This document shows positions 1-64,000 of a DNA stretch of 64,000 nucleotides, in pieces. The DNA comes from Amphiscolops sp. MND2022. Its lineage: Eukaryota. The DNA is taken from assembly GCA_964187785.1 (NCBI GenBank), contig OZ076409.1, positions 36,520,001 to 36,584,000 on the forward strand. The letters are read 5' to 3'. The notes under the pieces are model-generated. The model was not told where the DNA came from, did not search any database, and saw only the letters and a list, made by a program, of their open reading frames with translations. Positions within the stretch are counted from its first letter, which is position 1, and each line of letters begins with the position of its first letter. The translations under genes and the position numbers were made by a program.

Positions 1-2319
1 GCGTACATTCAGGAGCTACAGCTTATCAGGATACAAAATCAAATTTCTAACTTTCCGACTGGCTGGTGCTTCAATTATTTTCAAAAATTTAGCCCGGAAG
101 CTGTGATGTATCGTCGTTAGTCGCCAAAAAGCCTCTAAAATTGTTGCTGCAGTACAACATTCAACCGATGACGGCGTTTGTTTTCATTCATTCAGTCTCA
201 GAAAATTAACTAGAAAACCTGGTAAATTGTTTTCAAATGTAATATTTTAGAATTATTCGGCCAAAACAGCAGACAATTTGGGTTTTCAGGCATTTGGTGC
301 ATATTTTGGAGTTTGAACTGCAATTAAAAAAAGTTTTTTTATCATAAGTTAGCTGCACACCTGGAACCTCATTAATTTCAGCTTAGCTTGTAACACGAGA
401 AAAGTTTCTGCCCTTTACACCGTAAGCGTTTGAATTGACATTTATTGCGCAATCTAATCATATATCGCTTCCTATAAAGGCTACAAAAAACTTTGATTTT
501 TCCAATTGGCAATCTCGTCATTTTTAAATGTTATTTCCCTATGTTTCTCACACGTTACTTCCGTTATTATTGAACGATCGCGGAGCTTGAAAAACTTCCA
601 AATAAACTTTCATTAAAATGATAATGAAATAAATTGGAGCTTTCTCATTACCAGTATCATTATGCTTGAGAGGTGGAAGATTGTCTCCATGGAAGTATAT
701 AAATACAAGTTTTGTATTAATCCTGATTCAAGTAAAAACCACTGAAACTGAACATGGAAAGAGCGCTTCAAGATCAGCGCTTCAAGTTTCTGCCCTAGGC
801 ATGATAGAACTGAAATTTAGACAAAGCACATGGATGTTGCTAATCTAGAACAAGCAGCACATGTTCGGGTTTTTGTTTCTTCCATTTTATAAAATTTGAG
901 TTCGATGTTTGTCACCGCAGTACTACAGTAATACAGTACTATGATTAAGAACTCGTCTTCTTATGTGCTGAGCGTCGTTATAAACGAATTAAAATGACTT
1001 ATTTGCTGCTCTCACTTTCAGTTTGGATTGAAGCATTAAAAGTGAAATCTCAAGGCGCAAAAAGAACACTTCAGATGTTTTCCCAGTTTTGAGCAGGTTT
1101 TTGATAGAACTGTCTCAAATTTTAGATTCTATGGATTCTGCAGATTGTCTAGAATGCAGTGGTACTTTTGTGTAGTGTATCGTAGATTCAATCTGGGTAT
1201 CAACAATCAAATTCTTTTCGAGATGTTAGTTTGAAATTCACTAGAAAGTGTGGGTAGCACTTGCAAGGTTTATATAAAGTTTGTTAATGGAGTACTCACT
1301 TGCAAGCTGAAGGTCCAGCGCTGTGCCCTTTGGGCTAGTCTGGTCTCTAGTTTCCAGATCAGACATTGAGAACTCTTTTCACTTCTTAAGTTTAAGTAGA
1401 TGCAATCAGCTGGCTATTCTAATGAATAATTAATAACGAATTCAACTGAGAATGAAATTTGAAAAGGCTCTTGTCAATTCCCCAAACGCTGCTGAGTGCT
1501 GCAAAGACTGAATGCTATATCTCATTAAAACTGTTTTTCAAAAACGGATAATCAATTTCTGCAATTTGAAACTGATATACGGTTTTTAAATGGCTGTGAA
1601 AATAATTAGGGCATAAATTCCGGTTGTGGTTGAAAATATAAAGCTTTTTTCTTTCAGACGCGTATCCATTAAGATCCCATTAATTTTGAACGAAGGGTAA
1701 TCGGTGACCGGGTTTTAGACTGCAATCTAAAAACGCCTGTCTTTGGTCTCCAAGGGAATAAATTGGGATCCCACTGGTTGAATTTGGAACTGTTGTGGTT
1801 GCTGTAGAAAGGAATAAAAGGATGGGCTTGTCTCTATTTTCCCTCTTCTTACCAATTGATTCGCATTTCTAGCTATACAACTCGTTAGCTGTCGGAATCT
1901 TTCCCCTCACGCTGCTTTTGAACGATCCAATCGAATTAAAGCAATGTGTTATAAATTTTACTTTCCTGAAATTTTTCCTTTTCCTTCTGATGGTTTCCCC
2001 GTTTATTATTGCGACGCTTGACTGCCACGTCGGTCGCCTTCCTGGCCACGAGGTGCCCTGTTTGCATCAGAGTAGCCCCGAGTTTATTAAAAGCACACAT
2101 TATTTGTTAATATCCTCCCGGGCTCAATCGAGCTGTAAATGACAGCAGTAAATCTTGATTCCGCTTTAATTGTTTTTCATATCCTTCCCATTAGCCGGTC
2201 TGCTTTGTTGCTGCCGCGAATCCTGTTTTCCCATATTTTTAACTTTCTCTTTTGAACAGTGCCAGAGCATACTTGCTCGCTTAGTAACATTTTTGAAGCT
2301 CAATTCAATGAGCTTAACA

Positions 2320-4663
2320 TTATTTTCCGCCCATATTCCACATCGGAAAGAAAATATCTTAATCAGCCTCGTTTTTTTTAAAACATTTGCCATGTTCCAA
2401 ATTTATATTCAAGTTGAAGGGTGTCACCCATAGAATTCAACTCACATAAACTAAGCTTCGTGCGGTATGTATTTGTAGAGATTTCTGGGTATGACCAAAA
2501 TGACACCGAAAATAAAACTTCCAAAAATTGCCGGTTTTTAACGTTTTTACGCAATTTTTGTCAAATTTTCGATACACTTCGTAGATTTCAATGTTGAAAA
2601 TGTTCAGCAAGGAAAACGTTCTGCAGTTTTACAAGAGGAAAATGTCTCAAATTGACACCGAAAACGACCAAAATATTCCGGTTTTCAAAGTTTTAATGCA
2701 ATTTTTGCCAAATTTTTGATGGATTTCGTGGATTAGAACGTTGAAAACGTTCAACAAAGAGAGAATTTGTTGTTCAGTAAGCTTTTGCTAATTGCAGTTT
2801 TCTGAATGAAAACATCTCAAAATGACATCGAAAGTGACAAAATTTCCAAAATTTTCCAATTTTGAAAGTTTTTTTTCAGAGAAGGGTCAACACGTGGAAA
2901 AATTGTTGTCCAGCAGTCTTTCGAGAAGAGATAAATGCAGTTTTTCAAATTAAAAAATGTCCCGAATTGACACCGAAAATGACGAAGATTCCAAAATATT
3001 CCGATTTTCAAAATTTTCATTCAATTTTTGTCAATTTTTTGATGGACTTCGTGAATTAGAATGTTTAAACTGTTCAACAAGGAAAATTTTGTTGTCGAGG
3101 AAGCTTTTTTCAAGAGATAAATATATTTGCAATAGAAAAATTCCTCAAATTGACCCAGAAAAGGTCGCAATTTCCAAACTTTAATTGCTTTTGTCGTTTT
3201 TCATGCAATTTCTGTACCCTTTCCGAGAGACTCCATGGGTTAGAAGGCCCAAATTGTTCCAAATTGAGGATTTAGCATTGCAGTACGCCTTTTTAAATAG
3301 AAAGTTGCAGCGTTTTGCTTCAAAAACACTTCAGATTGATTCCAAATGAATCGAAAAATTTCAACATCTTCACATTCTTATGCAACTTTTGTGTTCTTTG
3401 AAATGTTTGTGGTCAGAATGTTTAAAACGTTCAACAACGATTGAAGACGTATTTGCGTCTTCTGTTGGAAAGTGCCCTAAATTGACAGCGAAGAGTCGAA
3501 TTGCCGATTTTTGATTTTTTCAGTGATATTCTATTTTAGATTAGAATCATTTGGTAGGATAAATCTTCAAAAAGCTCCAGATGACATAACTAGGTTCGCA
3601 GCACGCTTTTTATAGAAAACTTTGCAGTTTTGTGGTAGAAAACCTCAGAATGACCCACAATTGAAGAAAAACTCGAAAGTTTCCATGTTTGAGCTTTTTC
3701 GAAGTTTTTCTAAATTTTGCAGCAATTTCTTTTCATATAAGGGTTTTAAAAACTCAGCAACGACTAAACCGGGTATCTATTAGTCGTTTCTGATAAAACA
3801 GCATTTTTCTTGTTGGAATCGGACTCAAAAACACCCTTAACTCCAGAAAATAACAAACAAACATGCTGTTTGACAAATTAATCTCAAATTTTGCTCATAG
3901 CACAAAACGTTTTGTAGAATAGAACTTCAATTGAGCTGAACGTTGAAACAATATGGTATTCAAAATGAAGTTTGGGAAAGAAAGTGGGATAACGTTCTTC
4001 GATTTTGACAACAAAGGTGTCAAAATGTCCGATTATTCGCATTTTTCGACAACATAATTCCTATTTTGGACCATTTCCGAATATTTCCTTCAATGAGAAA
4101 ATCCATAAACTCAGAATTGAAGTATGTAGCTACCGGTACTGTTTCAAAATGATATCGGACAACTTAATATGCAAAAATGTTCTTGAAACTTAACTGGAAA
4201 ACATAATACTCTTATTTCGACCTTCTTTGACATTTTTGTAATATTCAAAAGCTCCAAGCGATAATCACTGGCTATGCAGTACACCTTCCAAGAAAACGTT
4301 TTTGCAGTTTCCCACATACGAAGAAAATCTCAGAATTATCTAAAAGTCAAAATGTTTTTGTCGAGCTATTTCCTAAATTAGAATTAAACATTCAATGACG
4401 ACTGAACTCGGTATCCAGTAGGTTTTTTAAAAATGACATGTGTCGTTTCTTGCGGGAAAAGTTCCTCGAAATGGTCCCAGTGTTTTCGAAAGTATCAAAT
4501 GTTTCCTTGTTTTGACATATTTAGTGACCTTTCATGCAAAAATATAGAAATTTGGTGTTAGGTACTGGTATTCACACAGTTCAACAACAAAACTCTTGAG
4601 CATCAAATTTGTCGTTGTAGAACAGTTTGGGGCGGAAATATGTCGCTGGTCAGCGGGCATCTT
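2320..4663 (+). mobile_element. Non-autonomous Helitron2/Helentron-like element, family C, with internal degenerate ~170-190 bp tandem repeats
   Basis: 5' TATTTTCCGCCC (2321-2332) is inverted relative to subterminal GGGCGGAAATA (4630-4640), which is followed by the hairpin CGCTG-gt-CAGCG (4644-4655). Repeating 'aattgacaccgaaaatgac...gacttcgtggattagaatgtt' units lie inside. A diverged reverse-orientation copy is at 31904-34607. Confidence 0.65.
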
Positions 4664-4830
4664 CTAAGGCATCTCTAAGGTTAGTTGGCTTGTTGGTTTG
4701 AGGACGAATGTTACAGACCGATTGTCCTGGGCTCAATTCTAGCAAAGGTCAATTTTTGTCTACATGCTGTTGGGGTTTGAACGCGATGTTTGTAAGCAGA
4801 ATGTTGAGTTTTTGAACTGGTCAACATCGA

Positions 4831-5920
4831 TTTTTAGTCGGCGCTTCATGAAGTGAAACGCGACTATTATAGTGACTTTTTTTCTATCCACACGAACTTA
4901 CCAAAATAGTTCTTAAAAGTTCTACAAAATATTATTGCACCAAATTGCACTATTTGGCCTACCGAACTGAACCAAAAAAGGTTTTTCCTCTTTTTCCGCG
5001 TAATATACCATACAAAATATTATTGCATCAAATTGCACTATTTGGCCTAGCGATCTGAACCAAAAAGGTTTTTCCGCGTAACATACCATACCGGGCGAGA
5101 CCAAAGGGTCCCCCCTTTCATTTTTTTTCGGCACTGCGAGACTTTTTTTCGAAAAAAAAATTTCCCCAAAGGGTCCCCCTGCATTTTTTTGATGTTTTGC
5201 GACAGAATGGATGTTGAAAATCCCAAAGGGTCCCCCTTTCGGTTTTTTTCGGCATTGTGAGATTTTTTCCCGAAAATAAAAATTTTTGTTTTCTTCAATT
5301 TTTTCATGTTTTGCGACAGAATGGATGTTGAAAAACCTCAAAGGGTCCACCCTTTCAGTTTTTCGGCATTGTGAGACTTTAGCGCGCCACTCGGTCCATT
5401 TTTTTGAGTATGTAGTTTTTTCGAAAATTTTTTTTCAAAAATTTTGATTTCCGAGTACTGTAAAAGAGTACTTGACACTTGGAAGTCTTTTTGCTATTTT
5501 TGAGCCTTGGATATGGCGCCGACTTGGGCCGGTCCCGGCTTGTTTTCTATCCACACGAACTGACCAAAATAGTTCCTAAAAGTTCTACGAAAAATTAATG
5601 CACCAAATTGCACCATTTGGCCTAGCGAACTGAACCAAAAAGGTTTTTCCTGTTTTTCCGCGTAACATACCATACCCTTCGAGACCAAAGGGTCCCCATT
5701 TCAGGCATTGTGAGACTTAAGCATTGTGAGACTTGGCATTGTGAGACTTAAGCGCGCCATTCGGTCCATTTTTTTGAGTATGTAATTTTTTCGAAAAATT
5801 TTTTTTCAAAAAATTTTCGATTTTCGAGTACTGTAAAAGAGAATACTTTACACTTGGAAGTCTTTTTGCTATTTTTGAGCCTTGGATATGGCGCCGACTT
5901 GGGCCGGTCCCGGCTTGTTT
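4831..5920 (+). mobile_element. Non-autonomous Helentron/DINE-1-like element, family A (full copy plus head-to-tail partial copy)
   Basis: Starts TTTTT-AGTCGGCGC (4836-4844). Subterminal inverse GCGCCGACT at 5516 and again at 5891, each followed by hairpin GCCGG-tc-CCGGC and TTGTTT. Segment 5544-5920 repeats the internal and 3' part of 4880-5543. Confidence 0.7.
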
Positions 5921-7413
5921 ACTTTTTGAAAATGAACTGCTGTAATTATAGCCTTAAGCGAGGCGCCGACGTATGCCGATCCCGATTTGTTTTTCATTAA
6001 CCTATCAACCACGTGAAAAGCCGAGAAGGCCAAAGTTTTCCCTACCTCATAGTTCATCAAAAGTAGACAAAGCGGTCTGAAATTTTTGAACGGACGAGAG
6101 TGATATAAATCAACGTTGTTTCAATTTCAAAATTAAAATGTTTAACTGCAGTTAGTCTTATTCTTATTACGAATTACTAAATTTATGCACGCAAAACATG
6201 CTCACACCGTCTTCGTCAATTCTAAAGAATTCGAGGACCTTTTTTAACGCGCTTTTAGGAAACAAAAGTGCTAAACTCTTGCAGAGGCCAGTTTTTCTCC
6301 AACTGCCACTGTGATGGCCATTTTTTACAAGTTTGACAAATTCCACTGAAGAAAGTGATTAGGAGTCTTGATGGCCTTTGTGTTTTTTTCTGAACTGTGC
6401 ATTGTTTTGGAACTTTTTATTTCGCAAAGCGGTTCTCGCTTTGGTTGTATGGTTTCTGGTGAGAGCAAAAAAAGCCCCATTATACAGATAGGCCGAAAGG
6501 CTCCCTCTTTTTTTTCGGTACTGAGAAATTGAGAATTTATTCAAAAGAGAATCCTGACGCTTCGACTTTCTTTTGTTCTTTTTGAGCCTTAAGCGGCGCT
6601 GATTTATGCTGTTCCTTGTTTGTTTGTTTTGTTTTCAAATTGAACCAAGGAAACACGTTTTTGGATACAACTACTATATAGCTTCATAGTGATATAATTC
6701 GGATATAAACGTCAAAAATAGAAAATGGTGATTTTTAGTTGGCGCATTTTAGCAGAAAATCAGAGCGACGGTTACAGTGGCAAGTTCCTTTTTCTTTTTT
6801 TTTCGTCAGATAACAGAATGTATGCATAGTGTACACTTTTTACAGAAACTACTGGACCGGTCAGCGGAAACCAAGTTAGTGCAAAAAATCCCCCTTTCAT
6901 TTAATCCATTTTTAATGTGACATACAAAACCGGACGAGACTAAGGCCCTTTTTCACTTTTCTCATTTTTCGTCTGAAATTAGGTTTTCTCAAATAATCTA
7001 CTAATAATTTTCCGAATTTTTGACGTTATATCCGACGCAGGTTGCGTTCTACTGAAGAGGAGGTCGAGGTTCGAAGTATTGCGCTAGATCCAATTTTTTG
7101 ACGCTATCTCCGAACTATAATGTGTTTTGCTATGGAGGAGGCGGAGGTTCAAAAAAAGCGCTCCCATTTGTCCCGGTACGTTATATCCGACTTTTTGGGG
7201 TGTTTTCCGGGCACGCATTTTGGTGAGTTTGTCATGAAAAAAGACCTGGGCATATTTTTTTCAGAACTTTGCGCTTTTTAAGCCTTAAGTGTAGCGCCGA
7301 TTTAAGACACTTCCGTCTTGTTTTCCTCTATTGCGTAATGTCAGACAGGAGTTCGAGTGTCGAATCTAGCTATTGCCGAGATGTTCATCTTTTCAAATTT
7401 AATTATAATTGTG

Positions 7414-7815
7414 TTTTTAGTCGGCGCTTTTCTAGTGCAAAGAGCCCGACTATTACAGTGGCAAGTTTTTTTTCGTGAGACCACAGACCTCATCGTATAT
7501 GTACCACTTTTTAGTACAGACTTTACTCGGTTTACGGTGAACCCAGGGGTCACGGGTTCGAGTCCTTGTTTTAGAGCTTTCGAGCATTTGCGAAAGCGGA
7601 CGAGACTGAAGGGTACCCTCTTTCAATTTTTTTTGGCACTGTGCGACTTTTTTTCGAATTTTTTACTCCAAAGGGTCCCTCCTTCAATTTATTTGATATT
7701 TTGCAACAAACTGGATTTTGAAAAGCCCGAAGGGTCCCCCCTTTTACAGGTTTAAAACTTTTGCGTTTTTTGAGCCTTAGATAGAGCGCCGACTTTAGAC
7801 GTTCCCGTTTTGTTC
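7414..7815 (+). mobile_element. Family A Helentron-like element copy
   Basis: TTTTTAGTCGGCGC at 7414-7427, GCGCCGACT at 7786 followed by a degenerate hairpin, and an internal B-box-like GGTTCGAGTCC near 7555. Confidence 0.6.
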
Positions 7816-9066
7816 TTTTCAGATATAACGGACGTATTCGGTTTAAATCGGATATAACGTCGAAAGTTCTGCATTAACGCTTTTTTTCAGTCTCTGCCTC
7901 CAGCAAGATAATATTGGGTTTTCGAATCTGGCTAACGCTATATTTTTCTTAGGTTGAGTTGTGCTAATTGCAGGTTTTGATATTACGGGCTTAATTACAA
8001 TTTCTCCCTGGGTGGGAGTTCCCATCTTACTGACGTAGAACCTCTGTATCTTTTCAAATTGAACTCATTAATACTATTTTCGGATAAGACGCTCTTTTCG
8101 ATGAAAAATTCGCCACATCCAATTTTTGATATTTTATCGCAATTTAATCGGATATAACCGGAGATCTCATCTAGTCAGTATCAAACTTTTTTTCAAACCG
8201 AACTGTTATACAGTTTTCTAATTGAGTATTCAATAATACAAATTGCGCTATATTCAGTTTTGTCGCTGTTTTGAGTCATATTAGGTCTTGCCAGAGTTAA
8301 AGTACAATTTTCCAAATCGAATATAATGTACTCAAATCGAACTATAATAAGATTGTTTTCTGATAAAATGTATATAACGATGAAAAAATCTTGTATATCC
8401 AATTTTTTGACGATTTTGTTTATTTTTCAAAATGGTCTTGCCAAGAAGAAGACGGTGAAAATTGACATTTCGGAAGCTTGTATGCATCTTTGCCTGACTC
8501 AGTTCTCACATCTGTGGAGTCATTTTCAATTGAGTGTATCCCATTACTTCTTTTCTAATACTTAAGGATTTTACAATTTTCCGATTTTTTAAAGGCGTCT
8601 TGTAACAGTCTACGAAAATTTTTAAGGCGGCACAGCGCCTCTTGTTTGATACATTATTCGGGTGACAATATTTCCTTGATCTGTTTTGTTTTGATATGCT
8701 CATTGTTACAATGAAGGAAGTATGATAAAGTTTAAATTTGGACTCTTTTCATCTCACAGTGGATTAAAAAGGTTTTCGGACTTCGAGTAGATCGTTTTTG
8801 TAGTACTTCTTGGGTTTTTAGGATGTTTTGTTAAAGAACTGGGTCAAGTTGTATATTTTCAAGACTTTGATGCTCGTACAAACCACTTGGGCAAAGGAAT
8901 TTTCTTTCTTAGAATTTTTTTTACTTTTAATACCAATTTTCGGGCTACAAAAAATTCAGCATTTTCATCTGTTACCATAGAAGATACGATGCTGATCTTG
9001 TGGCGGTAAAAAGCTCTTAAAGGGTCCGAAATATTTTTACAAGTACCTTTGCTCACTGAAGCTTGT

Positions 9067-9592
9067 GTTTTTATTTCCGCGGTAGCAGGAATATTATTGA
9101 AACCTCAAGATGTCTATTTTTTTCAGTAAAATTCTTGGTATGATACTGAATATATCAGATATTTTTTTCGGCTGTGACTATAAGCGTGAGAATTAATTTT
9201 CTCAAGCTGCCGACGACAATTCAATTCTCGTGCGATGGAACGGAACGAGCGAATATTATGCATTCGTACGCTGGCGTCATTGAGATGAAGCGAGCGATTG
9301 TTCGTAATTATGCTTTCGTACGCTGAGTTATTGAGATGGCGCGAATGAGTGTTAATTATTCGTTCGGTGAGAGCTTGGCCTGCATTCAAATGCGAATGCG
9401 AAACTTCGTCTACGTTTAGTAGTTAATTTGCTTTAGTCCGAGATTTAACGACGGTATAAACTGGTACAGTGATTAATTGTGCGCTAAATAATGATTAAAC
9501 AGGTGTGTATTGGTATTCCAGATATGATTCTATTATTAATGTAACGAAAGATTAAATCAGAAATAATAGTGTGCCCCGGAGGGGCCTATTTT
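9067..9592 (+). mobile_element. Non-autonomous Helentron-like element, family B (~520-600 bp)
   Basis: Shares core 'ctcaagctgccgacgacaattc...cgtacgctgagttattgagat...gcctgcattcaaatgcgaatgcg' with copies at 11072, 13481 and 15764. Ends with CAGAAATAATA, hairpin GCCCC-gga-GGGGC, then CTATTTT. Confidence 0.7.
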
Positions 9593-11071
9593 TAGAATAT
9601 AGGAATTCGGATCTTACGCATTCTTTTATTTCTAGACTTTTACGAACTTCATCCTATATTCATGAAAGCATCCCAAATGTTCGTATCTCTCCTAATTGAT
9701 TCAATCGCCTTTTTTGACGCAACTAGAAGAACTAAATTCCATTTCCATGTGTTTTTGGCATTGTGAGACTTGTTTGGAAGAATTTTTTGTCGGCGCTTTT
9801 CTTTAGAAAAGAGTGACTATAGCCATGACTTTTCGTCAGTTTTTTCTCGATACACCTGAACTAGCCAAAAGAGTTCTAGCAAAAGTTCTTTGACAAAGCT
9901 GGCGAAGTCAGTCACTGCCACTTAGCCTAGTGGTTAATGCGGGTTTCGCGTTCTGGCGGCGAGGTCTAAGGTGCAGGGATACGTGAGTTCTAGTCTCGCA
10001 CTAAACGCCCCCATCAAAATTTTCGGCGCTATGCGACTTTTTTCAGATCTTTTTCCAAACCTTAACTTCCTCCCTCTATTTTCAGCAGTAGCAAAGCCTT
10101 TTTTCACAATTTTTGGTTTGTCGATGTTTTCTATAAAGGAAATATGTTTCCCGAGTCCCTCTTTTTAACTTTTTGATCCGTGGAACTGATGAGTTTTCTT
10201 AATGGTTGTGGGAAAGACCTTTTCAGCTTTTCTTTGGCTCTGTGGTTTTTTGCGAAACTTTCATTCGGTCAAAGGGTATTCCCCTCGCTTCCATAGCTGG
10301 TTTCGGCTAGAATAAGAGTAGTTTTGCGAGCTGAAAGCTCCTTTTTCGCCACTGAGACATCGAAAAAATAAATAATTTTCAAAAATGAAGATTTTTCTGT
10401 TTCCAGATGGGAAAAAAGTTGGTTTCCTAGTCTTATGCGTATTCCTTGGGGTTTTTTGCGGCACTGAGCAATTGAAAAAAGTGTAAAAAGTGTCCGTTGC
10501 ATATTCAAGAATAAAGATCTATGAAGATCTACAATACGCATTAAATCTAAAGAGAAGCAAAATTCTTCAAAAGGTCCTTCCTATCATATTTTGACTTTTC
10601 AATTCGAATTAAAATGCAGTTTGGAAACTGTTTCATTGCACAAAATTTTTCTAGCTTTGGTTTTTCTACGTTTTAAGTTAGGAAGATAACTTTTGTAGCC
10701 CAAAGGGTGTTTTCAGCAGTAAAATTCTGAGAAAATTTATTAAAACCACTTACAGCATATTTGAAAATTAAAAAACCTTCGGGTTTTTCGACACTCAGCT
10801 GCTTTTTCTGCAGTTTTTATAAATTTTCAGCACCGGGTCAGCCTTTAGCCATTGTCTTTCCAAGTTTCCAGTTAAAACAAAATTCTTCTTGTAAGCCCGG
10901 GGGGATTTTTTGGCATTTAGTTTTTTTTCCAATTACTGTAAAACGGGTCATTTAGCCTTTTCAAAGTCAGAAAAAACTTCCCTCTCGTTTTTTTTGACAT
11001 CGTGAAGTTTAGTTTTTTTCAGAAACAGCCCCTCAACGAGTTGAAGTATTTTACGCTTTTTGAGGTCCCAT

Positions 11072-11585
11072 TTTATTGTTAATATTTCTGCGACAGCAGG
11101 AATAATATTGAAATCTGAATTTTGCAACTTTTTTGAGTCAATTTTTTGTACGCGATTCGAGTACCTACTGAAAAATTCATATTTTGCTCGGGAGTAAGTA
11201 TACGCGTGAGATATAAATTGCTCAAGCTGTCGACGACAATTCGTTTTTCGTGCGATGAAAAGAGCGAGTGGTAATTATGCCTTCGTACGCCGAATTCATT
11301 GAGATGAAGCGAGCAAATGTTCGTAATTATGCTTTCGTACGCCGAGTTATTGAGATTAAGCGAACGTGTGTTAATTATTCGTTCGCCGAAAGCTTCGCCT
11401 GCATTCAAATGCGAATGCGAAACTTCATCTACGATCAGTAGTTATATTTTCTTTAATTCGGGGAGAATTTAGGGCGGTGTAAACTGGTAGTGATTAATTG
11501 TGCGCTATATAAAAAATTAAGATATGCTTCTATTATTGAAAGCCTAAAAGTAAAAATAATACTGTGCCCCGCAGGGGCCTATTTT
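11072..11585 (+). mobile_element. Family B element copy
   Basis: Same core and 3' hairpin GCCCC-gca-GGGGC-CTATTTT; near-identical to 15764-16279. Confidence 0.7.
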
Positions 11586-12239
11586 CCGAAAATTAAATAA
11601 TATTTCGAGAAACTCGATATTGTGAAATGCATACTCGTGAGTTGAAAGCACTTTTTAATGACTACTTCTTTAAAGCATCGCAATTGTATGACTACGGTCT
11701 CAAGGAAAAGTTCTTTTTAGTTGATCAGATGATTAAATTAGATGAAATCTGTCTCTGGGCCTTCTGAATGTTCCCAATTATAGACCACATTGCCATAATA
11801 TCAAAATACCACAGGATAAAATACAAGACTCAGGACAAAATAATAATGCGTGAAACTTACTCACCGGTATTTCGTTTTCATGTGTAAGATTTGCTTTTTT
11901 TTCTAAAATGAAACAATTTCAACAACGAGCCTTTCATGGATTCAAAATAATGGTTGTATGACACAGCCTTATTGCTGCCGGAGCACTTTCGTCGAACCCA
12001 GTTTTGCCAAGAATGGTGGTACGTCACTTTGCTTTGATCCTAAAATCAGGACTCTATAGGAAGTTTACATTGCTGCAATTTTAAGTTCCGGGATTTTGCC
12101 CTGACATCAATGTTCCAGATAATGTTGATGAATTGAATGTTGATGAATTGAAAAGCCTGAACACGAAAATCTGATTACGTCAGTGCCCACCCTTGTTCAA
12201 AGTTTGGGTGGGCACTGACAAAGTTTTTCAAATATACAG

Positions 12240-13248
12240 AGGGACATCATTGTATAAATTTCGTCAAATTTAGTGCCGGAAAATACCTGAAGGGATACGC
12301 ATAAGACTCCAAAACAGTTTCTTCCCAAACTGGAAACATCAGAAAATCCAATTTTTGGAAATTAGTTTTTCTTGAAGTTTCTTTTCGAAACAAAGACTCA
12401 TAGTGCTGAAAATGGAGCTTTAAGCTCGCAAAACGCTTTTTTTTCGAGCCGAAAACATGGAAGTGAAGGTGATGCACTTTGACCAAACAAATTTTTGGAA
12501 GTCGCACAGTGCCGAAGAATAGTGTAGGTCTTTTCTTTTACATAGGATATTTTTTTTCAAATTCTTCGTTAAGATACATAGCGCCGAAAAAACCCTAAAG
12601 AAGGATCATTCGTTATTCCCTCTACTTTTGCGAGCATTAAAAATTTCGGTTGGGTGTGAGACTCCAACCCATGTACTCCTGCTTCTCAGATCCTGTATCA
12701 GACCGTATCAGAAATCCTAATTAACCTCTAGGCCAAGAGGCAGTTAGAAAATACTACGTTTACTTATAGACGAACCTATAGAAATGTCAGTTAAATGGAC
12801 TTAAAAAAGTCATTGCTATAGCCTGATTTTCAGGAGTGGGGAAGTTTTTTCGTCTACTCATGTAGTCGTACCTTTTCGAAAAATGTCTCACAATGCCAAA
12901 AAAATTGAAAGGGGGGACCCTTTGGGATTTTTCAACATCCATTCTGTCGCAAAACTCCAAAAAATTGAAAATGGGACCCTTCGGGGGAAAAAATTTTCTC
13001 CGAAAAAAGTCGTAATACCAAAAAAAAACTGAAATGGGGACCCTTTGGTCTCGTCCGGTATTGTATGTTACGCGGGGAAATCTTTTTGGTTCAGTTCACT
13101 GGGCCAACAGGGGCAATTCAAAATTTTGTGGAACTTTTGGTAGAACTATTTTGGTCACTTCAGGTGTATCGAAAAAAAATGAAGAAAAGCACTGACGAAA
13201 AGCCATGACTATAGTCGTCTGTTTCCAAGAAAAGTGCCGACTAAAAAA
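12240..13248 (-). mobile_element. Family A-related element, reverse orientation (left boundary approximate)
   Basis: Reverse 5' end 'aaaagtgccgactaaaaaa' at 13231-13248, with reverse copies of the 'aaagggtccccc', 'ttgcgacagaatggatgttgaaaaatccc' and 'gaccaaaatagttcta' blocks. Confidence 0.5.
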
Positions 13249-13480
13249 CGAAAGAACGGCCAATGATAGTAACACATACATTTCTCTGTTTTTTAGTCGA
13301 GGCTTTGTTGAAAACAAAACGCGACTATTATGGTGGTTTTTCGTCTGTTCTTTTTTCAATCCACACGAGCTGACCAAAATAGTTCTACAAACGTTCTACA
13401 AAACCTTGAAATCGTTAATTGTACTATTTGGACCAGCACGCTATATCGAATTTATGACGTTATATCCGAAGTAGATCACC

Positions 13481-14084
13481 TTTTTATTATTTCTGCTTTA
13501 GCAGGAATATTATTGAAATCTCAAAATGTCTACTTTTTTCTGTACAATTCTTGGCACGATACTGAATAATTCAGATATTTTGTTCGGCAGTGACTAAGCG
13601 CAAGAATTAAATTTCTCAAGCTGCTGACGACAATTCAATTCTCGTGCGATGGAACGAGCGAGTGGTAATTATGCATCCGTAAGCTGACGCCATTGAGATG
13701 AATCGAGCGAATGTTCGTAATTGTGCTTTCATTGCGCTGAGTTATGAGTTATTGAGATGAAGCGAATGAGTAATAATTAAACTTTCGCGGAGAGCTTCGC
13801 CTGCATTCAAATATAAATTTGCTTTAGTCCGTGATTTACTACAATTACTACTAAAAGACTGAATTGATTCTAGTCAGAAATTGATTCTAGAAAGAAATAC
13901 TTGATGATATTTACATGTACAGATTTTTCTTAACAACAGATTTAAAGGCGGTATAAACTGGTACAGTGCGTAATTGTGCCCTAAATAATGTTTAAACAGG
14001 AGTGTATTGGTATTCCAGATATGATTCTATTATTAATGAAAGATAAAAGCAGAAATAATAGTGTGCCCCGGAAGGGCCTATTTT
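13481..14084 (+). mobile_element. Family B element copy
   Basis: 5' TATTATTTCTGC is the exact inverse of subterminal GCAGAAATAATA (14049-14060), which is followed by the GCCC-cggaa-GGGC hairpin and CTATTTT. Confidence 0.7.
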
Positions 14085-14778
14085 ACTGAAGAGGAGGCGG
14101 GTGTTCAAAAATATTGCGCTGTATCCGAATTTTTGACGCCGTATCCTATGTAAATAGCGTTTTACTGAGGAGGCCTTTATTGAAAATAATGCGCTATATC
14201 CGTATTTTTGACTTAATCCGAAGTAAATTGCGTTTTTTATGGATCCGGAGGTTCGAATCTTAGCTTATGTAATTGATATGTCCAAAAGGGTCCCCTCTGT
14301 AGTTTTTTTTCGGTACTGTGAAATTGAGAATTTTTCAAAAGAGAATCTTTGGCGTTTTGAAGTACTTTTGCTGTTTTTGAGCCTTATGCGGTGCGCCGAC
14401 TTATGCCGTTCCTGGCTTCTTGATTTCATCTTTTCTCCAGACCCACAGACTTCTATTTGTAATAACTAGACTTTTTTATTTAGACTTTTTTAGTCGGCTT
14501 CTTCATCTAAAAAGCACGCAACACCCTTTTAGTTGCCTGGGTATTGTTCCGTTTCCTGCAGGCTCTGTCAGACATTATTGACATGCAATTAATTGAAATT
14601 AATGCTAAAATTATGGGATTTTGAAACAGTCCATTATTGGACTAATTGATATTTACCATTAATACAATACATGACAGTTGTTGACGTCTTTCCGTGTCTT
14701 TATTTTCTGAGAAATACAAACTTTGTTCAGTACAAACAGACTTGGCTACAAAATCAGCTTAGCTTAGTTTGTCATGAT

Positions 14779-15202
14779 TAGGGCAACCGCGATTTGCCCT
14801 TTATTTTTTAAAATTTTGCCCTTTATTTGCCGCCCTTTATTTTGAAATTTGCCCCTTATTTGCCCTTTATCGGCAGGCGTTTGAAAGCGAGGATTTAACA
14901 AAAAAGTCAAATTCGTTTGTTAAGTGAAATGTTACAATAAATGCAAATGTAATTCTTGATATTTGTAACATCAAAATTACGGTCCTTGGCTAGCATCTTG
15001 AGTTGCTAAATGGTTATTTCTGAGAAACTCCTGTACACAAACTCGCACGGCTCGTATTTCTCAGAAAAGGGGTGAATATATACGAAAAAGTACAAGATTC
15101 GATGTATTTTGCCTTTTTTGCCTTTTATCAAACTTTTTGCCCCTAACCCGTATTTCTGCCCTTTTTGCCCCTATTGCCCTTTTGCCCTTTTTGGTTGCCC
15201 TA
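14779..15202. mobile_element. hAT-superfamily MITE, 424 bp
   Basis: Perfect TIR TAGGGCAACC...GGTTGCCCTA; perfect 8-bp TSD GTCATGAT (14771-14778 and 15203-15210); many subterminal TTGCCC motifs at both ends. Confidence 0.92.
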
Positions 15203-15763
15203 GTCATGATGACGTAGTTCACTATTTACCTCTCTTTATACACAAAATATATTGCAAGTAAACCATGGGACGGCAGGCTTCATTTCAAAAGCAAATTATT
15301 GGCGTGTCTCGTCAAAATTTAGGATGAAAAAGAAGGTTCAATGATAAATGATCAAAAAAATTGCTTGACGGAATCTACGCATAGAATCGGAAATAACCCA
15401 ATTTGCCGCAAAAAAGTACGGTTTACATTTGATAATTATTGGCAGAATTTATCAAGAGTGAGACTAGAGTAACAATTGTCCCTCAGTGTCAACCACAAGT
15501 TTCGGAACGAAAAGATCTTCGAAAATGATATCACCAAAAACCCTGATGAGGAATCTTGAAGCGACTCATTTGTCATTGTTGGAAAAATTTCAACGATTGA
15601 TTTTCAAATTTATCATAAATAGCTCAATTAATTTCTCCCAAGAAAAATGTAGAATATAATGGCAATTAATGTTTGACACACCCTGCTTTCACGATACCAG
15701 AAGTGATAGTAGTCCCACTTTTGGATTTTGCCAGCATCGTGATTTTTTTCCAAAGGTCCCCTT

Positions 15764-16279
15764 TAATTGTTAATATTTCCGCGACAGCAGGAATAATATT
15801 GAAATCTGAACTTAGCAACTTTTTTTCAGTCAATTTTTCGTACGCGATTCAAGTACCTACTGACAAATTCCTATATTTTGCTCGGGAGTGAGTATAAGCG
15901 TGAGATTTAAATTGCTCAAGCTGCCGACGACAATTCGTTTTTCGTGCGATGAAACGAGCGAGTTATAGTTATGCCTTCGTACGCCGAATTCATTGAGATG
16001 AAGCGAGCAAATGTTCGTAATTATGCTTTCGTACGCCGAGTTATTGAGATTAAGCGAACGTGTGTTAATTATTCGTTCGCCGAAAGCTTCGCCTGCATTC
16101 AAATGCGAATGCGAAACTTCATCTACGATCAGTAGTTATATTTTCTTTAATTCGGGAAGAATTTAGGGCGGTGTAAACTGGTAGTGATTAATTGTGCGCT
16201 ATATAAAAAATTAAGATATGCTTCTATTATTGAAAGCCTAAAAGTAAAAATAATACTGTGCCCCGCAGGGGCCTATTTT
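15764..16279 (+). mobile_element. Family B element copy
   Basis: Near-identical to 11072-11585; identity continues ~230 bp past the hairpin. Confidence 0.7.
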
Positions 16280-16753
16280 CCGAAAATTAAATCATATTTC
16301 GAGAAACTCGATATTTTTGTGAAATGCATACTCGTGAGTTGAAAGCACTTTTTAATGACTATTTTTTTAAGCATCGCAATTGTATGACTACGGTCTCAAG
16401 GAAAAGTTCTTTTTAGTTGATCAGATGATTAAATTAGATGAAATCTGTCTCTGGGCCTTCTGAATGTTCCCAATTATAGACCACATTGCCATAATATCAA
16501 AATACCACATTGGCTGATCAAGGTCTCACGCGCTCATTTCTATGGTCGAGAGCGATTTCCAAAACATCATTATTCAGTTTTTTGAATTTTCGACTCACTT
16601 ACAATTTTTTGATTTCAAAATAGTTTTGACAGAAAAATGCTCCCAAACATTTCGAATCTGACAATATAATTTTTTCTCGAAATCATATCTTAATACACGT
16701 ATTTATGAAAAAGTATAATTTTACAGCGTATTTTTTCTACCATTTAGGATGAT

Positions 16754-17575
16754 CATTAGAGTGCACAGGCAAGCCTAATTTGCTCAAAGCGCAACTTTGT
16801 GCTTTCAATACCTCAGATTCCACGACCATACCTTTAACCGTGCAAAATTGGCAAATACGTCATATGTCCCGGATTCCACGGATTGCGTCGTGGATTCCAG
16901 TAACAAATGCTTAGCTGTACGCACGCACTGTCGGCATGCAGCGGTGTCCCGGATTCCACAAAAACGTAAGTTTTGCAAAATGAACCAATCAGATTGCAGA
17001 AATCACAAATTTCCTGGATTCCACGACTTTATTCTTGACGCGATACGCGGTATCTCTTCTTGAATTAATTTCAAGTGGAAGACCGAACAAACATAATATT
17101 ATGCACTACTTTTCGAATATTAACTCAAAATGATTCAGACTAACACACCAGTATTACACAAATATTCGTATTTTTCAGTTTAGTACCAGTTTTGAACAAA
17201 CGGTTAGATCATCACAATGTGCCATTTTTTGATGACATGCTGCAAAATTGGTACCAGTCATGAGTATCTATTCGTACTTTGGGATTTTTCGTGTCAATCA
17301 AAACAATTTCCATTGATATAAAGTTAATTTAATTAAAAGTTCTTTTGCCTTGCCAATAATGATTACTCAAAATCAGCGGACCAATCAGAGAGCAGCGGCA
17401 AAAGCGTCATTATAGCAGCAGTATTGGCGTGGAATCCAGGACAAGCACTGTCGTGGAATCCAGGGCACGCTTGACATCACAGAGAAATTTTGTCCTGGAT
17501 TCCACGACTTTTCTCAATTTTCGTGTCCCGGATTCCACGAAAAGCAGCAAAATAGCTTGTCTGTGCACTGTAATG
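16754..17575. mobile_element. Non-autonomous TIR DNA transposon with GGATTCCA/TGGAATCC subterminal repeats
   Basis: Ends are CATTAgAGTGCACAGGCAAGC and GCTTGTCTGTGCACTGTAATG (imperfect ~21-bp TIR), flanked by AT on both sides. A second copy is at ~23190-24925. Confidence 0.75.
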
Positions 17576-20500
17576 ATTTCTAAATCAAAACATATCAAGG
17601 GCTTCAGTTAAATCAGGGGAGTCGATTGCACATAAAATTTCTCTAAAATTTCAAGCAAAACTTGACTAAAAGTGAGAAAAACCTCCATTTTGACCTAGAT
17701 TTGGTTAAAAATGGCCTTTCCTACCTTTACGATTTTCATCGCCTAACCTTCAAATAAACATATTTGTAAACTAGATAAAAATCTAAGAAACTTTCACTTT
17801 TATCATTTTTTAAAAATCATTGCTGCTTAAGAGATATTCGATTTTGAGATTCGCCTTTTGTTGCTTCTAGAAATATCACTACTGTACGCTTAGTAGTTAT
17901 AATTGTTTAGTCCGAGAAAAATTAAATGCGGTGTAAACTGGTACAGTGATTAATTGTGCGCTATATAATGAATAAACAGGAGTGTTTAGTTATTGCAGAT
18001 ATGTTTCTATTAATGAACATGAAAGTCTAAAAAGCAGAAATAGTACTGTGTCCCGCATTGGTCTATTTTTTAGTCGGCGCTTTTCGTAGAAAAACGCAGA
18101 CTATAGTAGTGACTTTTTTAAAGACCAACGAAGTGACAGATTTGATAAGCTGGCTTCCACTAACCATCCATTTTCATCTGAAAATCTTGTATTTTATTGG
18201 CTCGCGGTGTTTCGAATGATTCTTGATTAATTTCCTGTAGTTCAAAATATTTACCGAATATTGAAGCATCAATGTTTCCATTCAATGATTTAGCGTTTGT
18301 TGAGCCTTCAGTGGAACTCCGACTTTGGCCATTCCCGGTGTGTTATGCAATGGACCGCTTGAGCTTCCTTCAAGCATTACGCTACCGAGGAACCGCTCGT
18401 CGGTTTGAAAAGCACTGGTTCAACATTATGTAAGCAACAAGCATCTAAGATTTTATGCAACTTTCGCTCATATTTGCCTCTGCTTTGCTGCACTCTTGAA
18501 ATTCATACACTCCTCTTGTCAAAGAACAAAGAATGTTTCATAAGAATAATGAATGCAGCATGATTAAAGGCGATCAGCAAGTTTAGGCAAACATCATTTG
18601 TTTGTCGCATCTATGAAACATTGTTTGCAGGCAAAGACCTTGACCAGTTTGACCGAAATCAGGACAAGATGTCTGTTATTTCTCTGATAGGCGTCAAATT
18701 TGTTTCATCCTGCCTATTTTGCGTGACTTGTGTTGAGGAGCCAAACCCCAAATGAAACCCAGCAATTGTGAATACAAGACTGTTTTTCAGGCCCTAGTTA
18801 CACCAACGCCGACGTCTTTGCTATTTGCTCCATTTTGTTGCCCACTTTTCACATTTGTCAATCATTATCGTGGTATTTACTTCCATTCTGCGATAGTAAA
18901 AGGACAACTCTAAGCTTATGCAGTAAGTATATGCGATGGATACAATTGTCTAAATTTTATAAAGCATTTTATAAATCATTTGCCGTTGCACCAAAAGCGA
19001 GAAAGTAAGTGTAGGCTCTGCGCGTGTGCTTTTTCTGGCTGATTCTTTGGTTTGTGAGTTTCAGTTGAGTCGAAATGCTCTTTATTTTTCATGTTGTGCT
19101 TTCAGTTTTAGTTGAATGCACTACAAAGTGAAGGTTTGTGGTGGCCACCGCGGTCGCTTCTGCTGTCGCCGCCGATTCTCGAGTTTGTCTGTGGTCGCTG
19201 CAGCTACTCTTGTATCTTTATCTTCTTCCAGTTACAGCAGATAGAACCTTTGAGATAAAACTGAAACTGGTCTCATTCTTACATGCTCGGCTGCTGCGAA
19301 AACCTGCAAACCTCCGTGATCAACCACATGACAAAAAGAGTGACGGTGACCGAATTAAAACATCTGCTCAAAACGTAGGAAGAGGGGTCAAGTCAAGCCT
19401 ACAAGTATATTACAGTATATTGTATGAAGTTATTGCACAATTACCTTGTAGACAGAAGTTTCAAACTGCAGGGGTTGCCGCTGTCACCACAAACCTCGAA
19501 GTTGATCTCGGACACATTTGTTTTTGTCTTTGTCAGTTGTCGTCACATTCATTCCATTTTGAACTAACTTTATAATGTACTCAATTGTTACAGTTCTTGC
19601 TCTTTCTATTCCAGTAGTTATTTGATTCTGATACTTCTATTTCTACATAGCATTCTATTGTATGCTTACAACTACTATACGAGCTACATTCATCTTATAA
19701 ACGCAATTTCTATATTTGGAAGAAATAAGTTGTCGTCCATATTGCGACTCAGGTTGGTATTGTTTTAAACAATTGTCTTCAAAACGTCTTTTAGAAGTTG
19801 CATGGGGAAACTCAGAATGTCTTGTTTTTTTTTCACGCGTGATTTGGCATCGAATACACGTTTCACACATTTCGGTATCATAAAAAGTATAAACAAAATG
19901 CCAAAATTGTGTAGGTTATAATGGAAATTTCCACTATGAGAAAAATCTGAAAGGAAGTCAGCAAAAATCCAAATTTTTCCAGATTTATATTGTTAGACAC
20001 TAAAATTTTCTGTTAGCAAGGTATAAAATTTGATTGAAGAGTCACTATGCTGTTTATTTAGTGATGTACTGATTAAATTGTTCTATCAATTGCAAAAGCG
20101 TCGCTAACAACGGCGTCAGAAAAGCCTCGAGCTGAATCATTGCCCAAACTGGGACAATGACCACCATTTCCAGCAGTAATACGTCTGCTGAAACAGGCTC
20201 AAAGAAAGACGGAGATATGAATTTACAAAAAATTCCGGATTTCTTAGTGTTCCCTGTGTAACTTTCCGATAGTGGCTTTGGACGTTTGGAATCGACAGGA
20301 GTGATAAGATACAAGTTTTCAAAAGCCCTTGAAATGAGCCTTCATTTGGTACATTCGCATCATGCGATTTCTCATTCTTAAACAGGCGAGGAGTTATTAG
20401 GATTCTGGACAGAATTTCGGAAGCCAGAATACGTTATCGTAATTTTTCGCACATTTTTGTATGCAAATTTATTTCAGCGGGTTGGAGCATTTTGATTATG

Positions 20501-20972
20501 AAAACGAGTAGAAATAGTCGTTGTTGGGTGAAATGAGCCTTTAGATTGAGTCTCGGCTGCTTGTACCGAAGGTATAGTGTTTTTTTACTATCTTAGAATT
20601 TTATCCATCGTGACAAGATACGATCTTGGAATAATGTATTATCTTAGTAAGATCTTATTAAGAATCTTGCCATGGGATCCATGGTCGCCAAGATGTAGTA
20701 AGAATTTGGTAAGATCTTGCCAAGACAGTCAAGATGCTAGTAAGAGGGTCAACCCGGGTACTTCAATGAGAATTTATTTTATGGGTCCGTTATTGACACT
20801 GTAAAGAGGCTCTGCAGCTTACAGCGGACTGACACCTAAACTCTTTTCATTGACACGCCCTCCTTGTAATAAGGGTACAAAATCTCTCTCAACTCCAAAT
20901 CACAGTTTCGCGGTTCTTTTATACCTGTCTATATACATATTTGATTTGAAAATTACTACAGTGCTTTCGCGA

Positions 20973-21386
20973 GGTGGGGTTTCACGAAGCAGAATGTTCA
21001 CTAAGCCGAAAAAAAACAAAAGTAATGACTAAGCCGAAAAAATGAAAGCATTCACTATTCCGAAAAATACTTAGCATATTTGTTGTATGGCTGGGTCGTT
21101 TCGGTCTCTTCGCCAGGTAGTAACATTGAGGCATCGCCACATGGCACGTCGCTCCGCTTCGCTTCGCTCCTGCATTTAGGGCACTAGGAGTATGTGAACA
21201 TAGCTGACTAGCGGAAATGGAAAAATTCATTTTTTAAAAATCTTTGAACGGACTTCGTTCCGGTCCGCCGGTGTCAGCCAATCAGATTGCAGAGAATTAT
21301 ACAGTGCTACGTATTTTTCGGCTAAGTGAATACTTTCGTTTTTTTTTCGGCTTAGTGAATATTCATTCTGCTTCGTGGGAAGCCCC
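20973..21386. mobile_element. MITE with long TIRs (MULE- or Merlin-like)
   Basis: ~80-bp imperfect TIRs GGGGTTTCACGAAGCAGAATG..CACTAAGCCGAAAAAAAA / TTTTTTTCGGCTTAGTG..CATTCTGCTTCGTGGGAAGCCCC. Flanks CTTTCGCGA (20964-20972) and CTTTTGCGA (21387-21395) match at 8 of 9 positions, consistent with a TSD. Confidence 0.7.
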
Positions 21387-21468
21387 CTTTTGCGACTTAA
21401 AAGCCTTAAGATTAGATTGCTCTACAAACCATGTTGTTGATGTCTTCTTTTTACAGCATTGTTAACCA

Positions 21469-24400
21469 ATGAAATCAACGGACTTGCTCAACATACCCAA
21501 CTTCCGTGTTGCCCTATACTCGTCTAGACCCGACAGGAAGCCCATAGTGTTCAGGAGCAGCCGTCTGGATGGACTGTCAGCAGAGAAGCTGCAATCTATG
21601 AAGACACACTACGGATTGAAGACGATCCTCGATCTCAGGTCTAGTCGTGAGGTCGATCTATCGCCCAATGGGCCTGCAATCAATCGTGTCTTCACCCCAA
21701 GGGTTCTTAAACCCGGCAACGCATCCAAGCTGCTGCGTCTAGAAAACCCAGATAACAAGTAACAGTTAATAATGGTTCATTTTACTAGGAGTCATTCACA
21801 GTCAGTACTGCGATGATAATTTACAAAAACAACTCCCGAAAAGATTTCCCGAAAGCACTGACGCTTTTCAAGGGGAGACCTTCGAGACTTTTGAGAGGAG
21901 ATCGAAGAGGTCGCCGGATTGGTGTTTTTAGTCGGCGCTTTTCCTAAGAAAAGTGCCCGACTATTACAGTGGGTAGTTTTTTTTCAGTTCACTCTGAATT
22001 TCCCAGTTTTTCAACTTCTCAATCGAGAGGTTAACCCGGATTTTAAGCAGGAGTGCGTGGGTTCGAGTCTTGCACTAAGCCACAACTTTTTTATGCTTCC
22101 AAAAGTAGAGGGGAGACCATAGTGTACCACCTTGAGTTTTTTCCGGCACTATGCGACTTTTTTTCCGAAAAGAAAATTTTCAAAGTTCGTATATAACGTT
22201 TTCAAAGTTTGTATATAACGTTTTCAAAGTTCGGATATAACGTTTTCTACGTTCGGATATAACGTTTTCAAAGTTCGGATTTAACGTTTCCATTTCTCGT
22301 ATAACGTTATCGATTTTTTCCCCAAAATTTCACATTATTTGCGTCCAATGTAATGCTTTAGGGTCTGGTTTTCAGTACTATAAGACTTTTTCGGATTTTC
22401 GAAAAATCTTTATTCAACAAGTGATATTAAAACCACGTCCACCGCGTACACTTTTGTGCCTTGAACGAGGCTCCTACTTCGGCCGTTCCCGGCTTGTTCA
22501 GTAATTGTTTTCTTTTTGATCTTTACGGGAAAATTTCAAGTTCTTTTCGCGGTTTTTTCATTTGTTTGTCTGAAATTGAGTGACGTTATACAATGATTAT
22601 CAAGGCGAAGGAATACATGGTGATGGTTACTTAGGGCGCTTACGTCCTGGAATTATTTTTCCTAACGCTTCTTTGTATGACAACAAAATGATAACGAAGT
22701 TTGTTCAGCCCCAAATTCCTCAACTAGTATTCGTCCCAAAATTCAGCAAGTCTTTGTTTTCGCCGAAACAAAATACGTGTCGAATGCTCATTTAAAAACC
22801 TTTCAACGCCAGTTACGCATCGATCTTTGAAGCTACAGCGTTAAATATACTGAAACTTCATTCTCAACGCGCGATTCAATTCATTATTCTCAACGCGTGA
22901 TCAAATTCAGTCTCAAATCTAATTGGACAATGAATGGGGATGCAACATGTAGTACATTTAAACCAAAATAGTGTCAATATGAAATCACGATAACGTAGTC
23001 AGCTATTGTCACACACAGGGGTGTCCAATATTATATTGCAATACTATTGTTGGATCTTTCCTGTTAATTTCTCTCAAATTTAAGATTACAGTTTATTTCC
23101 CCACAAATTGAACTTCAATTTGTGGGGAAATAAACTGTAATCTTAAATTTGAGGGAAATTAACAGGAAAGATCCGACACGTCATTCATAAGTCCCGGATT
23201 CCACGGATTTTGTCGTGGATTCCAGTAACAAATGCTTAGCTGTAGGCACTGTCGGCATGCCGCTTTGTCCCGGATTCCACAAAAACGTAAGTTTTTCAAC
23301 ACGAACCAATCAGATTGCAGATATCATAAAATTCCTGGATTCCACGACTTTATGCTCAACGCGATACGGGGCATCTCTTCTTAAATTAAATTCAAGGGGA
23401 AGACTGAACAAACATAGTATTATGCACAACTTTTCGTATATTATTTCAAAATGATTCACACTATCACACCAATATTACACAAATATTCGTATTTTTCGAA
23501 GTTTAGAACCAGTTTTGAACAAACTGCCAAATCATAACAATCTGCCATTATTTGATGACATGCTGCAATTTTGATACCAGTCATGAGTTTCTCTTCGTAC
23601 TTTGGGATTTTTCGTGTCAATCAAAACAATTTCCATTGATTACACTTGCGATAAGCAAGTGTTATGGGAAAGTGCGGGTGCTTTTTTTTCCGCGCGACAA
23701 CTCTCTGATTTCACGCGGCAACTCGCACGTTTCACGCGTTCGTGGTCTAGTGGTAAGATGCTTGCTTTTCAACCCAGAGGTTTCGTGTTCGAACCCGTGG
23801 GTATGCGCTAATTTTTTAAAAAGTATTCCGAAGCAGAAGATTCTGACTTTTTTCGGCACTATGAGACTTTTCGGCTTTGTGAGACTTTTTTTCGGCTTTG
23901 TGAGACTTTTTTTTCGAAATTTTTTAAATGTCTTCAAAGAGTCCTTTCAATTTTTTGATATTTTGCAAGAGAACGAATGTTAAAAAATCCCAAAGGTCCC
24001 TTTTTTCAGAATTTTCGGCACTATGAGACTGTTCAAAATTCTAATTTTTTTTTCAAAAATTTTTTAGACTCCCTTATTTTTTTCCAAATTTTTTTAATGT
24101 CCCCAAAGCGTCCTCCTTTCAATTTTTTGATATCTTGCAACAGAACGAATGTTATAAAATCCTAAAGGGTCCCTTTTTCACATTTTTCGGCACTATGCGA
24201 CTTAGCGAAAACTTCAAAAAAATTCGAAAAAATTCGGAAAATTTTTTCTCAAATTTTAGTTTTAAAAGACCGTTTTTTAAAGACCGATCTTTTTTCTATG
24301 CAACTTTTTTAAAATTTGTTTTCACCGAAGCCCCTGCTCAATTTTTACAAGAAACGAAACGTTTTGCGAGAGGACTCGTCAAGGGTTGCGACTTACCGGA

Positions 24401-27400
24401 GACCATCAAAAATGTTTTCGAAAAATTTTGAAATTTTTCTCTTCTATTTTCTGTTTAAGGTTTTCCGTTGAGAAAGAATGGGTTTTTTGCCGTTTTCAGT
24501 TGGGGAAGAATGGTTTTCGAGGCTTACGCGTATCCCTTCGGGTATTTTTTGGCGCTGTAAAATTGATGAAATTTTAATCTCCTTTTACCCTTGGTTTTCC
24601 GTATGATATTGCTTATTTGGTTTTCTTCAAAAGTTCGCAAGTGTTTGCGAAGCACGGCTTCGCCTCTGTGTATAAAATTGATTTAATTTAGGTTCTTCGG
24701 CTTTTCCAACAATGATCATTCAAAATCAGCGGACCAATCAGAGAGCAGCGGCAAAAGCGTCATAATAGCAGCAGTATTGGCGTGGAATCCAGGACGAGCA
24801 CTGTCGTGGATTCCAAGACACGCTTAACATCAAAGGGCAATTTTGTCCTGGAATCCACCTTCCTCAATTTTCGTGTCCAGGATTCCACGACAAGCAGCAA
24901 AATAGCTTGCCTATGCACTGTAATGTTTGTTTTCTGGATCAAGTTGGTTTCTCTTGCTATCACAAATAAAACTCATTGTAGAGAATAAACGCTCGAGTCA
25001 AGCAGAGCTTGGTACCAATACATTCAAAACATCATTGACATTCATAACTGAGCTTGGCAGGTTTCCGCAAATGCTCTGTAATTTCAATAATATTTTGATT
25101 TTGGGCTTATTCTGTTCGGCGAATTTTGCGTACGCTTCTTTCAGCTGTACGTTATCGCCACCGATAAAATTGAGGAAATCGGCATGTGCATCCGGAAACT
25201 CTTCTTTTTCAAAATTGGTCGCTTGTCGCCACTCTGATGGAGTCAATTTCCCGCCCATGTAGCGCGGATGCAGCGCATTAGCTGCAAACCATGATTTATG
25301 AATTGATTGATTGTAGCGACTTTCCGCCTTGCCAAGCCATTCACGATGCTCAGAACTCCTAAACTCATTGATAAGCCTTTTCCATGCCTCAACTGCATCT
25401 GCAATCGAACATTTATCCGATTGTATTTTCTCAAGGACTTCGGCAACAGGCTTCAAACTTTTTCGAGATTCATCAAAAGATTGAAACAAGGTAATATCGT
25501 TAACAGCTTTTCTTATCTCCAAATTCTGTGACGGTCTCGTGAACAAATCATTTTGAACAATATCGCGCAATTGTTGCCAGTTTTTGCAATACCACTCGGA
25601 CGTTGCAATTGAGGAATTCTAACGTACATCCGAGGGTAGAGGTGGTTTAGTGCAACCAGCGTCCTTCAACAAATTCGGCATTTGTTTATACGGAAAAAAA
25701 TCAGCTATCTGTACCAAAAGTTTGCAGATCCAAGATCTTTAGCAAGTAGATTCAATTGATGAGCTCCAAATCCAAATTCAACAATTGTTTTGTTTATCAG
25801 CATTCGGGCCTTGGTCATGGCTGCACAATTGTCCGTTACCATGCCCACAATTTCGCATTTGTTAAACTTTCGCAAATCATAATCTGAGTCTCAGCTTTTC
25901 GAGCAAGATATTCAGACGTTTGTGATTCGCCAGTGGTGTTAATACAGTCTAAAACATACGTTTTGCCGTCTGAAAAAATACAAAAACCAAGTATCGGATC
26001 TGCATTAACAATCCAACCATCCATTGAAATCATCATATTCTTTCCTTTGTGATCAACTGCTGCAGTACTTTGCAACTAAGAATGTACCAAGTCCAAAATT
26101 TCCTTACCAAGAGCTTTCTTGTTGGAGGCTTGTACCCAGGATGAAGTTTTTCAATAAGCTGTGTGAAGTGCGAGTTTTCCACAACTGCAAAGTTTATATT
26201 TGCCGCGAGGAAAAACTTGCCAATTGCCATGTCGAATGATTTTGTCATGTCAGGGGTCGTGCGAGCGACAAATTTTCCATGTTGGTTGACTGAAGTGTTC
26301 CGCATTGCCTTGAAGTTTTGATTGTTATATTTGTATGTTTTTCATCGAATTGTTTCTTCATACGATAAGCCTGAGCTGAAGATTCATAATTGCAATGTAT
26401 GCATTTAACTCTTTCCTGTGAAATTTGGTTCAACTCACTCCAAATTGCATCTCGTTTACGGCCTGACATATCGGAATCTGAAAACAAAAGAAACGTTGAT
26501 TTGCATTGCACAATGAGTAAGCAATACGCTGTCTGGAAACAAAAAAAATATCGTGAACAAGATCGAATTTAGTTAGTCTAAATGTTAATTTCTAACAATT
26601 AATTTCTAACATGCATTTCTAACACGTGTTAATAACATTGTTATTAACACTGTTAATAACACGCTTGTTAAAAATGATCCTTCACTGGAAATGATCATTG
26701 AATTTATAGTAACAACCAATCAAATTTCAGTATTGTTTAACTTTAACAGCAACTCAAATCGATTGCGTGATCGGTGGTTGGGGAGGTGATACTAATTTTT
26801 TCCGCGCTTACTACGGGGGGAATTAATGGAAAAGATCCCTATTGTTGTCTCGCGTTGGAAAACACTCAAAATACGTCTTGAATGCTTATTTGAAAAACTT
26901 TGTTTTGACTTTAATTATTGCTTTCAGTGTATTGACATGTACTCTTGACCCTATGTACTATTGACATGTACTAAACTTGCAACTGTATCAATAGTATATG
27001 TCAATTCATTGAATAACCTACTAGATCAACAACAACTTTCAATTTTTTGCGATTAGAGGTTTTTAGGAAACACCGCAAGTCGAAATTTTCGTGCTCAAAT
27101 TCCAAATTTTGAATTACATATAATCTGCAATTTTTTCGCATGGAAATGATTTGCTATTGCTCGAAGTCTACAAGCCGAGCGCGCCCGTAAGGAGAAATAC
27201 ATGGTCATACATCCGTTATAAATATTCCTAATATGATTCTCACCCGCTGAAATGTGCAATTTTTTGGCTGAGTGAAAGTTTTTTTTCATTTTTGGCACCC
27301 ACCAATTCTACAGCTTCATAAGCAACCTTATCGTGATATACTTTTCGTAAAGTTTGTTGCTGTCGAGTACTTACCCATTGACGCTCAATACAGTTCTTAT

Positions 27401-30400
27401 TTTCCGCTCTCAGAACTTTATTTGTATAGAGGGTGGTAAATCGCCGTCTGTTTTGCGTTTTTAGGAGTCGGAAAAAAGTTTCGACTACTTATGCAATCGT
27501 GTCGTTTTTTCTCCCGACCTTTCGCACAGTCATTTTACACCCAAAGGGCCACTGCCTGCGCAATAGCATCAAAATCGTATGGCTGGGATGTGAGAAACAT
27601 AGCCAAAATTGGCCCAAAAATGGCCAAAAAACAGCCATTTTTCGACTTTTTTTTTCAATTTTCGCAAAAACTGTCCCTGCGATTCGAACGAAATTTTGTA
27701 CAGTCATTCAGCACCATATTATCGTCCTATGTGTGCAATTTCATCAAATTCGTATGACTAGGATTCGAGCGACTCAGAGGGAAAAAGATCTAAGCCGACT
27801 CCTTTACCGCATATGCTGTTCTGGTTTCCATATTCTGCCAAAAACTCGCTTTGTGATATAATCCATTGAATTTAGTTACGGTGGCCCAGTTGGTCGGGCG
27901 TCTGCCTGCTAGTCAGTAGGTTGTGGGTTCGAACCCGGGCTGTAGGCTGGAGTTTTTTCTGATTTCTCAGGCAGTACATCGCCACCGCCATACTTCTTTT
28001 GCAATACGAGTGTGGCGGAAAATATCCCCGTGCTTAGCACGTTGATTAAGGTGACATGCGCTCTGTCCTTGCTATATGAAATGTAAAAGTGACACTTAAT
28101 TGTATTGTAGTAACTAGCACCTCACAATTCTAATAGTTCCACAAAAACGGCTAAATTCTTTAATTTCGTCAGTTTTATCTTCGATACACCTGAACTGTTC
28201 AAAATAGTTATACCAAAAAATCTTTAATTTTGGCAGTGTCCCTTTTGGCAATCTACATACTGCATTTGAGCTGTAAAGTGTACTAAAGAGTTCTCTTCGA
28301 CAATAACACAACCCATACCGGATTTAACGCAAACCGGAAATAACGATTCTTCGAGAATTTTTCAATGTTACAAAAGGGTCCCCTTTTTTATTTTTAGGAT
28401 ATTTAGAGTTGATACAAAATCATTTGAAGCCAAATGGTCCCTCGTTTGGATTGTTTTCGGTATTTTGAGACCTTATTCTTTTTCAACTTGACCGAACAGC
28501 TGTTTTATTCTCATTACTTTATCATAGTTTATTCAAGCTTTTTTTGGTTTAAAACTTCCAAAACTTTCATCTGGTGAAACGGTACCATCCCGCTTTCATA
28601 GCGGATTTTGGCTTGATTTTCGAGCTGAAAGTTCCTTTTTCGACACTATGAGACTTCCGAAAAAAAATTGAATTGTTTTTTCTGAAGAAAGATTTTTTCT
28701 TCCAGTTAGGAAAATTTGCGGTTTCCGAGTCTTATGTGTACTTTGGGGTATTTTTCGGTACTGAAAAAGTGATATAATTTTAAAAACAGAGTCCTTTGCA
28801 TATTGAAGAAACTTGAGCGGGGCCCCGACTTGGGCCGGTCCCGGCTTGTTTCAAAATTTCTTCCATGTTCGAATCTGTAAAATGTTTCCCTTATATAGTG
28901 CTAATTACATATCATCGTGTCACATTTTTAAATCTTCATTATCAAAGTGTGTCAAACATGGTTTCTCATTTAGAGACTCCTGGCTCCATGGTTTGTCGCA
29001 TGATTGCTATCTGTGAATTCTTCGCAACATCTCATTGACTTGCTGTAGTTTTGAATTCTCTCTTGTCCAAACACTATCTTCACTAAAACAGGGTACCTAT
29101 AATATCAGAACGTCTATCATAAAATAAACGTCTATCATCACGTGCTAGTGTTTTAATATTGTAGTGAAATATTCGAAAAGCTGGTCAAGTTTATGTTTGA
29201 AATGACTAGAAACTCGATAAACTTGAAAAGTCCCTTTATCGGTTTTTTCAAAGCTTTGCAATGTGAAGGTTCGGCACTTTTTCATCAAGATTTTTGAAGT
29301 ACACACTGAAAGTTTCATTTGAAATATCTTCAAATGCACGACACCAAATAAGTCAAAGGCTATGCGTTTTAGGGCTTTCCGAATAAGCTAGACTGTACAC
29401 TAATAATCACCATAACTTCCAAGTTTTGTGTTTTCGAACAATTTGACCTTTTCAATGTATGCGTGAGTTGCCAGTTTGCGTGATTTCGGTGTGTCATTTC
29501 GCTGCTTGTTTTCAGAAGAATTGAATTTGAAGTTTCCAAAAAATAATGGTATTGCAAGCAGAAGACGTTTGAACTGAACAGAAGTAACCTTTGACTTTGA
29601 TTAGACTTTGGTTAAAACTGTCGCTTTTTCTAGACCATATCTTTTTCAACCCTGTTGTCGATTAATGAATAGTATTATTTAGAGAAGTGACCTGGAAAAG
29701 GATCATATGATAAAAGCCTATATAGAATCATATAAATCTAAATTCCTATGACGTTTTTTAATAGGAAATCTTTTTAAGGATCCTATGAAAAACGCACATC
29801 TATATAAAGTAACATATATGATATATCCTTTGATGAAAATTAAATAATCATGTAACAAGACTTGGATTGGATGATTTCCCATTTAGTGTTTTTTTACCAT
29901 TTTGGGGATTTCGTTGTCTCTGGCTATTGTTGACCGGTTTTTGGAAACGTTCTGTCGATAGAAAAACCGAAATAGGTAGGATTGTTTCATATCTAGAATT
30001 TGTTCTCAAAGAATTTTTTGAAAACATCCTCTAATCCATTTTTCCGGTGATATCCTATATAAAACACTCATGAATTATTCACCCTATATAATATAAAAAC
30101 AAAGTCATTTCTGTTTTTTTTTAATATTTGACTAATTCCATTTTTTAAGGTCTTTATTACAATCAGATGACCGCTTCATCCTCTCTCTGATTGGAGGCCG
30201 AGCAATTTTTGCGCTGTTGGGAAAACTGCCAACCTTCCTGTGGAAAGTGCTAGCCTTTTTCTGCCTGCTCACCGATGCAATTTTCCGAACCAAGATTTTG
30301 ACGAAGTTCATAATCCCCAGGATCCTCAACCCAATGGGATTGGAAGGATTCAATTACTTCTTGTTAGATAACTGTAAAACAGAAATTGGAGTTGGTAAGT

Positions 30401-33400
30401 CAATTATTACATTAATCGAAAGAAGTAGTTTATTTAATTCATATTCGAATTTTTAGAAAAGAAATGTCTTCATCAGGAGGGCTGTTTAGTAGAAATGAGA
30501 ATATTGTGATTTCGCAATAGATTATTGATACAATTTGCAGTGAAAAAAAGATTACTGCGATAATTTGTGGATGATATTTTCAAAATATATTTTCGTTTTT
30601 CCTTTTTTTCTGAATTTTTTATTAAGTCTTAGGTATTGCCCAGTTTTTTTTGTGATTTCTACATCAAAAAGCCGATTTTTGTTGGAAAATCGTTTTTCAA
30701 AATTTTTCAATTTTCTGACTTACGACAGAAGTTTTCTGAAAGATAATTATGCTTAGAATTATTTGAAAGAAGTTGATTTTCGCGGTTTAGTTTGTTGTTG
30801 AGAATTGATCGTCCCAAAGTGGTAATAAATACGGAGTCGAGTTTTGACTGATCTCAAAAGCATCTTTTCACTTCTCTCGCGCTCAATTTCTTTAGATTGA
30901 ATCAAGTGGAACCAGTTTCGCAACTTTCTTTCTTTCTCATTTTATCTTCCGTTCCTGGTGCACTATCGACGTTCAAATAGACCTATAGACCTAAAAGTTT
31001 TGAGGAAGAAAAAGTTTTCTGGAAAGCATCCTTTTGTGCCAACAAACCTTTTGACTTGCCGTCAATTCCTTTGGCTAGCAATCACTTCTCAAGAACAGTC
31101 AATGCCGTTCATTTTCAATAGCCGCCGACCTTGGAAGTCACCGTGGTAATTGTATCGTCGCGAATGTATTTATTTAGACAACACCAAGTTCCCACTTTGC
31201 CACGTTTGGGTCTATTGTGCTTCCTGTTTTAGCGCTTCAGCTTTTCAGAGACGAATCTCGTTTCCCGATAGTGATCAACTGCGCACAAGGCAAAGACCGC
31301 ACTGGGTTGATTGTGGCTCTCTTGCAGTTGATGAATGGCGTGGATCACGAACAGATCACACAGCACTATTCTCTGTCTTATGTGCGTACTGTACTGTACT
31401 CTCTCGACTCACAATTTTGAAAACGTTTTGTTGATTTTTCACTAAAATGACTAACTTTATTCTTGCCAGTTTTTACTCAAATTTCACTCAATGAATTTCT
31501 TAGACTTTGCGAAGTTGTCATTAGGAATAAACTTTCCAAATTGTGTCTCTTAAAATGTAAATGTAGATTCCCCTGAAAATTGCTATTACTTGAAAATAAT
31601 GTGAGAAAATTTATATTTTTGTCCGTGAAATTCCTTATTTTTCTAAGCTTTCCGTGCATTTCAACGTGGAGATTAGTTTTTCCTGTGAAACGAGCCCTGA
31701 AATTGTCGAAAATTGCCTGTTACTTTCTACCGTCCCTGATTCACATACCACATTCAAATACGTTTACAGCAGTGGTGACAATTTTCTCCTCTTGTATCTG
31801 ACTGACCTTTATTCAGTCCAAAAATTTGAAAGCAATCGAGTTTTTACAAGTTACTTTGAAATGTGATTGCATCCTGAGTAATAGCATCCCGGAAAGTTCT
31901 ACGAACAAGACGCCCGCTGAGCAGCGGAATATTTTCCGCCCCGAACTGTTCTACAACTACATAAGTTTGAGGCTCAAGAATAAGCCAATGCACTATAAAA
32001 ATGCCAATAACTTCGAAGAAAAGAAAACTTTGATTCATCGTACCCCATTTTAAAGGAAACCCCTAATTTATCATTTCAGAGAGCTGGCCACTTTTCGTTT
32101 TTTCGGCACTATGCGACTTACCGAGAAAAAAGAAAGTTTTCAATAAAATTTTTTGAAAATATTTTTTTAGAAACAATTTTCAAAATTTTTAGTTTTCGAG
32201 TTTTTCTGTAAAGGAAACAAGTTTCCCGAGTCTTGAGGGTGACCTCTTTGTTACTTTTGATCACGTGGAACTGACGAGTTTTCTTCTTGATTGTGGGAAA
32301 TACCTCATTCAAGTTTTTTTCGACTCTGTACCTCTTTCCGAAACTTTCATTTGGTCAAAATGTACCCCTTGCTTTCAAAGCACATTTCGGCTTGAGAAAA
32401 GCAGTTTCGCGAGCTGAAACTCGTTTCGCCATAAATGGTAAAAGGGAAAATGGTAAAAGCTTGAAATTAGGTCTGTTTCAAATTTAGGAAAGTTGAGCGA
32501 ACCCGGTTTGTTATATTATTGTAAATTGTTTCACCAGAAGTGTCAAAAATTGCAAATAGTTTTGACAACTTTAGGGTCAATTTGAGGAACTTTTCGAACA
32601 TGAATCTACAGATGTCTCTTCAAAAATAAGCCACTGGACACCGAGTTTAGCTGTTGTTGAATGTTTACACCATTCTAACCCACGAGTAGCTCGAAACATC
32701 TTTTTTAGGAAGATGTACTCCATATCTAGTGAATTTGCTTGGAGGTTTTTGAATAACAAATATTGGCCAAGTGAGGTTGAAATTTACGTTTTCAAGTAAA
32801 GTATTTGAAAGTTGTGCAAATGAACTTGTCTGATATCTTTTCGGAACACTACCGGTAGCTAGACGTTTCAATCCTGAGCCTATGATATTTCTGATTGAAG
32901 TAAGTTTTAGGAAAGTGTCCAAAATTGGGACTATATTGTCGAAAATAAAGAAAATTCGGAAACTTTGACATCTTTGCTGTAAACTCGGTGAACTTCATGC
33001 CCATTTTTCCCCTAATTGCGTTTTGAGTACTCTATTGTTTAAACGCTGAGGTCATTGAAATTTCTCTTGAACAAATTCGGCTTGAACAAAAATGGGATTA
33101 GTTTGTCAAACATTGTGCTTTTTTGTTGTTTCATGGATTTTTGGGTGTTTTTGAGACCATTTCCAACAAAAAATGCAGTTATCTCAGGAAAATTGCCTAC
33201 TGGAGATACCCGGATTAGTTAGTGTTGAGTGTTTAAAACGATTTTATGCAAGGAAGTAGGTCAAAAAAATAACAAAAAACTGCCTGAAATTGTAAAAAAA
33301 ACTTGAAAATTTTCAGTTTTTCCAAAATATTCAGTTTTCCAAGGCTCACCGAAACAACAAGTTTGCCCACGCCTTAAGTGTTTAAACACTGTAGTCCACG

Positions 33401-36400
33401 AAGTCTATCGATATTTTGACAAAAAGTGGAAAAAAGGAATTTGATAATTTTTCGAAATTTTGTCTTTTTCGATCTCGATTCCGGACAATTTCCTATTGAA
33501 AAACTATTTATCTCTTTTCTAAGCATACTAGACCACACTTTTTTTCCTTGTTGACCCTTTTCAACGTTCCAATTGGCGAAGTCTGTAAAAATTTGGAAAA
33601 AATGCATGAAATCTTTGAAAGTTGGAAAATTTTGTGTTTTTTTTGTCAATTTCGGTGTCAATTTGAGACATTTTCAATCAGAATATTGCAATTTTCTTCA
33701 TTAAAGTTTACGGGAGGTACCAATTTTTTCATTGTTGACCCTTCAAAACATTCCAATCCACGAAGTCTGTGAAACTTTAACAGAAAAGGCATAAAATTTT
33801 ACTTTGAAAGTTGGAAAATTTTGTGTTTTTTGTCAATTTCGGTGTCAATTTGAGACATTTTCGTTTGGAAAAATGCAATAAACTCTTTAAAATGGTCACT
33901 GGACAACCAACGTTTTCCTTGTTGACCCCTTAAAACATTCCAATCCACGAAGTCTCCAAAATTTGACGAGAAATGCGTAGAAACTTTGAAAAATGGAAAA
34001 TTTAGGGACTTTTGTCATTTTCGGTGTCAATTTGAGACTTTTTTCAGTGAAAAAACAGCCATTATCTTTTCGGAAACGCCTACTGGACAACAAACCTTGT
34101 ACCATGTTGATCGTTTTCAACATTCTAGTCCACGAATTTTATCGAAAATTTGACAAAAACTGCTTAAAAACGTTAAAAATCTGGAAATTTTTGGTTTTCT
34201 TTGTCGTTTTTGGGTCTTTTTCTTTCCAAAAAACCGCATTTATCTCTTCATAAACGACTACTGGACAACGAGTTTTTGTCTTTGTGAATCTTTTCAACAT
34301 TCTAATCCACGACATTTATCGGAAACTCGACAAAAATTGCATTAAAACGTAAAAAAATGCAAATTTTCTTTTTTTGGGGTCATTTTTAAGTTATTTTGGG
34401 GTCATTCTGGGGTCCTTGGGGTCAACTAAAAAAGTCCGGAAATCTCCACAAATACAATTCGCACGAAGCTAAATTTATGTGAGCTGAATTCTATGAGTGA
34501 AACCCTTTAGCTTTGATATAAATAAATTCTTGGCAAATTTTGTAAAAAAAAAAACCAGTTCGATTTAATTATTTTCCTTTCCCATATGAAATATGGGCGG
34601 AAAATAACAATAACTTGGACTCTTATCCTTCGCTCTCTGCGTATCTAGTTAGCTTATGAATCATCTGCAACAAAGTTTGAGGAATGAAACTAACTTGGTT
34701 ATTGAAATGGGAATGGTCTGTACAATGACTAGATTGACCTTGTTCTTAACTTGGGTCATATTTGCCCTTCTGTTGAGCGACAAGCGTAGCATTTGGAGAA
34801 GTAATGTCTTTCTCAACAAAACGAAATGCCTAATGAACTCTTTTCCGGTTAAACAAAATGCGTGGTAGCTCACTTCATTCATTGGTAATAAACGCCTACC
34901 TTTGCTAGTAATTTATGATCTATGAAATATCAGCTGGTTTCACCACAACAAAGCAATGATTCATTTGAATAACAGCCATTTCAAAACATAATATGGAATT
35001 TAAATAGTTGGTTTAGGAGTAAACTTGGTTCTCTAGTAACCTAATCTTCAAGAAAAGCTAATCAAGAGCCCTTCAAGTATTTAATATGCTGCAACTAGAA
35101 CCAGAAAATCGAATATGCATAGAAACCACTTATCTTACTATAACGTATCCCATCATCAAACTGTATTCGGGAATTCTTTGAAGACTTGAAAATTTTAAAA
35201 CTGATTTTTTCCATCAAATTTTCGAATAATTTTTAGGTAACATTTAATACTTTCTGGGATTTTGTGCATGGACAATTTATAAATGTTCTTTAGTTTTGTG
35301 AACGCTTGTTGAATTCAGTCTTTTGATGGTTTCATTCATCAAAATTCGCTTCTGTTTGTCGCCCACTTGTTTTCCAATTTTCGATAGAATTCAAAAATGC
35401 TAATTAGAAGAAAAATATTGCCTTGATGTAGTTAGATTCGTGTGGGATTTATATTCAGCAAATTAAGAGCGAGTCTAAAGATAGATCAAAACCAATTGTT
35501 GACAAAACTGCGCTTGATGTGCTACTGAGTTCACTCAACCTCTTGTCTATGGTTCAAACGCAAGACTTGATTCATTATTGTTCATTAATCGCGTTGATTT
35601 ATCGAGTTTTGCCACTGCAATGTTATTTCTCTGATTTTGAAGTATTTTCATTGAATAAATAACTTTTTCGGTGTCGGGAAAAAACGCTCAACGAAATAAC
35701 ACCATAGGAAAAAACGCCCAAAGCTTAAAGACGTCAATATACAGTGCTGTGATAAAGAAATGGAACATAAGGCTGTGATAAAGAAATGGGATTTTCCAAT
35801 TTTCCTCCATTGTTGCCTAAATAAACAAGGTATCGAGGGTTTATTTGGCATGGCCTCCTCTCGTTGTTCCATCTTCAAAACCGTTTCTTTCCAGAGCAAA
35901 TCGACTTTTAAACGATATGTTTGGACAAAGGATATGTCACAAAAATCCGACCATTTTTGGAAAAATGTGCTGTTCTCGGGCGAAACAATGATCGAGTTGT
36001 TCCCAAAACGGAGGAACTTTGTCCGTCTACCCAAACAGAGTAGAAGTCTGCAAAAATATGTTGGTCAACACGCTAAATTCTGTCGAAAAAAGACTGTCGT
36101 AAAATCGGCGTACATATGCTTTGCATGTAACACATCGGTTGCAGCGAAATCCACTGTTTTATACTTTGTAAAAATCAGCTCTTAGAAAGGTTTGCGGACA
36201 AGGGTTGATCATTTGCTTCAGGAGCTGCTGAAAGGCACTCAGCTGCTGTCAGAAATTGGGAAGAAGTACAAACTGAATGAAGATTTCGAGTCGTCTAGGG
36301 AGGAAACGATGAAACATATCATAGAATACATAATCAATCAATACACCTCAGTGACTCACTACCTGGAACAGTGTGGTCTGTCAGCCGACGACCAATCCCT

Positions 36401-38501
36401 CATTCGCAGAAACCTGGAATTGGGCGGAAGCCTTGCCCCCTATGACTCACATGGTGACGGAGTGCAATCTCAAGCTGTGTCAATCGAGGTCCAACAATTC
36501 GGACAAGGTTTGACGTCAGAGAAAGACACAGCCAATCAGAAAGTGAACCTGCAAGTGATGCGTCCTGCCAGTTCTTTTGTAATTGCAGGTAATGTAACAT
36601 GTATTTTATTTCAATCTAAATCTTTACTACTTTGTGTTGCCAATCATACTTGGATTCGGTATGCACGGTTCAGTTTTTGGACTTAGGAGTCAATTTTTGG
36701 ACGACTAAGGGTTCATTCATTTTCCGTGTAATCGCTTTTGATAATTTGCAATTCTTTCTTCTTGGTTGGACGTTTCAAACATTTTCCGATGTTTTCAAGA
36801 AGCTTGAAAGGCTTAAACAGTTAATATGTCTGAGAAAAACTATAATGCCAGGTTGTATTTACATATTTTCAAATGTTTTTGCCAAAATGGTTTCTGTCAT
36901 CCACAAGGTTTTTCTGTTTTCCATTTTGTCTTCACTGCAATTTTTGCGTAAGAATTGACGTGAAATTTACGAGAGATCGCTTCAAAGAATGGCTTTACCT
37001 ATATTAAAAAATTGAATGAAGCTAAAGGGTCCTAAGGGGGTTTCTCGACATCGTTCAACTTTTTTAGTCGGCGCTTTTTTTTAAAGAAAAGAGTCGACTA
37101 TAGTCATGGTTTTTTGTCAGCGTTTTTTTCGATACATCTGAAGTGACCAAAATAGTTCTACCAAAAGTTCTACAAAATCTTAAATTGTAACCTGTTGGCC
37201 CAGGGACCTGAACCAAAAAGGTTTTCTTTTTTCCGCGTGTCATACAATACCGGGCGAGACTAATCCCCCTTTCGTTTTCAGCATTGTCCGACTTTTTTTC
37301 GAAAATTTCTTTCCACCAAAAGGTCCCTCTTCATTTTTTTGAGTTTTGCGACGGCATGGATGTTGAAAAATCCCAAAGGGTCCTCCTTTCAGTTTTTTTT
37401 TGCATTGAGACTCAAAAAATTTTCGGGTGCTGTAGAAGAGATTACTTTGACACTTTCAAGTCCTTTTGCTATTTTTGAGCCTTAGATATGGCACCTATTT
37501 GGACCGGTCCTGGCTTGTTTGATTCGGTAAAAGTTTCACAGAAGGATCGTCTTTGGGCTATTTTGATGTATTCTGTACGAGAAAGCTTGTTTGAGCTTAA
37601 AGAGGCTCTCTTTTTTTGAACTTTTTGGGCGCAGTGAACATTCACCGATTTTTTCTTGAAAACCCCCTGTGATCTTAATTGAAACAAGTTTTTTTGAGCT
37701 TGAGACGGGCGCCGACTTGAGAGGTCCCCGTCTTTTTTTCTTCGAAAGATTTGGTTTTGAAACAATTACAACAAAGACAGTTTCAATGTCTTCCACTTCA
37801 CGGCGATTTAAACTCTACATGCATCCCTCTCCATTTTTACGTGTTGATTTGTTGGCGAGGCCAGTGATGTACAATATAACTCATGAGTTTAACTCGATTT
37901 TAACTTATTAGTTGAGTGGAAGTTAAATAAAATTTTGCGAGTTAAACTTATTGAACTCGATTTATATAGACCACACGCGCCAACTTGCAACTCTATAAGC
38001 CAAGAAGTTGAACTCTTTGTGTCTACTGAAGATGCTCAAGGCACTAAGTTTGAGTTCTTTTCCCGATACAAGGCAAATCCGAAATCCCAAGCTGTATGAA
38101 TATGCGAGGAAAATACTGCCTGTTTTACCCTTGCCAGCAATAGCTGAATGTTGTTTTTCTAAAGCTTCGTTTCTGAGGGAGAACAGGCGAGGCTTTAATT
38201 CTAAACAAAATTAGATCAGCTCTGACGGACGTAGTGTTGTTTAGACGTGGACCGACCAAATGAGTCAGTAGTGGATGTGGAAGTAGACCCCAGCGCGGTT
38301 GTTGTCTCAGAAACCAACGAGAACCATGGCAGTTCCCAGAAGTTGGTGGAATCAACAAATGTTGACATGGAGAACACTTCACAGGAGAGATGTAGCGTAA
38401 CCCTCGATCCCAATTCACCCCCTTACGAACACCCTATGGTGGTTATAGTCGAGAACGGACAACATCAGGATGAAACAACTACCTCAGAAAGCCATACATA
38501 G
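21469..38501 (+). CDS. Tyrosine/lipid phosphatase of the Y_phosphatase3 (MptpB/IphP-like) family, 5 coding exons, ~447 aa: 21469-21758, 30150-30394, 31233-31381, 36186-36588, 38245-38501
   Basis: All four introns are GT..AG with compatible phases (2,1,0,1); the exons total 1344 nt and stay open. Family motifs appear in order: 'IPNFR', 'VFRSSRLD', 'GLKTILDLRSSRE', P-loop 'INCAQGKDRTGLIVALL', 'ITQHYSLS', 'QYTSVTHYLEQCGLS'. An acceptor ttttacag at 21456 suggests an upstream UTR exon. The last exon is low-complexity and less certain. Confidence 0.88.
21925..22499 (+). mobile_element. Family A element copy containing a 22-bp minisatellite
   Basis: TTTTTAGTCGGCGC at 21925-21938; 3' GGCCGTTCCCGGCTTGTT near 22481-22498; ~5 copies of AAGTTCGGATATAACGTTTTCA at ~22183-22300; B-box-like GGTTCGAGTC near 22059. 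Confidence 0.6.
23052..23174. repeat. Near-perfect 123-bp palindrome (61-bp arms, 1-nt centre, 1 mismatch)
   Basis: GGATCTTTCCTGTTAATTTCTCTCAAATTTAAGATTACAGTTTATTTCCCCACAAATTGAA, then c at 23113, then the reverse complement of the arm. Confidence 0.95.
23190..24925. mobile_element. Second, left-truncated copy of the 16754-17575 TIR element, interrupted by an insertion at 23641-24670
   Basis: Colinear with 16866-17575 on both sides of the insertion (…atttccattga|tataaa…); right end GCTTGCCTATGCACTGTAATG. Confidence 0.8.
23641..24670 (+). mobile_element. Non-autonomous Helitron2/Helentron-like element, family D, with an internal tRNA-like cassette
   Basis: Boundaries are defined by the uninterrupted host copy at ~17317. 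5' CACTTGCGA (23643-23651, also part of hairpin CACTTGC-gataa-GCAAGTG); inverse TCGCAAGTG at 24635-24643; 3' hairpin GCGAAGC-acg-GCTTCGC at 24647-24663. A-box TGGTCTAGTGG and B-box GTTCGAACC lie within 23736-23809. Confidence 0.75.
24926..26469 (-). pseudogene. Decayed hAT transposase (BED finger, DUF659-type core, C-terminal dimerization domain)
   Basis: Fragments occur in order across frameshifts: 'MSGRKRDAIW..VKCIHC', 'IGKFFLAANINFAVVENSHF..LHPGYKPPTRK', 'MISMDGW', 'WFAANALHPRYMG', 'VPSSA*LERLFSTMSFICDSKRNQL'. Confidence 0.88.
27874..28113 (+). mobile_element. tRNA-derived SINE-like element
   Basis: A-box TGGCCCAGTTGG (27882-27893), B-box GGTTCGAACCC (27926-27936), no good acceptor stem; ~150-bp body ending in an ATTGT-type simple tail. 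Confidence 0.6.
31904..34607 (-). mobile_element. Family C element, reverse copy, in intron 3 of the phosphatase gene
   Basis: Reverse-complement similarity to 2320-4663 at both ends (34440-34505 vs 2417-2485; 31905-31960 vs 4610-4663). Same GGGCGGAAAATA inverted pair and CCGCTG-ag-CAGCGG hairpin. Confidence 0.65.
35690..36040 (+). pseudogene. Tc1/mariner transposase fragment (intronic)
   Basis: 'SDHFWKNVLFSGETMIELFPKRRNFVRLP' matches the Tc1 W.nVlfSDEtkielf motif with the first catalytic D changed to G; preceded by degenerate HTH/linker-like sequence. Confidence 0.65.
37061..37520 (+). mobile_element. Family A element copy (intron 4)
   Basis: TTTTTAGTCGGCGC at 37061-37074; 3' 'tttttgagccttagatatggcacctatttggaccggtcctggcttgttt'. 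Confidence 0.65.
37862..38214 (+). pseudogene. hAT element remnant (terminus-like sequence plus dimerization-domain fragment)
   Basis: CAGTGATGTAC start with AACTC/GAGTT subterminal repeats; 'NPKLYEYARKILPVLPLPAIAECCFSKASFLRENRR' resembles the hAT P.L...Ar..l......ER.FS.a motif. Confidence 0.55.
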
Positions 38502-40319
38502 ACCTCGACTGCCTTTCATGTCTGATCTATCGCATTGGCACCTCTTTCTGCACAAATATCAGCCATATCCCTCCAAACTTGTTTGCCTCGTGTGAATCTT
38601 TCTATTTGTGATTTATTTTTTAATATGCCATCTTCACCTCATTTCAATGAACCTCATTCGAATTTTTATCTCAGTACTTAATGTCCATTTTTAATTCAAT
38701 ATGTCGCTGTCTTTGAATTTTTGGGTTTTTCTTCGAATTGGAGTTTAAGGATAAGACGTACATTACGATGCCAATCGGGGGAAAACAGTGACCGCAACAA
38801 ATCTGTTGTAGTCTTATGTGGATTCTTCAACAGCATTATACCTAGTAGGTCTTCGCTCAAAGAACATGCTCATTATTTTCTTCCCGTAGCTTCATTTGTG
38901 TTTCACACTAGCCTACAAAGCAGCCTACCTTTTTTTTCCAAATTCTGATTCCTTTTGCCAGTTGCCCATTTTCTCTGGCACAGTTTTTTTCAACAAGTAA
39001 TTGGTACCTAGATTGATTTGAATGGCACAAGCATTAGAAAAAGGGAATACCAACCACATACCCTTCCACAACAAGTCCTGATGCAACAAACCCCTATAAT
39101 ATTCTGTTGTTACTACAAGCCCCCGCGCAGCGGGCCGCACGAAGTACCGGAAAAAGAGACTAAAATTCTGAAGGAAGGGGCGCGCGGCGACAGGGGCTCA
39201 CCTGACCAAAATGAAAGCCCAATATCAGACCTTTCAAACGCGCTATAGTTCCTCTGGTACGCGTAGTTGTGGAGATATTGATGATTGAATTTTTTTTGGC
39301 AAATTTTTCGAAAATTTTGAAAAACGCCCAGGTCGATTGGGGTTAAAAAATTGAAAAAATCTTCAGAAAACTTGAAATGAACAGTAAGCTACAGTGCGTC
39401 TCAAGCTACACTGCGTTTTTTTGCTGCCTACTACGAAAAGGTGAATTCACATCCAATCTACTGAGGAGAAATTTCCGAAGGGGTATAGATATAATACGTT
39501 CCGTTTTTTTTTAGTGATTTTTTCCAGCATGAATATCATCAGTTGTTCCTACTGCCTAATTGTTTTTATGACTATTTTAATTTTATGTTTCCACCAATGT
39601 TTTCCTGGAAGAAAACCATACTTAGACCGTTTAAGCTTAGCCAATGTTTTGTTTTTACAGTCGATGTTGGTCCAAGCTAGGTATCTTATTTTCGCCAGCA
39701 TTTTTTTCAAAGTTTGTACTTTTTCAAGGTATTGGATACAATCGAAAGATTTGAACGTGCGTGGTTTTTCAAAATTAGTCATTTTTTGAAAAATACTAGA
39801 CTGCTTTATTCCCGTTCATATTTATCAATTCTAAAAGGCTGTTTATATGAAAATTTCTTCGCTTTCAAATGTCAGAAAAAAACTGAAACAACCAGGGAAC
39901 GGCATAAATCGGCGCCATATCTAAGGCTCAAAAATAGCAAAAGGACTTCAAAGTGTCAAGTATTCTCTTCTACAGTACCCTATAGGTATGAGGAAAAAGA
40001 AATTGAAGCTTTTTTGCTATTTTTGAGCCTTAGATATGGCGGCGACTTGGGCCGTTCCCGGCTTGTTATTTTTTTATTGAATTTATTTTTTATGGTATCC
40101 TGTTGAAAGAGATGCGCTTTTTGGGTTCTCCTAACAGGATTGCATATGAAAAGACTCAATTATACGAATTCTTGAATTTATAGTTATAGGATCATTTCTA
40201 TGTTTTTTTCATAGGCCCTGTTCACTCGTCGCCTTTGCTCTCAACTGAGTTACGCTTATTTTATACCAGATTTTTTTCAACCCAAAGATTCTAATTATCT
40301 TGAATCTGTGATATATTTG

Positions 40320-42437
40320 TGTCACGACCCGCTCCCGGTCGGGATTTCACTTGCTGCGGAGGAATACCGCAATTCACGCGAGGAAAAGGACACGGCAGAG
40401 CTACGCAACACTAAGTAAACTTTGTTTAATGCCTTACCTTTTATCCGAACAGCAGCACGAATTAGGTTTAACGGAAGCGCCACGTAAATTATTCAAAAAT
40501 GATTTAGACAAAAAGAAAATTTCCGGTTTAATGATTTCACATGCAATCATTTCATCACTTCCGGTTTCAACTGATGAAAATTCCATGTCAATCTAAATAT
40601 TAAAAAAGAAAACATCCTTAACACTGGGATTAATTTTTCTCTTCTCCACACTAAAATGAAAACACTAAAACAATATTTAATTCCGTAATCCCAACGGAAC
40701 GCATACAATCTAAAATGAAAGAACATACAAAGAAGATGGTGGAATTGTTTTCCAATGATTGAATAGTTGTGAATATCCACTTAAGAATGCAGTCAAACAA
40801 CTTAAGAGAATATTTACAACGTAATGGCAGCGTCACTAAGCTTGATTGAAAGGTAGACGTTTCTATTTTTACGGACCAATAGCGTCGTCTTTCACCATCC
40901 CTAATCACCATAGCAACGCCAATTGAGCGAGAGAATAAGAATGAATTTGTCAACGCTGTCCGCTCTGTCTCCGCAAGCAAGCACCGCTCAGCTATACCTA
41001 ATCTTAATACGTACGGAGCGCTTACGGAGCAAATTGTAATGCGAAGAAGCTATACCTAATCTTAATACGTACGGAGTGTTTACGGGGCGAATTGTAAATC
41101 GACGAAGTTATACCTAATGTTAATACATGTAAGACAAGCGTGGAAAATTCTAAAACATAGAAGCTATCCAAATACATCAGGATGATCCCGAGGTCATGTA
41201 GAATTATCCCAAGATATTTAAATTATCATAAGGTTTTATTTTTTCCACCCGAATTTTCCCCGTCTTAGTGATCGATTAAAATGGTTCGTGCTGTTAATTA
41301 GGATAAAAGTGAATCCTTACAAAGAGTGCTTCTTCCTATTCTGTATAAGGATGCTCTGTGTACTAATCACGTTGTAGAAACGTTGCTTTCATGAATATAC
41401 TATTTATTTGTTGCATTTATCAGTATTAACTGACTGAATTCATGTAAAGTTAGGTAGAATATTGTTGGTTGTTCTCTGATGTACAATAATCAGGTCTTTT
41501 AGTTCATATTCATCATTTTCCAGCATCATTTGTTCCTTCCCAAATATCACAATTTATCAACCCGAAATTCGTTCGAAATATTTCCGTAACAAACTTCACT
41601 TGTCATTTCTTTTATCGCAAGCTGAAAAGTTACTGTTCATAAAGTGAATCATCGTTCACGCCCGCGTGCTTTCCGCGATAAAGTTTCGACTTGACATTTG
41701 TTTTGCCGCCTTTCCCGCGATCAAACCGGAAATGATGTTAATGAACAAAAATGATTTCAACAAGTACTCCGTAAGGGAGCCGCGACTGGGAATTTTAAAT
41801 CGTGAACAATTAATTAAAGGGTTGAAATAATAGAGATGATTAAGCACTTTTGTTGAACAAAACCGATTTTTAGGATTCCTAGGAATTTTTAGGTGAGGAA
41901 CAAATGATGCTGTGAAAGTATATATACCTAAGAATTTGTAAATCTAATCAATCTGTTTTCCTAATCTACTCCGTTGATACTTCGTTTCGAAAACCATATT
42001 TCTCTGAAGAATTCAAATTTTTCCAAAGAACAATCGCTCTCTCGTTCTATCGAAAATGACTACTAGAAGCCAGAAGAGAAAAGCTGTTGAAGAATTAGTT
42101 TCCACCGAAATGGAGACCCCAATAGCTGAGGTCAACCAAAACCTAAATCCCGTAGCGGGGTCAAGTAAATCTCCTAGAGTAATCACTGAAAATCTAGAAG
42201 AAATCAAGTCTTCGCTAAGAAAAGAAATCATGTCTGATCTTACCAAAATCTTAGCCGAAAACCAAAAGGAGATGTTAAAACTTATAGCTGCTCCTGTTAA
42301 AAAACAAACTGTCATAGCCACTACTGAAGAGACAGATTCTGAATCCGAAAACATCCCGGAAAATGCAACTTCAACACCAATCAAAAGTAAAACCACTGTG
42401 ACTAATCGTAAAATCACCCCGGTAAATAGTCGTAACA
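40320..42437 (+). repeat. Gypsy 5' LTR (2118 bp)
   Basis: TG...CA ends with an 8/9 terminal inverted repeat; only 3 differences from the 3' LTR found by eye (41065, 41795, 42004). Confidence 0.97.
40990..41126 (+). repeat. 58-bp tandem repeat (~2.4 copies) inside the LTR (also 54605-54741)
   Basis: AGCTATACCTAATCTTAATAC-type unit starts at 40990, 41048 and 41106. Confidence 0.85.
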
Positions 42438-43468
42438 TGGTGACAGGAGTCCTCAATGACTCAACGAACCTCGGCAAAAAGAAAACACGACCGCACCGCC
42501 CACAAAGTTTGCCACCCAACGAACGGCCTTCAACATCACGCCTACTCTTCGCTCCCCAACCGGAAATACACCAGCTGCCACACCTACCCCCAATGCCCAA
42601 AGCACTCACTGCGTCATTGCCCGTATTCGATGGTAAGTCAGAAAAATTCGAACTTTTCGAGGACTTATTCAGGAACAACATAAAAATGTACCCACACCTG
42701 ACAGAAATCCAAAAAATCAACTACTTCCACTCACTACTACGAGGCAATGCACTACAGGCATATTGCAACCTAGATGATGCCAAAAAAGATAACTTAGAGG
42801 AAGTAATAACGGCGTTCAAACGACGCTTCGGAGATTTCCAATCTTCTGCCAAAGCGAGATGTGAATGGGACTCGCTACATTTTGACCCAACCAAACAAAA
42901 ATTACATGAATTTTTGGATACACTGCAAAAAACGGCTAAAGAAGCGTTCGGCTCTGAAGCACAAAAATTTATAGACAAGGCCATATACGCCAAAATGCCA
43001 GACCACGTCAAAAAGATCCTCAACCGAGCCTACCTCGAGGACAAACCCTATAATGATATTGTCCTACATCTCGAACGAGAGATGCGCCTTAATGGCCTAG
43101 GTGCCCCAGACGAAACCACACTAGTACCACTAAATACGGTCGACGTCGTCCCATCGGAACCAAAAAAGGAACTCACCCAACGAGGAAGCTGCTTCCACTG
43201 TGGTAAACAAGGACACTATAAAGCACAATGCCGCAAATTAAGAAAAGATCGTTACTACGAAACTAAAGCACAGAACGGTGTCCCCAAAACCATTGAACCA
43301 CCCAAACCAAAGTGCGACACTTGCGGGAAGCTCCACAAAACCGAGAACTGCTGGTACGGAGCTAATGCGGCGAATGACCCCAGAAAGAAACGTCATGAAT
43401 TCACAATACCCACTAGCCAAATCAGCGAACAACCAATCCCCACTGTTGAAATCCAGCCAAAAAACTAA
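42056..43468 (+). CDS. gag: Gag polyprotein, 470 aa (starts inside the 5' LTR)
   Basis: Capsid-like 'LPVFDGKSEKFELFEDLF...KINYFHSLLRGNALQAY...FKRRFG'; zinc knuckles CFHCGKQGHYKAQC and CDTCGKLHKTENC; AAAATG start context. Confidence 0.95.
   Translation: MTTRSQKRKAVEELVSTEMETPIAEVNQNLNPVAGSSKSPRVITENLEEIKSSLRKEIMSDLTKILAENQKEMLKLIAAPVKKQTVIATTEETDSESENIPENATSTPIKSKTTVTNRKITPVNSRNMVTGVLNDSTNLGKKKTRPHRPQSLPPNERPSTSRLLFAPQPEIHQLPHLPPMPKALTASLPVFDGKSEKFELFEDLFRNNIKMYPHLTEIQKINYFHSLLRGNALQAYCNLDDAKKDNLEEVITAFKRRFGDFQSSAKARCEWDSLHFDPTKQKLHEFLDTLQKTAKEAFGSEAQKFIDKAIYAKMPDHVKKILNRAYLEDKPYNDIVLHLEREMRLNGLGAPDETTLVPLNTVDVVPSEPKKELTQRGSCFHCGKQGHYKAQCRKLRKDRYYETKAQNGVPKTIEPPKPKCDTCGKLHKTENCWYGANAANDPRKKRHEFTIPTSQISEQPIPTVEIQPKN
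42438..42450 (+). other. Primer binding site, tRNA-Leu-like
   Basis: TGGTGACAGGAGT immediately after the LTR end. Its reverse complement ACTCCTGTCACCA differs by one base from the 3' end of the familiar metazoan tRNA-Leu(CAG) (ACTCCTGACACCA). Confidence 0.75.
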
Positions 43469-43512
43469 AAACGCCGCGCCTCCGCTTCGGGGAAACGGTA
43501 GACGCGAGGGCG
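43459..43512 (+). promoter_or_regulatory. -1 ribosomal frameshift signal joining gag and pol
   Basis: A-AAA-AAC heptamer (43459-43465) in gag phase directly before the TAA stop; 6-nt spacer; GC-rich stem CGCCGCG...CGCGAGGGCG (43472-43512). The -1 frame is open from the heptamer into the pol ORF. Confidence 0.88.
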
Positions 43513-46500
43513 TACACAATAGAAGACCCCCCAAATCGCTATGAAGAAGACTTCATGACGGAATGCAACGAAGAACCGACACAGGACTGGCAACGTCGTT
43601 GGAACGTAGGCATGATCCTCCGACACAATGCACGACACCCAGAAGACCCAACACCACTACCCCAATGGATAACAGAATCGCCCGATAACTACGCGACACT
43701 AAAAAGACCCCTACCAGAATCAAAGACTGAACGCATCTACATATATGATAAAGACTATAGATGTGACCCCTGGGATGAACCAGCCATCTATGACACAAAC
43801 AAACTCTCTTTTAAGATCCAAGTTTCAAATCCTCAAGCTCAAGTCACCGAGAGTACAACCCTACCAACACCTTTGTCACCAACCCTAAAAAAGACGACAC
43901 AGTCCTCGCCAACACCCGTCACCACCACGTACACACCAATAGATGCAGAGAATATTATCTGCATTGAAGACAAAACAATATGGTCACAACAAGCAAAAGA
44001 ACAACGCGGAGTAGCCGACCAAACAGTATCACCCCCAACAACAGCATCTGAATGGCCAAATCAGAACAACAATCACGAAGACGACGAAGTAACGGAATGC
44101 CCACAACAACTGCCATACGATCTCAACATCATAAGAGAATTCATACAACATGATAAAGATGACGATTACATCCCGTTAATGTCGGCAATTACCCTCAAAA
44201 AGAAGAAAAGAATGCTCTTTATCCCTCTCGACTTTGAAAACACTAGAATTGATGCATTAGTCGACTCAGGAGCCTACATCAACGTCATCAGTGAAAGAGA
44301 TGCAGACAAAATACAAACTGAAGCCAACGCAACCATAATCGCGAAAGCACCTCCGCCCCCTTTCAAGATACAATATGCCAATACAGAACTCGAAAAAGCC
44401 CGTGCAACATACACAATGCAATTCAAAATCGGGGATTACGCGTTCGAGGAGACTTTCATCATCATGACCAAAACCTCCTACCCAATCATTGGCCTGGCAT
44501 TTCTCCGGAAACATTCCGCAATCCTAGATACTGCACAAGGAACAATAGACTTTCCCAAAATACAAATCACTCTAGCCCTAAAAGATGAAAGACAGAAGTG
44601 CAATCCCAAACCCATCACTATCAAAACGGAAGAAAAACACACCATACCAGCACAAGCCACGCGGATTATCCACGCGTCCATCACTGCAAGCAATGACCAC
44701 TCAATAACTGGGACAGTTCAACCCCTACCGCAGTTCGACGAAAATGCAAAACTTATAGTAGCCCCAGCAATAACAACAGCCCGAGACAAACGAGTTGCGA
44801 TAAAAATAGCGAACACCACAGATTTCCCCTATACAATAACGCCACATACGAAACTAGCAGAATTACAAATACTGAAACCCGAAGAAACGAAACTAATAAG
44901 AGCAGTAGACATAGCAGCCCTCAATCTACTTACCGAACATGACGATGTTGTTGCGTACGTTAATGCACTCATGCAAGTTGATTCGTCAGACCAAACAGAA
45001 GAGAAATTCTGGTTCCCAACTCCTGAAAATCCCGGAGATGAATCGGAACACACACCCATCCAACAACGCATTCTACGAGAACTACGCGAACTACAAAGAC
45101 TAGAAGAACTGGACCCCAAACAAGACGAAAAATCTAGAACACAATTCCTCTCGCTATTCAAATGGAATGATTCACTAATAACGGGAGAAGACCGCGAAAA
45201 TCTAGAGTCCACATTAGTCGAATTCAATGACATTTTTGCACGTCACCGACTGGATATCGGAATGAACAACCAGTTCAAGGTATCCCTAACTCCCAAAAAC
45301 GACAAACCGGTATATACACAGAGTCTCCCCGTACCCATCAACCTCAAAGACGACCTCACAGTAGAATTGGCACTGATGCACAAATACGGGATCATCACAA
45401 CCCTCCCATTCTCGAAATATGCCAGCCCCATCTTCGCGCAACGCAAACCCAACGGAAAACTACGGCTCCTAGTAGACTTACGGAAAATCAACGCCCTCAT
45501 CTCAGATGACTACATAAACAACAACCACCCCATCAGCACCCTCTCGGACGCCGCACAACATCTAGCAGGAAAGCAGCTGTTCTGCAAACTAGATTGCTCA
45601 CAAGCCTATCACTGCCTCCAAATGGCAGATCAAAGGTCAGTAGAACTCCTTGCATTTAATTTTGCTAGTAGAACGTTTGCCTATCGTAGGCTAGCCCAAG
45701 GCCTTAGTAGAGCCTTGTCAGCTTTTTCGAGCTTCATGCGGGAATACCTCGACACCGTCATCAAAGCAGACCAGTGTGCCCAATATGTGGACGACATCGG
45801 AATCGCCGCCAACACAACGGAACAACTCATCAAGAATATCAGAGCAGTCTTCAAATGCATCCGCAAGGCAGGACTAAAACTCACAATTGAAAAATGCCAC
45901 TTTGGTGTCACCCAAATCGAATTCCTAGGGAGAACCATCACACCCCACGGAGTAGCACCGCAAGAACACAAAATCACCAGCTTCTTATCAAAAATCAGAT
46001 TTCCCCGGTCAAAGAAACAAGTCCAGAAATACATTGGATTCATCAACTACTACCGAAACTACATACCAAGACTGTCCGAAAAAATGATTGGAATGTATGA
46101 ACTCCTAAAAGCAGATGCCAAAATCACCATATCAGAAGAATTAGTCGACAACTTCAAAGCCATCAACGCGAGCCTAGCGGAAGCATGTGGGCTAGCCCTC
46201 AGACAACCAGTTGCGGGAAAACAATACGTACTAATGACGGACGCAAGCTTCCGGGCATCAGGCTACGCCCTAATGATAGAAGAAAATGACGATAAAAAGC
46301 TACTCTCCAAACGGAAAACTTTCGCACCGGTCGCTTTTGGTTCCCGCGTATTCTCGCCGTCACAACTGAAGATGTCGATATACTGTAAAGAATTCCTTGC
46401 AATATATCATGCATTCCTTGAATATAGTCACATTCTCTGGGAAACAACACTACCTACACTAGTACTGACAGACAACAGATCAGTAACGCGATTTTTCCAG

Positions 46501-48675
46501 ACAAAAACAACGCCACCTGCTCTCTGGAATGCCTGCGACTACGTACTCCAGTTCAAATTCCGCATCATGCACGTAGCAGGCTCGCAAAATACAGCAGCCG
46601 ACTTCCTGTCTCGACTCGAAGTAACTCCAAAAGAGAGAATCCAACTCAAATTACGAGACGATATCATAACGGCACCCATCGAGGTTAACCTACAGTCTAC
46701 AGACGTTGCGGACGAAGAACAACTCTTTTTCCTGCCAGATGAAGAAGAGGAATCAGAACAAGAAATTTTCGCCAGGAAAGCCCTTAGCAAACAACGAGCA
46801 ATAGACGAAAAGGAACAACAAAACTTGACAACGGAAGTCACAGAAACAGTGCACATACCTCTTAACTCAGCAGTATACGCCTTTGGAGCCATCAAAGAAA
46901 ACGCCCGCATTCGCAACGAACAGGACGCGGACCCGATATTAAAAGCATTGAAACTACGGCTGCTTCACGAAGAATACGACAAACACCTCCTCAAGACTGA
47001 ACCCAGAGGACGAAACCTACTACGTCACGAGGAAAGAATAATAGTCAAAGACGGAGTACTCATGCGTAAGTACTACGGAGAAGATGGCACAGTAACACAT
47101 CACCAAATCCTCATACCAAAACATATAGTACCAGAACTCCTATTGACGCTACATGGAAAAATGAACAAACACCCAGGAATAACCAAAATGATTCAGGAAA
47201 GCCGAGCAAAGTACTACTATCCGGGACTAGCGCGGAAAATTAGAGCCAGGGTAATCAACTGCCCAGATTGCATCGCCAACAAACGAATTGACACGCGCCA
47301 AATACGTCCTAAAATGCTGAGTAACACAGAATTCACATTCGGACCAGAAGATTGCCTAGAAGTCGATATACTACCAAACCTACCCTCATCAAACGGCTAC
47401 AAACACATCGTAACCATGATGGATGTTTTCTCCCGTTATTTATTCGCATACCCCACTCAAGACATGACAGCCAGAACAGTAGGACGATGCATAATTGACG
47501 TTATGACGCGTCATTGTTATCTGCCTACAGTGATTCTAACTGATAAAGGATCACAATTCCGATCAGATGTAGTAAATCAAATTGCACAGACACTTGACAT
47601 CCGGATCAGCCACGCGTCAACAAAGCATGCACAAACAATCGGCATACTCGAAAGAACGCATGCATCTCTAAAGACTTCCCTCAAGATATCAACGGGAGAA
47701 CGCCGTTCGATGTGGCACAAATACGTACAAATTGCAGTAATGAACTACAACACTAGTTACCACGAGAGCCTAGGATGTGAACCAACAACCGTATTTCACG
47801 GACGCATCCCGTACAACATCCTGGACATCAAGCTGGGACTCAAGCCAGAATGGAAAAAAGATGCCAACGAAGACCTAACGGACGAATTACAAAAGCAAAT
47901 CGCTGAAATCCACCAGTCAGCCAAGGACAACCTCATGCAATCATATTTGAAGTATAAGCGATATTATGATAAAAAAGCGACAGCAACGCCATTGAAAATC
48001 AATGACTATTGCTACGTCCTGAACCCGAAGGCTGATAACCAGTCAATAAAATTCGCTTTCAAAGATTGCATTTGGACAGGACCATATATAGTGGTCAAAG
48101 TCCTTTCCAATAACAATTACGTCGTAAGACGGACAGGAACTAGATATACGCAAACCCTCCATAGAATTCGCCTAAGGCTATATGCGCCCAATCAACGAGT
48201 ACCTGACGTAACAGTCAAAGTGGAAGACCAGCTTCCAGATCCCGAGGTTAAAACAACCCATGATGATTGGTACGCGCAAGCTTGGGAAACCGAATTCGGA
48301 GAAGTTCTGTTCGGCAACTCATCAGAGAGAGAAAATGAAGAAGCTAACATCACAGAGCTGCCAGCGGAAGACGCAAATACAACGGAGCAAGAAACAGTTA
48401 TAACAACTGCGGACGAAACTTCAATACCAGAACAAATTCCCCCCGGAAATGAAACGCCGCTCAACTTAGATGTCAGCGATAACCCTTTCATAATGACCCC
48501 ACCGCCTACAGAAAGCCCCCCAATACCGCCTACATTACCACCTATAGTAGTTGGGTATAATCCGAGAAAAACAGGAAGATACAACCTACGGCCTAATCCT
48601 AAACCTAACGCGCATCCTGACTTCCGGATGCTCGACGCAATCGTCACGGAAGAAAGCTCTCAAGCCTCAAACTAG
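43465..48675 (+). CDS. pol: Pol (protease, dUTPase-like insert, RT, RNase H, integrase), expressed as Gag-Pol by -1 frameshift; first ATG at 43555
   Basis: LVDSGA (protease); LRLLVDLRKIN, KLDCSQAY, LAQGL, YVDD (RT); MTDAS, KEFLAI, LTDNRS (RNase H); H-H-CPDC, EVDIL, LTDKGSQF, ILERTH (integrase); WTGPY motif. No stops over 1706+ codons. Confidence 0.97.
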   Translation, partial: LKTPRLRFGETVDARAYTIEDPPNRYEEDFMTECNEEPTQDWQRRWNVGMILRHNARHPEDPTPLPQWITESPDNYATLKRPLPESKTERIYIYDKDYRCDPWDEPAIYDTNKLSFKIQVSNPQAQVTESTTLPTPLSPTLKKTTQSSPTPVTTTYTPIDAENIICIEDKTIWSQQAKEQRGVADQTVSPPTTASEWPNQNNNHEDDEVTECPQQLPYDLNIIREFIQHDKDDDYIPLMSAITLKKKKRMLFIPLDFENTRIDALVDSGAYINVISERDADKIQTEANATIIAKAPPPPFKIQYANTELEKARATYTMQFKIGDYAFEETFIIMTKTSYPIIGLAFLRKHSAILDTAQGTIDFPKIQITLALKDERQKCNPKPITIKTEEKHTIPAQATRIIHASITASNDHSITGTVQPLPQFDENAKLIVAPAITTARDKRVAIKIANTTDFPYTITPHTKLAELQILKPEETKLIRAVDIAALNLLTEHDDVVAYVNALMQVDSSDQTEEKFWFPTPENPGDESEHTPIQQRILRELRELQRLEELDPKQDEKSRTQFLSLFKWNDSLITGEDRENLESTLVEFNDIFARHRLDIGMNNQFKVSLTPKNDKPVYTQSLPVPINLKDDLTVELALMHKYGIITTLPFSKYASPIFAQRKPNGKLRLLVDLRKINALISDDYINNNHPISTLSDAAQHLAGKQLFCKLDCSQAYHCLQMADQRSVELLAFNFASRTFAYRRLAQGLSRALSAFSSFMREYLDTVIKADQCAQYVDDIGIAANTTEQLIKNIRAVFKCIRKAGLKLTIEKCHFGVTQIEFLGRTITPHGVAPQEHKITSFLSKIRFPRSKKQVQKYIGFINYYRNYIPRLSEKMIGMYELLKADAKITISEELVDNFKAINASLAEACGLALRQPVAGKQYVLMTDASFRASGYALMIEENDDKKLLSKRKTFAPVAFGSRVFSPSQLKMSIYCKEFLAIYHAFLEYSHILWETTLPTLVLTDNRSVTRFFQTKTTPPALWNACDYVLQFKFRIMHVAGSQNTAADFLSRLEVTPKERIQLKLRDDIITAPIEVNLQSTDVADEEQLFFLPDEEEESEQEIFARKALSKQRAIDEKEQQNLTTEVTETVHIPLNSAVYAFGAIKENARIRNEQDADPILKALKLRLLHEEYDKHLLKTEPRGRNLLRHEERIIVKDGVLMRKYYGEDGTVTHHQILIPKHIVPELLLTLHGKMNKHPGITKMIQESRAKYYYPGLARKIRARVINCPDCIANKRIDTRQIRPKMLSNTEFTFGPEDCLEVDILPNLPSSNGYKHIVTMMDVFSRYLFAYPTQDMTARTVGRCIIDVMTRHCYLPTVILTDKGSQFRSDVVNQIAQTLDIRISHASTKHAQTIGILERTHASLKTSLKISTGERRSMWHKYVQIAVMNYNTSYHESLGCEPTTVFHGRIPYNILDIKLGLKPEWKKDANEDLTDELQKQIAEIHQSAKDNLMQSYLKYKRYYDKKATATPLKINDYCYVLNPKADNQSIKFAFKDCIWTGPYIVVKVLSNNNYVVRRTGTRYTQTLHRIRLRLYAPNQRVPDVTVKVEDQLPDPEVKTTHDDWYAQAWETEFGEVLFGNSSERENEEANITELPAEDANTTEQETVITTADETSIPEQIPPGNETPLNLDVSDNPFIMTPPPTESPPIPPTLPPIVVGYNPRKTGRYNLRPNPKPNAHPDFRMLDAIVTEESSQASN

Positions 48676-48841
48676 ATAAAAACAAATAACGAGCCAAACC
48701 GAACCGGAATGGCAACGTCAATTTTTCTCTCCACTAAAATAATCACTACGCAACAAACTAAATAGAATGGATATAGAATACTGGCCAAAGAAAACAAGAA
48801 AAATAACAATAGATACATAAAGTTATTTCGGAAGAGCACAC

Positions 48842-51800
48842 TCAGAGCTTCTTTATTCTATGCCGAACTTCAGGATCTTCGTTCGCCTTTGTCTTGCTCC
48901 CTTTAGACTTCTTCGAAGCACTCTCGCTGCCACCTTTTTTAATCACGGCCACATCTGCACTCACAACGCTCTTCTTTGACGTCGAACCACCAGCAACTGT
49001 TCCCACCGACGTGCCCTGTCCGCGGATCTCCAATACCTTCTTGCTTTTCACAGTAGAACTAGAAGTACTGCCAGTATCACTGACGACTGATCCTTGTCTC
49101 GAACGTGCCTCACGGTTAGCCTTGTTCAGCCCAATATAATAGCTCTCACAGGATTTCCGACGCTCCAATATAAAATCACGATATAGCGATCTATAACGAG
49201 TAATGAACGCATCCAGATCCTCTCCGCATATGTCACGCCACAAATCAAAATCAGCTGCAACATAGAAAGCTCCAGCATTTGCGATAGCCTCCCGGACTAC
49301 ATCCAGAGTACGATCCACAAAGAAAGTTTTGTGAGCATAACCCCAACTGAGCACATACGACTGGACTAACAGCAAACAATCACGAACAATCGCCGTACTA
49401 AAGGCACAACCACTCAAGTCGAGCGTCACAACAGGGGGAACAGCTTCGGGCACCCCGATCACCAAACAACAGAGCTTGAACACACGAAACAGATGCACTC
49501 GGGCCTGGAAACTAAAATCCCGGATAAGGTACCGGATAACATCTGGAATGTCACTTGCAGCATGTTCTTCACCCGCGTGTTGTCTCCGCTTCTCAATGAT
49601 GTAACTATGGTACTCCTCCACTGCAGCTGCTGATTCGTCCGCCTTCAACACTCCACAGGATTTCAACAGATTACACAAAGACGCAAACAACCCAAACACA
49701 GTGTGGTCATCACCCTCCAGCATAATCTCAGGGCAAAAACTGTAGAGTCCCTGAGACAGTTTCGAAGTTACAGCCATGTTCCGCAACAAAACCACCACCA
49801 GATGATCCAGGAAAGAACGACACTTTGAGCGAAAATCGCGAATCTCACTCGTCTTCCCTGCAGCCAGCTCTTTTCCATAAGCATAGTTTGAAAGGAATTC
49901 CTCGATTGGCACTGCTGCAAAAGAACTCAGTTTGCTCTCGTCCATATACGACTCCCAATCGTGAATCCCAGGAAGATCAGAAGAACTACGGGTCTTTAGC
50001 AGCAGGCAGTAAACAAAGTTGCAGATCTCACCATAACCGTGAAACCCGTAATCAGCCCGGCCCTGTTGCAGCTTCTCGAAGTTGAAAACAACTAAAACAC
50101 ACACGATATATCAGAAATTGGAATACAATAGAAACCCCAGTCGAAATCAAGCCGATAGATCCATTTCTCCTCTCAATCTGTACAATCAGAAAACATAATA
50201 CAAAACAAAAACAAAAGACCATACTTACAAAGATCGAGCACCTGACGGAGTAATCCGAACCGATAAACCATAAGGTTATCAGAGATTATCTCAAAATCAG
50301 TGCCCTTCAGCTAAAAAGCAACAACCAGTTAACCTACACAGTTCAACCACTGAAGACGACAAAGAAGAACAAAAAAAAAGAGAGAAAGAAAAAAAAACAA
50401 TAACCCACCCTGTCCACAACGTCTTTCAAGTGGGGATGACCAGTATATCGAATATACGGACGAATGGAAGGCCACAGTTCTATGAGGTCCGTCAGCATAG
50501 CGCGGAGATCACTAAAGTCAACGGAACCTGAGCGTACTGCCTTCTTTAGAATTGGTTTGTCCTCCACCCAATCCTCATGCACGACACTTTTCAACCGGAG
50601 GACCACATATTCCACCGCAGTCATCACTTCCAGCATTCCAAAAATGTCTTGGTGCGCTTGACGGAAACACTGCATAAACACGTCCTCGTTGAATCGTCGC
50701 ACCTGTAGAAACTCCCGACCATCGTCACGATTGTCGCCAAGAACGCGGAGTAAAGACGGGCTACCACCCACAATTGACACTGGTAGCTGCTGTGAACCAA
50801 CACTGCTAACAACACGTGCCAAGGGAACAAGCTCCGCGTCTGGAACTGGAAGATCCAATGACTGACTTCCCACACAGACTTTCTTTAAGTAGTTGCCCTC
50901 CCAACAGAGCACGTAACACCGCTCTTCAACCGTCGTCCTCTCATACTGAATGGCATACTCCTTAAAGCTCGCAATGCTCTTTAGTGTCAAACGCAAGACC
51001 CGCGGCGCAAGGCCCTGACACAAAAAAGACTAAAACACACAACAATATCATAACGGCGCCACCTAACAACCTACAAAATATACAAATATATATATCACAC
51101 TACCAACCACAGTCTCTGACCGACTCCAACCCAAAGCGTACTGAGGTGCTTGCGTCTCCAAAGTAGCACAGAAATGACCCCACAGGCGCCGCAGCAACGT
51201 ATAATCACCTCCACTACTCAGCAAATCGCAGAAGCTTGACACCAAAGTCATAAATGGCACTCGGGATGTCACTTGGGCATGTTTGGGCACTCGATCTTCC
51301 GGGAATGGAAAGCCCTCCGCCAAGTCTACGAAAGCACGAGCACTGAAATCAGCCAACTGGTTAGCGGACAGGACCATAGGCTCCATCAAACGATTCAGCA
51401 CAGGAAGCCCCATGTGGACACGATACGTGACATCACGAAACCAATGACCATCACTCCGGAAATGCCGCGCAAATTCACCAGCTCCTTGCGCTTTCATTCC
51501 AACGTCCCGATGACACACGCGACAAAAGAAAAATTTGTCGGAGCCACTCTTGGAACCAGATACGAAGATTTCATAGGCGGGATTTAGAGTCAGCATATCA
51601 CGACGCAACCGGTTCCGGCTGCTGTACTTCTTCACCTTCTTCGCGCTACCCAATCGCTCTTCCATCTTTGCAGCAAGATCTTGGAGACCTACAACAACAA
51701 ACAAATCCTCAGCGGAAAACAAAATAGACATACCGACGACGAACTCATGACAGCTTTCCAGGACAATATAACGAAAGTACCCCAACCAAAATTATAAACG

Positions 51801-52871
51801 AAAGTATACGTACTGTTCTGAATCGTTTGTGAAGCTCTGGTTCCAACTTCATCCACAAGCTGTCTTCCCAACAAAGCCACATCCTGAGGGCTTAACGCTA
51901 ACCCACCGGGGCCACTCAGAGGATCTTCCTCTTGACCTAAAACATCAACCCCCGGCTAAAACCTGAAGAACAAAACACAAGATCACCCTCCCTTCCACAG
52001 TTTGAATATAAAAATACCTCACAATTGACCCAAATAACGACCCTACCCACAATATATAAATAATACTAACTACTCAAAGGATTAGCTACAACAGTATCCA
52101 GAGGAGGAGACGACGAAGAACCCCTTGCATTCCGACTGCGTTTGCTGGGGGTCACGATTTTCACGGAAGTCTTCCGTGACCTGCTCAATTTTGAACCTAC
52201 AACAATCACACCTTTTGACTCACCCGTATACAACGCGGAAAACGCTCACAACAAACAACAAAACTGCCAAGTAACCTTTCAAAACTCCAGGGCGGGGATT
52301 AGCCTCACCTTCGTGAGACTCTTCGCTAGTGTCCAAACGTTGTTGCGAGTCAGCTATCAACCCAGAAAGCCCAGGTCCACTAACCCCAACTGCAGTGCCA
52401 CCCGGATCTGCGGCGGAACAACTGACTGCTTCAGTCGTGGGAAGGTCAAACTCTGAGACGTTAGGCAACACAGTAGTCAGCATCTCGCTAACAGTAAGTA
52501 ATGGAGCCGTCGACAAAACGGAAGACACAGGTGGCAGTTTGGAAAAAGACTCTGGTAACCCTCCTTCATCTCCAAAGGAAGAACTGGCCGGGACAGCCCC
52601 GGGAACAACAGAGGAGGAAGCAGGTTGAGTTACTGAAAATCAAGATCTGGTTTGACGCGTCAGAGTTACGGGTAAGACTGGAAAAGGCTGATCACCAAAA
52701 CAACAGTCCAATTACCCAAGAGAGTCAGAAAGATTTTTACCAACCTGGAACATGACACACAGGATCGCCTTCTGAATGCAGAACATCACCGTCGGAATAA
52801 CAATAATTGGTTTCATTGCCACTAAGACAACCAGCAGCAGTGGCGGCAGGAACCTCACTCTCCTTATCCAT
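48842..52871 (-). CDS. Antisense 8-exon cargo gene, predicted 1077 aa, hAT-transposase-derived zinc-finger protein lacking catalytic residues. Exons: 52871-52745, 52632-52309, 52196-52071, 51936-51814, 51688-51108, 51029-50409, 50310-50229, 50091-48842
   Basis: Seven GT..AG introns of 112, 112, 134, 125, 78, 98 and 137 nt (donors GTTGGT, GTGAGG, GTTAGT, GTACGT, GTTGGT, GTGGGT, GTAAGT; T-rich acceptors). Phases 1,1,1,1,0,0,1 join into 3234 nt with no internal stop. C-x2-C-x16-H-x5-H finger at 51524-51444. The exon 6 acceptor could instead be 51015 (same phase). The 5' exons are less certain than exons 5-8. Confidence 0.82.
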
Positions 52872-52949
52872 AAGCAGAAAGAATCTGAAACAAAAAAATT
52901 ACAATCAAAAGTGAGCAGAGAAAAGAAAGATGGCAGAACTACCCCGGAA

Positions 52950-53200
52950 GGATGATGTCATGAGAAGAATTAAATCCAAAAAAATTAAGGAGAAAACCTA
53001 AAAGAGAAAAAAAAAAGGACATTTTCAAAATCATGACGTCCCGCGAATTATTCCCAGAAAAAGAATTGATGACGTCATGATGTAGCTCAAAATTGGAAAC
53101 TTATTTCACGGCTCAGCCAATCACAACGCAGATGGAAGTGAAACGCTTTCCGAAGATGAAACGAATTGATATAAAAAGGAAAATAATAGCCAATGAGAAT
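52950..53200. promoter_or_regulatory. Putative internal bidirectional promoter
   Basis: Lies between divergent ATGs (52871 minus, 53295 plus). Palindromic CRE ATGACGTCAT (53069-53078), near-CREs at 52953 and 53034, AGCCAAT boxes at 53115 and 53188, TATAAAAAG at 53170. Confidence 0.5.
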
Positions 53201-53294
53201 GCAGGAAAATTACGAACGGAAGAAAGTTAACCTCTTCACTTGCCGCATTCTAAACGTAAAGATAAGACAGCTTGCAATAATCAAAAAACTTAAA

Positions 53295-54029
53295 ATGAAT
53301 AACTACGACTTAGTTATCGATATCTCCTCCGACGAAGAAGAACGGGGAAGCAACGTAAGACAGAGCACCCCGATCAAAATACTCCCGCTTAATGTGATAA
53401 CAACTCTGGATCTTTCTGAAGCCTCCTTAGAAGCTACAAAAGGCAGCGCAGAAGAGATGATGGACTCTATCAATAGTCTAAATTTATCTGGCATCTCAGC
53501 GTCTACATTTGAGACTATCGGTTCTCCGAGAAAAATAAACCTCGGCTCTACAAGCCCTGGTGAAGCCTTCATAGTGGAAGGACATAATACTGAAACGTCT
53601 GAAGAAAGCTACTTCGAAGAGCCGGATACTCCCCGTCAATTACCGCCGCTGCAGCCCGCCCCAGTATTACGAGACGTGTCTAACAAAGAACTGCAGTACT
53701 ATGGACCGCCTGCAAAAGCCGACAAACTCGATGATTTGATGGAGCCAGCAGTAGAAGAAATCGAAAACGCCTACGGCATAGATCTTCAAAGCAGCCGAGA
53801 GAGCAGCCCGTTGTGCGGACGGGGAACGCACTACACTTCTACAAAACTGGCAAGAGCACGGAAACAACCAGTATTGATCACTAGAGAAATTCCCCACTGC
53901 CCCAGACCGTGGTCAACAGGCTATAGAGGCGCCCTGTCACGACCCGCTCCCGGTCGGGATTTCACTTGCTGCGGAGGAATACCGCAATTCACGCGAGGAA
54001 AAGGACACGGCAGAGCTACGCAACACTAA
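53295..54029 (+). CDS. Accessory ORF3, 244 aa (278 aa from the upstream ATG at 53193), acidic and Ser-rich, unknown function; runs 95 nt into the 3' LTR
   Basis: Open frame with AAAATG context like gag; N-terminal 'LVIDISSDEEE'; no signal peptide or transmembrane stretch visible. Confidence 0.65.
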   Translation: MNNYDLVIDISSDEEERGSNVRQSTPIKILPLNVITTLDLSEASLEATKGSAEEMMDSINSLNLSGISASTFETIGSPRKINLGSTSPGEAFIVEGHNTETSEESYFEEPDTPRQLPPLQPAPVLRDVSNKELQYYGPPAKADKLDDLMEPAVEEIENAYGIDLQSSRESSPLCGRGTHYTSTKLARARKQPVLITREIPHCPRPWSTGYRGALSRPAPGRDFTCCGGIPQFTRGKGHGRATQH

Positions 54030-56052
54030 GTAAACTTTGTTTAATGCCTTACCTTTTATCCGAACAGCAGCACGAATTAGGTTTAACGGAAGCGCCACGT
54101 AAATTATTCAAAAATGATTTAGACAAAAAGAAAATTTCCGGTTTAATGATTTCACATGCAATCATTTCATCACTTCCGGTTTCAACTGATGAAAATTCCA
54201 TGTCAATCTAAATATTAAAAAAGAAAACATCCTTAACACTGGGATTAATTTTTCTCTTCTCCACACTAAAATGAAAACACTAAAACAATATTTAATTCCG
54301 TAATCCCAACGGAACGCATACAATCTAAAATGAAAGAACATACAAAGAAGATGGTGGAATTGTTTTCCAATGATTGAATAGTTGTGAATATCCACTTAAG
54401 AATGCAGTCAAACAACTTAAGAGAATATTTACAACGTAATGGCAGCGTCACTAAGCTTGATTGAAAGGTAGACGTTTCTATTTTTACGGACCAATAGCGT
54501 CGTCTTTCACCATCCCTAATCACCATAGCAACGCCAATTGAGCGAGAGAATAAGAATGAATTTGTCAACGCTGTCCGCTCTGTCTCCGCAAGCAAGCACC
54601 GCTCAGCTATACCTAATCTTAATACGTACGGAGCGCTTACGGAGCAAATTGTAATGCGAAGAAGCTATACCTAATCTTATTACGTACGGAGTGTTTACGG
54701 GGCGAATTGTAAATCGACGAAGTTATACCTAATGTTAATACATGTAAGACAAGCGTGGAAAATTCTAAAACATAGAAGCTATCCAAATACATCAGGATGA
54801 TCCCGAGGTCATGTAGAATTATCCCAAGATATTTAAATTATCATAAGGTTTTATTTTTTCCACCCGAATTTTCCCCGTCTTAGTGATCGATTAAAATGGT
54901 TCGTGCTGTTAATTAGGATAAAAGTGAATCCTTACAAAGAGTGCTTCTTCCTATTCTGTATAAGGATGCTCTGTGTACTAATCACGTTGTAGAAACGTTG
55001 CTTTCATGAATATACTATTTATTTGTTGCATTTATCAGTATTAACTGACTGAATTCATGTAAAGTTAGGTAGAATATTGTTGGTTGTTCTCTGATGTACA
55101 ATAATCAGGTCTTTTAGTTCATATTCATCATTTTCCAGCATCATTTGTTCCTTCCCAAATATCACAATTTATCAACCCGAAATTCGTTCGAAATATTTCC
55201 GTAACAAACTTCACTTGTCATTTCTTTTATCGCAAGCTGAAAAGTTACTGTTCATAAAGTGAATCATCGTTCACGCCCGCGTGCTTTCCGCGATAAAGTT
55301 TCGACTTGACATTTGTTTTGCCGCCTTTCCCGCGATCAAACCGGAAATGATGTTAATGAACAAAAATGATTTCAACAAGTACTCCGTAAGGGAGCCGCGA
55401 CTGGGAATTCTAAATCGTGAACAATTAATTAAAGGGTTGAAATAATAGAGATGATTAAGCACTTTTGTTGAACAAAACCGATTTTTAGGATTCCTAGGAA
55501 TTTTTAGGTGAGGAACAAATGATGCTGTGAAAGTATATATACCTAAGAATTTGTAAATCTAATCAATCTGTTTTCCTAATCTACTCCGTTGATACTTCGT
55601 TTCGAAAACCATATTTCTTTGAAGAATTCAAATTTTTCCAAAGAACAATCGCTCTCTCGTTCTATCGAAAATGACTACTAGAAGCCAGAAGAGAAAAGCT
55701 GTTGAAGAATTAGTTTCCACCGAAATGGAGACCCCAATAGCTGAGGTCAACCAAAACCTAAATCCCGTAGCGGGGTCAAGTAAATCTCCTAGAGTAATCA
55801 CTGAAAATCTAGAAGAAATCAAGTCTTCGCTAAGAAAAGAAATCATGTCTGATCTTACCAAAATCTTAGCCGAAAACCAAAAGGAGATGTTAAAACTTAT
55901 AGCTGCTCCTGTTAAAAAACAAACTGTCATAGCCACTACTGAAGAGACAGATTCTGAATCCGAAAACATCCCGGAAAATGCAACTTCAACACCAATCAAA
56001 AGTAAAACCACTGTGACTAATCGTAAAATCACCCCGGTAAATAGTCGTAACA
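53935..56052 (+). repeat. Gypsy 3' LTR (2118 bp)
   Basis: Direct repeat of 40320-42437, followed by TSD ATTTG. Confidence 0.97.
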
Positions 56053-56060
56053 ATTTGTGA
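55671..56060 (+). CDS. LTR-borne copy of the Gag N-terminus (127 codons in the LTR plus 2 from the flank, then stop)
   Basis: Identical to gag residues 1-127; terminates in the host flank just after the TSD. Expression unknown. Confidence 0.45.
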   Translation: MTTRSQKRKAVEELVSTEMETPIAEVNQNLNPVAGSSKSPRVITENLEEIKSSLRKEIMSDLTKILAENQKEMLKLIAAPVKKQTVIATTEETDSESENIPENATSTPIKSKTTVTNRKITPVNSRNNL

Positions 56061-56301
56061 ATACGCTCAGGGACAGTTATTAACTTGTCAACAAATTTAC
56101 GGTATCAAAAAAACCAAAAAACTTTTGAGGCACGAAAAATGCTTTTCTTATTTTGAAAACTATAGAAAATCATATGTGAGACAGTCACACAGTGCCGATA
56201 AACCCAAAAAGCCCTTAGAACTTGCAAAACGCTTTTTCTTTTTTGATAACATCAGAAATTGTAGAGGGACTCTTCGCGGAATTAAATTGCTTTCCCAGAG
56301 A

Positions 56302-57165
56302 TGTAACGGCTGCTTGATCCCTTCAATTGACCAAACTTTACGCCGCCCTGAATTCGGTGCTCGGCACTGCGGATCGTTACCGAGCACTGCTTGCTTCGTA
56401 GATTAAAAGGACTGTATCTTGACTTAGTAGGATCCAATGATCCCGAATTGCACTTCTTCCTTGTCTCTTAACACGTCCAACTCTCCACAAGTTGAGAGTA
56501 ACTAACTTAGTCGCCCTAAGTCTTTGGCGAAAAGTCGAAAAGAGGTGAAGAAATGAATTGAGAACTGAAATGGTCCTAAGACCCAACTTGACTACAGCTA
56601 TTCAGTCGTTAAAATCTCTATCTAATAATGGTATAAACGTGGTTTACAATTCTACAGTAAATATAAGGCGAAGACAAGTTGAAATATGTGGTATAAATAA
56701 ATGACATTTGAGTGAATTATTAAAGTTATTGGCTATGTAAACAAAGCACATGGTGGTTTTAGCATGTTGATTAGGTGGGCTCTAAAGCATGTTTACACAT
56801 GGTAAATATCACTAATTTCAACAGAGTTACATTCTAATGTGGTCATATAGGTAACTATCAACATTTACATTTTTGGTTCAATGACCTTGAACAACACACA
56901 TGTGGGGGGTAAAAGGGGTTATAATGGGTGGATGACCTTGAAACTTGGCCAGTGTGTTTGGGTTATGTATCTGCATGTGTGTGCCAAGTTTCGTGGCTCT
57001 AGGGTTAACAGTCTTGGAGAAAACCCATTTGGGGGGGGTTTTCCATTTTGGTCCCCCTCATTATTTGATCAAATTTTCATCTAAGTTTTTAAGAGTTTAA
57101 GTTTTGTTTCTCAACCAGCAAGTTCTGAATTGAGTTTCTCTGCCTTCTGATGACTGGCGCCAACA
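56302..57165 (-). repeat. BEL/Pao 3' LTR (~864 bp)
   Basis: Minus strand reads purine-rich GGGAGAAAAACAGGGCCGGCAA, then TGTTGGCGCC (57165) ... GCCGTTACA (56302). The inner boundary is inferred because the other LTR is truncated by the window. Confidence 0.8.
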
Positions 57166-60100
57166 TTGCCGGCCCTGTTTTTCTCCCGAAAAACACTTTC
57201 GTAGAACATGGGTGCCAGTTTCACTACTGGTCTTTTGAGTTTACCGTCTTTTGTCAGAACTGTCGCAGATCTGACTCTGCCATCGCTTCCTTCTTGCACT
57301 TCAAATACTCTCGCCATCTTGTAGCTGGACCTTTTCACGTTTTCATCCACGACCCAAACCAAATCATTCACTTTCAGTTGTCTCACATCATCTTTGTTCC
57401 ACTTATTACGCACATTCCATTCCGGCAGATATTCTTTAGTCCATCTGGTCCAGATCATATCTGAATAAGCTTGAGACACTCGAAATACTCGTCTCAAATC
57501 CGTGTAACGTTGAGCGTCTGGTAGGAATGGTGTGGCTGAATTAGCTCTTCCCATTAAGAAATGATTTGGTGTCAAAGCTTCCAAGTCATCTGGATCATCA
57601 CTAACACTTGTCAGTGGTCTAGCGTTCAACGTCTGCTCTACTAGGCACATGGTTGTTATGAGAACGTCGTCAGTCAAAGATCGTCCATCCAATACAGCTA
57701 TCATCGCCTTTTTACAACTTCGGACCAATCGTTCCCAGATTCCTCCAAAGTGAGGAGCTCCAGGAGGGTTGAATTTCCACTTGATGTCCTTTTGAGCTAA
57801 AGACGTCTCAATGTCTGACTGATTCCATGCATTTATACAATCTCTCATTTCTTTGGCTGCACCCACGAAGTTCGTCCCATTATCGCTCAAAATTGTAGCA
57901 GGTTTGCCTCTACGGGCAATAAACCGTGTGATAGCAGTTAAACAGGTGTCTGCTTCCAAAGACGGAACAACTTCGATGTGAACTGCCCTAGTTGTCAAAC
58001 ATGTGAAGAGACAGCACCATCTCTTCATTGTCTTGCGCATGAATTTCACTTCAAAGGGACCAAAATAATCAACCCCAGTGTTGGTAAAGGGGAACACTCG
58101 TTCCTGCAATCTTTCTCTTGGCAAATCAGCCATAAATGGTTGAGACACTGCCGCTTGTTGCTTTCTACACTTAACACATTTCGCTTTGACGCTCCTCAGA
58201 GCGTTTCGCAATCCAATAATCCAGTATTCTTGTCTTAGAACACTTCTTACGTATTCTGTGCCTTCATGAAAATTCGCTTGATGTGCATCTTCAATCAACT
58301 TGATGACAACATAATGCTTTGCTGACAACAAGATTGGGTGTTTGATTTCATAACTTGATTTGGAATGCTGCAGTCGACCTTGTAGTCGTAGCAACTCATT
58401 TTCGTCCAGAAACGGTGATAGTTTATTCAATTGATCTGAAGCCGACAACGGCTGTCCTTTGTAGATCTTCTCGTAGGCATCATGAAAACTTTCCTTCTGA
58501 CAACGCTTCAAAACTGCCAGTTTTGCCGCATTGAGTTCTTCAACTGTCAGAATTCCTTCGGATTTCTTTTTCCTCCATCTAAGGCAATATGACAGCACTC
58601 GAATCATTTTCTTGAAAGAACTAAATCTTTCCCATTCGAATGCTGGTTCCATTACAGCAGCTTCCATGACTGGTTCAGGCTCTTCTCGAATGCTAAATTG
58701 CAACTTTTCAGGCGCCTTAGGCCAGGCGTCTTCTGTCTCGGTGAGCCACGCCGGCCCTGTGAGCCACTCACTTTCCTTTAGGGCTTCAACTGTCATTCCT
58801 CGAGTTCCAATGTCAGCAGGATTCAGTTTTCCTTCAACATGTCGCCATTGATCGATAGTTGAATTTTCGAGAATTTCAGCAACGCGGTTCGCCACAAAGA
58901 CAGGTTGTTTGTTGTTGCTCGCGTGAAGCCATTGTAGGACCGTTGTTGAATCTGTCCAATGTACAATTCGGTCCACTTCAATATCATGTTCCTCCAAAAT
59001 GCGTTCTCGGAGTCTTACTCCAAAAACTGCTGCCTGCATCTCCAACTTAGCCACTGTCATGTTTCGTATTGGAGCTACTCTACATTTTCCAATAACAAAG
59101 GTCACTTCGCCATTATCTTGGTTTCTCAAATAAGCAACCATACACATTGCTTCCAACGAAGCGTCTGAGAAGATATGTAGATCAACTTTGTTCACTCCAG
59201 ACTTGAAGTATGTTCTTTTAAGAACCATTCGATTCACATGAATCATCTCTGATACCCATTTCTTAAAATCATGTTGATCTTCTTCATTCAGTTCTTTATC
59301 CCACGACTGGCCGTTCTCCTTCCATATTGATTTCAATAGCAATCGCATTCTGATTGTAAAAGGAGACACCATTCCCAGAGGGTCGAATACTGCTGAAACA
59401 TGAGATAACACCGCTCTCTGCGTTATCTTCTCCGGTATTTCCTTCTGCATTCCTCTACAAACTTCCAGGTTGTCTGCGTCAACGTTCCATTGCAGTCCCA
59501 AGATAGATGGAGAAGTCGGCTCAGCTTCGAAGGTTTTACTAGAGGACGGTGACTTGTCTGCTTCGTCGATAGACGTCAAAGTCTGTTCGCAGTTGCTAAT
59601 CCATTTTGTCAACTGAAAGCCTCCCCTCGCCAACATCGCTCTCAACAATTGGTATATTTCAATGGCCTGCTCTGCGCTGGAAACAGACTTGACAAAGTCA
59701 TCCATATAGAAGTTCCGCTTTATCAGTTTGGTAATTTGTGGGGACTTCTGTGCATTATCTCTTGCAACTTGTTGCAGTGCATAATTGGCGCAAGTTGGCG
59801 AACTTTTGGCTCCGAAGATATGTCTTCCATACTCATACACCTTAACGGGTTCATTTGTATCGTCTCTCCATAGAAATCTCAACACTTTACAATCTTCCGG
59901 CGGTACTTTCACTTGTAGGAACATCGCTTCAATGTCAGCAGTGATGGCGATCCTTTGTTCTCTAAACCTGAAGATTATTCCAATCAGATTCTGCAGCAGG
60001 TCCGGCCCTGTTAAGAGGTTATCGTTCAAGGAAATTCCACGGAATTTCGATGCAGCGTTGCACACTCGCCTCACTTTTCCTGGTTTGTTTGGATTTTCTA

Positions 60101-63100
60101 CTGGGTGATGTGGAACATACCACTGTCTTTCCAATTTTGTAACTTCTAATTCTTCTTGCTTCAGAACTCTAACGAATCCCTTTTCAACATCTACTTTGAT
60201 AGATTCTTGATAGAGTTTCTTCAACTCCGGTTTCTTTTCAAGTCTATACTCCAACGATTTCATTTGGCTTAATGCAGAAGAGTAATTGTTCGGCAAGAAG
60301 GGGTCACTTCTTTTCCAGAGAAGACCGACTTCATATCTTTCGCCATCAAACTTTGTGGTTTGTTCTAGCATCTGCAAGGCTTTCTCATCTTCCTTGGACC
60401 TTCCAGATACATCGCAGCGAGATGCGTAGGATTCTATGTCCCACCACGTTTTTATCTGTTCTGCCAGTGCATCATCTTTAGAAGCTGTTACGCAAGATGC
60501 AGTCATCTGCACAGCTTCTTGTTGTGGAAGTGGTCCACAGAGGGTCCATCCAAGTTTCGTTTTCACCGCCCACGGCTCACCATTCGTGCCGCTTTTATAT
60601 TCCTCAGGCCGATGTATAGGGTAGCAGTTTTGCCCCAATATCATTTTAACATCCTTTAGTTTCAATGTTTCTTCGCTTAGAACCGACAAATGAGGATAGG
60701 CATGCTTGAGCTCTCTATAGTTGTAGATCTTTGATCCGGCGTCTATGTTTGGGTGCGTGTATACCGTCATGTGGTGTGTGTCGTTCCTTGCATTGCCACG
60801 AATTCCCACGGTGAGTCGTTCACATTTCACTTCATTTGTCCCATGTATTCCAGCAACACTCAGTTCCACTTCTTCACCGTGAGCATTTAACTTGTTGGCT
60901 AATTCCTTGTCTATGAACGATAGACTTGCTCCAGAGTCACACAACGCCAAGGTCGATTCTTGCCTTTTCCCAACTTGAATGATGACAGGTATAATTGGCA
61001 GAATTCCACTGCTCTTCAGTGAGCAAAATGCTGAATTTGCCTCCGCTTTCTGCTGTGGGCCTTCCGATCCACTTTCTTTCTGCCGTTCATTTGCCTCGCG
61101 ATGTAGCAGTCGATGGTGCCGCTTGTTACAACCTTTAACTCCACACGCTTTGTATGTGCAGTCTTTCACTACATGTTTCCCAGCCAAACAACAAAAGCAG
61201 AGTTTCAGCTCTTTGACTTTCTCGTATCGCGCTTGACATGTCATCTTCAGAAACTTCTCGCATTTCCACAAAGGGTGTTTACCATCTTTCAAAGGACAAT
61301 CATGACCAGTCTTCTTGTCGGCACTATCGTCAGCGAAGGTTGAGAATGTAGAGTTCTTTGGCTTGTCTTTACTTGCCCATTTCGGTTTGTCCGCGTTTGT
61401 ATTGCTTGTCATGAGAACGTCTTCCTGAACAGCCGCTACTTCTTGCAACCATGCACTGAACGCTTCAAGACCCATGTAGTAGTTAGCATTTTGTCTCGCG
61501 TAAGTTAACCATTTCGTCTTCATGTTCATTGGCAGTTTTCTGGTAGCACTGCTCAAGACGCCTTCTGACTGCAAGTCGCCAACATAGTTCATCTGCGTCA
61601 GAACTTGTACACAACTTGAAACTATTCTCGAGTATTTGACCAATGCTACGGAGTCGTACGCTTTCACTGGCGGAAAGGTGTATATTCGTCTCAATTGTGC
61701 GTTAACTACCACTTGTGGTCTTCCAAAGTGCGCGACCAAGGTATTCCAAGCAATATCATACATGTCTCCAGTGTAGCCTAGTCCAGCTATTACTTCCTTT
61801 GCCTTTCCAGTGACCAGCGTTTTGAAGTGATTCATCTTCAGACTGGTGTCAATGTTCGCAGCATGGACAGTCGAGAGGAACAACCCTGACCACTCAGGCC
61901 ATTCCAATGGGTCGCCTGAGAATTCTGCCAGCTTTAGCTTCGGCAAACTGGCTGGTAGGCTCACTGCTTCATTTCTTGTTGTCGCGAACTGACTCTGTAT
62001 GGGGGCAGAGTATTTAGCTGAGGGTGCCACTGGTGGTGGCAATGTGCCACTTCTCGTTTGGTTACTTAGCATTGGTTGGTTTGGAGGGTCGAAGTTCCCA
62101 AACTGCACATGCGGTTGAAATGTCTTATTCATTTGCATCTTCGCTGATGCAGCGTTCGGCGCGAATTGACTGGCCGACGTGCCATCCTTTACCATGGTCG
62201 GCTGCGCTGTCTTAGCAGCCAGATGGGACATTTGCGTTGTGTGTGGCAAAGGGTCAGGTTGTGGTTTGATAGGTTCGCTGGCCAGTGCGATTCTGGATAC
62301 CTCTTCTCCAAACTTCGTTGTTTTTTTGTCACATCCATTTTCATCAAGCCAAGAAGGTACCTTTTCGAACGGATCGCTGTGGATGGGTATTGGGGAGATG
62401 CTTCGCAAACTTGTGCTTGCTCTGCTTCCCTCCGCCCGAGCGATTTCCATTTCCTTCTCTGCGATTCGTTTAGCCCTTGCCTTCTCCTCTTGGAGTTTAG
62501 CTATTTCGAGTTCTTCTGTGAGTTTATCCATTTCCTCGTGTTTCTTCCGGATTTCTGCTTCGCGTTTCTTGGCAGCTATTTGTTCATCAATTTCTTCTTG
62601 TTTCTTGATTGCTTCCAGTTCGAGGAGCATCATTCGCTTTGTAGTAGTTGACTTTGAACTAACTGATGTTCTGTTGCCCTTTGAATGTGCCTTGCTTGCA
62701 CACTGATCTCTTTCTTCAGGTAGCGAATTCACCTCATTAACACAACGATTCTCAAACGAATACGGTCTATCGGTACCTTGTGCCATTTCTTCATTCGCAT
62801 TCTTCTGAGGGGAAGTGTCACGGGACTTTAGTTGTTGCTCTTGCCAATTCACCCTGGCCCGGGCCATGATTCCCTCCATACGATGCAATTCACTGTAGAT
62901 TGAAGTATCTCCACTGTGTTTCAACAACTCATCCATGTCGGCCACAATTTCATCTCTCCTTTTGAGGGTTTCTTCGTTTGCTTCCACCAATGCTTTGTAA
63001 TCCTCTGAGTTGCAAAGAGTATCCCGATTTTTATTGATTTCATCTTCGTTTTTTTGAAGCATTTCATCACATTTCTCTTTGGAGGTTTGAAGTTGTAGGA

Positions 63101-63497
63101 ACTCCTTCAACTGTCCTTCATTCTTTAGGCTTCTCATCATTGTGAGCATCTGACCAATGTTTTTATGTCGTGCTTCCAAGGAGTCTAATTCATTCCGATA
63201 TCTGCAGAAACGGTCGCCTTTATTATCCGCCCATTCTGGCTGATACTTGACTTTCAAGAGTGCTGTGTTCGCCCCGACGAGTCTCTTCCATCTAGGCAGT
63301 AGGTCTTGTCGGTTCGGTAGAAGGTCTGCGAGTTTTTCTTTCGTTACGTCTGCTTTGCGCAGCTCAGCATGTATTTCATCCAATTTTGCCTCAAAGCTTT
63401 GAATTGCTCTCATGTTGCTCTCCCATTGTGGCTTGTCGATAGAACTCTTCAAATGGTTTTCAATTCGTTTGTAATCAATTCTCTTTGGATCAGCCAT
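57111..63497 (-). CDS. BEL/Pao Gag-Pol polyprotein, 2128 aa
   Basis: DUF1759-type gag 'LPKLKLAEFSGDPLEWPEW'; three BEL zinc knuckles (CPLKDGKHPLWKC, CFCCLAGKHVVKDC, CGVKGCNKRHHRLLH); protease LCDSGA; RT 'SLNDNLLTGPDL', 'ADIEAMF', YMDD; RNase H IFSDAS; integrase H-H-CVKC, GVDYFGP, SDNGTNF, IWERLVRS; C-terminal 'LKRPVVKLAP'. Confidence 0.97.
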   Translation of the reverse strand: MADPKRIDYKRIENHLKSSIDKPQWESNMRAIQSFEAKLDEIHAELRKADVTKEKLADLLPNRQDLLPRWKRLVGANTALLKVKYQPEWADNKGDRFCRYRNELDSLEARHKNIGQMLTMMRSLKNEGQLKEFLQLQTSKEKCDEMLQKNEDEINKNRDTLCNSEDYKALVEANEETLKRRDEIVADMDELLKHSGDTSIYSELHRMEGIMARARVNWQEQQLKSRDTSPQKNANEEMAQGTDRPYSFENRCVNEVNSLPEERDQCASKAHSKGNRTSVSSKSTTTKRMMLLELEAIKKQEEIDEQIAAKKREAEIRKKHEEMDKLTEELEIAKLQEEKARAKRIAEKEMEIARAEGSRASTSLRSISPIPIHSDPFEKVPSWLDENGCDKKTTKFGEEVSRIALASEPIKPQPDPLPHTTQMSHLAAKTAQPTMVKDGTSASQFAPNAASAKMQMNKTFQPHVQFGNFDPPNQPMLSNQTRSGTLPPPVAPSAKYSAPIQSQFATTRNEAVSLPASLPKLKLAEFSGDPLEWPEWSGLFLSTVHAANIDTSLKMNHFKTLVTGKAKEVIAGLGYTGDMYDIAWNTLVAHFGRPQVVVNAQLRRIYTFPPVKAYDSVALVKYSRIVSSCVQVLTQMNYVGDLQSEGVLSSATRKLPMNMKTKWLTYARQNANYYMGLEAFSAWLQEVAAVQEDVLMTSNTNADKPKWASKDKPKNSTFSTFADDSADKKTGHDCPLKDGKHPLWKCEKFLKMTCQARYEKVKELKLCFCCLAGKHVVKDCTYKACGVKGCNKRHHRLLHREANERQKESGSEGPQQKAEANSAFCSLKSSGILPIIPVIIQVGKRQESTLALCDSGASLSFIDKELANKLNAHGEEVELSVAGIHGTNEVKCERLTVGIRGNARNDTHHMTVYTHPNIDAGSKIYNYRELKHAYPHLSVLSEETLKLKDVKMILGQNCYPIHRPEEYKSGTNGEPWAVKTKLGWTLCGPLPQQEAVQMTASCVTASKDDALAEQIKTWWDIESYASRCDVSGRSKEDEKALQMLEQTTKFDGERYEVGLLWKRSDPFLPNNYSSALSQMKSLEYRLEKKPELKKLYQESIKVDVEKGFVRVLKQEELEVTKLERQWYVPHHPVENPNKPGKVRRVCNAASKFRGISLNDNLLTGPDLLQNLIGIIFRFREQRIAITADIEAMFLQVKVPPEDCKVLRFLWRDDTNEPVKVYEYGRHIFGAKSSPTCANYALQQVARDNAQKSPQITKLIKRNFYMDDFVKSVSSAEQAIEIYQLLRAMLARGGFQLTKWISNCEQTLTSIDEADKSPSSSKTFEAEPTSPSILGLQWNVDADNLEVCRGMQKEIPEKITQRAVLSHVSAVFDPLGMVSPFTIRMRLLLKSIWKENGQSWDKELNEEDQHDFKKWVSEMIHVNRMVLKRTYFKSGVNKVDLHIFSDASLEAMCMVAYLRNQDNGEVTFVIGKCRVAPIRNMTVAKLEMQAAVFGVRLRERILEEHDIEVDRIVHWTDSTTVLQWLHASNNKQPVFVANRVAEILENSTIDQWRHVEGKLNPADIGTRGMTVEALKESEWLTGPAWLTETEDAWPKAPEKLQFSIREEPEPVMEAAVMEPAFEWERFSSFKKMIRVLSYCLRWRKKKSEGILTVEELNAAKLAVLKRCQKESFHDAYEKIYKGQPLSASDQLNKLSPFLDENELLRLQGRLQHSKSSYEIKHPILLSAKHYVVIKLIEDAHQANFHEGTEYVRSVLRQEYWIIGLRNALRSVKAKCVKCRKQQAAVSQPFMADLPRERLQERVFPFTNTGVDYFGPFEVKFMRKTMKRWCCLFTCLTTRAVHIEVVPSLEADTCLTAITRFIARRGKPATILSDNGTNFVGAAKEMRDCINAWNQSDIETSLAQKDIKWKFNPPGAPHFGGIWERLVRSCKKAMIAVLDGRSLTDDVLITTMCLVEQTLNARPLTSVSDDPDDLEALTPNHFLMGRANSATPFLPDAQRYTDLRRVFRVSQAYSDMIWTRWTKEYLPEWNVRNKWNKDDVRQLKVNDLVWVVDENVKRSSYKMARVFEVQEGSDGRVRSATVLTKDGKLKRPVVKLAPMFYESVFREKNRAGNVGASHQKAEKLNSELAG

Positions 63498-63504
63498 TTT
63501 TGAC

Positions 63505-63696
63505 CTAGCCCAAAACCCCAGAGTACACTAACTAACCACAGGAGTCCAAAATCTGCTGTGAATACAATTTCCCAACAAGCCGATGAAGTAGCCCAAAACC
63601 CCAGAGTACACTATATACCCAAGAGCTCCAGTAATACCACTTCGAATACAAAATCCCAGAGCCTGCAGAAGTAGCCCAAGCCCCAGAGTACACTAA
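63505..63696. repeat. Three spaced copies of TAGCCCAA(A)(A/G)CCCCAGAGTACACTA in the BEL leader (~82-bp period)
   Basis: Copies start near 63506, 63589 and 63672. Confidence 0.8.
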
Positions 63697-63890
63697 ACAC
63701 AGAGGAGAGCCCAGATGAGACCACGTTGCAGCACACTGTTTTGTATAGATTACCAACAGTCGTCGTTCTGTACACGTTCACTTGTTCGCACAGTGCTGGT
63801 CTGTTTGTGTAGCAATCAGATGATCATCCAGTTGTCCGCCCAATTGATGTTGTCCGCCCAAATGTTGATGTCCGCCTCAAAATGATGATG

Positions 63891-63907
63891 TCCGGGTCGG
63901 CGGACCA
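63891..63907 (-). other. BEL primer binding site, tRNA-Tyr-like
   Basis: TGGTCCGCCGACCCGGA, 2 nt after the 5' LTR end; resembles the common BEL PBS TGGTCCTTCGAGCCGG. Confidence 0.7.
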
Positions 63908-63909
63908 AA

Positions 63910-64000
63910 TGTAACGGCTGCTTGATCCCTTCAATTGACCAAACTTTACGCCGCCCTGAATTCGGTGCTCGGCACTGCGGATCGTTACCGAGCACTGCTT
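63910..64000 (-). repeat. BEL/Pao 5' LTR (partial, U5 end)
   Basis: 91 of 91 nt identical to 56302-56392. Confidence 0.95.

Follow-up and report, generated by a model that had tools for sequence, protein, structure and literature searches.

Most of the accessory antisense genes described in LTR retrotransposons come from plants, and what they do has yet to be established. In the Tat/Retand lineage, antisense ORFs were described in maize Grande (gene23), rice RIRE2 and Silene Retand (PMC11963269, PMC7264820); they occupy the strand opposite to pol, between it and the 3' LTR, in most copies of the lineage, the TRP28 domain (PF04195) is encoded by 97% of the Retand clusters, an own promoter was reported for the Grande ORF, and a DNA-binding or regulatory role is suspected, albeit unproven. 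The word 'intron' is absent from the main text of both papers. The antisense genes of complex retroviruses, HBZ of HTLV-1 and APH-2 of HTLV-2 (PMC11963269), are protein-coding genes at the 3' end of the retroelement, with their own transcription and a nuclear regulatory role; they are short and of bZIP type, have at most one intron and are transcribed from the 3' LTR. Finally, spliced antisense transcripts were reported for TART, a non-LTR element of Drosophila (PMC1636488).

The locus analyzed here, from the genome of Amphiscolops sp. MND2022, shares features with each of these systems. The reading that we favour, with a probability of about 0.8, is that of a young Gypsy-type element carrying a long-resident, spliced antisense accessory gene for a hAT-like protein. 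The analogy with Tat/Retand drawn in the initial annotation holds as to the place of the ORF, antisense in the interval that separates pol from the 3' LTR, and does not extend to the domain content: in the antisense protein and its full-length homologues, neither TRP28 (Pfam Transposase_28) nor any other Pfam domain was found. The differences from the plant elements comprise the animal host, whose genome encodes nuclear-receptor fingers, the predicted hAT-transposase fold in place of TRP28, and the seven introns. HBZ, of which a spliced form exists, and APH-2 differ from the Amphiscolops gene in its length of 1077 codons, its seven introns, its presumed derivation from a transposase and its apparent (predicted) internal promoter. 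With TART the locus would share the spliced antisense strand of a retrotransposon, splicing in Amphiscolops being predicted; no conserved protein is known to be encoded by the antisense RNA of TART. The hAT transposases such as Hermes, whose genes commonly contain introns, and the host genes derived from them (ZBED5, FAM200, GTF2IRD2, EPM2AIP1) resemble the modelled protein in their layout, an RNase H-like core split by a helical domain, with a zinc finger, putative in the modelled protein, ahead of it; the Amphiscolops gene lacks similarity to them at the sequence level, has no inverted repeats, apparently misses the first two catalytic aspartates and is carried in many copies by a retrotransposon, unlike a transposon that moves by itself or a host gene present only once. 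The full-text literature (most subscription journals and Repbase reports were outside its scope) yielded no LTR element of an animal whose antisense gene has several introns or derives from a hAT transposase, in agreement with the initial annotation, which knew of no animal Gypsy lineage with a multi-intron antisense gene. New relative to that annotation are the hAT-transposase-like nature of the encoded protein and the lack of three introns in related elements.

The window, that is the whole analyzed stretch of 64,000 nucleotides (contig OZ076409.1, positions 36,520,001 to 36,584,000), contains at 40320-56052 an LTR retrotransposon of Ty3/Gypsy type which, by its sequence, is complete and entered this animal genome recently, its class being assigned from the pol domains only, since the gag matches DUF1759, a family common in Bel/Pao. 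Its plus-strand LTRs (5', 40320..42437; 3', 53935..56052) are 2118 bp each, have TG...CA ends and are 99.86% identical, with 3 differences, and the element is bounded by the target-site duplication ATTTG (40315..40319 and 56053..56057). The 5' LTR is abutted by a primer-binding-site-like sequence beginning with TGG (42438..42452, plus strand); no tRNA genes were found in the 64-kb window. The gag gene (42056..43468, plus strand; Pfam DUF1759, 1.7e-09, and Retrotrans_gag, 0.0014) has its first ATG inside the 5' LTR, and is followed by pol (43450..48675, plus strand), a 1741-aa frame with the Pfam domain order protease - reverse transcriptase - RNase H - integrase (Asp_protease 1.7e-05, RVT_1 3.7e-23, RT_RNaseH 2.6e-13, Integrase_H2C2 2.5e-10, rve 1.8e-12). 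A further sense ORF of 279 aa (53190..54029, plus strand), which extends into the 3' LTR, shows 30-84% amino acid identity in other copies and is open over 239-293 aa in five of nine of them, remains a candidate only.

Between pol and the 3' LTR, the minus strand carries, at 52871-48842, a gene of 8 exons and 7 introns with 1077 codons and a TGA stop. The exon model was obtained by reading the minus strand and by an automated search limited to sites conserved in other copies, and it recovered the same exons and figures as the initial annotation, which had proposed one frame joined through seven GT-AG introns of 78-137 nt, including the 82-nt exon at 50310-50229 and the junctions 50409/50310, 50229/50091 and 51814/51688. 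All introns (112, 112, 134, 125, 78, 98 and 137 nt) are of GT-AG type with matching phases. Exon 1 (52745..52871, 127 nt; this and all the following coordinates of the gene refer to the minus strand) starts with the ATG at 52871, which is aligned in 12 of 13 copies (GTG occupies this position in copy L034) and is preceded by an in-frame stop 9 codons upstream; its pN/pS is 0.10-0.24. A start at the ATG in exon 5 was ruled out, as that Met is Val in several families. The Ser/Pro-rich exon 2 of low complexity (52309..52632, 324 nt, pN/pS 0.32-0.37) measures 336, 315 and 252 nt in other families, every length being divisible by 3. Exon 3 (52071..52196, 126 nt, pN/pS 0.24-0.35) ends at the conserved donor GTTAGT at 52070, and exon 4 (51814..51936, 123 nt, pN/pS 0.29-0.41) is drawn as in the intact models. 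Exon 5 (51108..51688, 581 nt) encodes a zinc finger and a helical region, exon 6 (50409..51029, 621 nt) the RNase H-like core, exon 7 (50229..50310, 82 nt, TTTTTAG| ... |GTAAGT, pN/pS 0.08-0.19) is projected by the alignment to measure 82 nt in 12 of the 13 copies, L035 having 78 nt, and exon 8 (48842..50091, 1250 nt, a 422-aa open frame ending in TGA) encodes the helical part of the hAT-like protein and a Lys/Ser-rich disordered tail.

The expectation that intron positions should be conserved among copies and families was borne out, the GT-AG borders being kept while the intron sequence and length drift. In 13 modelled copies, selected for an open exon 8, alignment projection placed GT at the donors of all seven introns in 13/13 copies and AG at the acceptors of six introns, also in 13/13; the remaining acceptor lies a few bases off in 6 copies by projection and turns out to be AG in all 6 intact models. 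The spliced frame is fully intact in only 6 of the 13 copies, with sites at most 9 nt from the projected ones; in these six, exon lengths differ by multiples of 3 only, exon 6 (621 nt) and exon 7 (82 nt) are constant, and intron lengths spread over 78-170 nt. Introns 4-7 are present also in families with 37% identity in exon 8. Among 17 close copies, 14 retain all six splice dinucleotides examined, and 32 indel events fall in introns 5-6 versus 5 in exons 6-8. At the protein level, amino acid conservation in exon 5 starts and ends exactly at the splice borders (48 sequences), and the 207 codons of exon 6 are gap-free in 9 copies, down to 43% identity. The pN/pS values of every exon were within 0.08-0.41 for unsaturated pairs, and the whole-gene dN/dS for two such pairs was 0.10 and 0.22 (0.10 and 0.19 for pol), below 1 as had been anticipated. 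These comparisons of copies show the antisense coding sequence to be under purifying selection.

Each of the 15 further copies whose surroundings were inspected (12/12, 2/2 and 1/1), with pol identities from 96% down to 46%, has the antisense gene next to pol and in opposite orientation to it; the gene is enclosed by the LTR pair and the target duplication, and the rank order of its divergence among copies is that of pol. No terminal inverted repeats pairing the two flanks of the gene were found, nor is it framed by the 8-bp target duplication typical of hAT transposons; it moves within the LTR element. Together with the conserved splice sites and the pN/pS values, this agrees with the proposal of a maintained accessory gene of the element. 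Long residence, as opposed to recent capture, had been suggested by base composition, and the plus-strand excess of A over T and of C over G does run on from pol across the gene region to about 52500; the presence of the gene in elements with pol only 46% identical is a stronger argument for it. Scored genomic matches to exon 8 lacked an internal stop in 81 of 102 cases and those to exon 6 were open in 140 of 150; each genome search gave several thousand first-look candidates, of which only 51-150 were scored.

The nature of the encoded protein was approached by modelling and homology. The protein that was folded is not the spliced product of the window but an 863-aa homologue 27% identical to it (AF2 pLDDT 79.3, pTM 0.68), to whose clade the window protein aligns over residues 231-1048 with an E value of 1.8e-74. 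In a Foldseek search with this model, ranks 1-12 were all Hermes transposase with a probability of 1.00, the next match having 0.10; VIA gave Z scores of 12.5-13.5 against Hermes over 384-413 residues at an rmsd of 5.1-5.6 A (next-best Z 6.5), the match spanning Hermes residues 114-609, nearly the whole chain. The language-model neighbours (0.89-0.93), namely Dimer_Tnp_hAT, DUF4371, FAM200-ZBED5 and GTF2IRD2-like, are all hAT-derived families. In the homologue model, an RNase H-like core is interrupted by an all-helical insertion domain; exon 6 maps to the strands and helices of residues 223-416 and exon 8 to residues 455-819. Exon 8 of the window modelled alone is all-helical with a disordered tail (AF2 pLDDT 67.9), and Foldseek, at E up to 0.001, found no counterpart of it; the RhoGAP-like leads obtained from it by the Atlas search (0.82-0.87) were weak and were discarded. 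The Cys-x2-Cys-x16-His-x5-His finger in exon 5 (51444..51524) has an invariant C55 and at least 90% conserved C58, H75 and H81 (48 sequences), and appears in the homologue model as two short strands followed by a helix, a part that no structural match covers; Pfam zf-BED gave no match to it. Sequence searches were otherwise negative: Pfam gave no meaningful match for the exons (E up to 5), 40 exon-8 relatives and the full-length homologues (E up to 1), Dimer_Tnp_hAT (PF05699) in particular not being found in any of these three sets although the Atlas neighbours carry it; PDB sequence and profile searches returned nothing relevant, the 111 and 155 database relatives of the antisense protein are all unnamed, and the 'longer' search among the attempts to name the protein by sequence found none.

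Homology and modelling, through similarity in fold and in language-model space, show the protein to be related, at great divergence, to the hAT DNA transposases. Its hAT-like body comprises a finger of Cys2His2 type, putatively BED-like, a core of RNase H-like type and a large insertion domain made of helices; added to it are an N-terminal region of low complexity and a tail that is basic and disordered. The first two catalytic aspartates appear absent: when their positions, the only two that could be placed, were located by secondary structure, with the Hermes residue numbers as reference, strand 1 showed no conserved acidic residue, and neither did the stretch following strand 4, which has an invariant Gly.

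Intron 1 (52633..52744, 112 nt) is 87-95% identical in nucleotide sequence between families, versus 46-72% for exons and 78-89% for pol. It contains a hairpin of 11 pairs, 3 of them with changes on both sides, in which 97% of cells are paired versus 23-46% when the pairing is slid along the alignment. Its identity as a snoRNA or other known RNA was rejected, given the lack of an Rfam match at E up to 1 and a box spacing too short by eye. Upstream of the gene, conservation among copies outlines a promoter-like region (53030..53200, minus strand) with inverted CCAAT boxes and TGACGTCA; the latter precedes the ATG by 160-370 nt in 12 of 13 copies and comes after two or three ATTGG. An AATAAA read at 48852..48857 on the minus strand overlaps the last codons and is not strictly conserved at the stop codon in other families. 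From the strand, this CCAAT/CRE-type region and the AATAAA we infer that the gene is transcribed separately; its splicing, promoter and polyadenylation are likewise predicted.

In a sister clade, the last four exons are fused into one and three introns are precisely absent. The 51 matches scored in it have one open frame each, 862-918 aa long, and 28 contain no stop; the proteins align without gaps at junctions 5 and 7 of the three, and the acceptor that precedes the large exon persists in 7/7 copies. The loss of the three 3'-most introns with retention of the upstream one may be explained by reverse-transcriptase-mediated intron loss within a retroelement, which would imply the existence of a spliced mRNA.

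Several other explanations were weighed against this reading. That chance open frames on an A-poor strand are joined by chance GT-AG pairs has a negligible probability: the minus strand does have an A content of 0.207, which lengthens random ORFs, and a length-maximising join of exons yields a spurious 1160-codon model, which was dropped for its weak GT/AG pairs and meaningless frame; phase-matching by itself is therefore no proof, and the model stands on conservation. None of 1000 dinucleotide-preserving shuffles reached an ORF of 422 aa (mean longest 114 aa, maximum 236), ORFs of at least 100 aa sum to 1031 aa in the region versus a shuffle mean of 130, the longest ORF on the strand antisense to gag-pol is 235 aa, and chance would account neither for the conservation, pN/pS and splice sites nor for the confident hAT-like fold. 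It is also highly improbable, if slightly less so, that the gene came to a single family alone, by recent nested insertion of a hAT element or by transduction from the host, and is no component of the element. LTR elements do often receive nested insertions and transduce genes (PMC7264820), and between the window family and the L032 family the gene is far more diverged than pol, its synonymous sites and introns being saturated (pS 0.78) at a pol dS of 0.64; but the place, strand and exon structure are the same in all the other context copies over the whole range of pol identity, the divergence order follows pol, and terminal inverted repeats are lacking.

The two functional alternatives deserve somewhat more credit, each being still unlikely. 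The antisense RNA itself could be the product, acting as dsRNA, as a small-RNA precursor or by transcriptional interference, or else the protein could restrain the element and so control its copy number. Regulatory antisense transcripts of retroelements exist (PMC7264820), intron 1, ultra-conserved and structured, might act as a signal at the level of RNA, and our data are neutral on the direction in which the protein acts. An RNA-only role nevertheless leaves unexplained the low pN/pS in every exon, the indels in multiples of three and the conserved zinc finger, and the predicted transcript stops before pol, so that little pairing with the coding RNA would be expected. Less probable again is a still active hAT transposase, making the element double-mode or the Gypsy element a ferry of a working DNA transposase for other sequences. 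Such activity would accord with purifying selection and with a fold that covers almost all of Hermes, and the catalytic placement reached two positions only; against it speak the invariant Gly and missing acidic residues located by secondary-structure mapping, the lack of flanking inverted repeats and the absence of a Pfam match to the hAT dimerisation domain.

Under the favoured reading of a long-resident, spliced accessory gene, the introns would survive retrotransposition, as the genomic RNA contains their complement and is devoid of splice signals for them. The gene would be transcribed from its CCAAT/CRE-type promoter upstream of the ATG, then spliced, and its transcript polyadenylated at the AATAAA on the stop codon, just short of pol. 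Most likely, the gene would go back to a hAT transposon that inserted long ago in antisense and has since lost its ends but not its gene. Our guess at the function, held at somewhat less than even odds, is that the protein no longer cuts DNA, given the lack of a conserved acidic residue at the first two catalytic aspartate positions, and acts in trans as a nuclear DNA-binding cofactor that activates or protects transcription of the element or guides its integration. A broader and more tentative supposition is that a large, still-expanding animal Gypsy clade took over a hAT transposase gene and depends on its product as a cofactor, tethering the integration complex to chosen DNA or driving or shielding transcription, with the introns as part of the adaptation: retained in antisense, they would make the accessory mRNA look like that of a host gene where the cell may silence intronless invaders.

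Since the animal gene has a recognisable hAT ancestry, it offers testable ideas on function, such as DNA binding and targeting. Repeat masking conceals this conserved multi-copy protein family. Abundant families that differ by three precise introns within one genome constitute a natural experiment on intron retention, loss and gain in a gene that is reverse-transcribed at every generation, and the element, if read as above, would represent a lasting union of two great classes of mobile elements in one unit.

The window contains a single long direct repeat, revealed by self-comparison, with 2118-bp copies at 40320-42437 and 53935-56052 (99.86% identity). These are the LTRs of the element, with TG and CA termini, three mismatches between them and a copy of ATTTG on either flank; a primer-binding-like sequence beginning with TGG directly follows the left one. 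Between them the plus strand encodes a gag frame with Pfam matches to DUF1759 and Retrotrans_gag, and a 1741-codon pol frame with protease, RVT_1, RT_RNaseH, Integrase_H2C2 and rve in that order. Judged by its sequence, and with the class assigned from the pol domains, the element is complete and of recent insertion, an LTR retrotransposon of Ty3/Gypsy type. The host genome (1.07 Gb) is that of an animal: the nuclear-receptor zinc finger matched it 43 times, WRKY not at all. Open from 42008 onwards, the gag frame has its first ATG at 42056, within the 5′ LTR by about 380 nt; if this start is used, the gag N-terminus would be LTR-encoded, and the same frame recurs at the end of the 3′ LTR (55623-56060). 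Several further dispersed or tandem repeats, of 75-96% identity in the self-comparison, occupy the left half of the window (9066-24928 and 33540-34367).

From pol to the 3′ LTR the minus strand carries open frames of 422, 242, 228 and 139 aa, and no frames comparable to these were found on the plus strand of this interval. The exon model was obtained by reading the minus strand and then keeping only the splice sites conserved in other copies. It comprises exons 1 (52871-52745), 2 (52632-52309), 3 (52196-52071), 4 (51936-51814), 5 (51688-51108), 6 (51029-50409), 7 (50310-50229) and 8 (50091-48842), separated by seven GT-AG introns of 112, 112, 134, 125, 78, 98 and 137 nt, with matching phases across the junctions and a joined frame of 1077 codons. 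Every figure of the gene proposed in the initial annotation, including its 82-nt exon, was thereby reproduced. Reading through the introns is not viable, because the 78-nt intron is the only one of the seven with a length divisible by three, and it contains an in-frame TAG. Phase matching alone carries no weight here, since a length-maximising chain of GT-AG sites also gave a frame, of 1160 codons, which differs from the conserved model and is meaningless.

A six-frame genome search with exon 8 gave 7682 first-look candidates, 102 of which were scored as matches (100% down to 51% identity), 81 of them without an internal stop. About 10 kb was fetched around twelve matches drawn from the 95%, 67% and 52% identity groups, and in all twelve the gene adjoined the pol 3′ end, in opposite orientation to it. 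Some exon 8 copies recur (C11:34834765 and 34848381; C4:68286891, 68304371 and 68321856) with a spacing of 13,616 bp, equal to the period of the element itself, or of 17.5 kb, which suggests tandem arrays of elements with shared LTRs. When 13 gene regions were aligned with MAFFT, GT donors were found at all seven introns and AG acceptors at six of the seven in every copy, in line with the predicted conservation of intron positions; the seventh acceptor, which the alignment places slightly off (by a few bases) in six copies, is AG in each of the six intact models. Among near-equivalent alternatives in the window, the conserved sites also single out the donor at 52070 and, as acceptor, the one before 51029; a CAG close by, at 51016, is CGG in four copies. 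The spliced frame was fully intact in 6/13 copies, all 13 having been preselected for an open exon 8 (a bias confined to that exon), and the remaining seven were disrupted by a frameshift, a stop or an altered start.

The gene evolves under coding constraint. Exon lengths in the six intact models differ always by multiples of three, exons 6 and 7 being 621 and 82 nt in all six; the introns are 78-170 nt long. By the Nei-Gojobori method, dN/dS was 0.10 for both the antisense gene and pol between L032 and L036, and 0.22 and 0.19, respectively, between L040 and L042 (all four being copies from the same genome). Among 17 close copies, introns 5 and 6 took 32 indel events and exons 6-8, with over tenfold their length, took five. 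Of these copies, 14 kept all six of the splice dinucleotides that were inspected, and in 48 aligned open frames containing exon 5 the amino-acid conservation starts and stops exactly at the splice sites. The opposite-strand adjacency to pol, the low dN/dS and the conserved splice sites support the view that this is a maintained accessory gene of the element.

A profile search across 1.84 billion representative proteins returned 928 relatives; nearly all were exon-sized fragments, and one among them was uninterrupted, with 890 aa, from a 4-kb contig of another assembly. Searched against the window's own genome, the latter matched 51 scored places (47-53% identity) each as one open frame (862-918 aa), with no stop in 28 of them; in the one place examined in context, a pol 46% identical to that of the window directly adjoins on the opposite strand. 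The spliced protein of the window aligns with this sister clade over residues 231-1048 (E 1.8e-74), without gaps across junctions 5 and 7, and a T-rich tract with AG precedes the large exon in 7/7 sister-clade copies, matching the window's intron 4 acceptor in position and phase. Thus, one clade has three introns that are precisely missing from the other, a comparative hallmark of real introns. Those missing are the three nearest the 3′ end, the upstream one being kept. Intron loss via reverse-transcribed spliced mRNA is an established model, and the 3′-biased absence fits it; gain of introns 5-7 in the window's clade is conceivable too.

Neither Pfam nor PDB sequence and profile searches named the protein; exon 5 encodes a conserved Cys-x2-Cys-x16-His-x5-His motif. 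We modelled the uninterrupted 863-aa homologue L048, not the window product, using a 52-sequence alignment that included the window exons (pLDDT 79.3, about 90 over residues 170-770; pTM 0.68). The model consists of a strand-strand-helix finger, an RNase H-like core of three long antiparallel strands, helix, strand and helix (window exon 6), a large helical region (window exons 7-8) and a disordered basic tail. Foldseek against PDB placed the Hermes hAT transposase at ranks 1-12 (probability 1.00, E 8e-5 to 7e-3), with entries below it at 0.13 or less. VIA-align matched model residues 185-704 to Hermes 114-609 (Z 12.5-13.5, rmsd 5.1-5.6 Å, 384-413 residues; next entry Z 6.5). Independently of the structure match, the protein-language-model neighbours (0.89-0.93) were the hAT-derived families Dimer_Tnp_hAT, DUF4371, FAM200-ZBED5, GTF2IRD2-like and EPM2AIP1. 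By predicted fold only, the protein is of hAT-like ancestry.

In 12/13 copies a perfect TGACGTCA, a CRE-type motif, sits 160-370 nt ahead of the ATG, after two or three ATTGG, and would form the gene's own promoter; the transcript would end at an AATAAA that overlaps the stop codon, leaving about 170 nt to pol. The introns would persist because the RNA that gets reverse-transcribed is their complement. A TTTCAG acceptor-like site directly upstream of the ATG (52872-52890, minus strand), together with T-rich tracts ending in AG ahead of the start codon in other families, may mark a further intron in the 5′ UTR. From the same promoter region a sense frame of 279 aa (53190-54029) runs into the 3′ LTR; acidic, Ser-rich and with no real Pfam match, it is 30-84% identical in other copies at the protein level, open over 239-293 aa in 5/9, and may give the element a fourth gene.

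Intron 1 (52633-52744, 112 nt) is 87-95% identical between families, against 52-62% for the flanking exons and 78-89% for pol. It contains an 11-bp hairpin with three compensatory pairs and an invariant loop holding the palindrome TGATCA, with AGATCT and TGACGCGTCA nearby; it had no match in Rfam, its conservation is absent in the most distant families (L043, L044), and it could act on either strand. The gene body (48676-52632) is far more diverged from L032/L036 than pol, LTR or intron 1, introns and synonymous sites included. Between the window and L032 families pol dS is 0.64 and the LTRs are 82% identical, whereas the synonymous sites (pS 0.78) and introns (57-67%) of the antisense gene are saturated; in the other two pairs compared, the gene and pol have similar dS. 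The gene module may thus have a mosaic history of exchange between lineages.

As to function, a nuclear DNA-binding cofactor serving element transcription, protection from silencing or integration targeting is our tentative preference (probability about 0.4). The fold by itself would also suit an active transposase. No conserved acidic residue was found in the first strand or after the fourth, where an invariant Gly follows, and cut-and-paste activity has therefore probably been lost, as read from secondary-structure placement, not residue-level superposition, at the first two catalytic positions only; inverted repeats are absent from the flanks of the gene. A role at the RNA level, or restraint of the element by the protein, might also be imagined; an RNA-only role is to be set beside per-exon pN/pS values of 0.08-0.41 across all eight exons in the two pairs, below one as anticipated and most relaxed in the four short N-terminal exons. 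Private capture by a single family would likewise place a foreign gene beside pol, yet the same arrangement recurs in two further families, found via database proteins encoded in the same genome, with exon 8 only 37% and pol 67-79% identical. As for chance, none of 1000 dinucleotide-preserving shuffles reached 422 aa (longest frames 114 on average, 236 at most), and the strand antisense to gag-pol holds none above 235 aa.

Spliced antisense RNA reportedly occurs in TART. Full-text literature, in a search of incomplete coverage with supplements and Repbase outside it, contained neither an animal LTR element with a multi-intron antisense gene nor an LTR element with a hAT-derived gene. According to excerpts of two sources, plant Retand/Tat elements and Botrytis Boty are recognised to have antisense additional ORFs from pol to the 3′ LTR, whose function is so far conjectural and most of which have a TRP28 domain, and these excerpts make no mention of introns (PMC11963269, PMC7264820); antisense genes are also known in complex retroviruses (PMC11963269). 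The window gene resembles the Retand/Tat ORFs in being accessory and antisense, yet it falls outside the plant TRP28 family. Taken together, the results confirm the original observation and support its interpretation, separate transcription standing outside this verdict, and extend it by the identity of the protein, as judged from its predicted fold, and by the intron polymorphism between clades.

What the first reader, a model, noticed from the sequence alone, without database searches (positions are those of the whole stretch)
48842..51688. The antisense cargo looks like a catalytically dead hAT transposase adopted by a retrotransposon
By-eye colinearity with hAT transposases: N-terminal finger 'FFCRVCHRDVGMKAQGAGEFARHFRSDGH'; RNase-H-like strands 'EYAIQYERTTVEERCYVLCW' (usually fsl.lDEstd); 'PVSIVGGSPSLL' (usually ..sDgasvm); 'LIELWPSIRPYI'; 'FRSKCRSFLDHLVVVLLRNMAVTSKLSQGLYSFCPEIM...LCNLLKSCGVLKADESAAAVEEYHSY'; and 'HLFRVFKLCCLVI' at the start of the dimerization domain. 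The two catalytic Asp, the CxxH and RW motifs and the ERxFS Glu all appear absent, yet the zinc ligands and basic NLS-like tracts are intact. Inference: a class II enzyme repurposed by a class I element as a DNA- or chromatin-binding factor, for example for anti-silencing, integration targeting or LTR regulation.
Basis: inference. Interest (0 to 1): 0.88.

Follow-up and report, generated by a model that had tools for sequence, protein, structure and literature searches.

The report
Retrotransposon carries a disabled DNA transposase
A large family of copy-and-paste retrotransposons has kept, on its opposite strand, a well-preserved gene descended from a cut-and-paste transposase that has lost its cutting site, probably re-using it as a DNA-binding helper protein.

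Summary
Observation confirmed and extended. A young, intact Ty3/gypsy element (40320-56052; LTRs differ at 3 of 2118 bases; 5-bp target duplication) carries a spliced antisense gene between pol and the 3' LTR. It lies antisense to RT in 36 of 36 scorable elements, is under purifying selection (dN/dS 0.05-0.10 in six of seven measurable pairs), and shares three deep clades with RT. Pfam, PDB and Ac-type hATs give no match. The family profile does hit remnants of a DNA transposon in the same genome (12-bp TIRs, 6-bp target duplications, hAT6-like): E=2.6e-10 among 1571 ORFs, hhalign 92%. The first catalytic Asp is absent in 39 of 39 relatives (Glu here). The last Glu is Thr here but acidic in 28 of 39. 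The zinc finger is nearly invariant. Best mechanism (inferred, 0.45): a nuclear DNA-binding activator or anti-silencing factor, paired head-to-head with a second conserved ORF bearing a SIM-like motif. The gene swaps between subfamilies independently of LTR type, which argues against cognate-LTR recognition. No full-length structure or RNA evidence was obtained.

The parts
40315..40319 (+). 5-bp target-site duplication, left copy (right copy 56053-56057)
40320..42437 (+). 5' LTR, 2118 bp, TG...CA; its last 380 bp overlap the start of gag; contains 2.4 copies of a 58-bp repeat
42438..42450 (+). primer-binding site (starts TGG; the same first 13 bases in 9 of 10 elements with paired LTRs)
42056..43468 (+). 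gag (Retrotrans_gag-like, zinc knuckle)
43450..48675 (+). pol: protease, RT, RNase H, integrase (Ty3/gypsy order); no env seen
48842..50091 (-). cargo exon 8: helical insertion domain and C-terminal domain homologous to the hAT6-like transposase; Thr at the catalytic-Glu position (49424-49426); basic low-complexity tail (about 48845-49160)
50409..51029 (-). cargo exon 6: degenerate RNase H-like core; Glu at the first catalytic-Asp position (50940-50942)
51108..51688 (-). cargo exon 5: C2H2 zinc finger (51444-51524) and the adjoining most conserved region
51814..51936 (-). cargo exon 4 (predicted)
52071..52196 (-). cargo exon 3 (predicted)
52276..52632 (-). cargo exon 2 (predicted; Ser/Thr/Pro/acidic-rich)
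52654..52661 (.). palindrome GACGCGTC within a DNA-conserved block in predicted intron 1; present at this place in 16 of 17 elements from two deep clades
52745..52871 (-). cargo exon 1 (predicted, ATG 52871), with an acidic/aromatic motif found in 6 of 8 elements of the window's clade
52872..53294 (.). candidate divergent internal promoter: CCAAT boxes at 53117 and 53190, CRE-like palindrome at 53070
   Evidence: motifs only; function inferred
53295..54029 (+). second accessory ORF (acidic/Ser-rich, runs into the 3' LTR), SIM-like motif at 53313-53339
53935..56052 (+). 3' LTR

Best explanation
Origin (about 0.9): an ancestor of this Ty3/gypsy lineage acquired a hAT6-like DNA-transposon gene in antisense between pol and the 3' LTR. 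The antisense orientation lets introns survive reverse transcription, and the gene has since been copied with the element by the normal RT/integrase route. The protein kept its C2H2 finger, the adjoining DNA-binding half and the helical C-terminal half, lost the catalytic triad, and carries a long acidic/Ser-rich N-terminal extension and a basic tail. Mechanism (about 0.45, inferred): it is transcribed from an internal divergent promoter shared with a second accessory ORF, enters the nucleus, binds DNA or chromatin of its own lineage at a site common to the subfamilies (candidate: the conserved palindromic block in its first intron, or an invariant LTR site), and raises genomic-RNA transcription or holds off host silencing in trans, as TnpA does for Spm. 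SHOWN: element anatomy, conservation, purifying selection, homology to the donor, loss of the first Asp, no cut-and-paste hallmark. INFERRED: splicing of exons 1-4, expression, nuclear localisation, DNA binding, target site, direction of effect.
For: Homology: cargo profile against 1571 background ORFs, best hit L173 at E=2.6e-10, the next five ORFs all from the same transposon group, best reversed decoy E=0.095. hhalign with the donor C-terminal alignment: Prob 92%, score 58.5 against a maximum of 24.8 in 40 column shuffles, colinear over 300 columns in global mode. With the N-terminal alignment: score 35.4 against 20.7, E=0.0019, from the finger to the strand after the first Asp. The donor is a DNA transposon: 12-bp TIRs starting CAGGG, 6-bp duplications in 3 of 4 copies, subterminal repeats. 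A relative, L179, matches Ac-type hATs at Prob 89.6% across the second Asp, CxxH and RW motifs, and those hATs match Hermes at E=5e-79. Independent weak leads: ESM Atlas rows at 0.81-0.83 in hAT-related families; Hermes has the longest alignment among the 50 listed chains. Dead: Asp in 0 of 39 at the first position; 5-bp duplications in 9 of 10 elements with paired LTRs. Retained binding half: finger ligands in 39, 38, 38 and 39 of 39; 32 of 56 near-invariant columns lie in the first 203 of 740 positions, only 4 in positions 204-440. Useful to the element: dN/dS; three deep clades (9, 5 and 11 rows) shared with RT. Basic tails in 17 of 17. Partner ORF in 17 of 17 elements, pN/pS 0.21-0.46 in 9 of 9 pairs, SIM-like motif in 8 of 8 of the window's clade. 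Precedent for transposases as transcription regulators: bioRxiv 10.64898/2026.08.24.746577.
Against: No expression, splicing or binding data. The cargo does not follow LTR type: L055 and L059 share 99% of cargo DNA but 58-71% of LTR DNA; L055 and L057 share 99% of LTR DNA but 74% of cargo DNA; rank correlation of cargo with LTR segments is only 0.2-0.46. The donor's subterminal repeat is absent from the element. Single-sequence BLAST of the window's last exon against L173 is weak (E=0.007), the E-values are for a small, hypothesis-chosen set, and the middle of the RNase H-like core does not align above shuffles. The donor C-terminal part matches Ac-type hATs only at E=0.19. The SIM-like motif is absent from 9 of 9 elements of the other clade.
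Confidence: 0.45

Rival explanations
1. Integration-step cofactor: the dead transposase binds cDNA ends or integrase, escorts the pre-integration complex into the nucleus, or tethers it to chromatin.
For: hAT transposases bind and pair DNA ends (established knowledge); basic tails in 17 of 17; tandem arrays at one-element spacing occur in the genome.
Against: Nine resolved insertion sites have unrelated flanks and nine different 5-bp duplications. The cargo is exchanged independently of pol (L041: RT DNA 98% identical to the window, cargo 64%), which is unexpected for an integrase partner.
Confidence: 0.2
2. RNA-level helper: a Rev-like exporter of genomic RNA, or an antagonist of small-RNA silencing that binds a host protein rather than DNA.
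For: The cargo changes several-fold faster than RT in protein sequence and is swapped as a module, as host-facing factors often are (inference); the partner ORF has a SIM-like motif.
Against: The most conserved part is the finger and adjoining region that bind DNA in hAT transposases (established knowledge). No RNA-binding family matched.
Confidence: 0.15
3. Negative regulator: it binds the element and limits its transcription or copy number, or interferes with competing elements; antisense RNA may add to this.
For: Antisense accessory genes of retroviruses and plant elements are proposed regulators (PMC11963269 passages; PMC7264820); dead transposases can repress their own elements (recalled).
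Against: The lineage has many young, near-identical copies, which does not suggest tight self-restraint, though it does not exclude tissue-specific repression.
Confidence: 0.1
4. The protein keeps some nuclease or strand-transfer activity through a changed acidic triad.
For: Glu at the first position in 11 of 17 intron-bearing members; Glu or Asp at the last position in 22 of 22 members of the other clade.
Against: The two retentions fall mostly in different clades; no Asp at the first position in 39 of 39; no conserved Asp, His or Arg-Trp in the intervening core; insertions carry integrase-type 5-bp duplications.
Confidence: 0.04
5. The resemblance is chance or convergent and the cargo is an unrelated orphan family.
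For: No Pfam, PDB-sequence or Foldseek match; hhalign to Ac-type hATs Prob 0.5-0.6%.
Against: A significant and colinear match to the hAT6-like group at both ends of the protein, above shuffles and decoys.
Confidence: 0.07

Closest known systems
Plant antisense accessory ORFs of Retand, Grande and RIRE2 (TRP28, PF04195; GENE23)
   Same: Conserved antisense ORF between pol and the 3' LTR of a Ty3/gypsy lineage, own internal promoter in Grande, nuclear or predicted DNA-binding protein (PMC7264820 parts 1-2 of 3; PMC11963269 passages).
   Different: Their origin is stated as unknown, with no similarity to other transposons; here the donor is identifiable as a hAT-type transposase. No PF04195 hit. 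This gene is multi-exon and has a head-to-head partner ORF.
hAT6-like DNA transposons (hAT superfamily; 6-bp duplications define hAT6 per PMC12730594 passage)
   Same: Finger, first RNase H-like strands, insertion domain and C-terminal domain are colinear with remnants L169-L178 of such a transposon in this genome.
   Different: No intact triad; sits inside an LTR element with 5-bp duplications; about 260 extra N-terminal residues. No reference hAT6 protein was compared.
Spm/CACTA TnpA and host-domesticated transposases (FAR1, MUSTANG; ZBED and ZNF862 recalled)
   Same: A transposase-derived, non-catalytic protein retained by selection, presumably as a DNA-binding regulator (bioRxiv 10.64898/2026.08.24.746577, sections 6 and 8).
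   Different: Those serve their own DNA transposon or the host at low copy; this one serves a retrotransposon and is amplified by it.
Bdelloid LTR-retrotransposon ORF3s (GDSL esterase, DEDDy exonuclease)
   Same: Family-specific extra ORFs after pol, traced by remote homology (PMC5408684 passages).
   Different: Their catalytic residues are reported intact, and the word transposase does not occur in that paper's main text.

Membership tests
Ty3/gypsy LTR retrotransposon (host element) | LTRs with TG...CA, PBS, short target duplication | tested here: met
Ty3/gypsy LTR retrotransposon (host element) | pol order PR-RT-RH-IN | tested here: met
hAT transposase-derived protein | sequence homology to a hAT-type transposase over several domains | tested here: met
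   (hAT6-like donor); not detected against Ac-type hATs
hAT transposase-derived protein | N-terminal C2H2/BED-type finger | tested here: met
   ligands in 38-39 of 39; aligns with the donor finger; no Pfam zf-BED hit
hAT transposase-derived protein | RNase H-like fold with helical insertion domain | tested here: inconclusive
hAT transposase-derived protein | C-terminal dimerisation domain (PF05699) | tested here: inconclusive
   no Pfam hit for the cargo, and none for the donor L173 either; colinear with the donor C-terminus in global alignment
active hAT transposase | DDE triad | tested here: not met
   first Asp absent in 39 of 39; last position Thr in the window's protein
active hAT transposase | CxxH and RW motifs | tested here: inconclusive
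   no conserved His or Arg-Trp in the interval, but the region did not align above shuffles
active hAT transposon | own TIRs and target duplication around the gene | tested here: not met
   the gene lies inside an LTR element whose ends carry 5-bp duplications; no arm of the 25 longest inverted repeats lies in the element (44 found, minimum 40 nt, so short TIRs were not excluded); donor subterminal motif absent
hAT6 (for the donor) | 6-bp target duplication | tested here: met
   3 of 4 copies; the fourth gives 5
hAT6 (for the donor) | phylogenetic placement with Repbase hAT6 | not testable with these tools
   no reference sequences held
Retand-type antisense ORF | TRP28 domain (PF04195) | tested here: not met
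TnpA/VANC-like element-encoded regulator (works like) | sequence-specific binding to the own element with activation or loss of silencing | not testable with these tools
   needs ChIP and knock-down; indirect test by co-segregation with LTRs was negative

The most novel reading that the evidence does not exclude
A class I element has domesticated a class II enzyme: a hAT6-like transposase, disarmed and given a new acidic N-terminus, works with a SUMO-binding partner from a shared divergent promoter as an exchangeable two-gene anti-silencing cassette that helped this lineage reach high copy number.
Probability: 0.25. Interest if true: 0.92.

Novelty: new variant of a known kind. Interest (0 to 1): 0.78.

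Why it matters
Antisense accessory ORFs of LTR retrotransposons have been described as of unknown origin and function (PMC7264820). Here one has a traceable ancestor, a DNA transposase, so domestication of a transposase has been done by another mobile element rather than by the host. It gives a testable model for how retrotransposons gain regulators, with many natural variants, precise intron presence/absence and module swaps within one genome. Eight literature searches listed no report of it; subscription journals and Repbase Reports are not in that library.

Full report
THE ELEMENT. The finding lies inside a complete Ty3/gypsy LTR retrotransposon at 40320-56052. Its LTRs are 2118 bp and differ at three positions, its ends are TG...CA, a 5-bp duplication flanks it and a TGG primer site follows the 5' LTR. 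gag and a 1741-codon pol frame with protease, RT, RNase H and integrase are open. No env was seen.

GENE MODEL. A DNA alignment of four subfamilies suggested four upstream exons from ATG 52871. The eight-exon model reads 1088 aa without a stop. Exons 5-8 are well supported. L082 and L088 lack the last intron exactly (part of that output was cut). A second clade encodes the homologue of exons 5-8 in one genomic ORF: P0281, 51 listed genomic matches, and 19 ORFs of 717-918 aa, onto which the window's exons tile in order. Exons 1-4 are predictions. No RNA run was listed, so expression is untested. Whether the introns were gained or lost is open; the donor ORFs L178 and L179 are uninterrupted over the same region.

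A FIXED PART OF THE LINEAGE. The last exon has 132 listed matches in the genome, 116 without an internal stop (lower bound), and more divergent subfamilies exist. I fetched 36 loci chosen for diversity from these lists. With the window, 36 of 37 had both RT and cargo in view, and all 36 had the cargo antisense to RT. In trees of 25 elements, RT and cargo share three deep clades of 9, 5 and 11 rows, with much longer cargo branches (quick cargo tree). dN/dS was 0.05-0.10 in six pairs, 0.51 in one near-identical pair and saturated in seven; RT was 0.01-0.05 in 13 of 14. A further subfamily (P0240) matches this genome at no more than 36% and probably comes from another species; a metagenome fragment resembles it.

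CATALYTIC STATE. At the first Asp position, 0 of 39 relatives have Asp; 11 of 17 intron-bearing members, the window's among them, have Glu. At the last Glu position the window has Thr, but 22 of 22 members of the other clade and 6 of 17 intron-bearing ones have Glu or Asp. No conserved Asp, His or Arg-Trp fits the second-Asp, CxxH or RW sites. The four zinc ligands are kept in 39, 38, 38 and 39 of 39. Of 56 near-invariant columns, 32 lie in the first 203 of 740 positions and 4 in positions 204-440 (all). Nine of 10 elements with paired LTRs show 5-bp duplications with unrelated flanks; one was unresolved. The element therefore moves by integrase and shows no sequence-specific target.

HOW IT PROBABLY WORKS. 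Selection has kept the DNA-binding half and relaxed the catalytic core; the tail is basic in 17 of 17 and the predicted N-terminal extension is Ser/acidic-rich. Head-to-head with the cargo, across about 420 bp with CCAAT and CRE-like motifs, lies a second ORF, present in 17 of 17 elements (114-278 codons; pN/pS 0.21-0.46 in 9 pairs) with a SIM-like motif in 8 of 8 of the window's clade and 0 of 9 of the other (the SIM label is recalled, from no call). I read this as a two-gene accessory module whose transposase-derived member binds the element's DNA in trans and promotes transcription or resists silencing (0.45). One test went against the simplest form: the cargo does not follow LTR type or RT within clades. 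The target must then be common to the subfamilies, travel with the module, or be a host factor. A palindrome in predicted intron 1, kept in 16 of 17 elements, is a candidate, but in the window it overlaps a plausible branch point. Rivals are an integration cofactor (0.2), an RNA-level or host-protein antagonist (0.15), a repressor (0.1), residual catalysis (0.04) and chance resemblance (0.07).

COMPARISON WITH WHAT IS KNOWN. Position and orientation match plant antisense ORFs, whose origin is given as unknown and not similar to other transposons (PMC7264820, parts 1-2 of 3; PMC11963269, passages). Function by analogy matches TnpA and domesticated transposases that lose the triad (bioRxiv 10.64898/2026.08.24.746577, abstract and sections 6 and 8; its supplements could not be seen). 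Bdelloid ORF3s are captured enzymes, not transposases (PMC5408684, passages). PMC3942097 (passages) was used for hAT groups only. It is a hAT-derived protein, not an active hAT transposase and not a TRP28 protein. Eight searches listed no description of such a capture; Repbase Reports and most subscription journals are not searched.

VERDICT. Real, lineage-wide and selected; hAT6-like origin likely (0.9); function inferred. New variant of a known kind, interest 0.78.

Noticed in passing
window 53295-54029 (+): Second conserved accessory ORF of no known family, acidic/Ser-rich, running into the 3' LTR, with a SIM-like motif in one clade; under purifying selection.
   Followed up: partly
window 42056-42437 and 55671-56052: gag starts inside the LTR and reads through the primer-binding site, so each LTR carries the first 127 codons of gag; seen in both deep clades.
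   Followed up: no
window 52633-52745: Predicted intron 1 is more conserved in DNA than its flanking exons and holds several short palindromes; no Rfam match.
   Followed up: partly
L082 and L088 versus other loci; P0281-type clade: Exact intron presence/absence differences in an antisense gene of a retrotransposon; direction (gain or loss) unresolved.
   Followed up: partly
G000:C11:34835110 and 34848726; C13:16515582-16544086; C9:27446678 and 27460622; C3:9852943 and 9866828: Cargo matches spaced by about one element minus one LTR (13.6-14.0 kb), suggesting tandem arrays that share LTRs.
   Followed up: no
L170:2400-3474: A deleted copy of the hAT6-like donor sits inside the pol of an LTR retrotransposon on the opposite strand, a present-day example of the insertion route by which the cargo may have arisen.
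   Followed up: partly
L041, L055, L059, L065, L069: Frequent module exchange of RT, cargo and LTR between subfamilies.
   Followed up: partly
window 57111-63527 (-): A second element with one open 2138-codon frame, BEL/Pao type (Peptidase_A17, DUF1759, DUF5641).
   Followed up: no
window 2500-40100: Dense families of short dispersed and inverted repeats (for example 12 copies of a 56-nt unit, and paired arms at 2523-4495 and 32556-34367), probably non-autonomous DNA transposons.
   Followed up: no
L179 (G000:C8:26461900-26463500) and about 60 similar matches: A multi-copy hAT-like transposase with intact motifs that Pfam does not recognise.
   Followed up: partly
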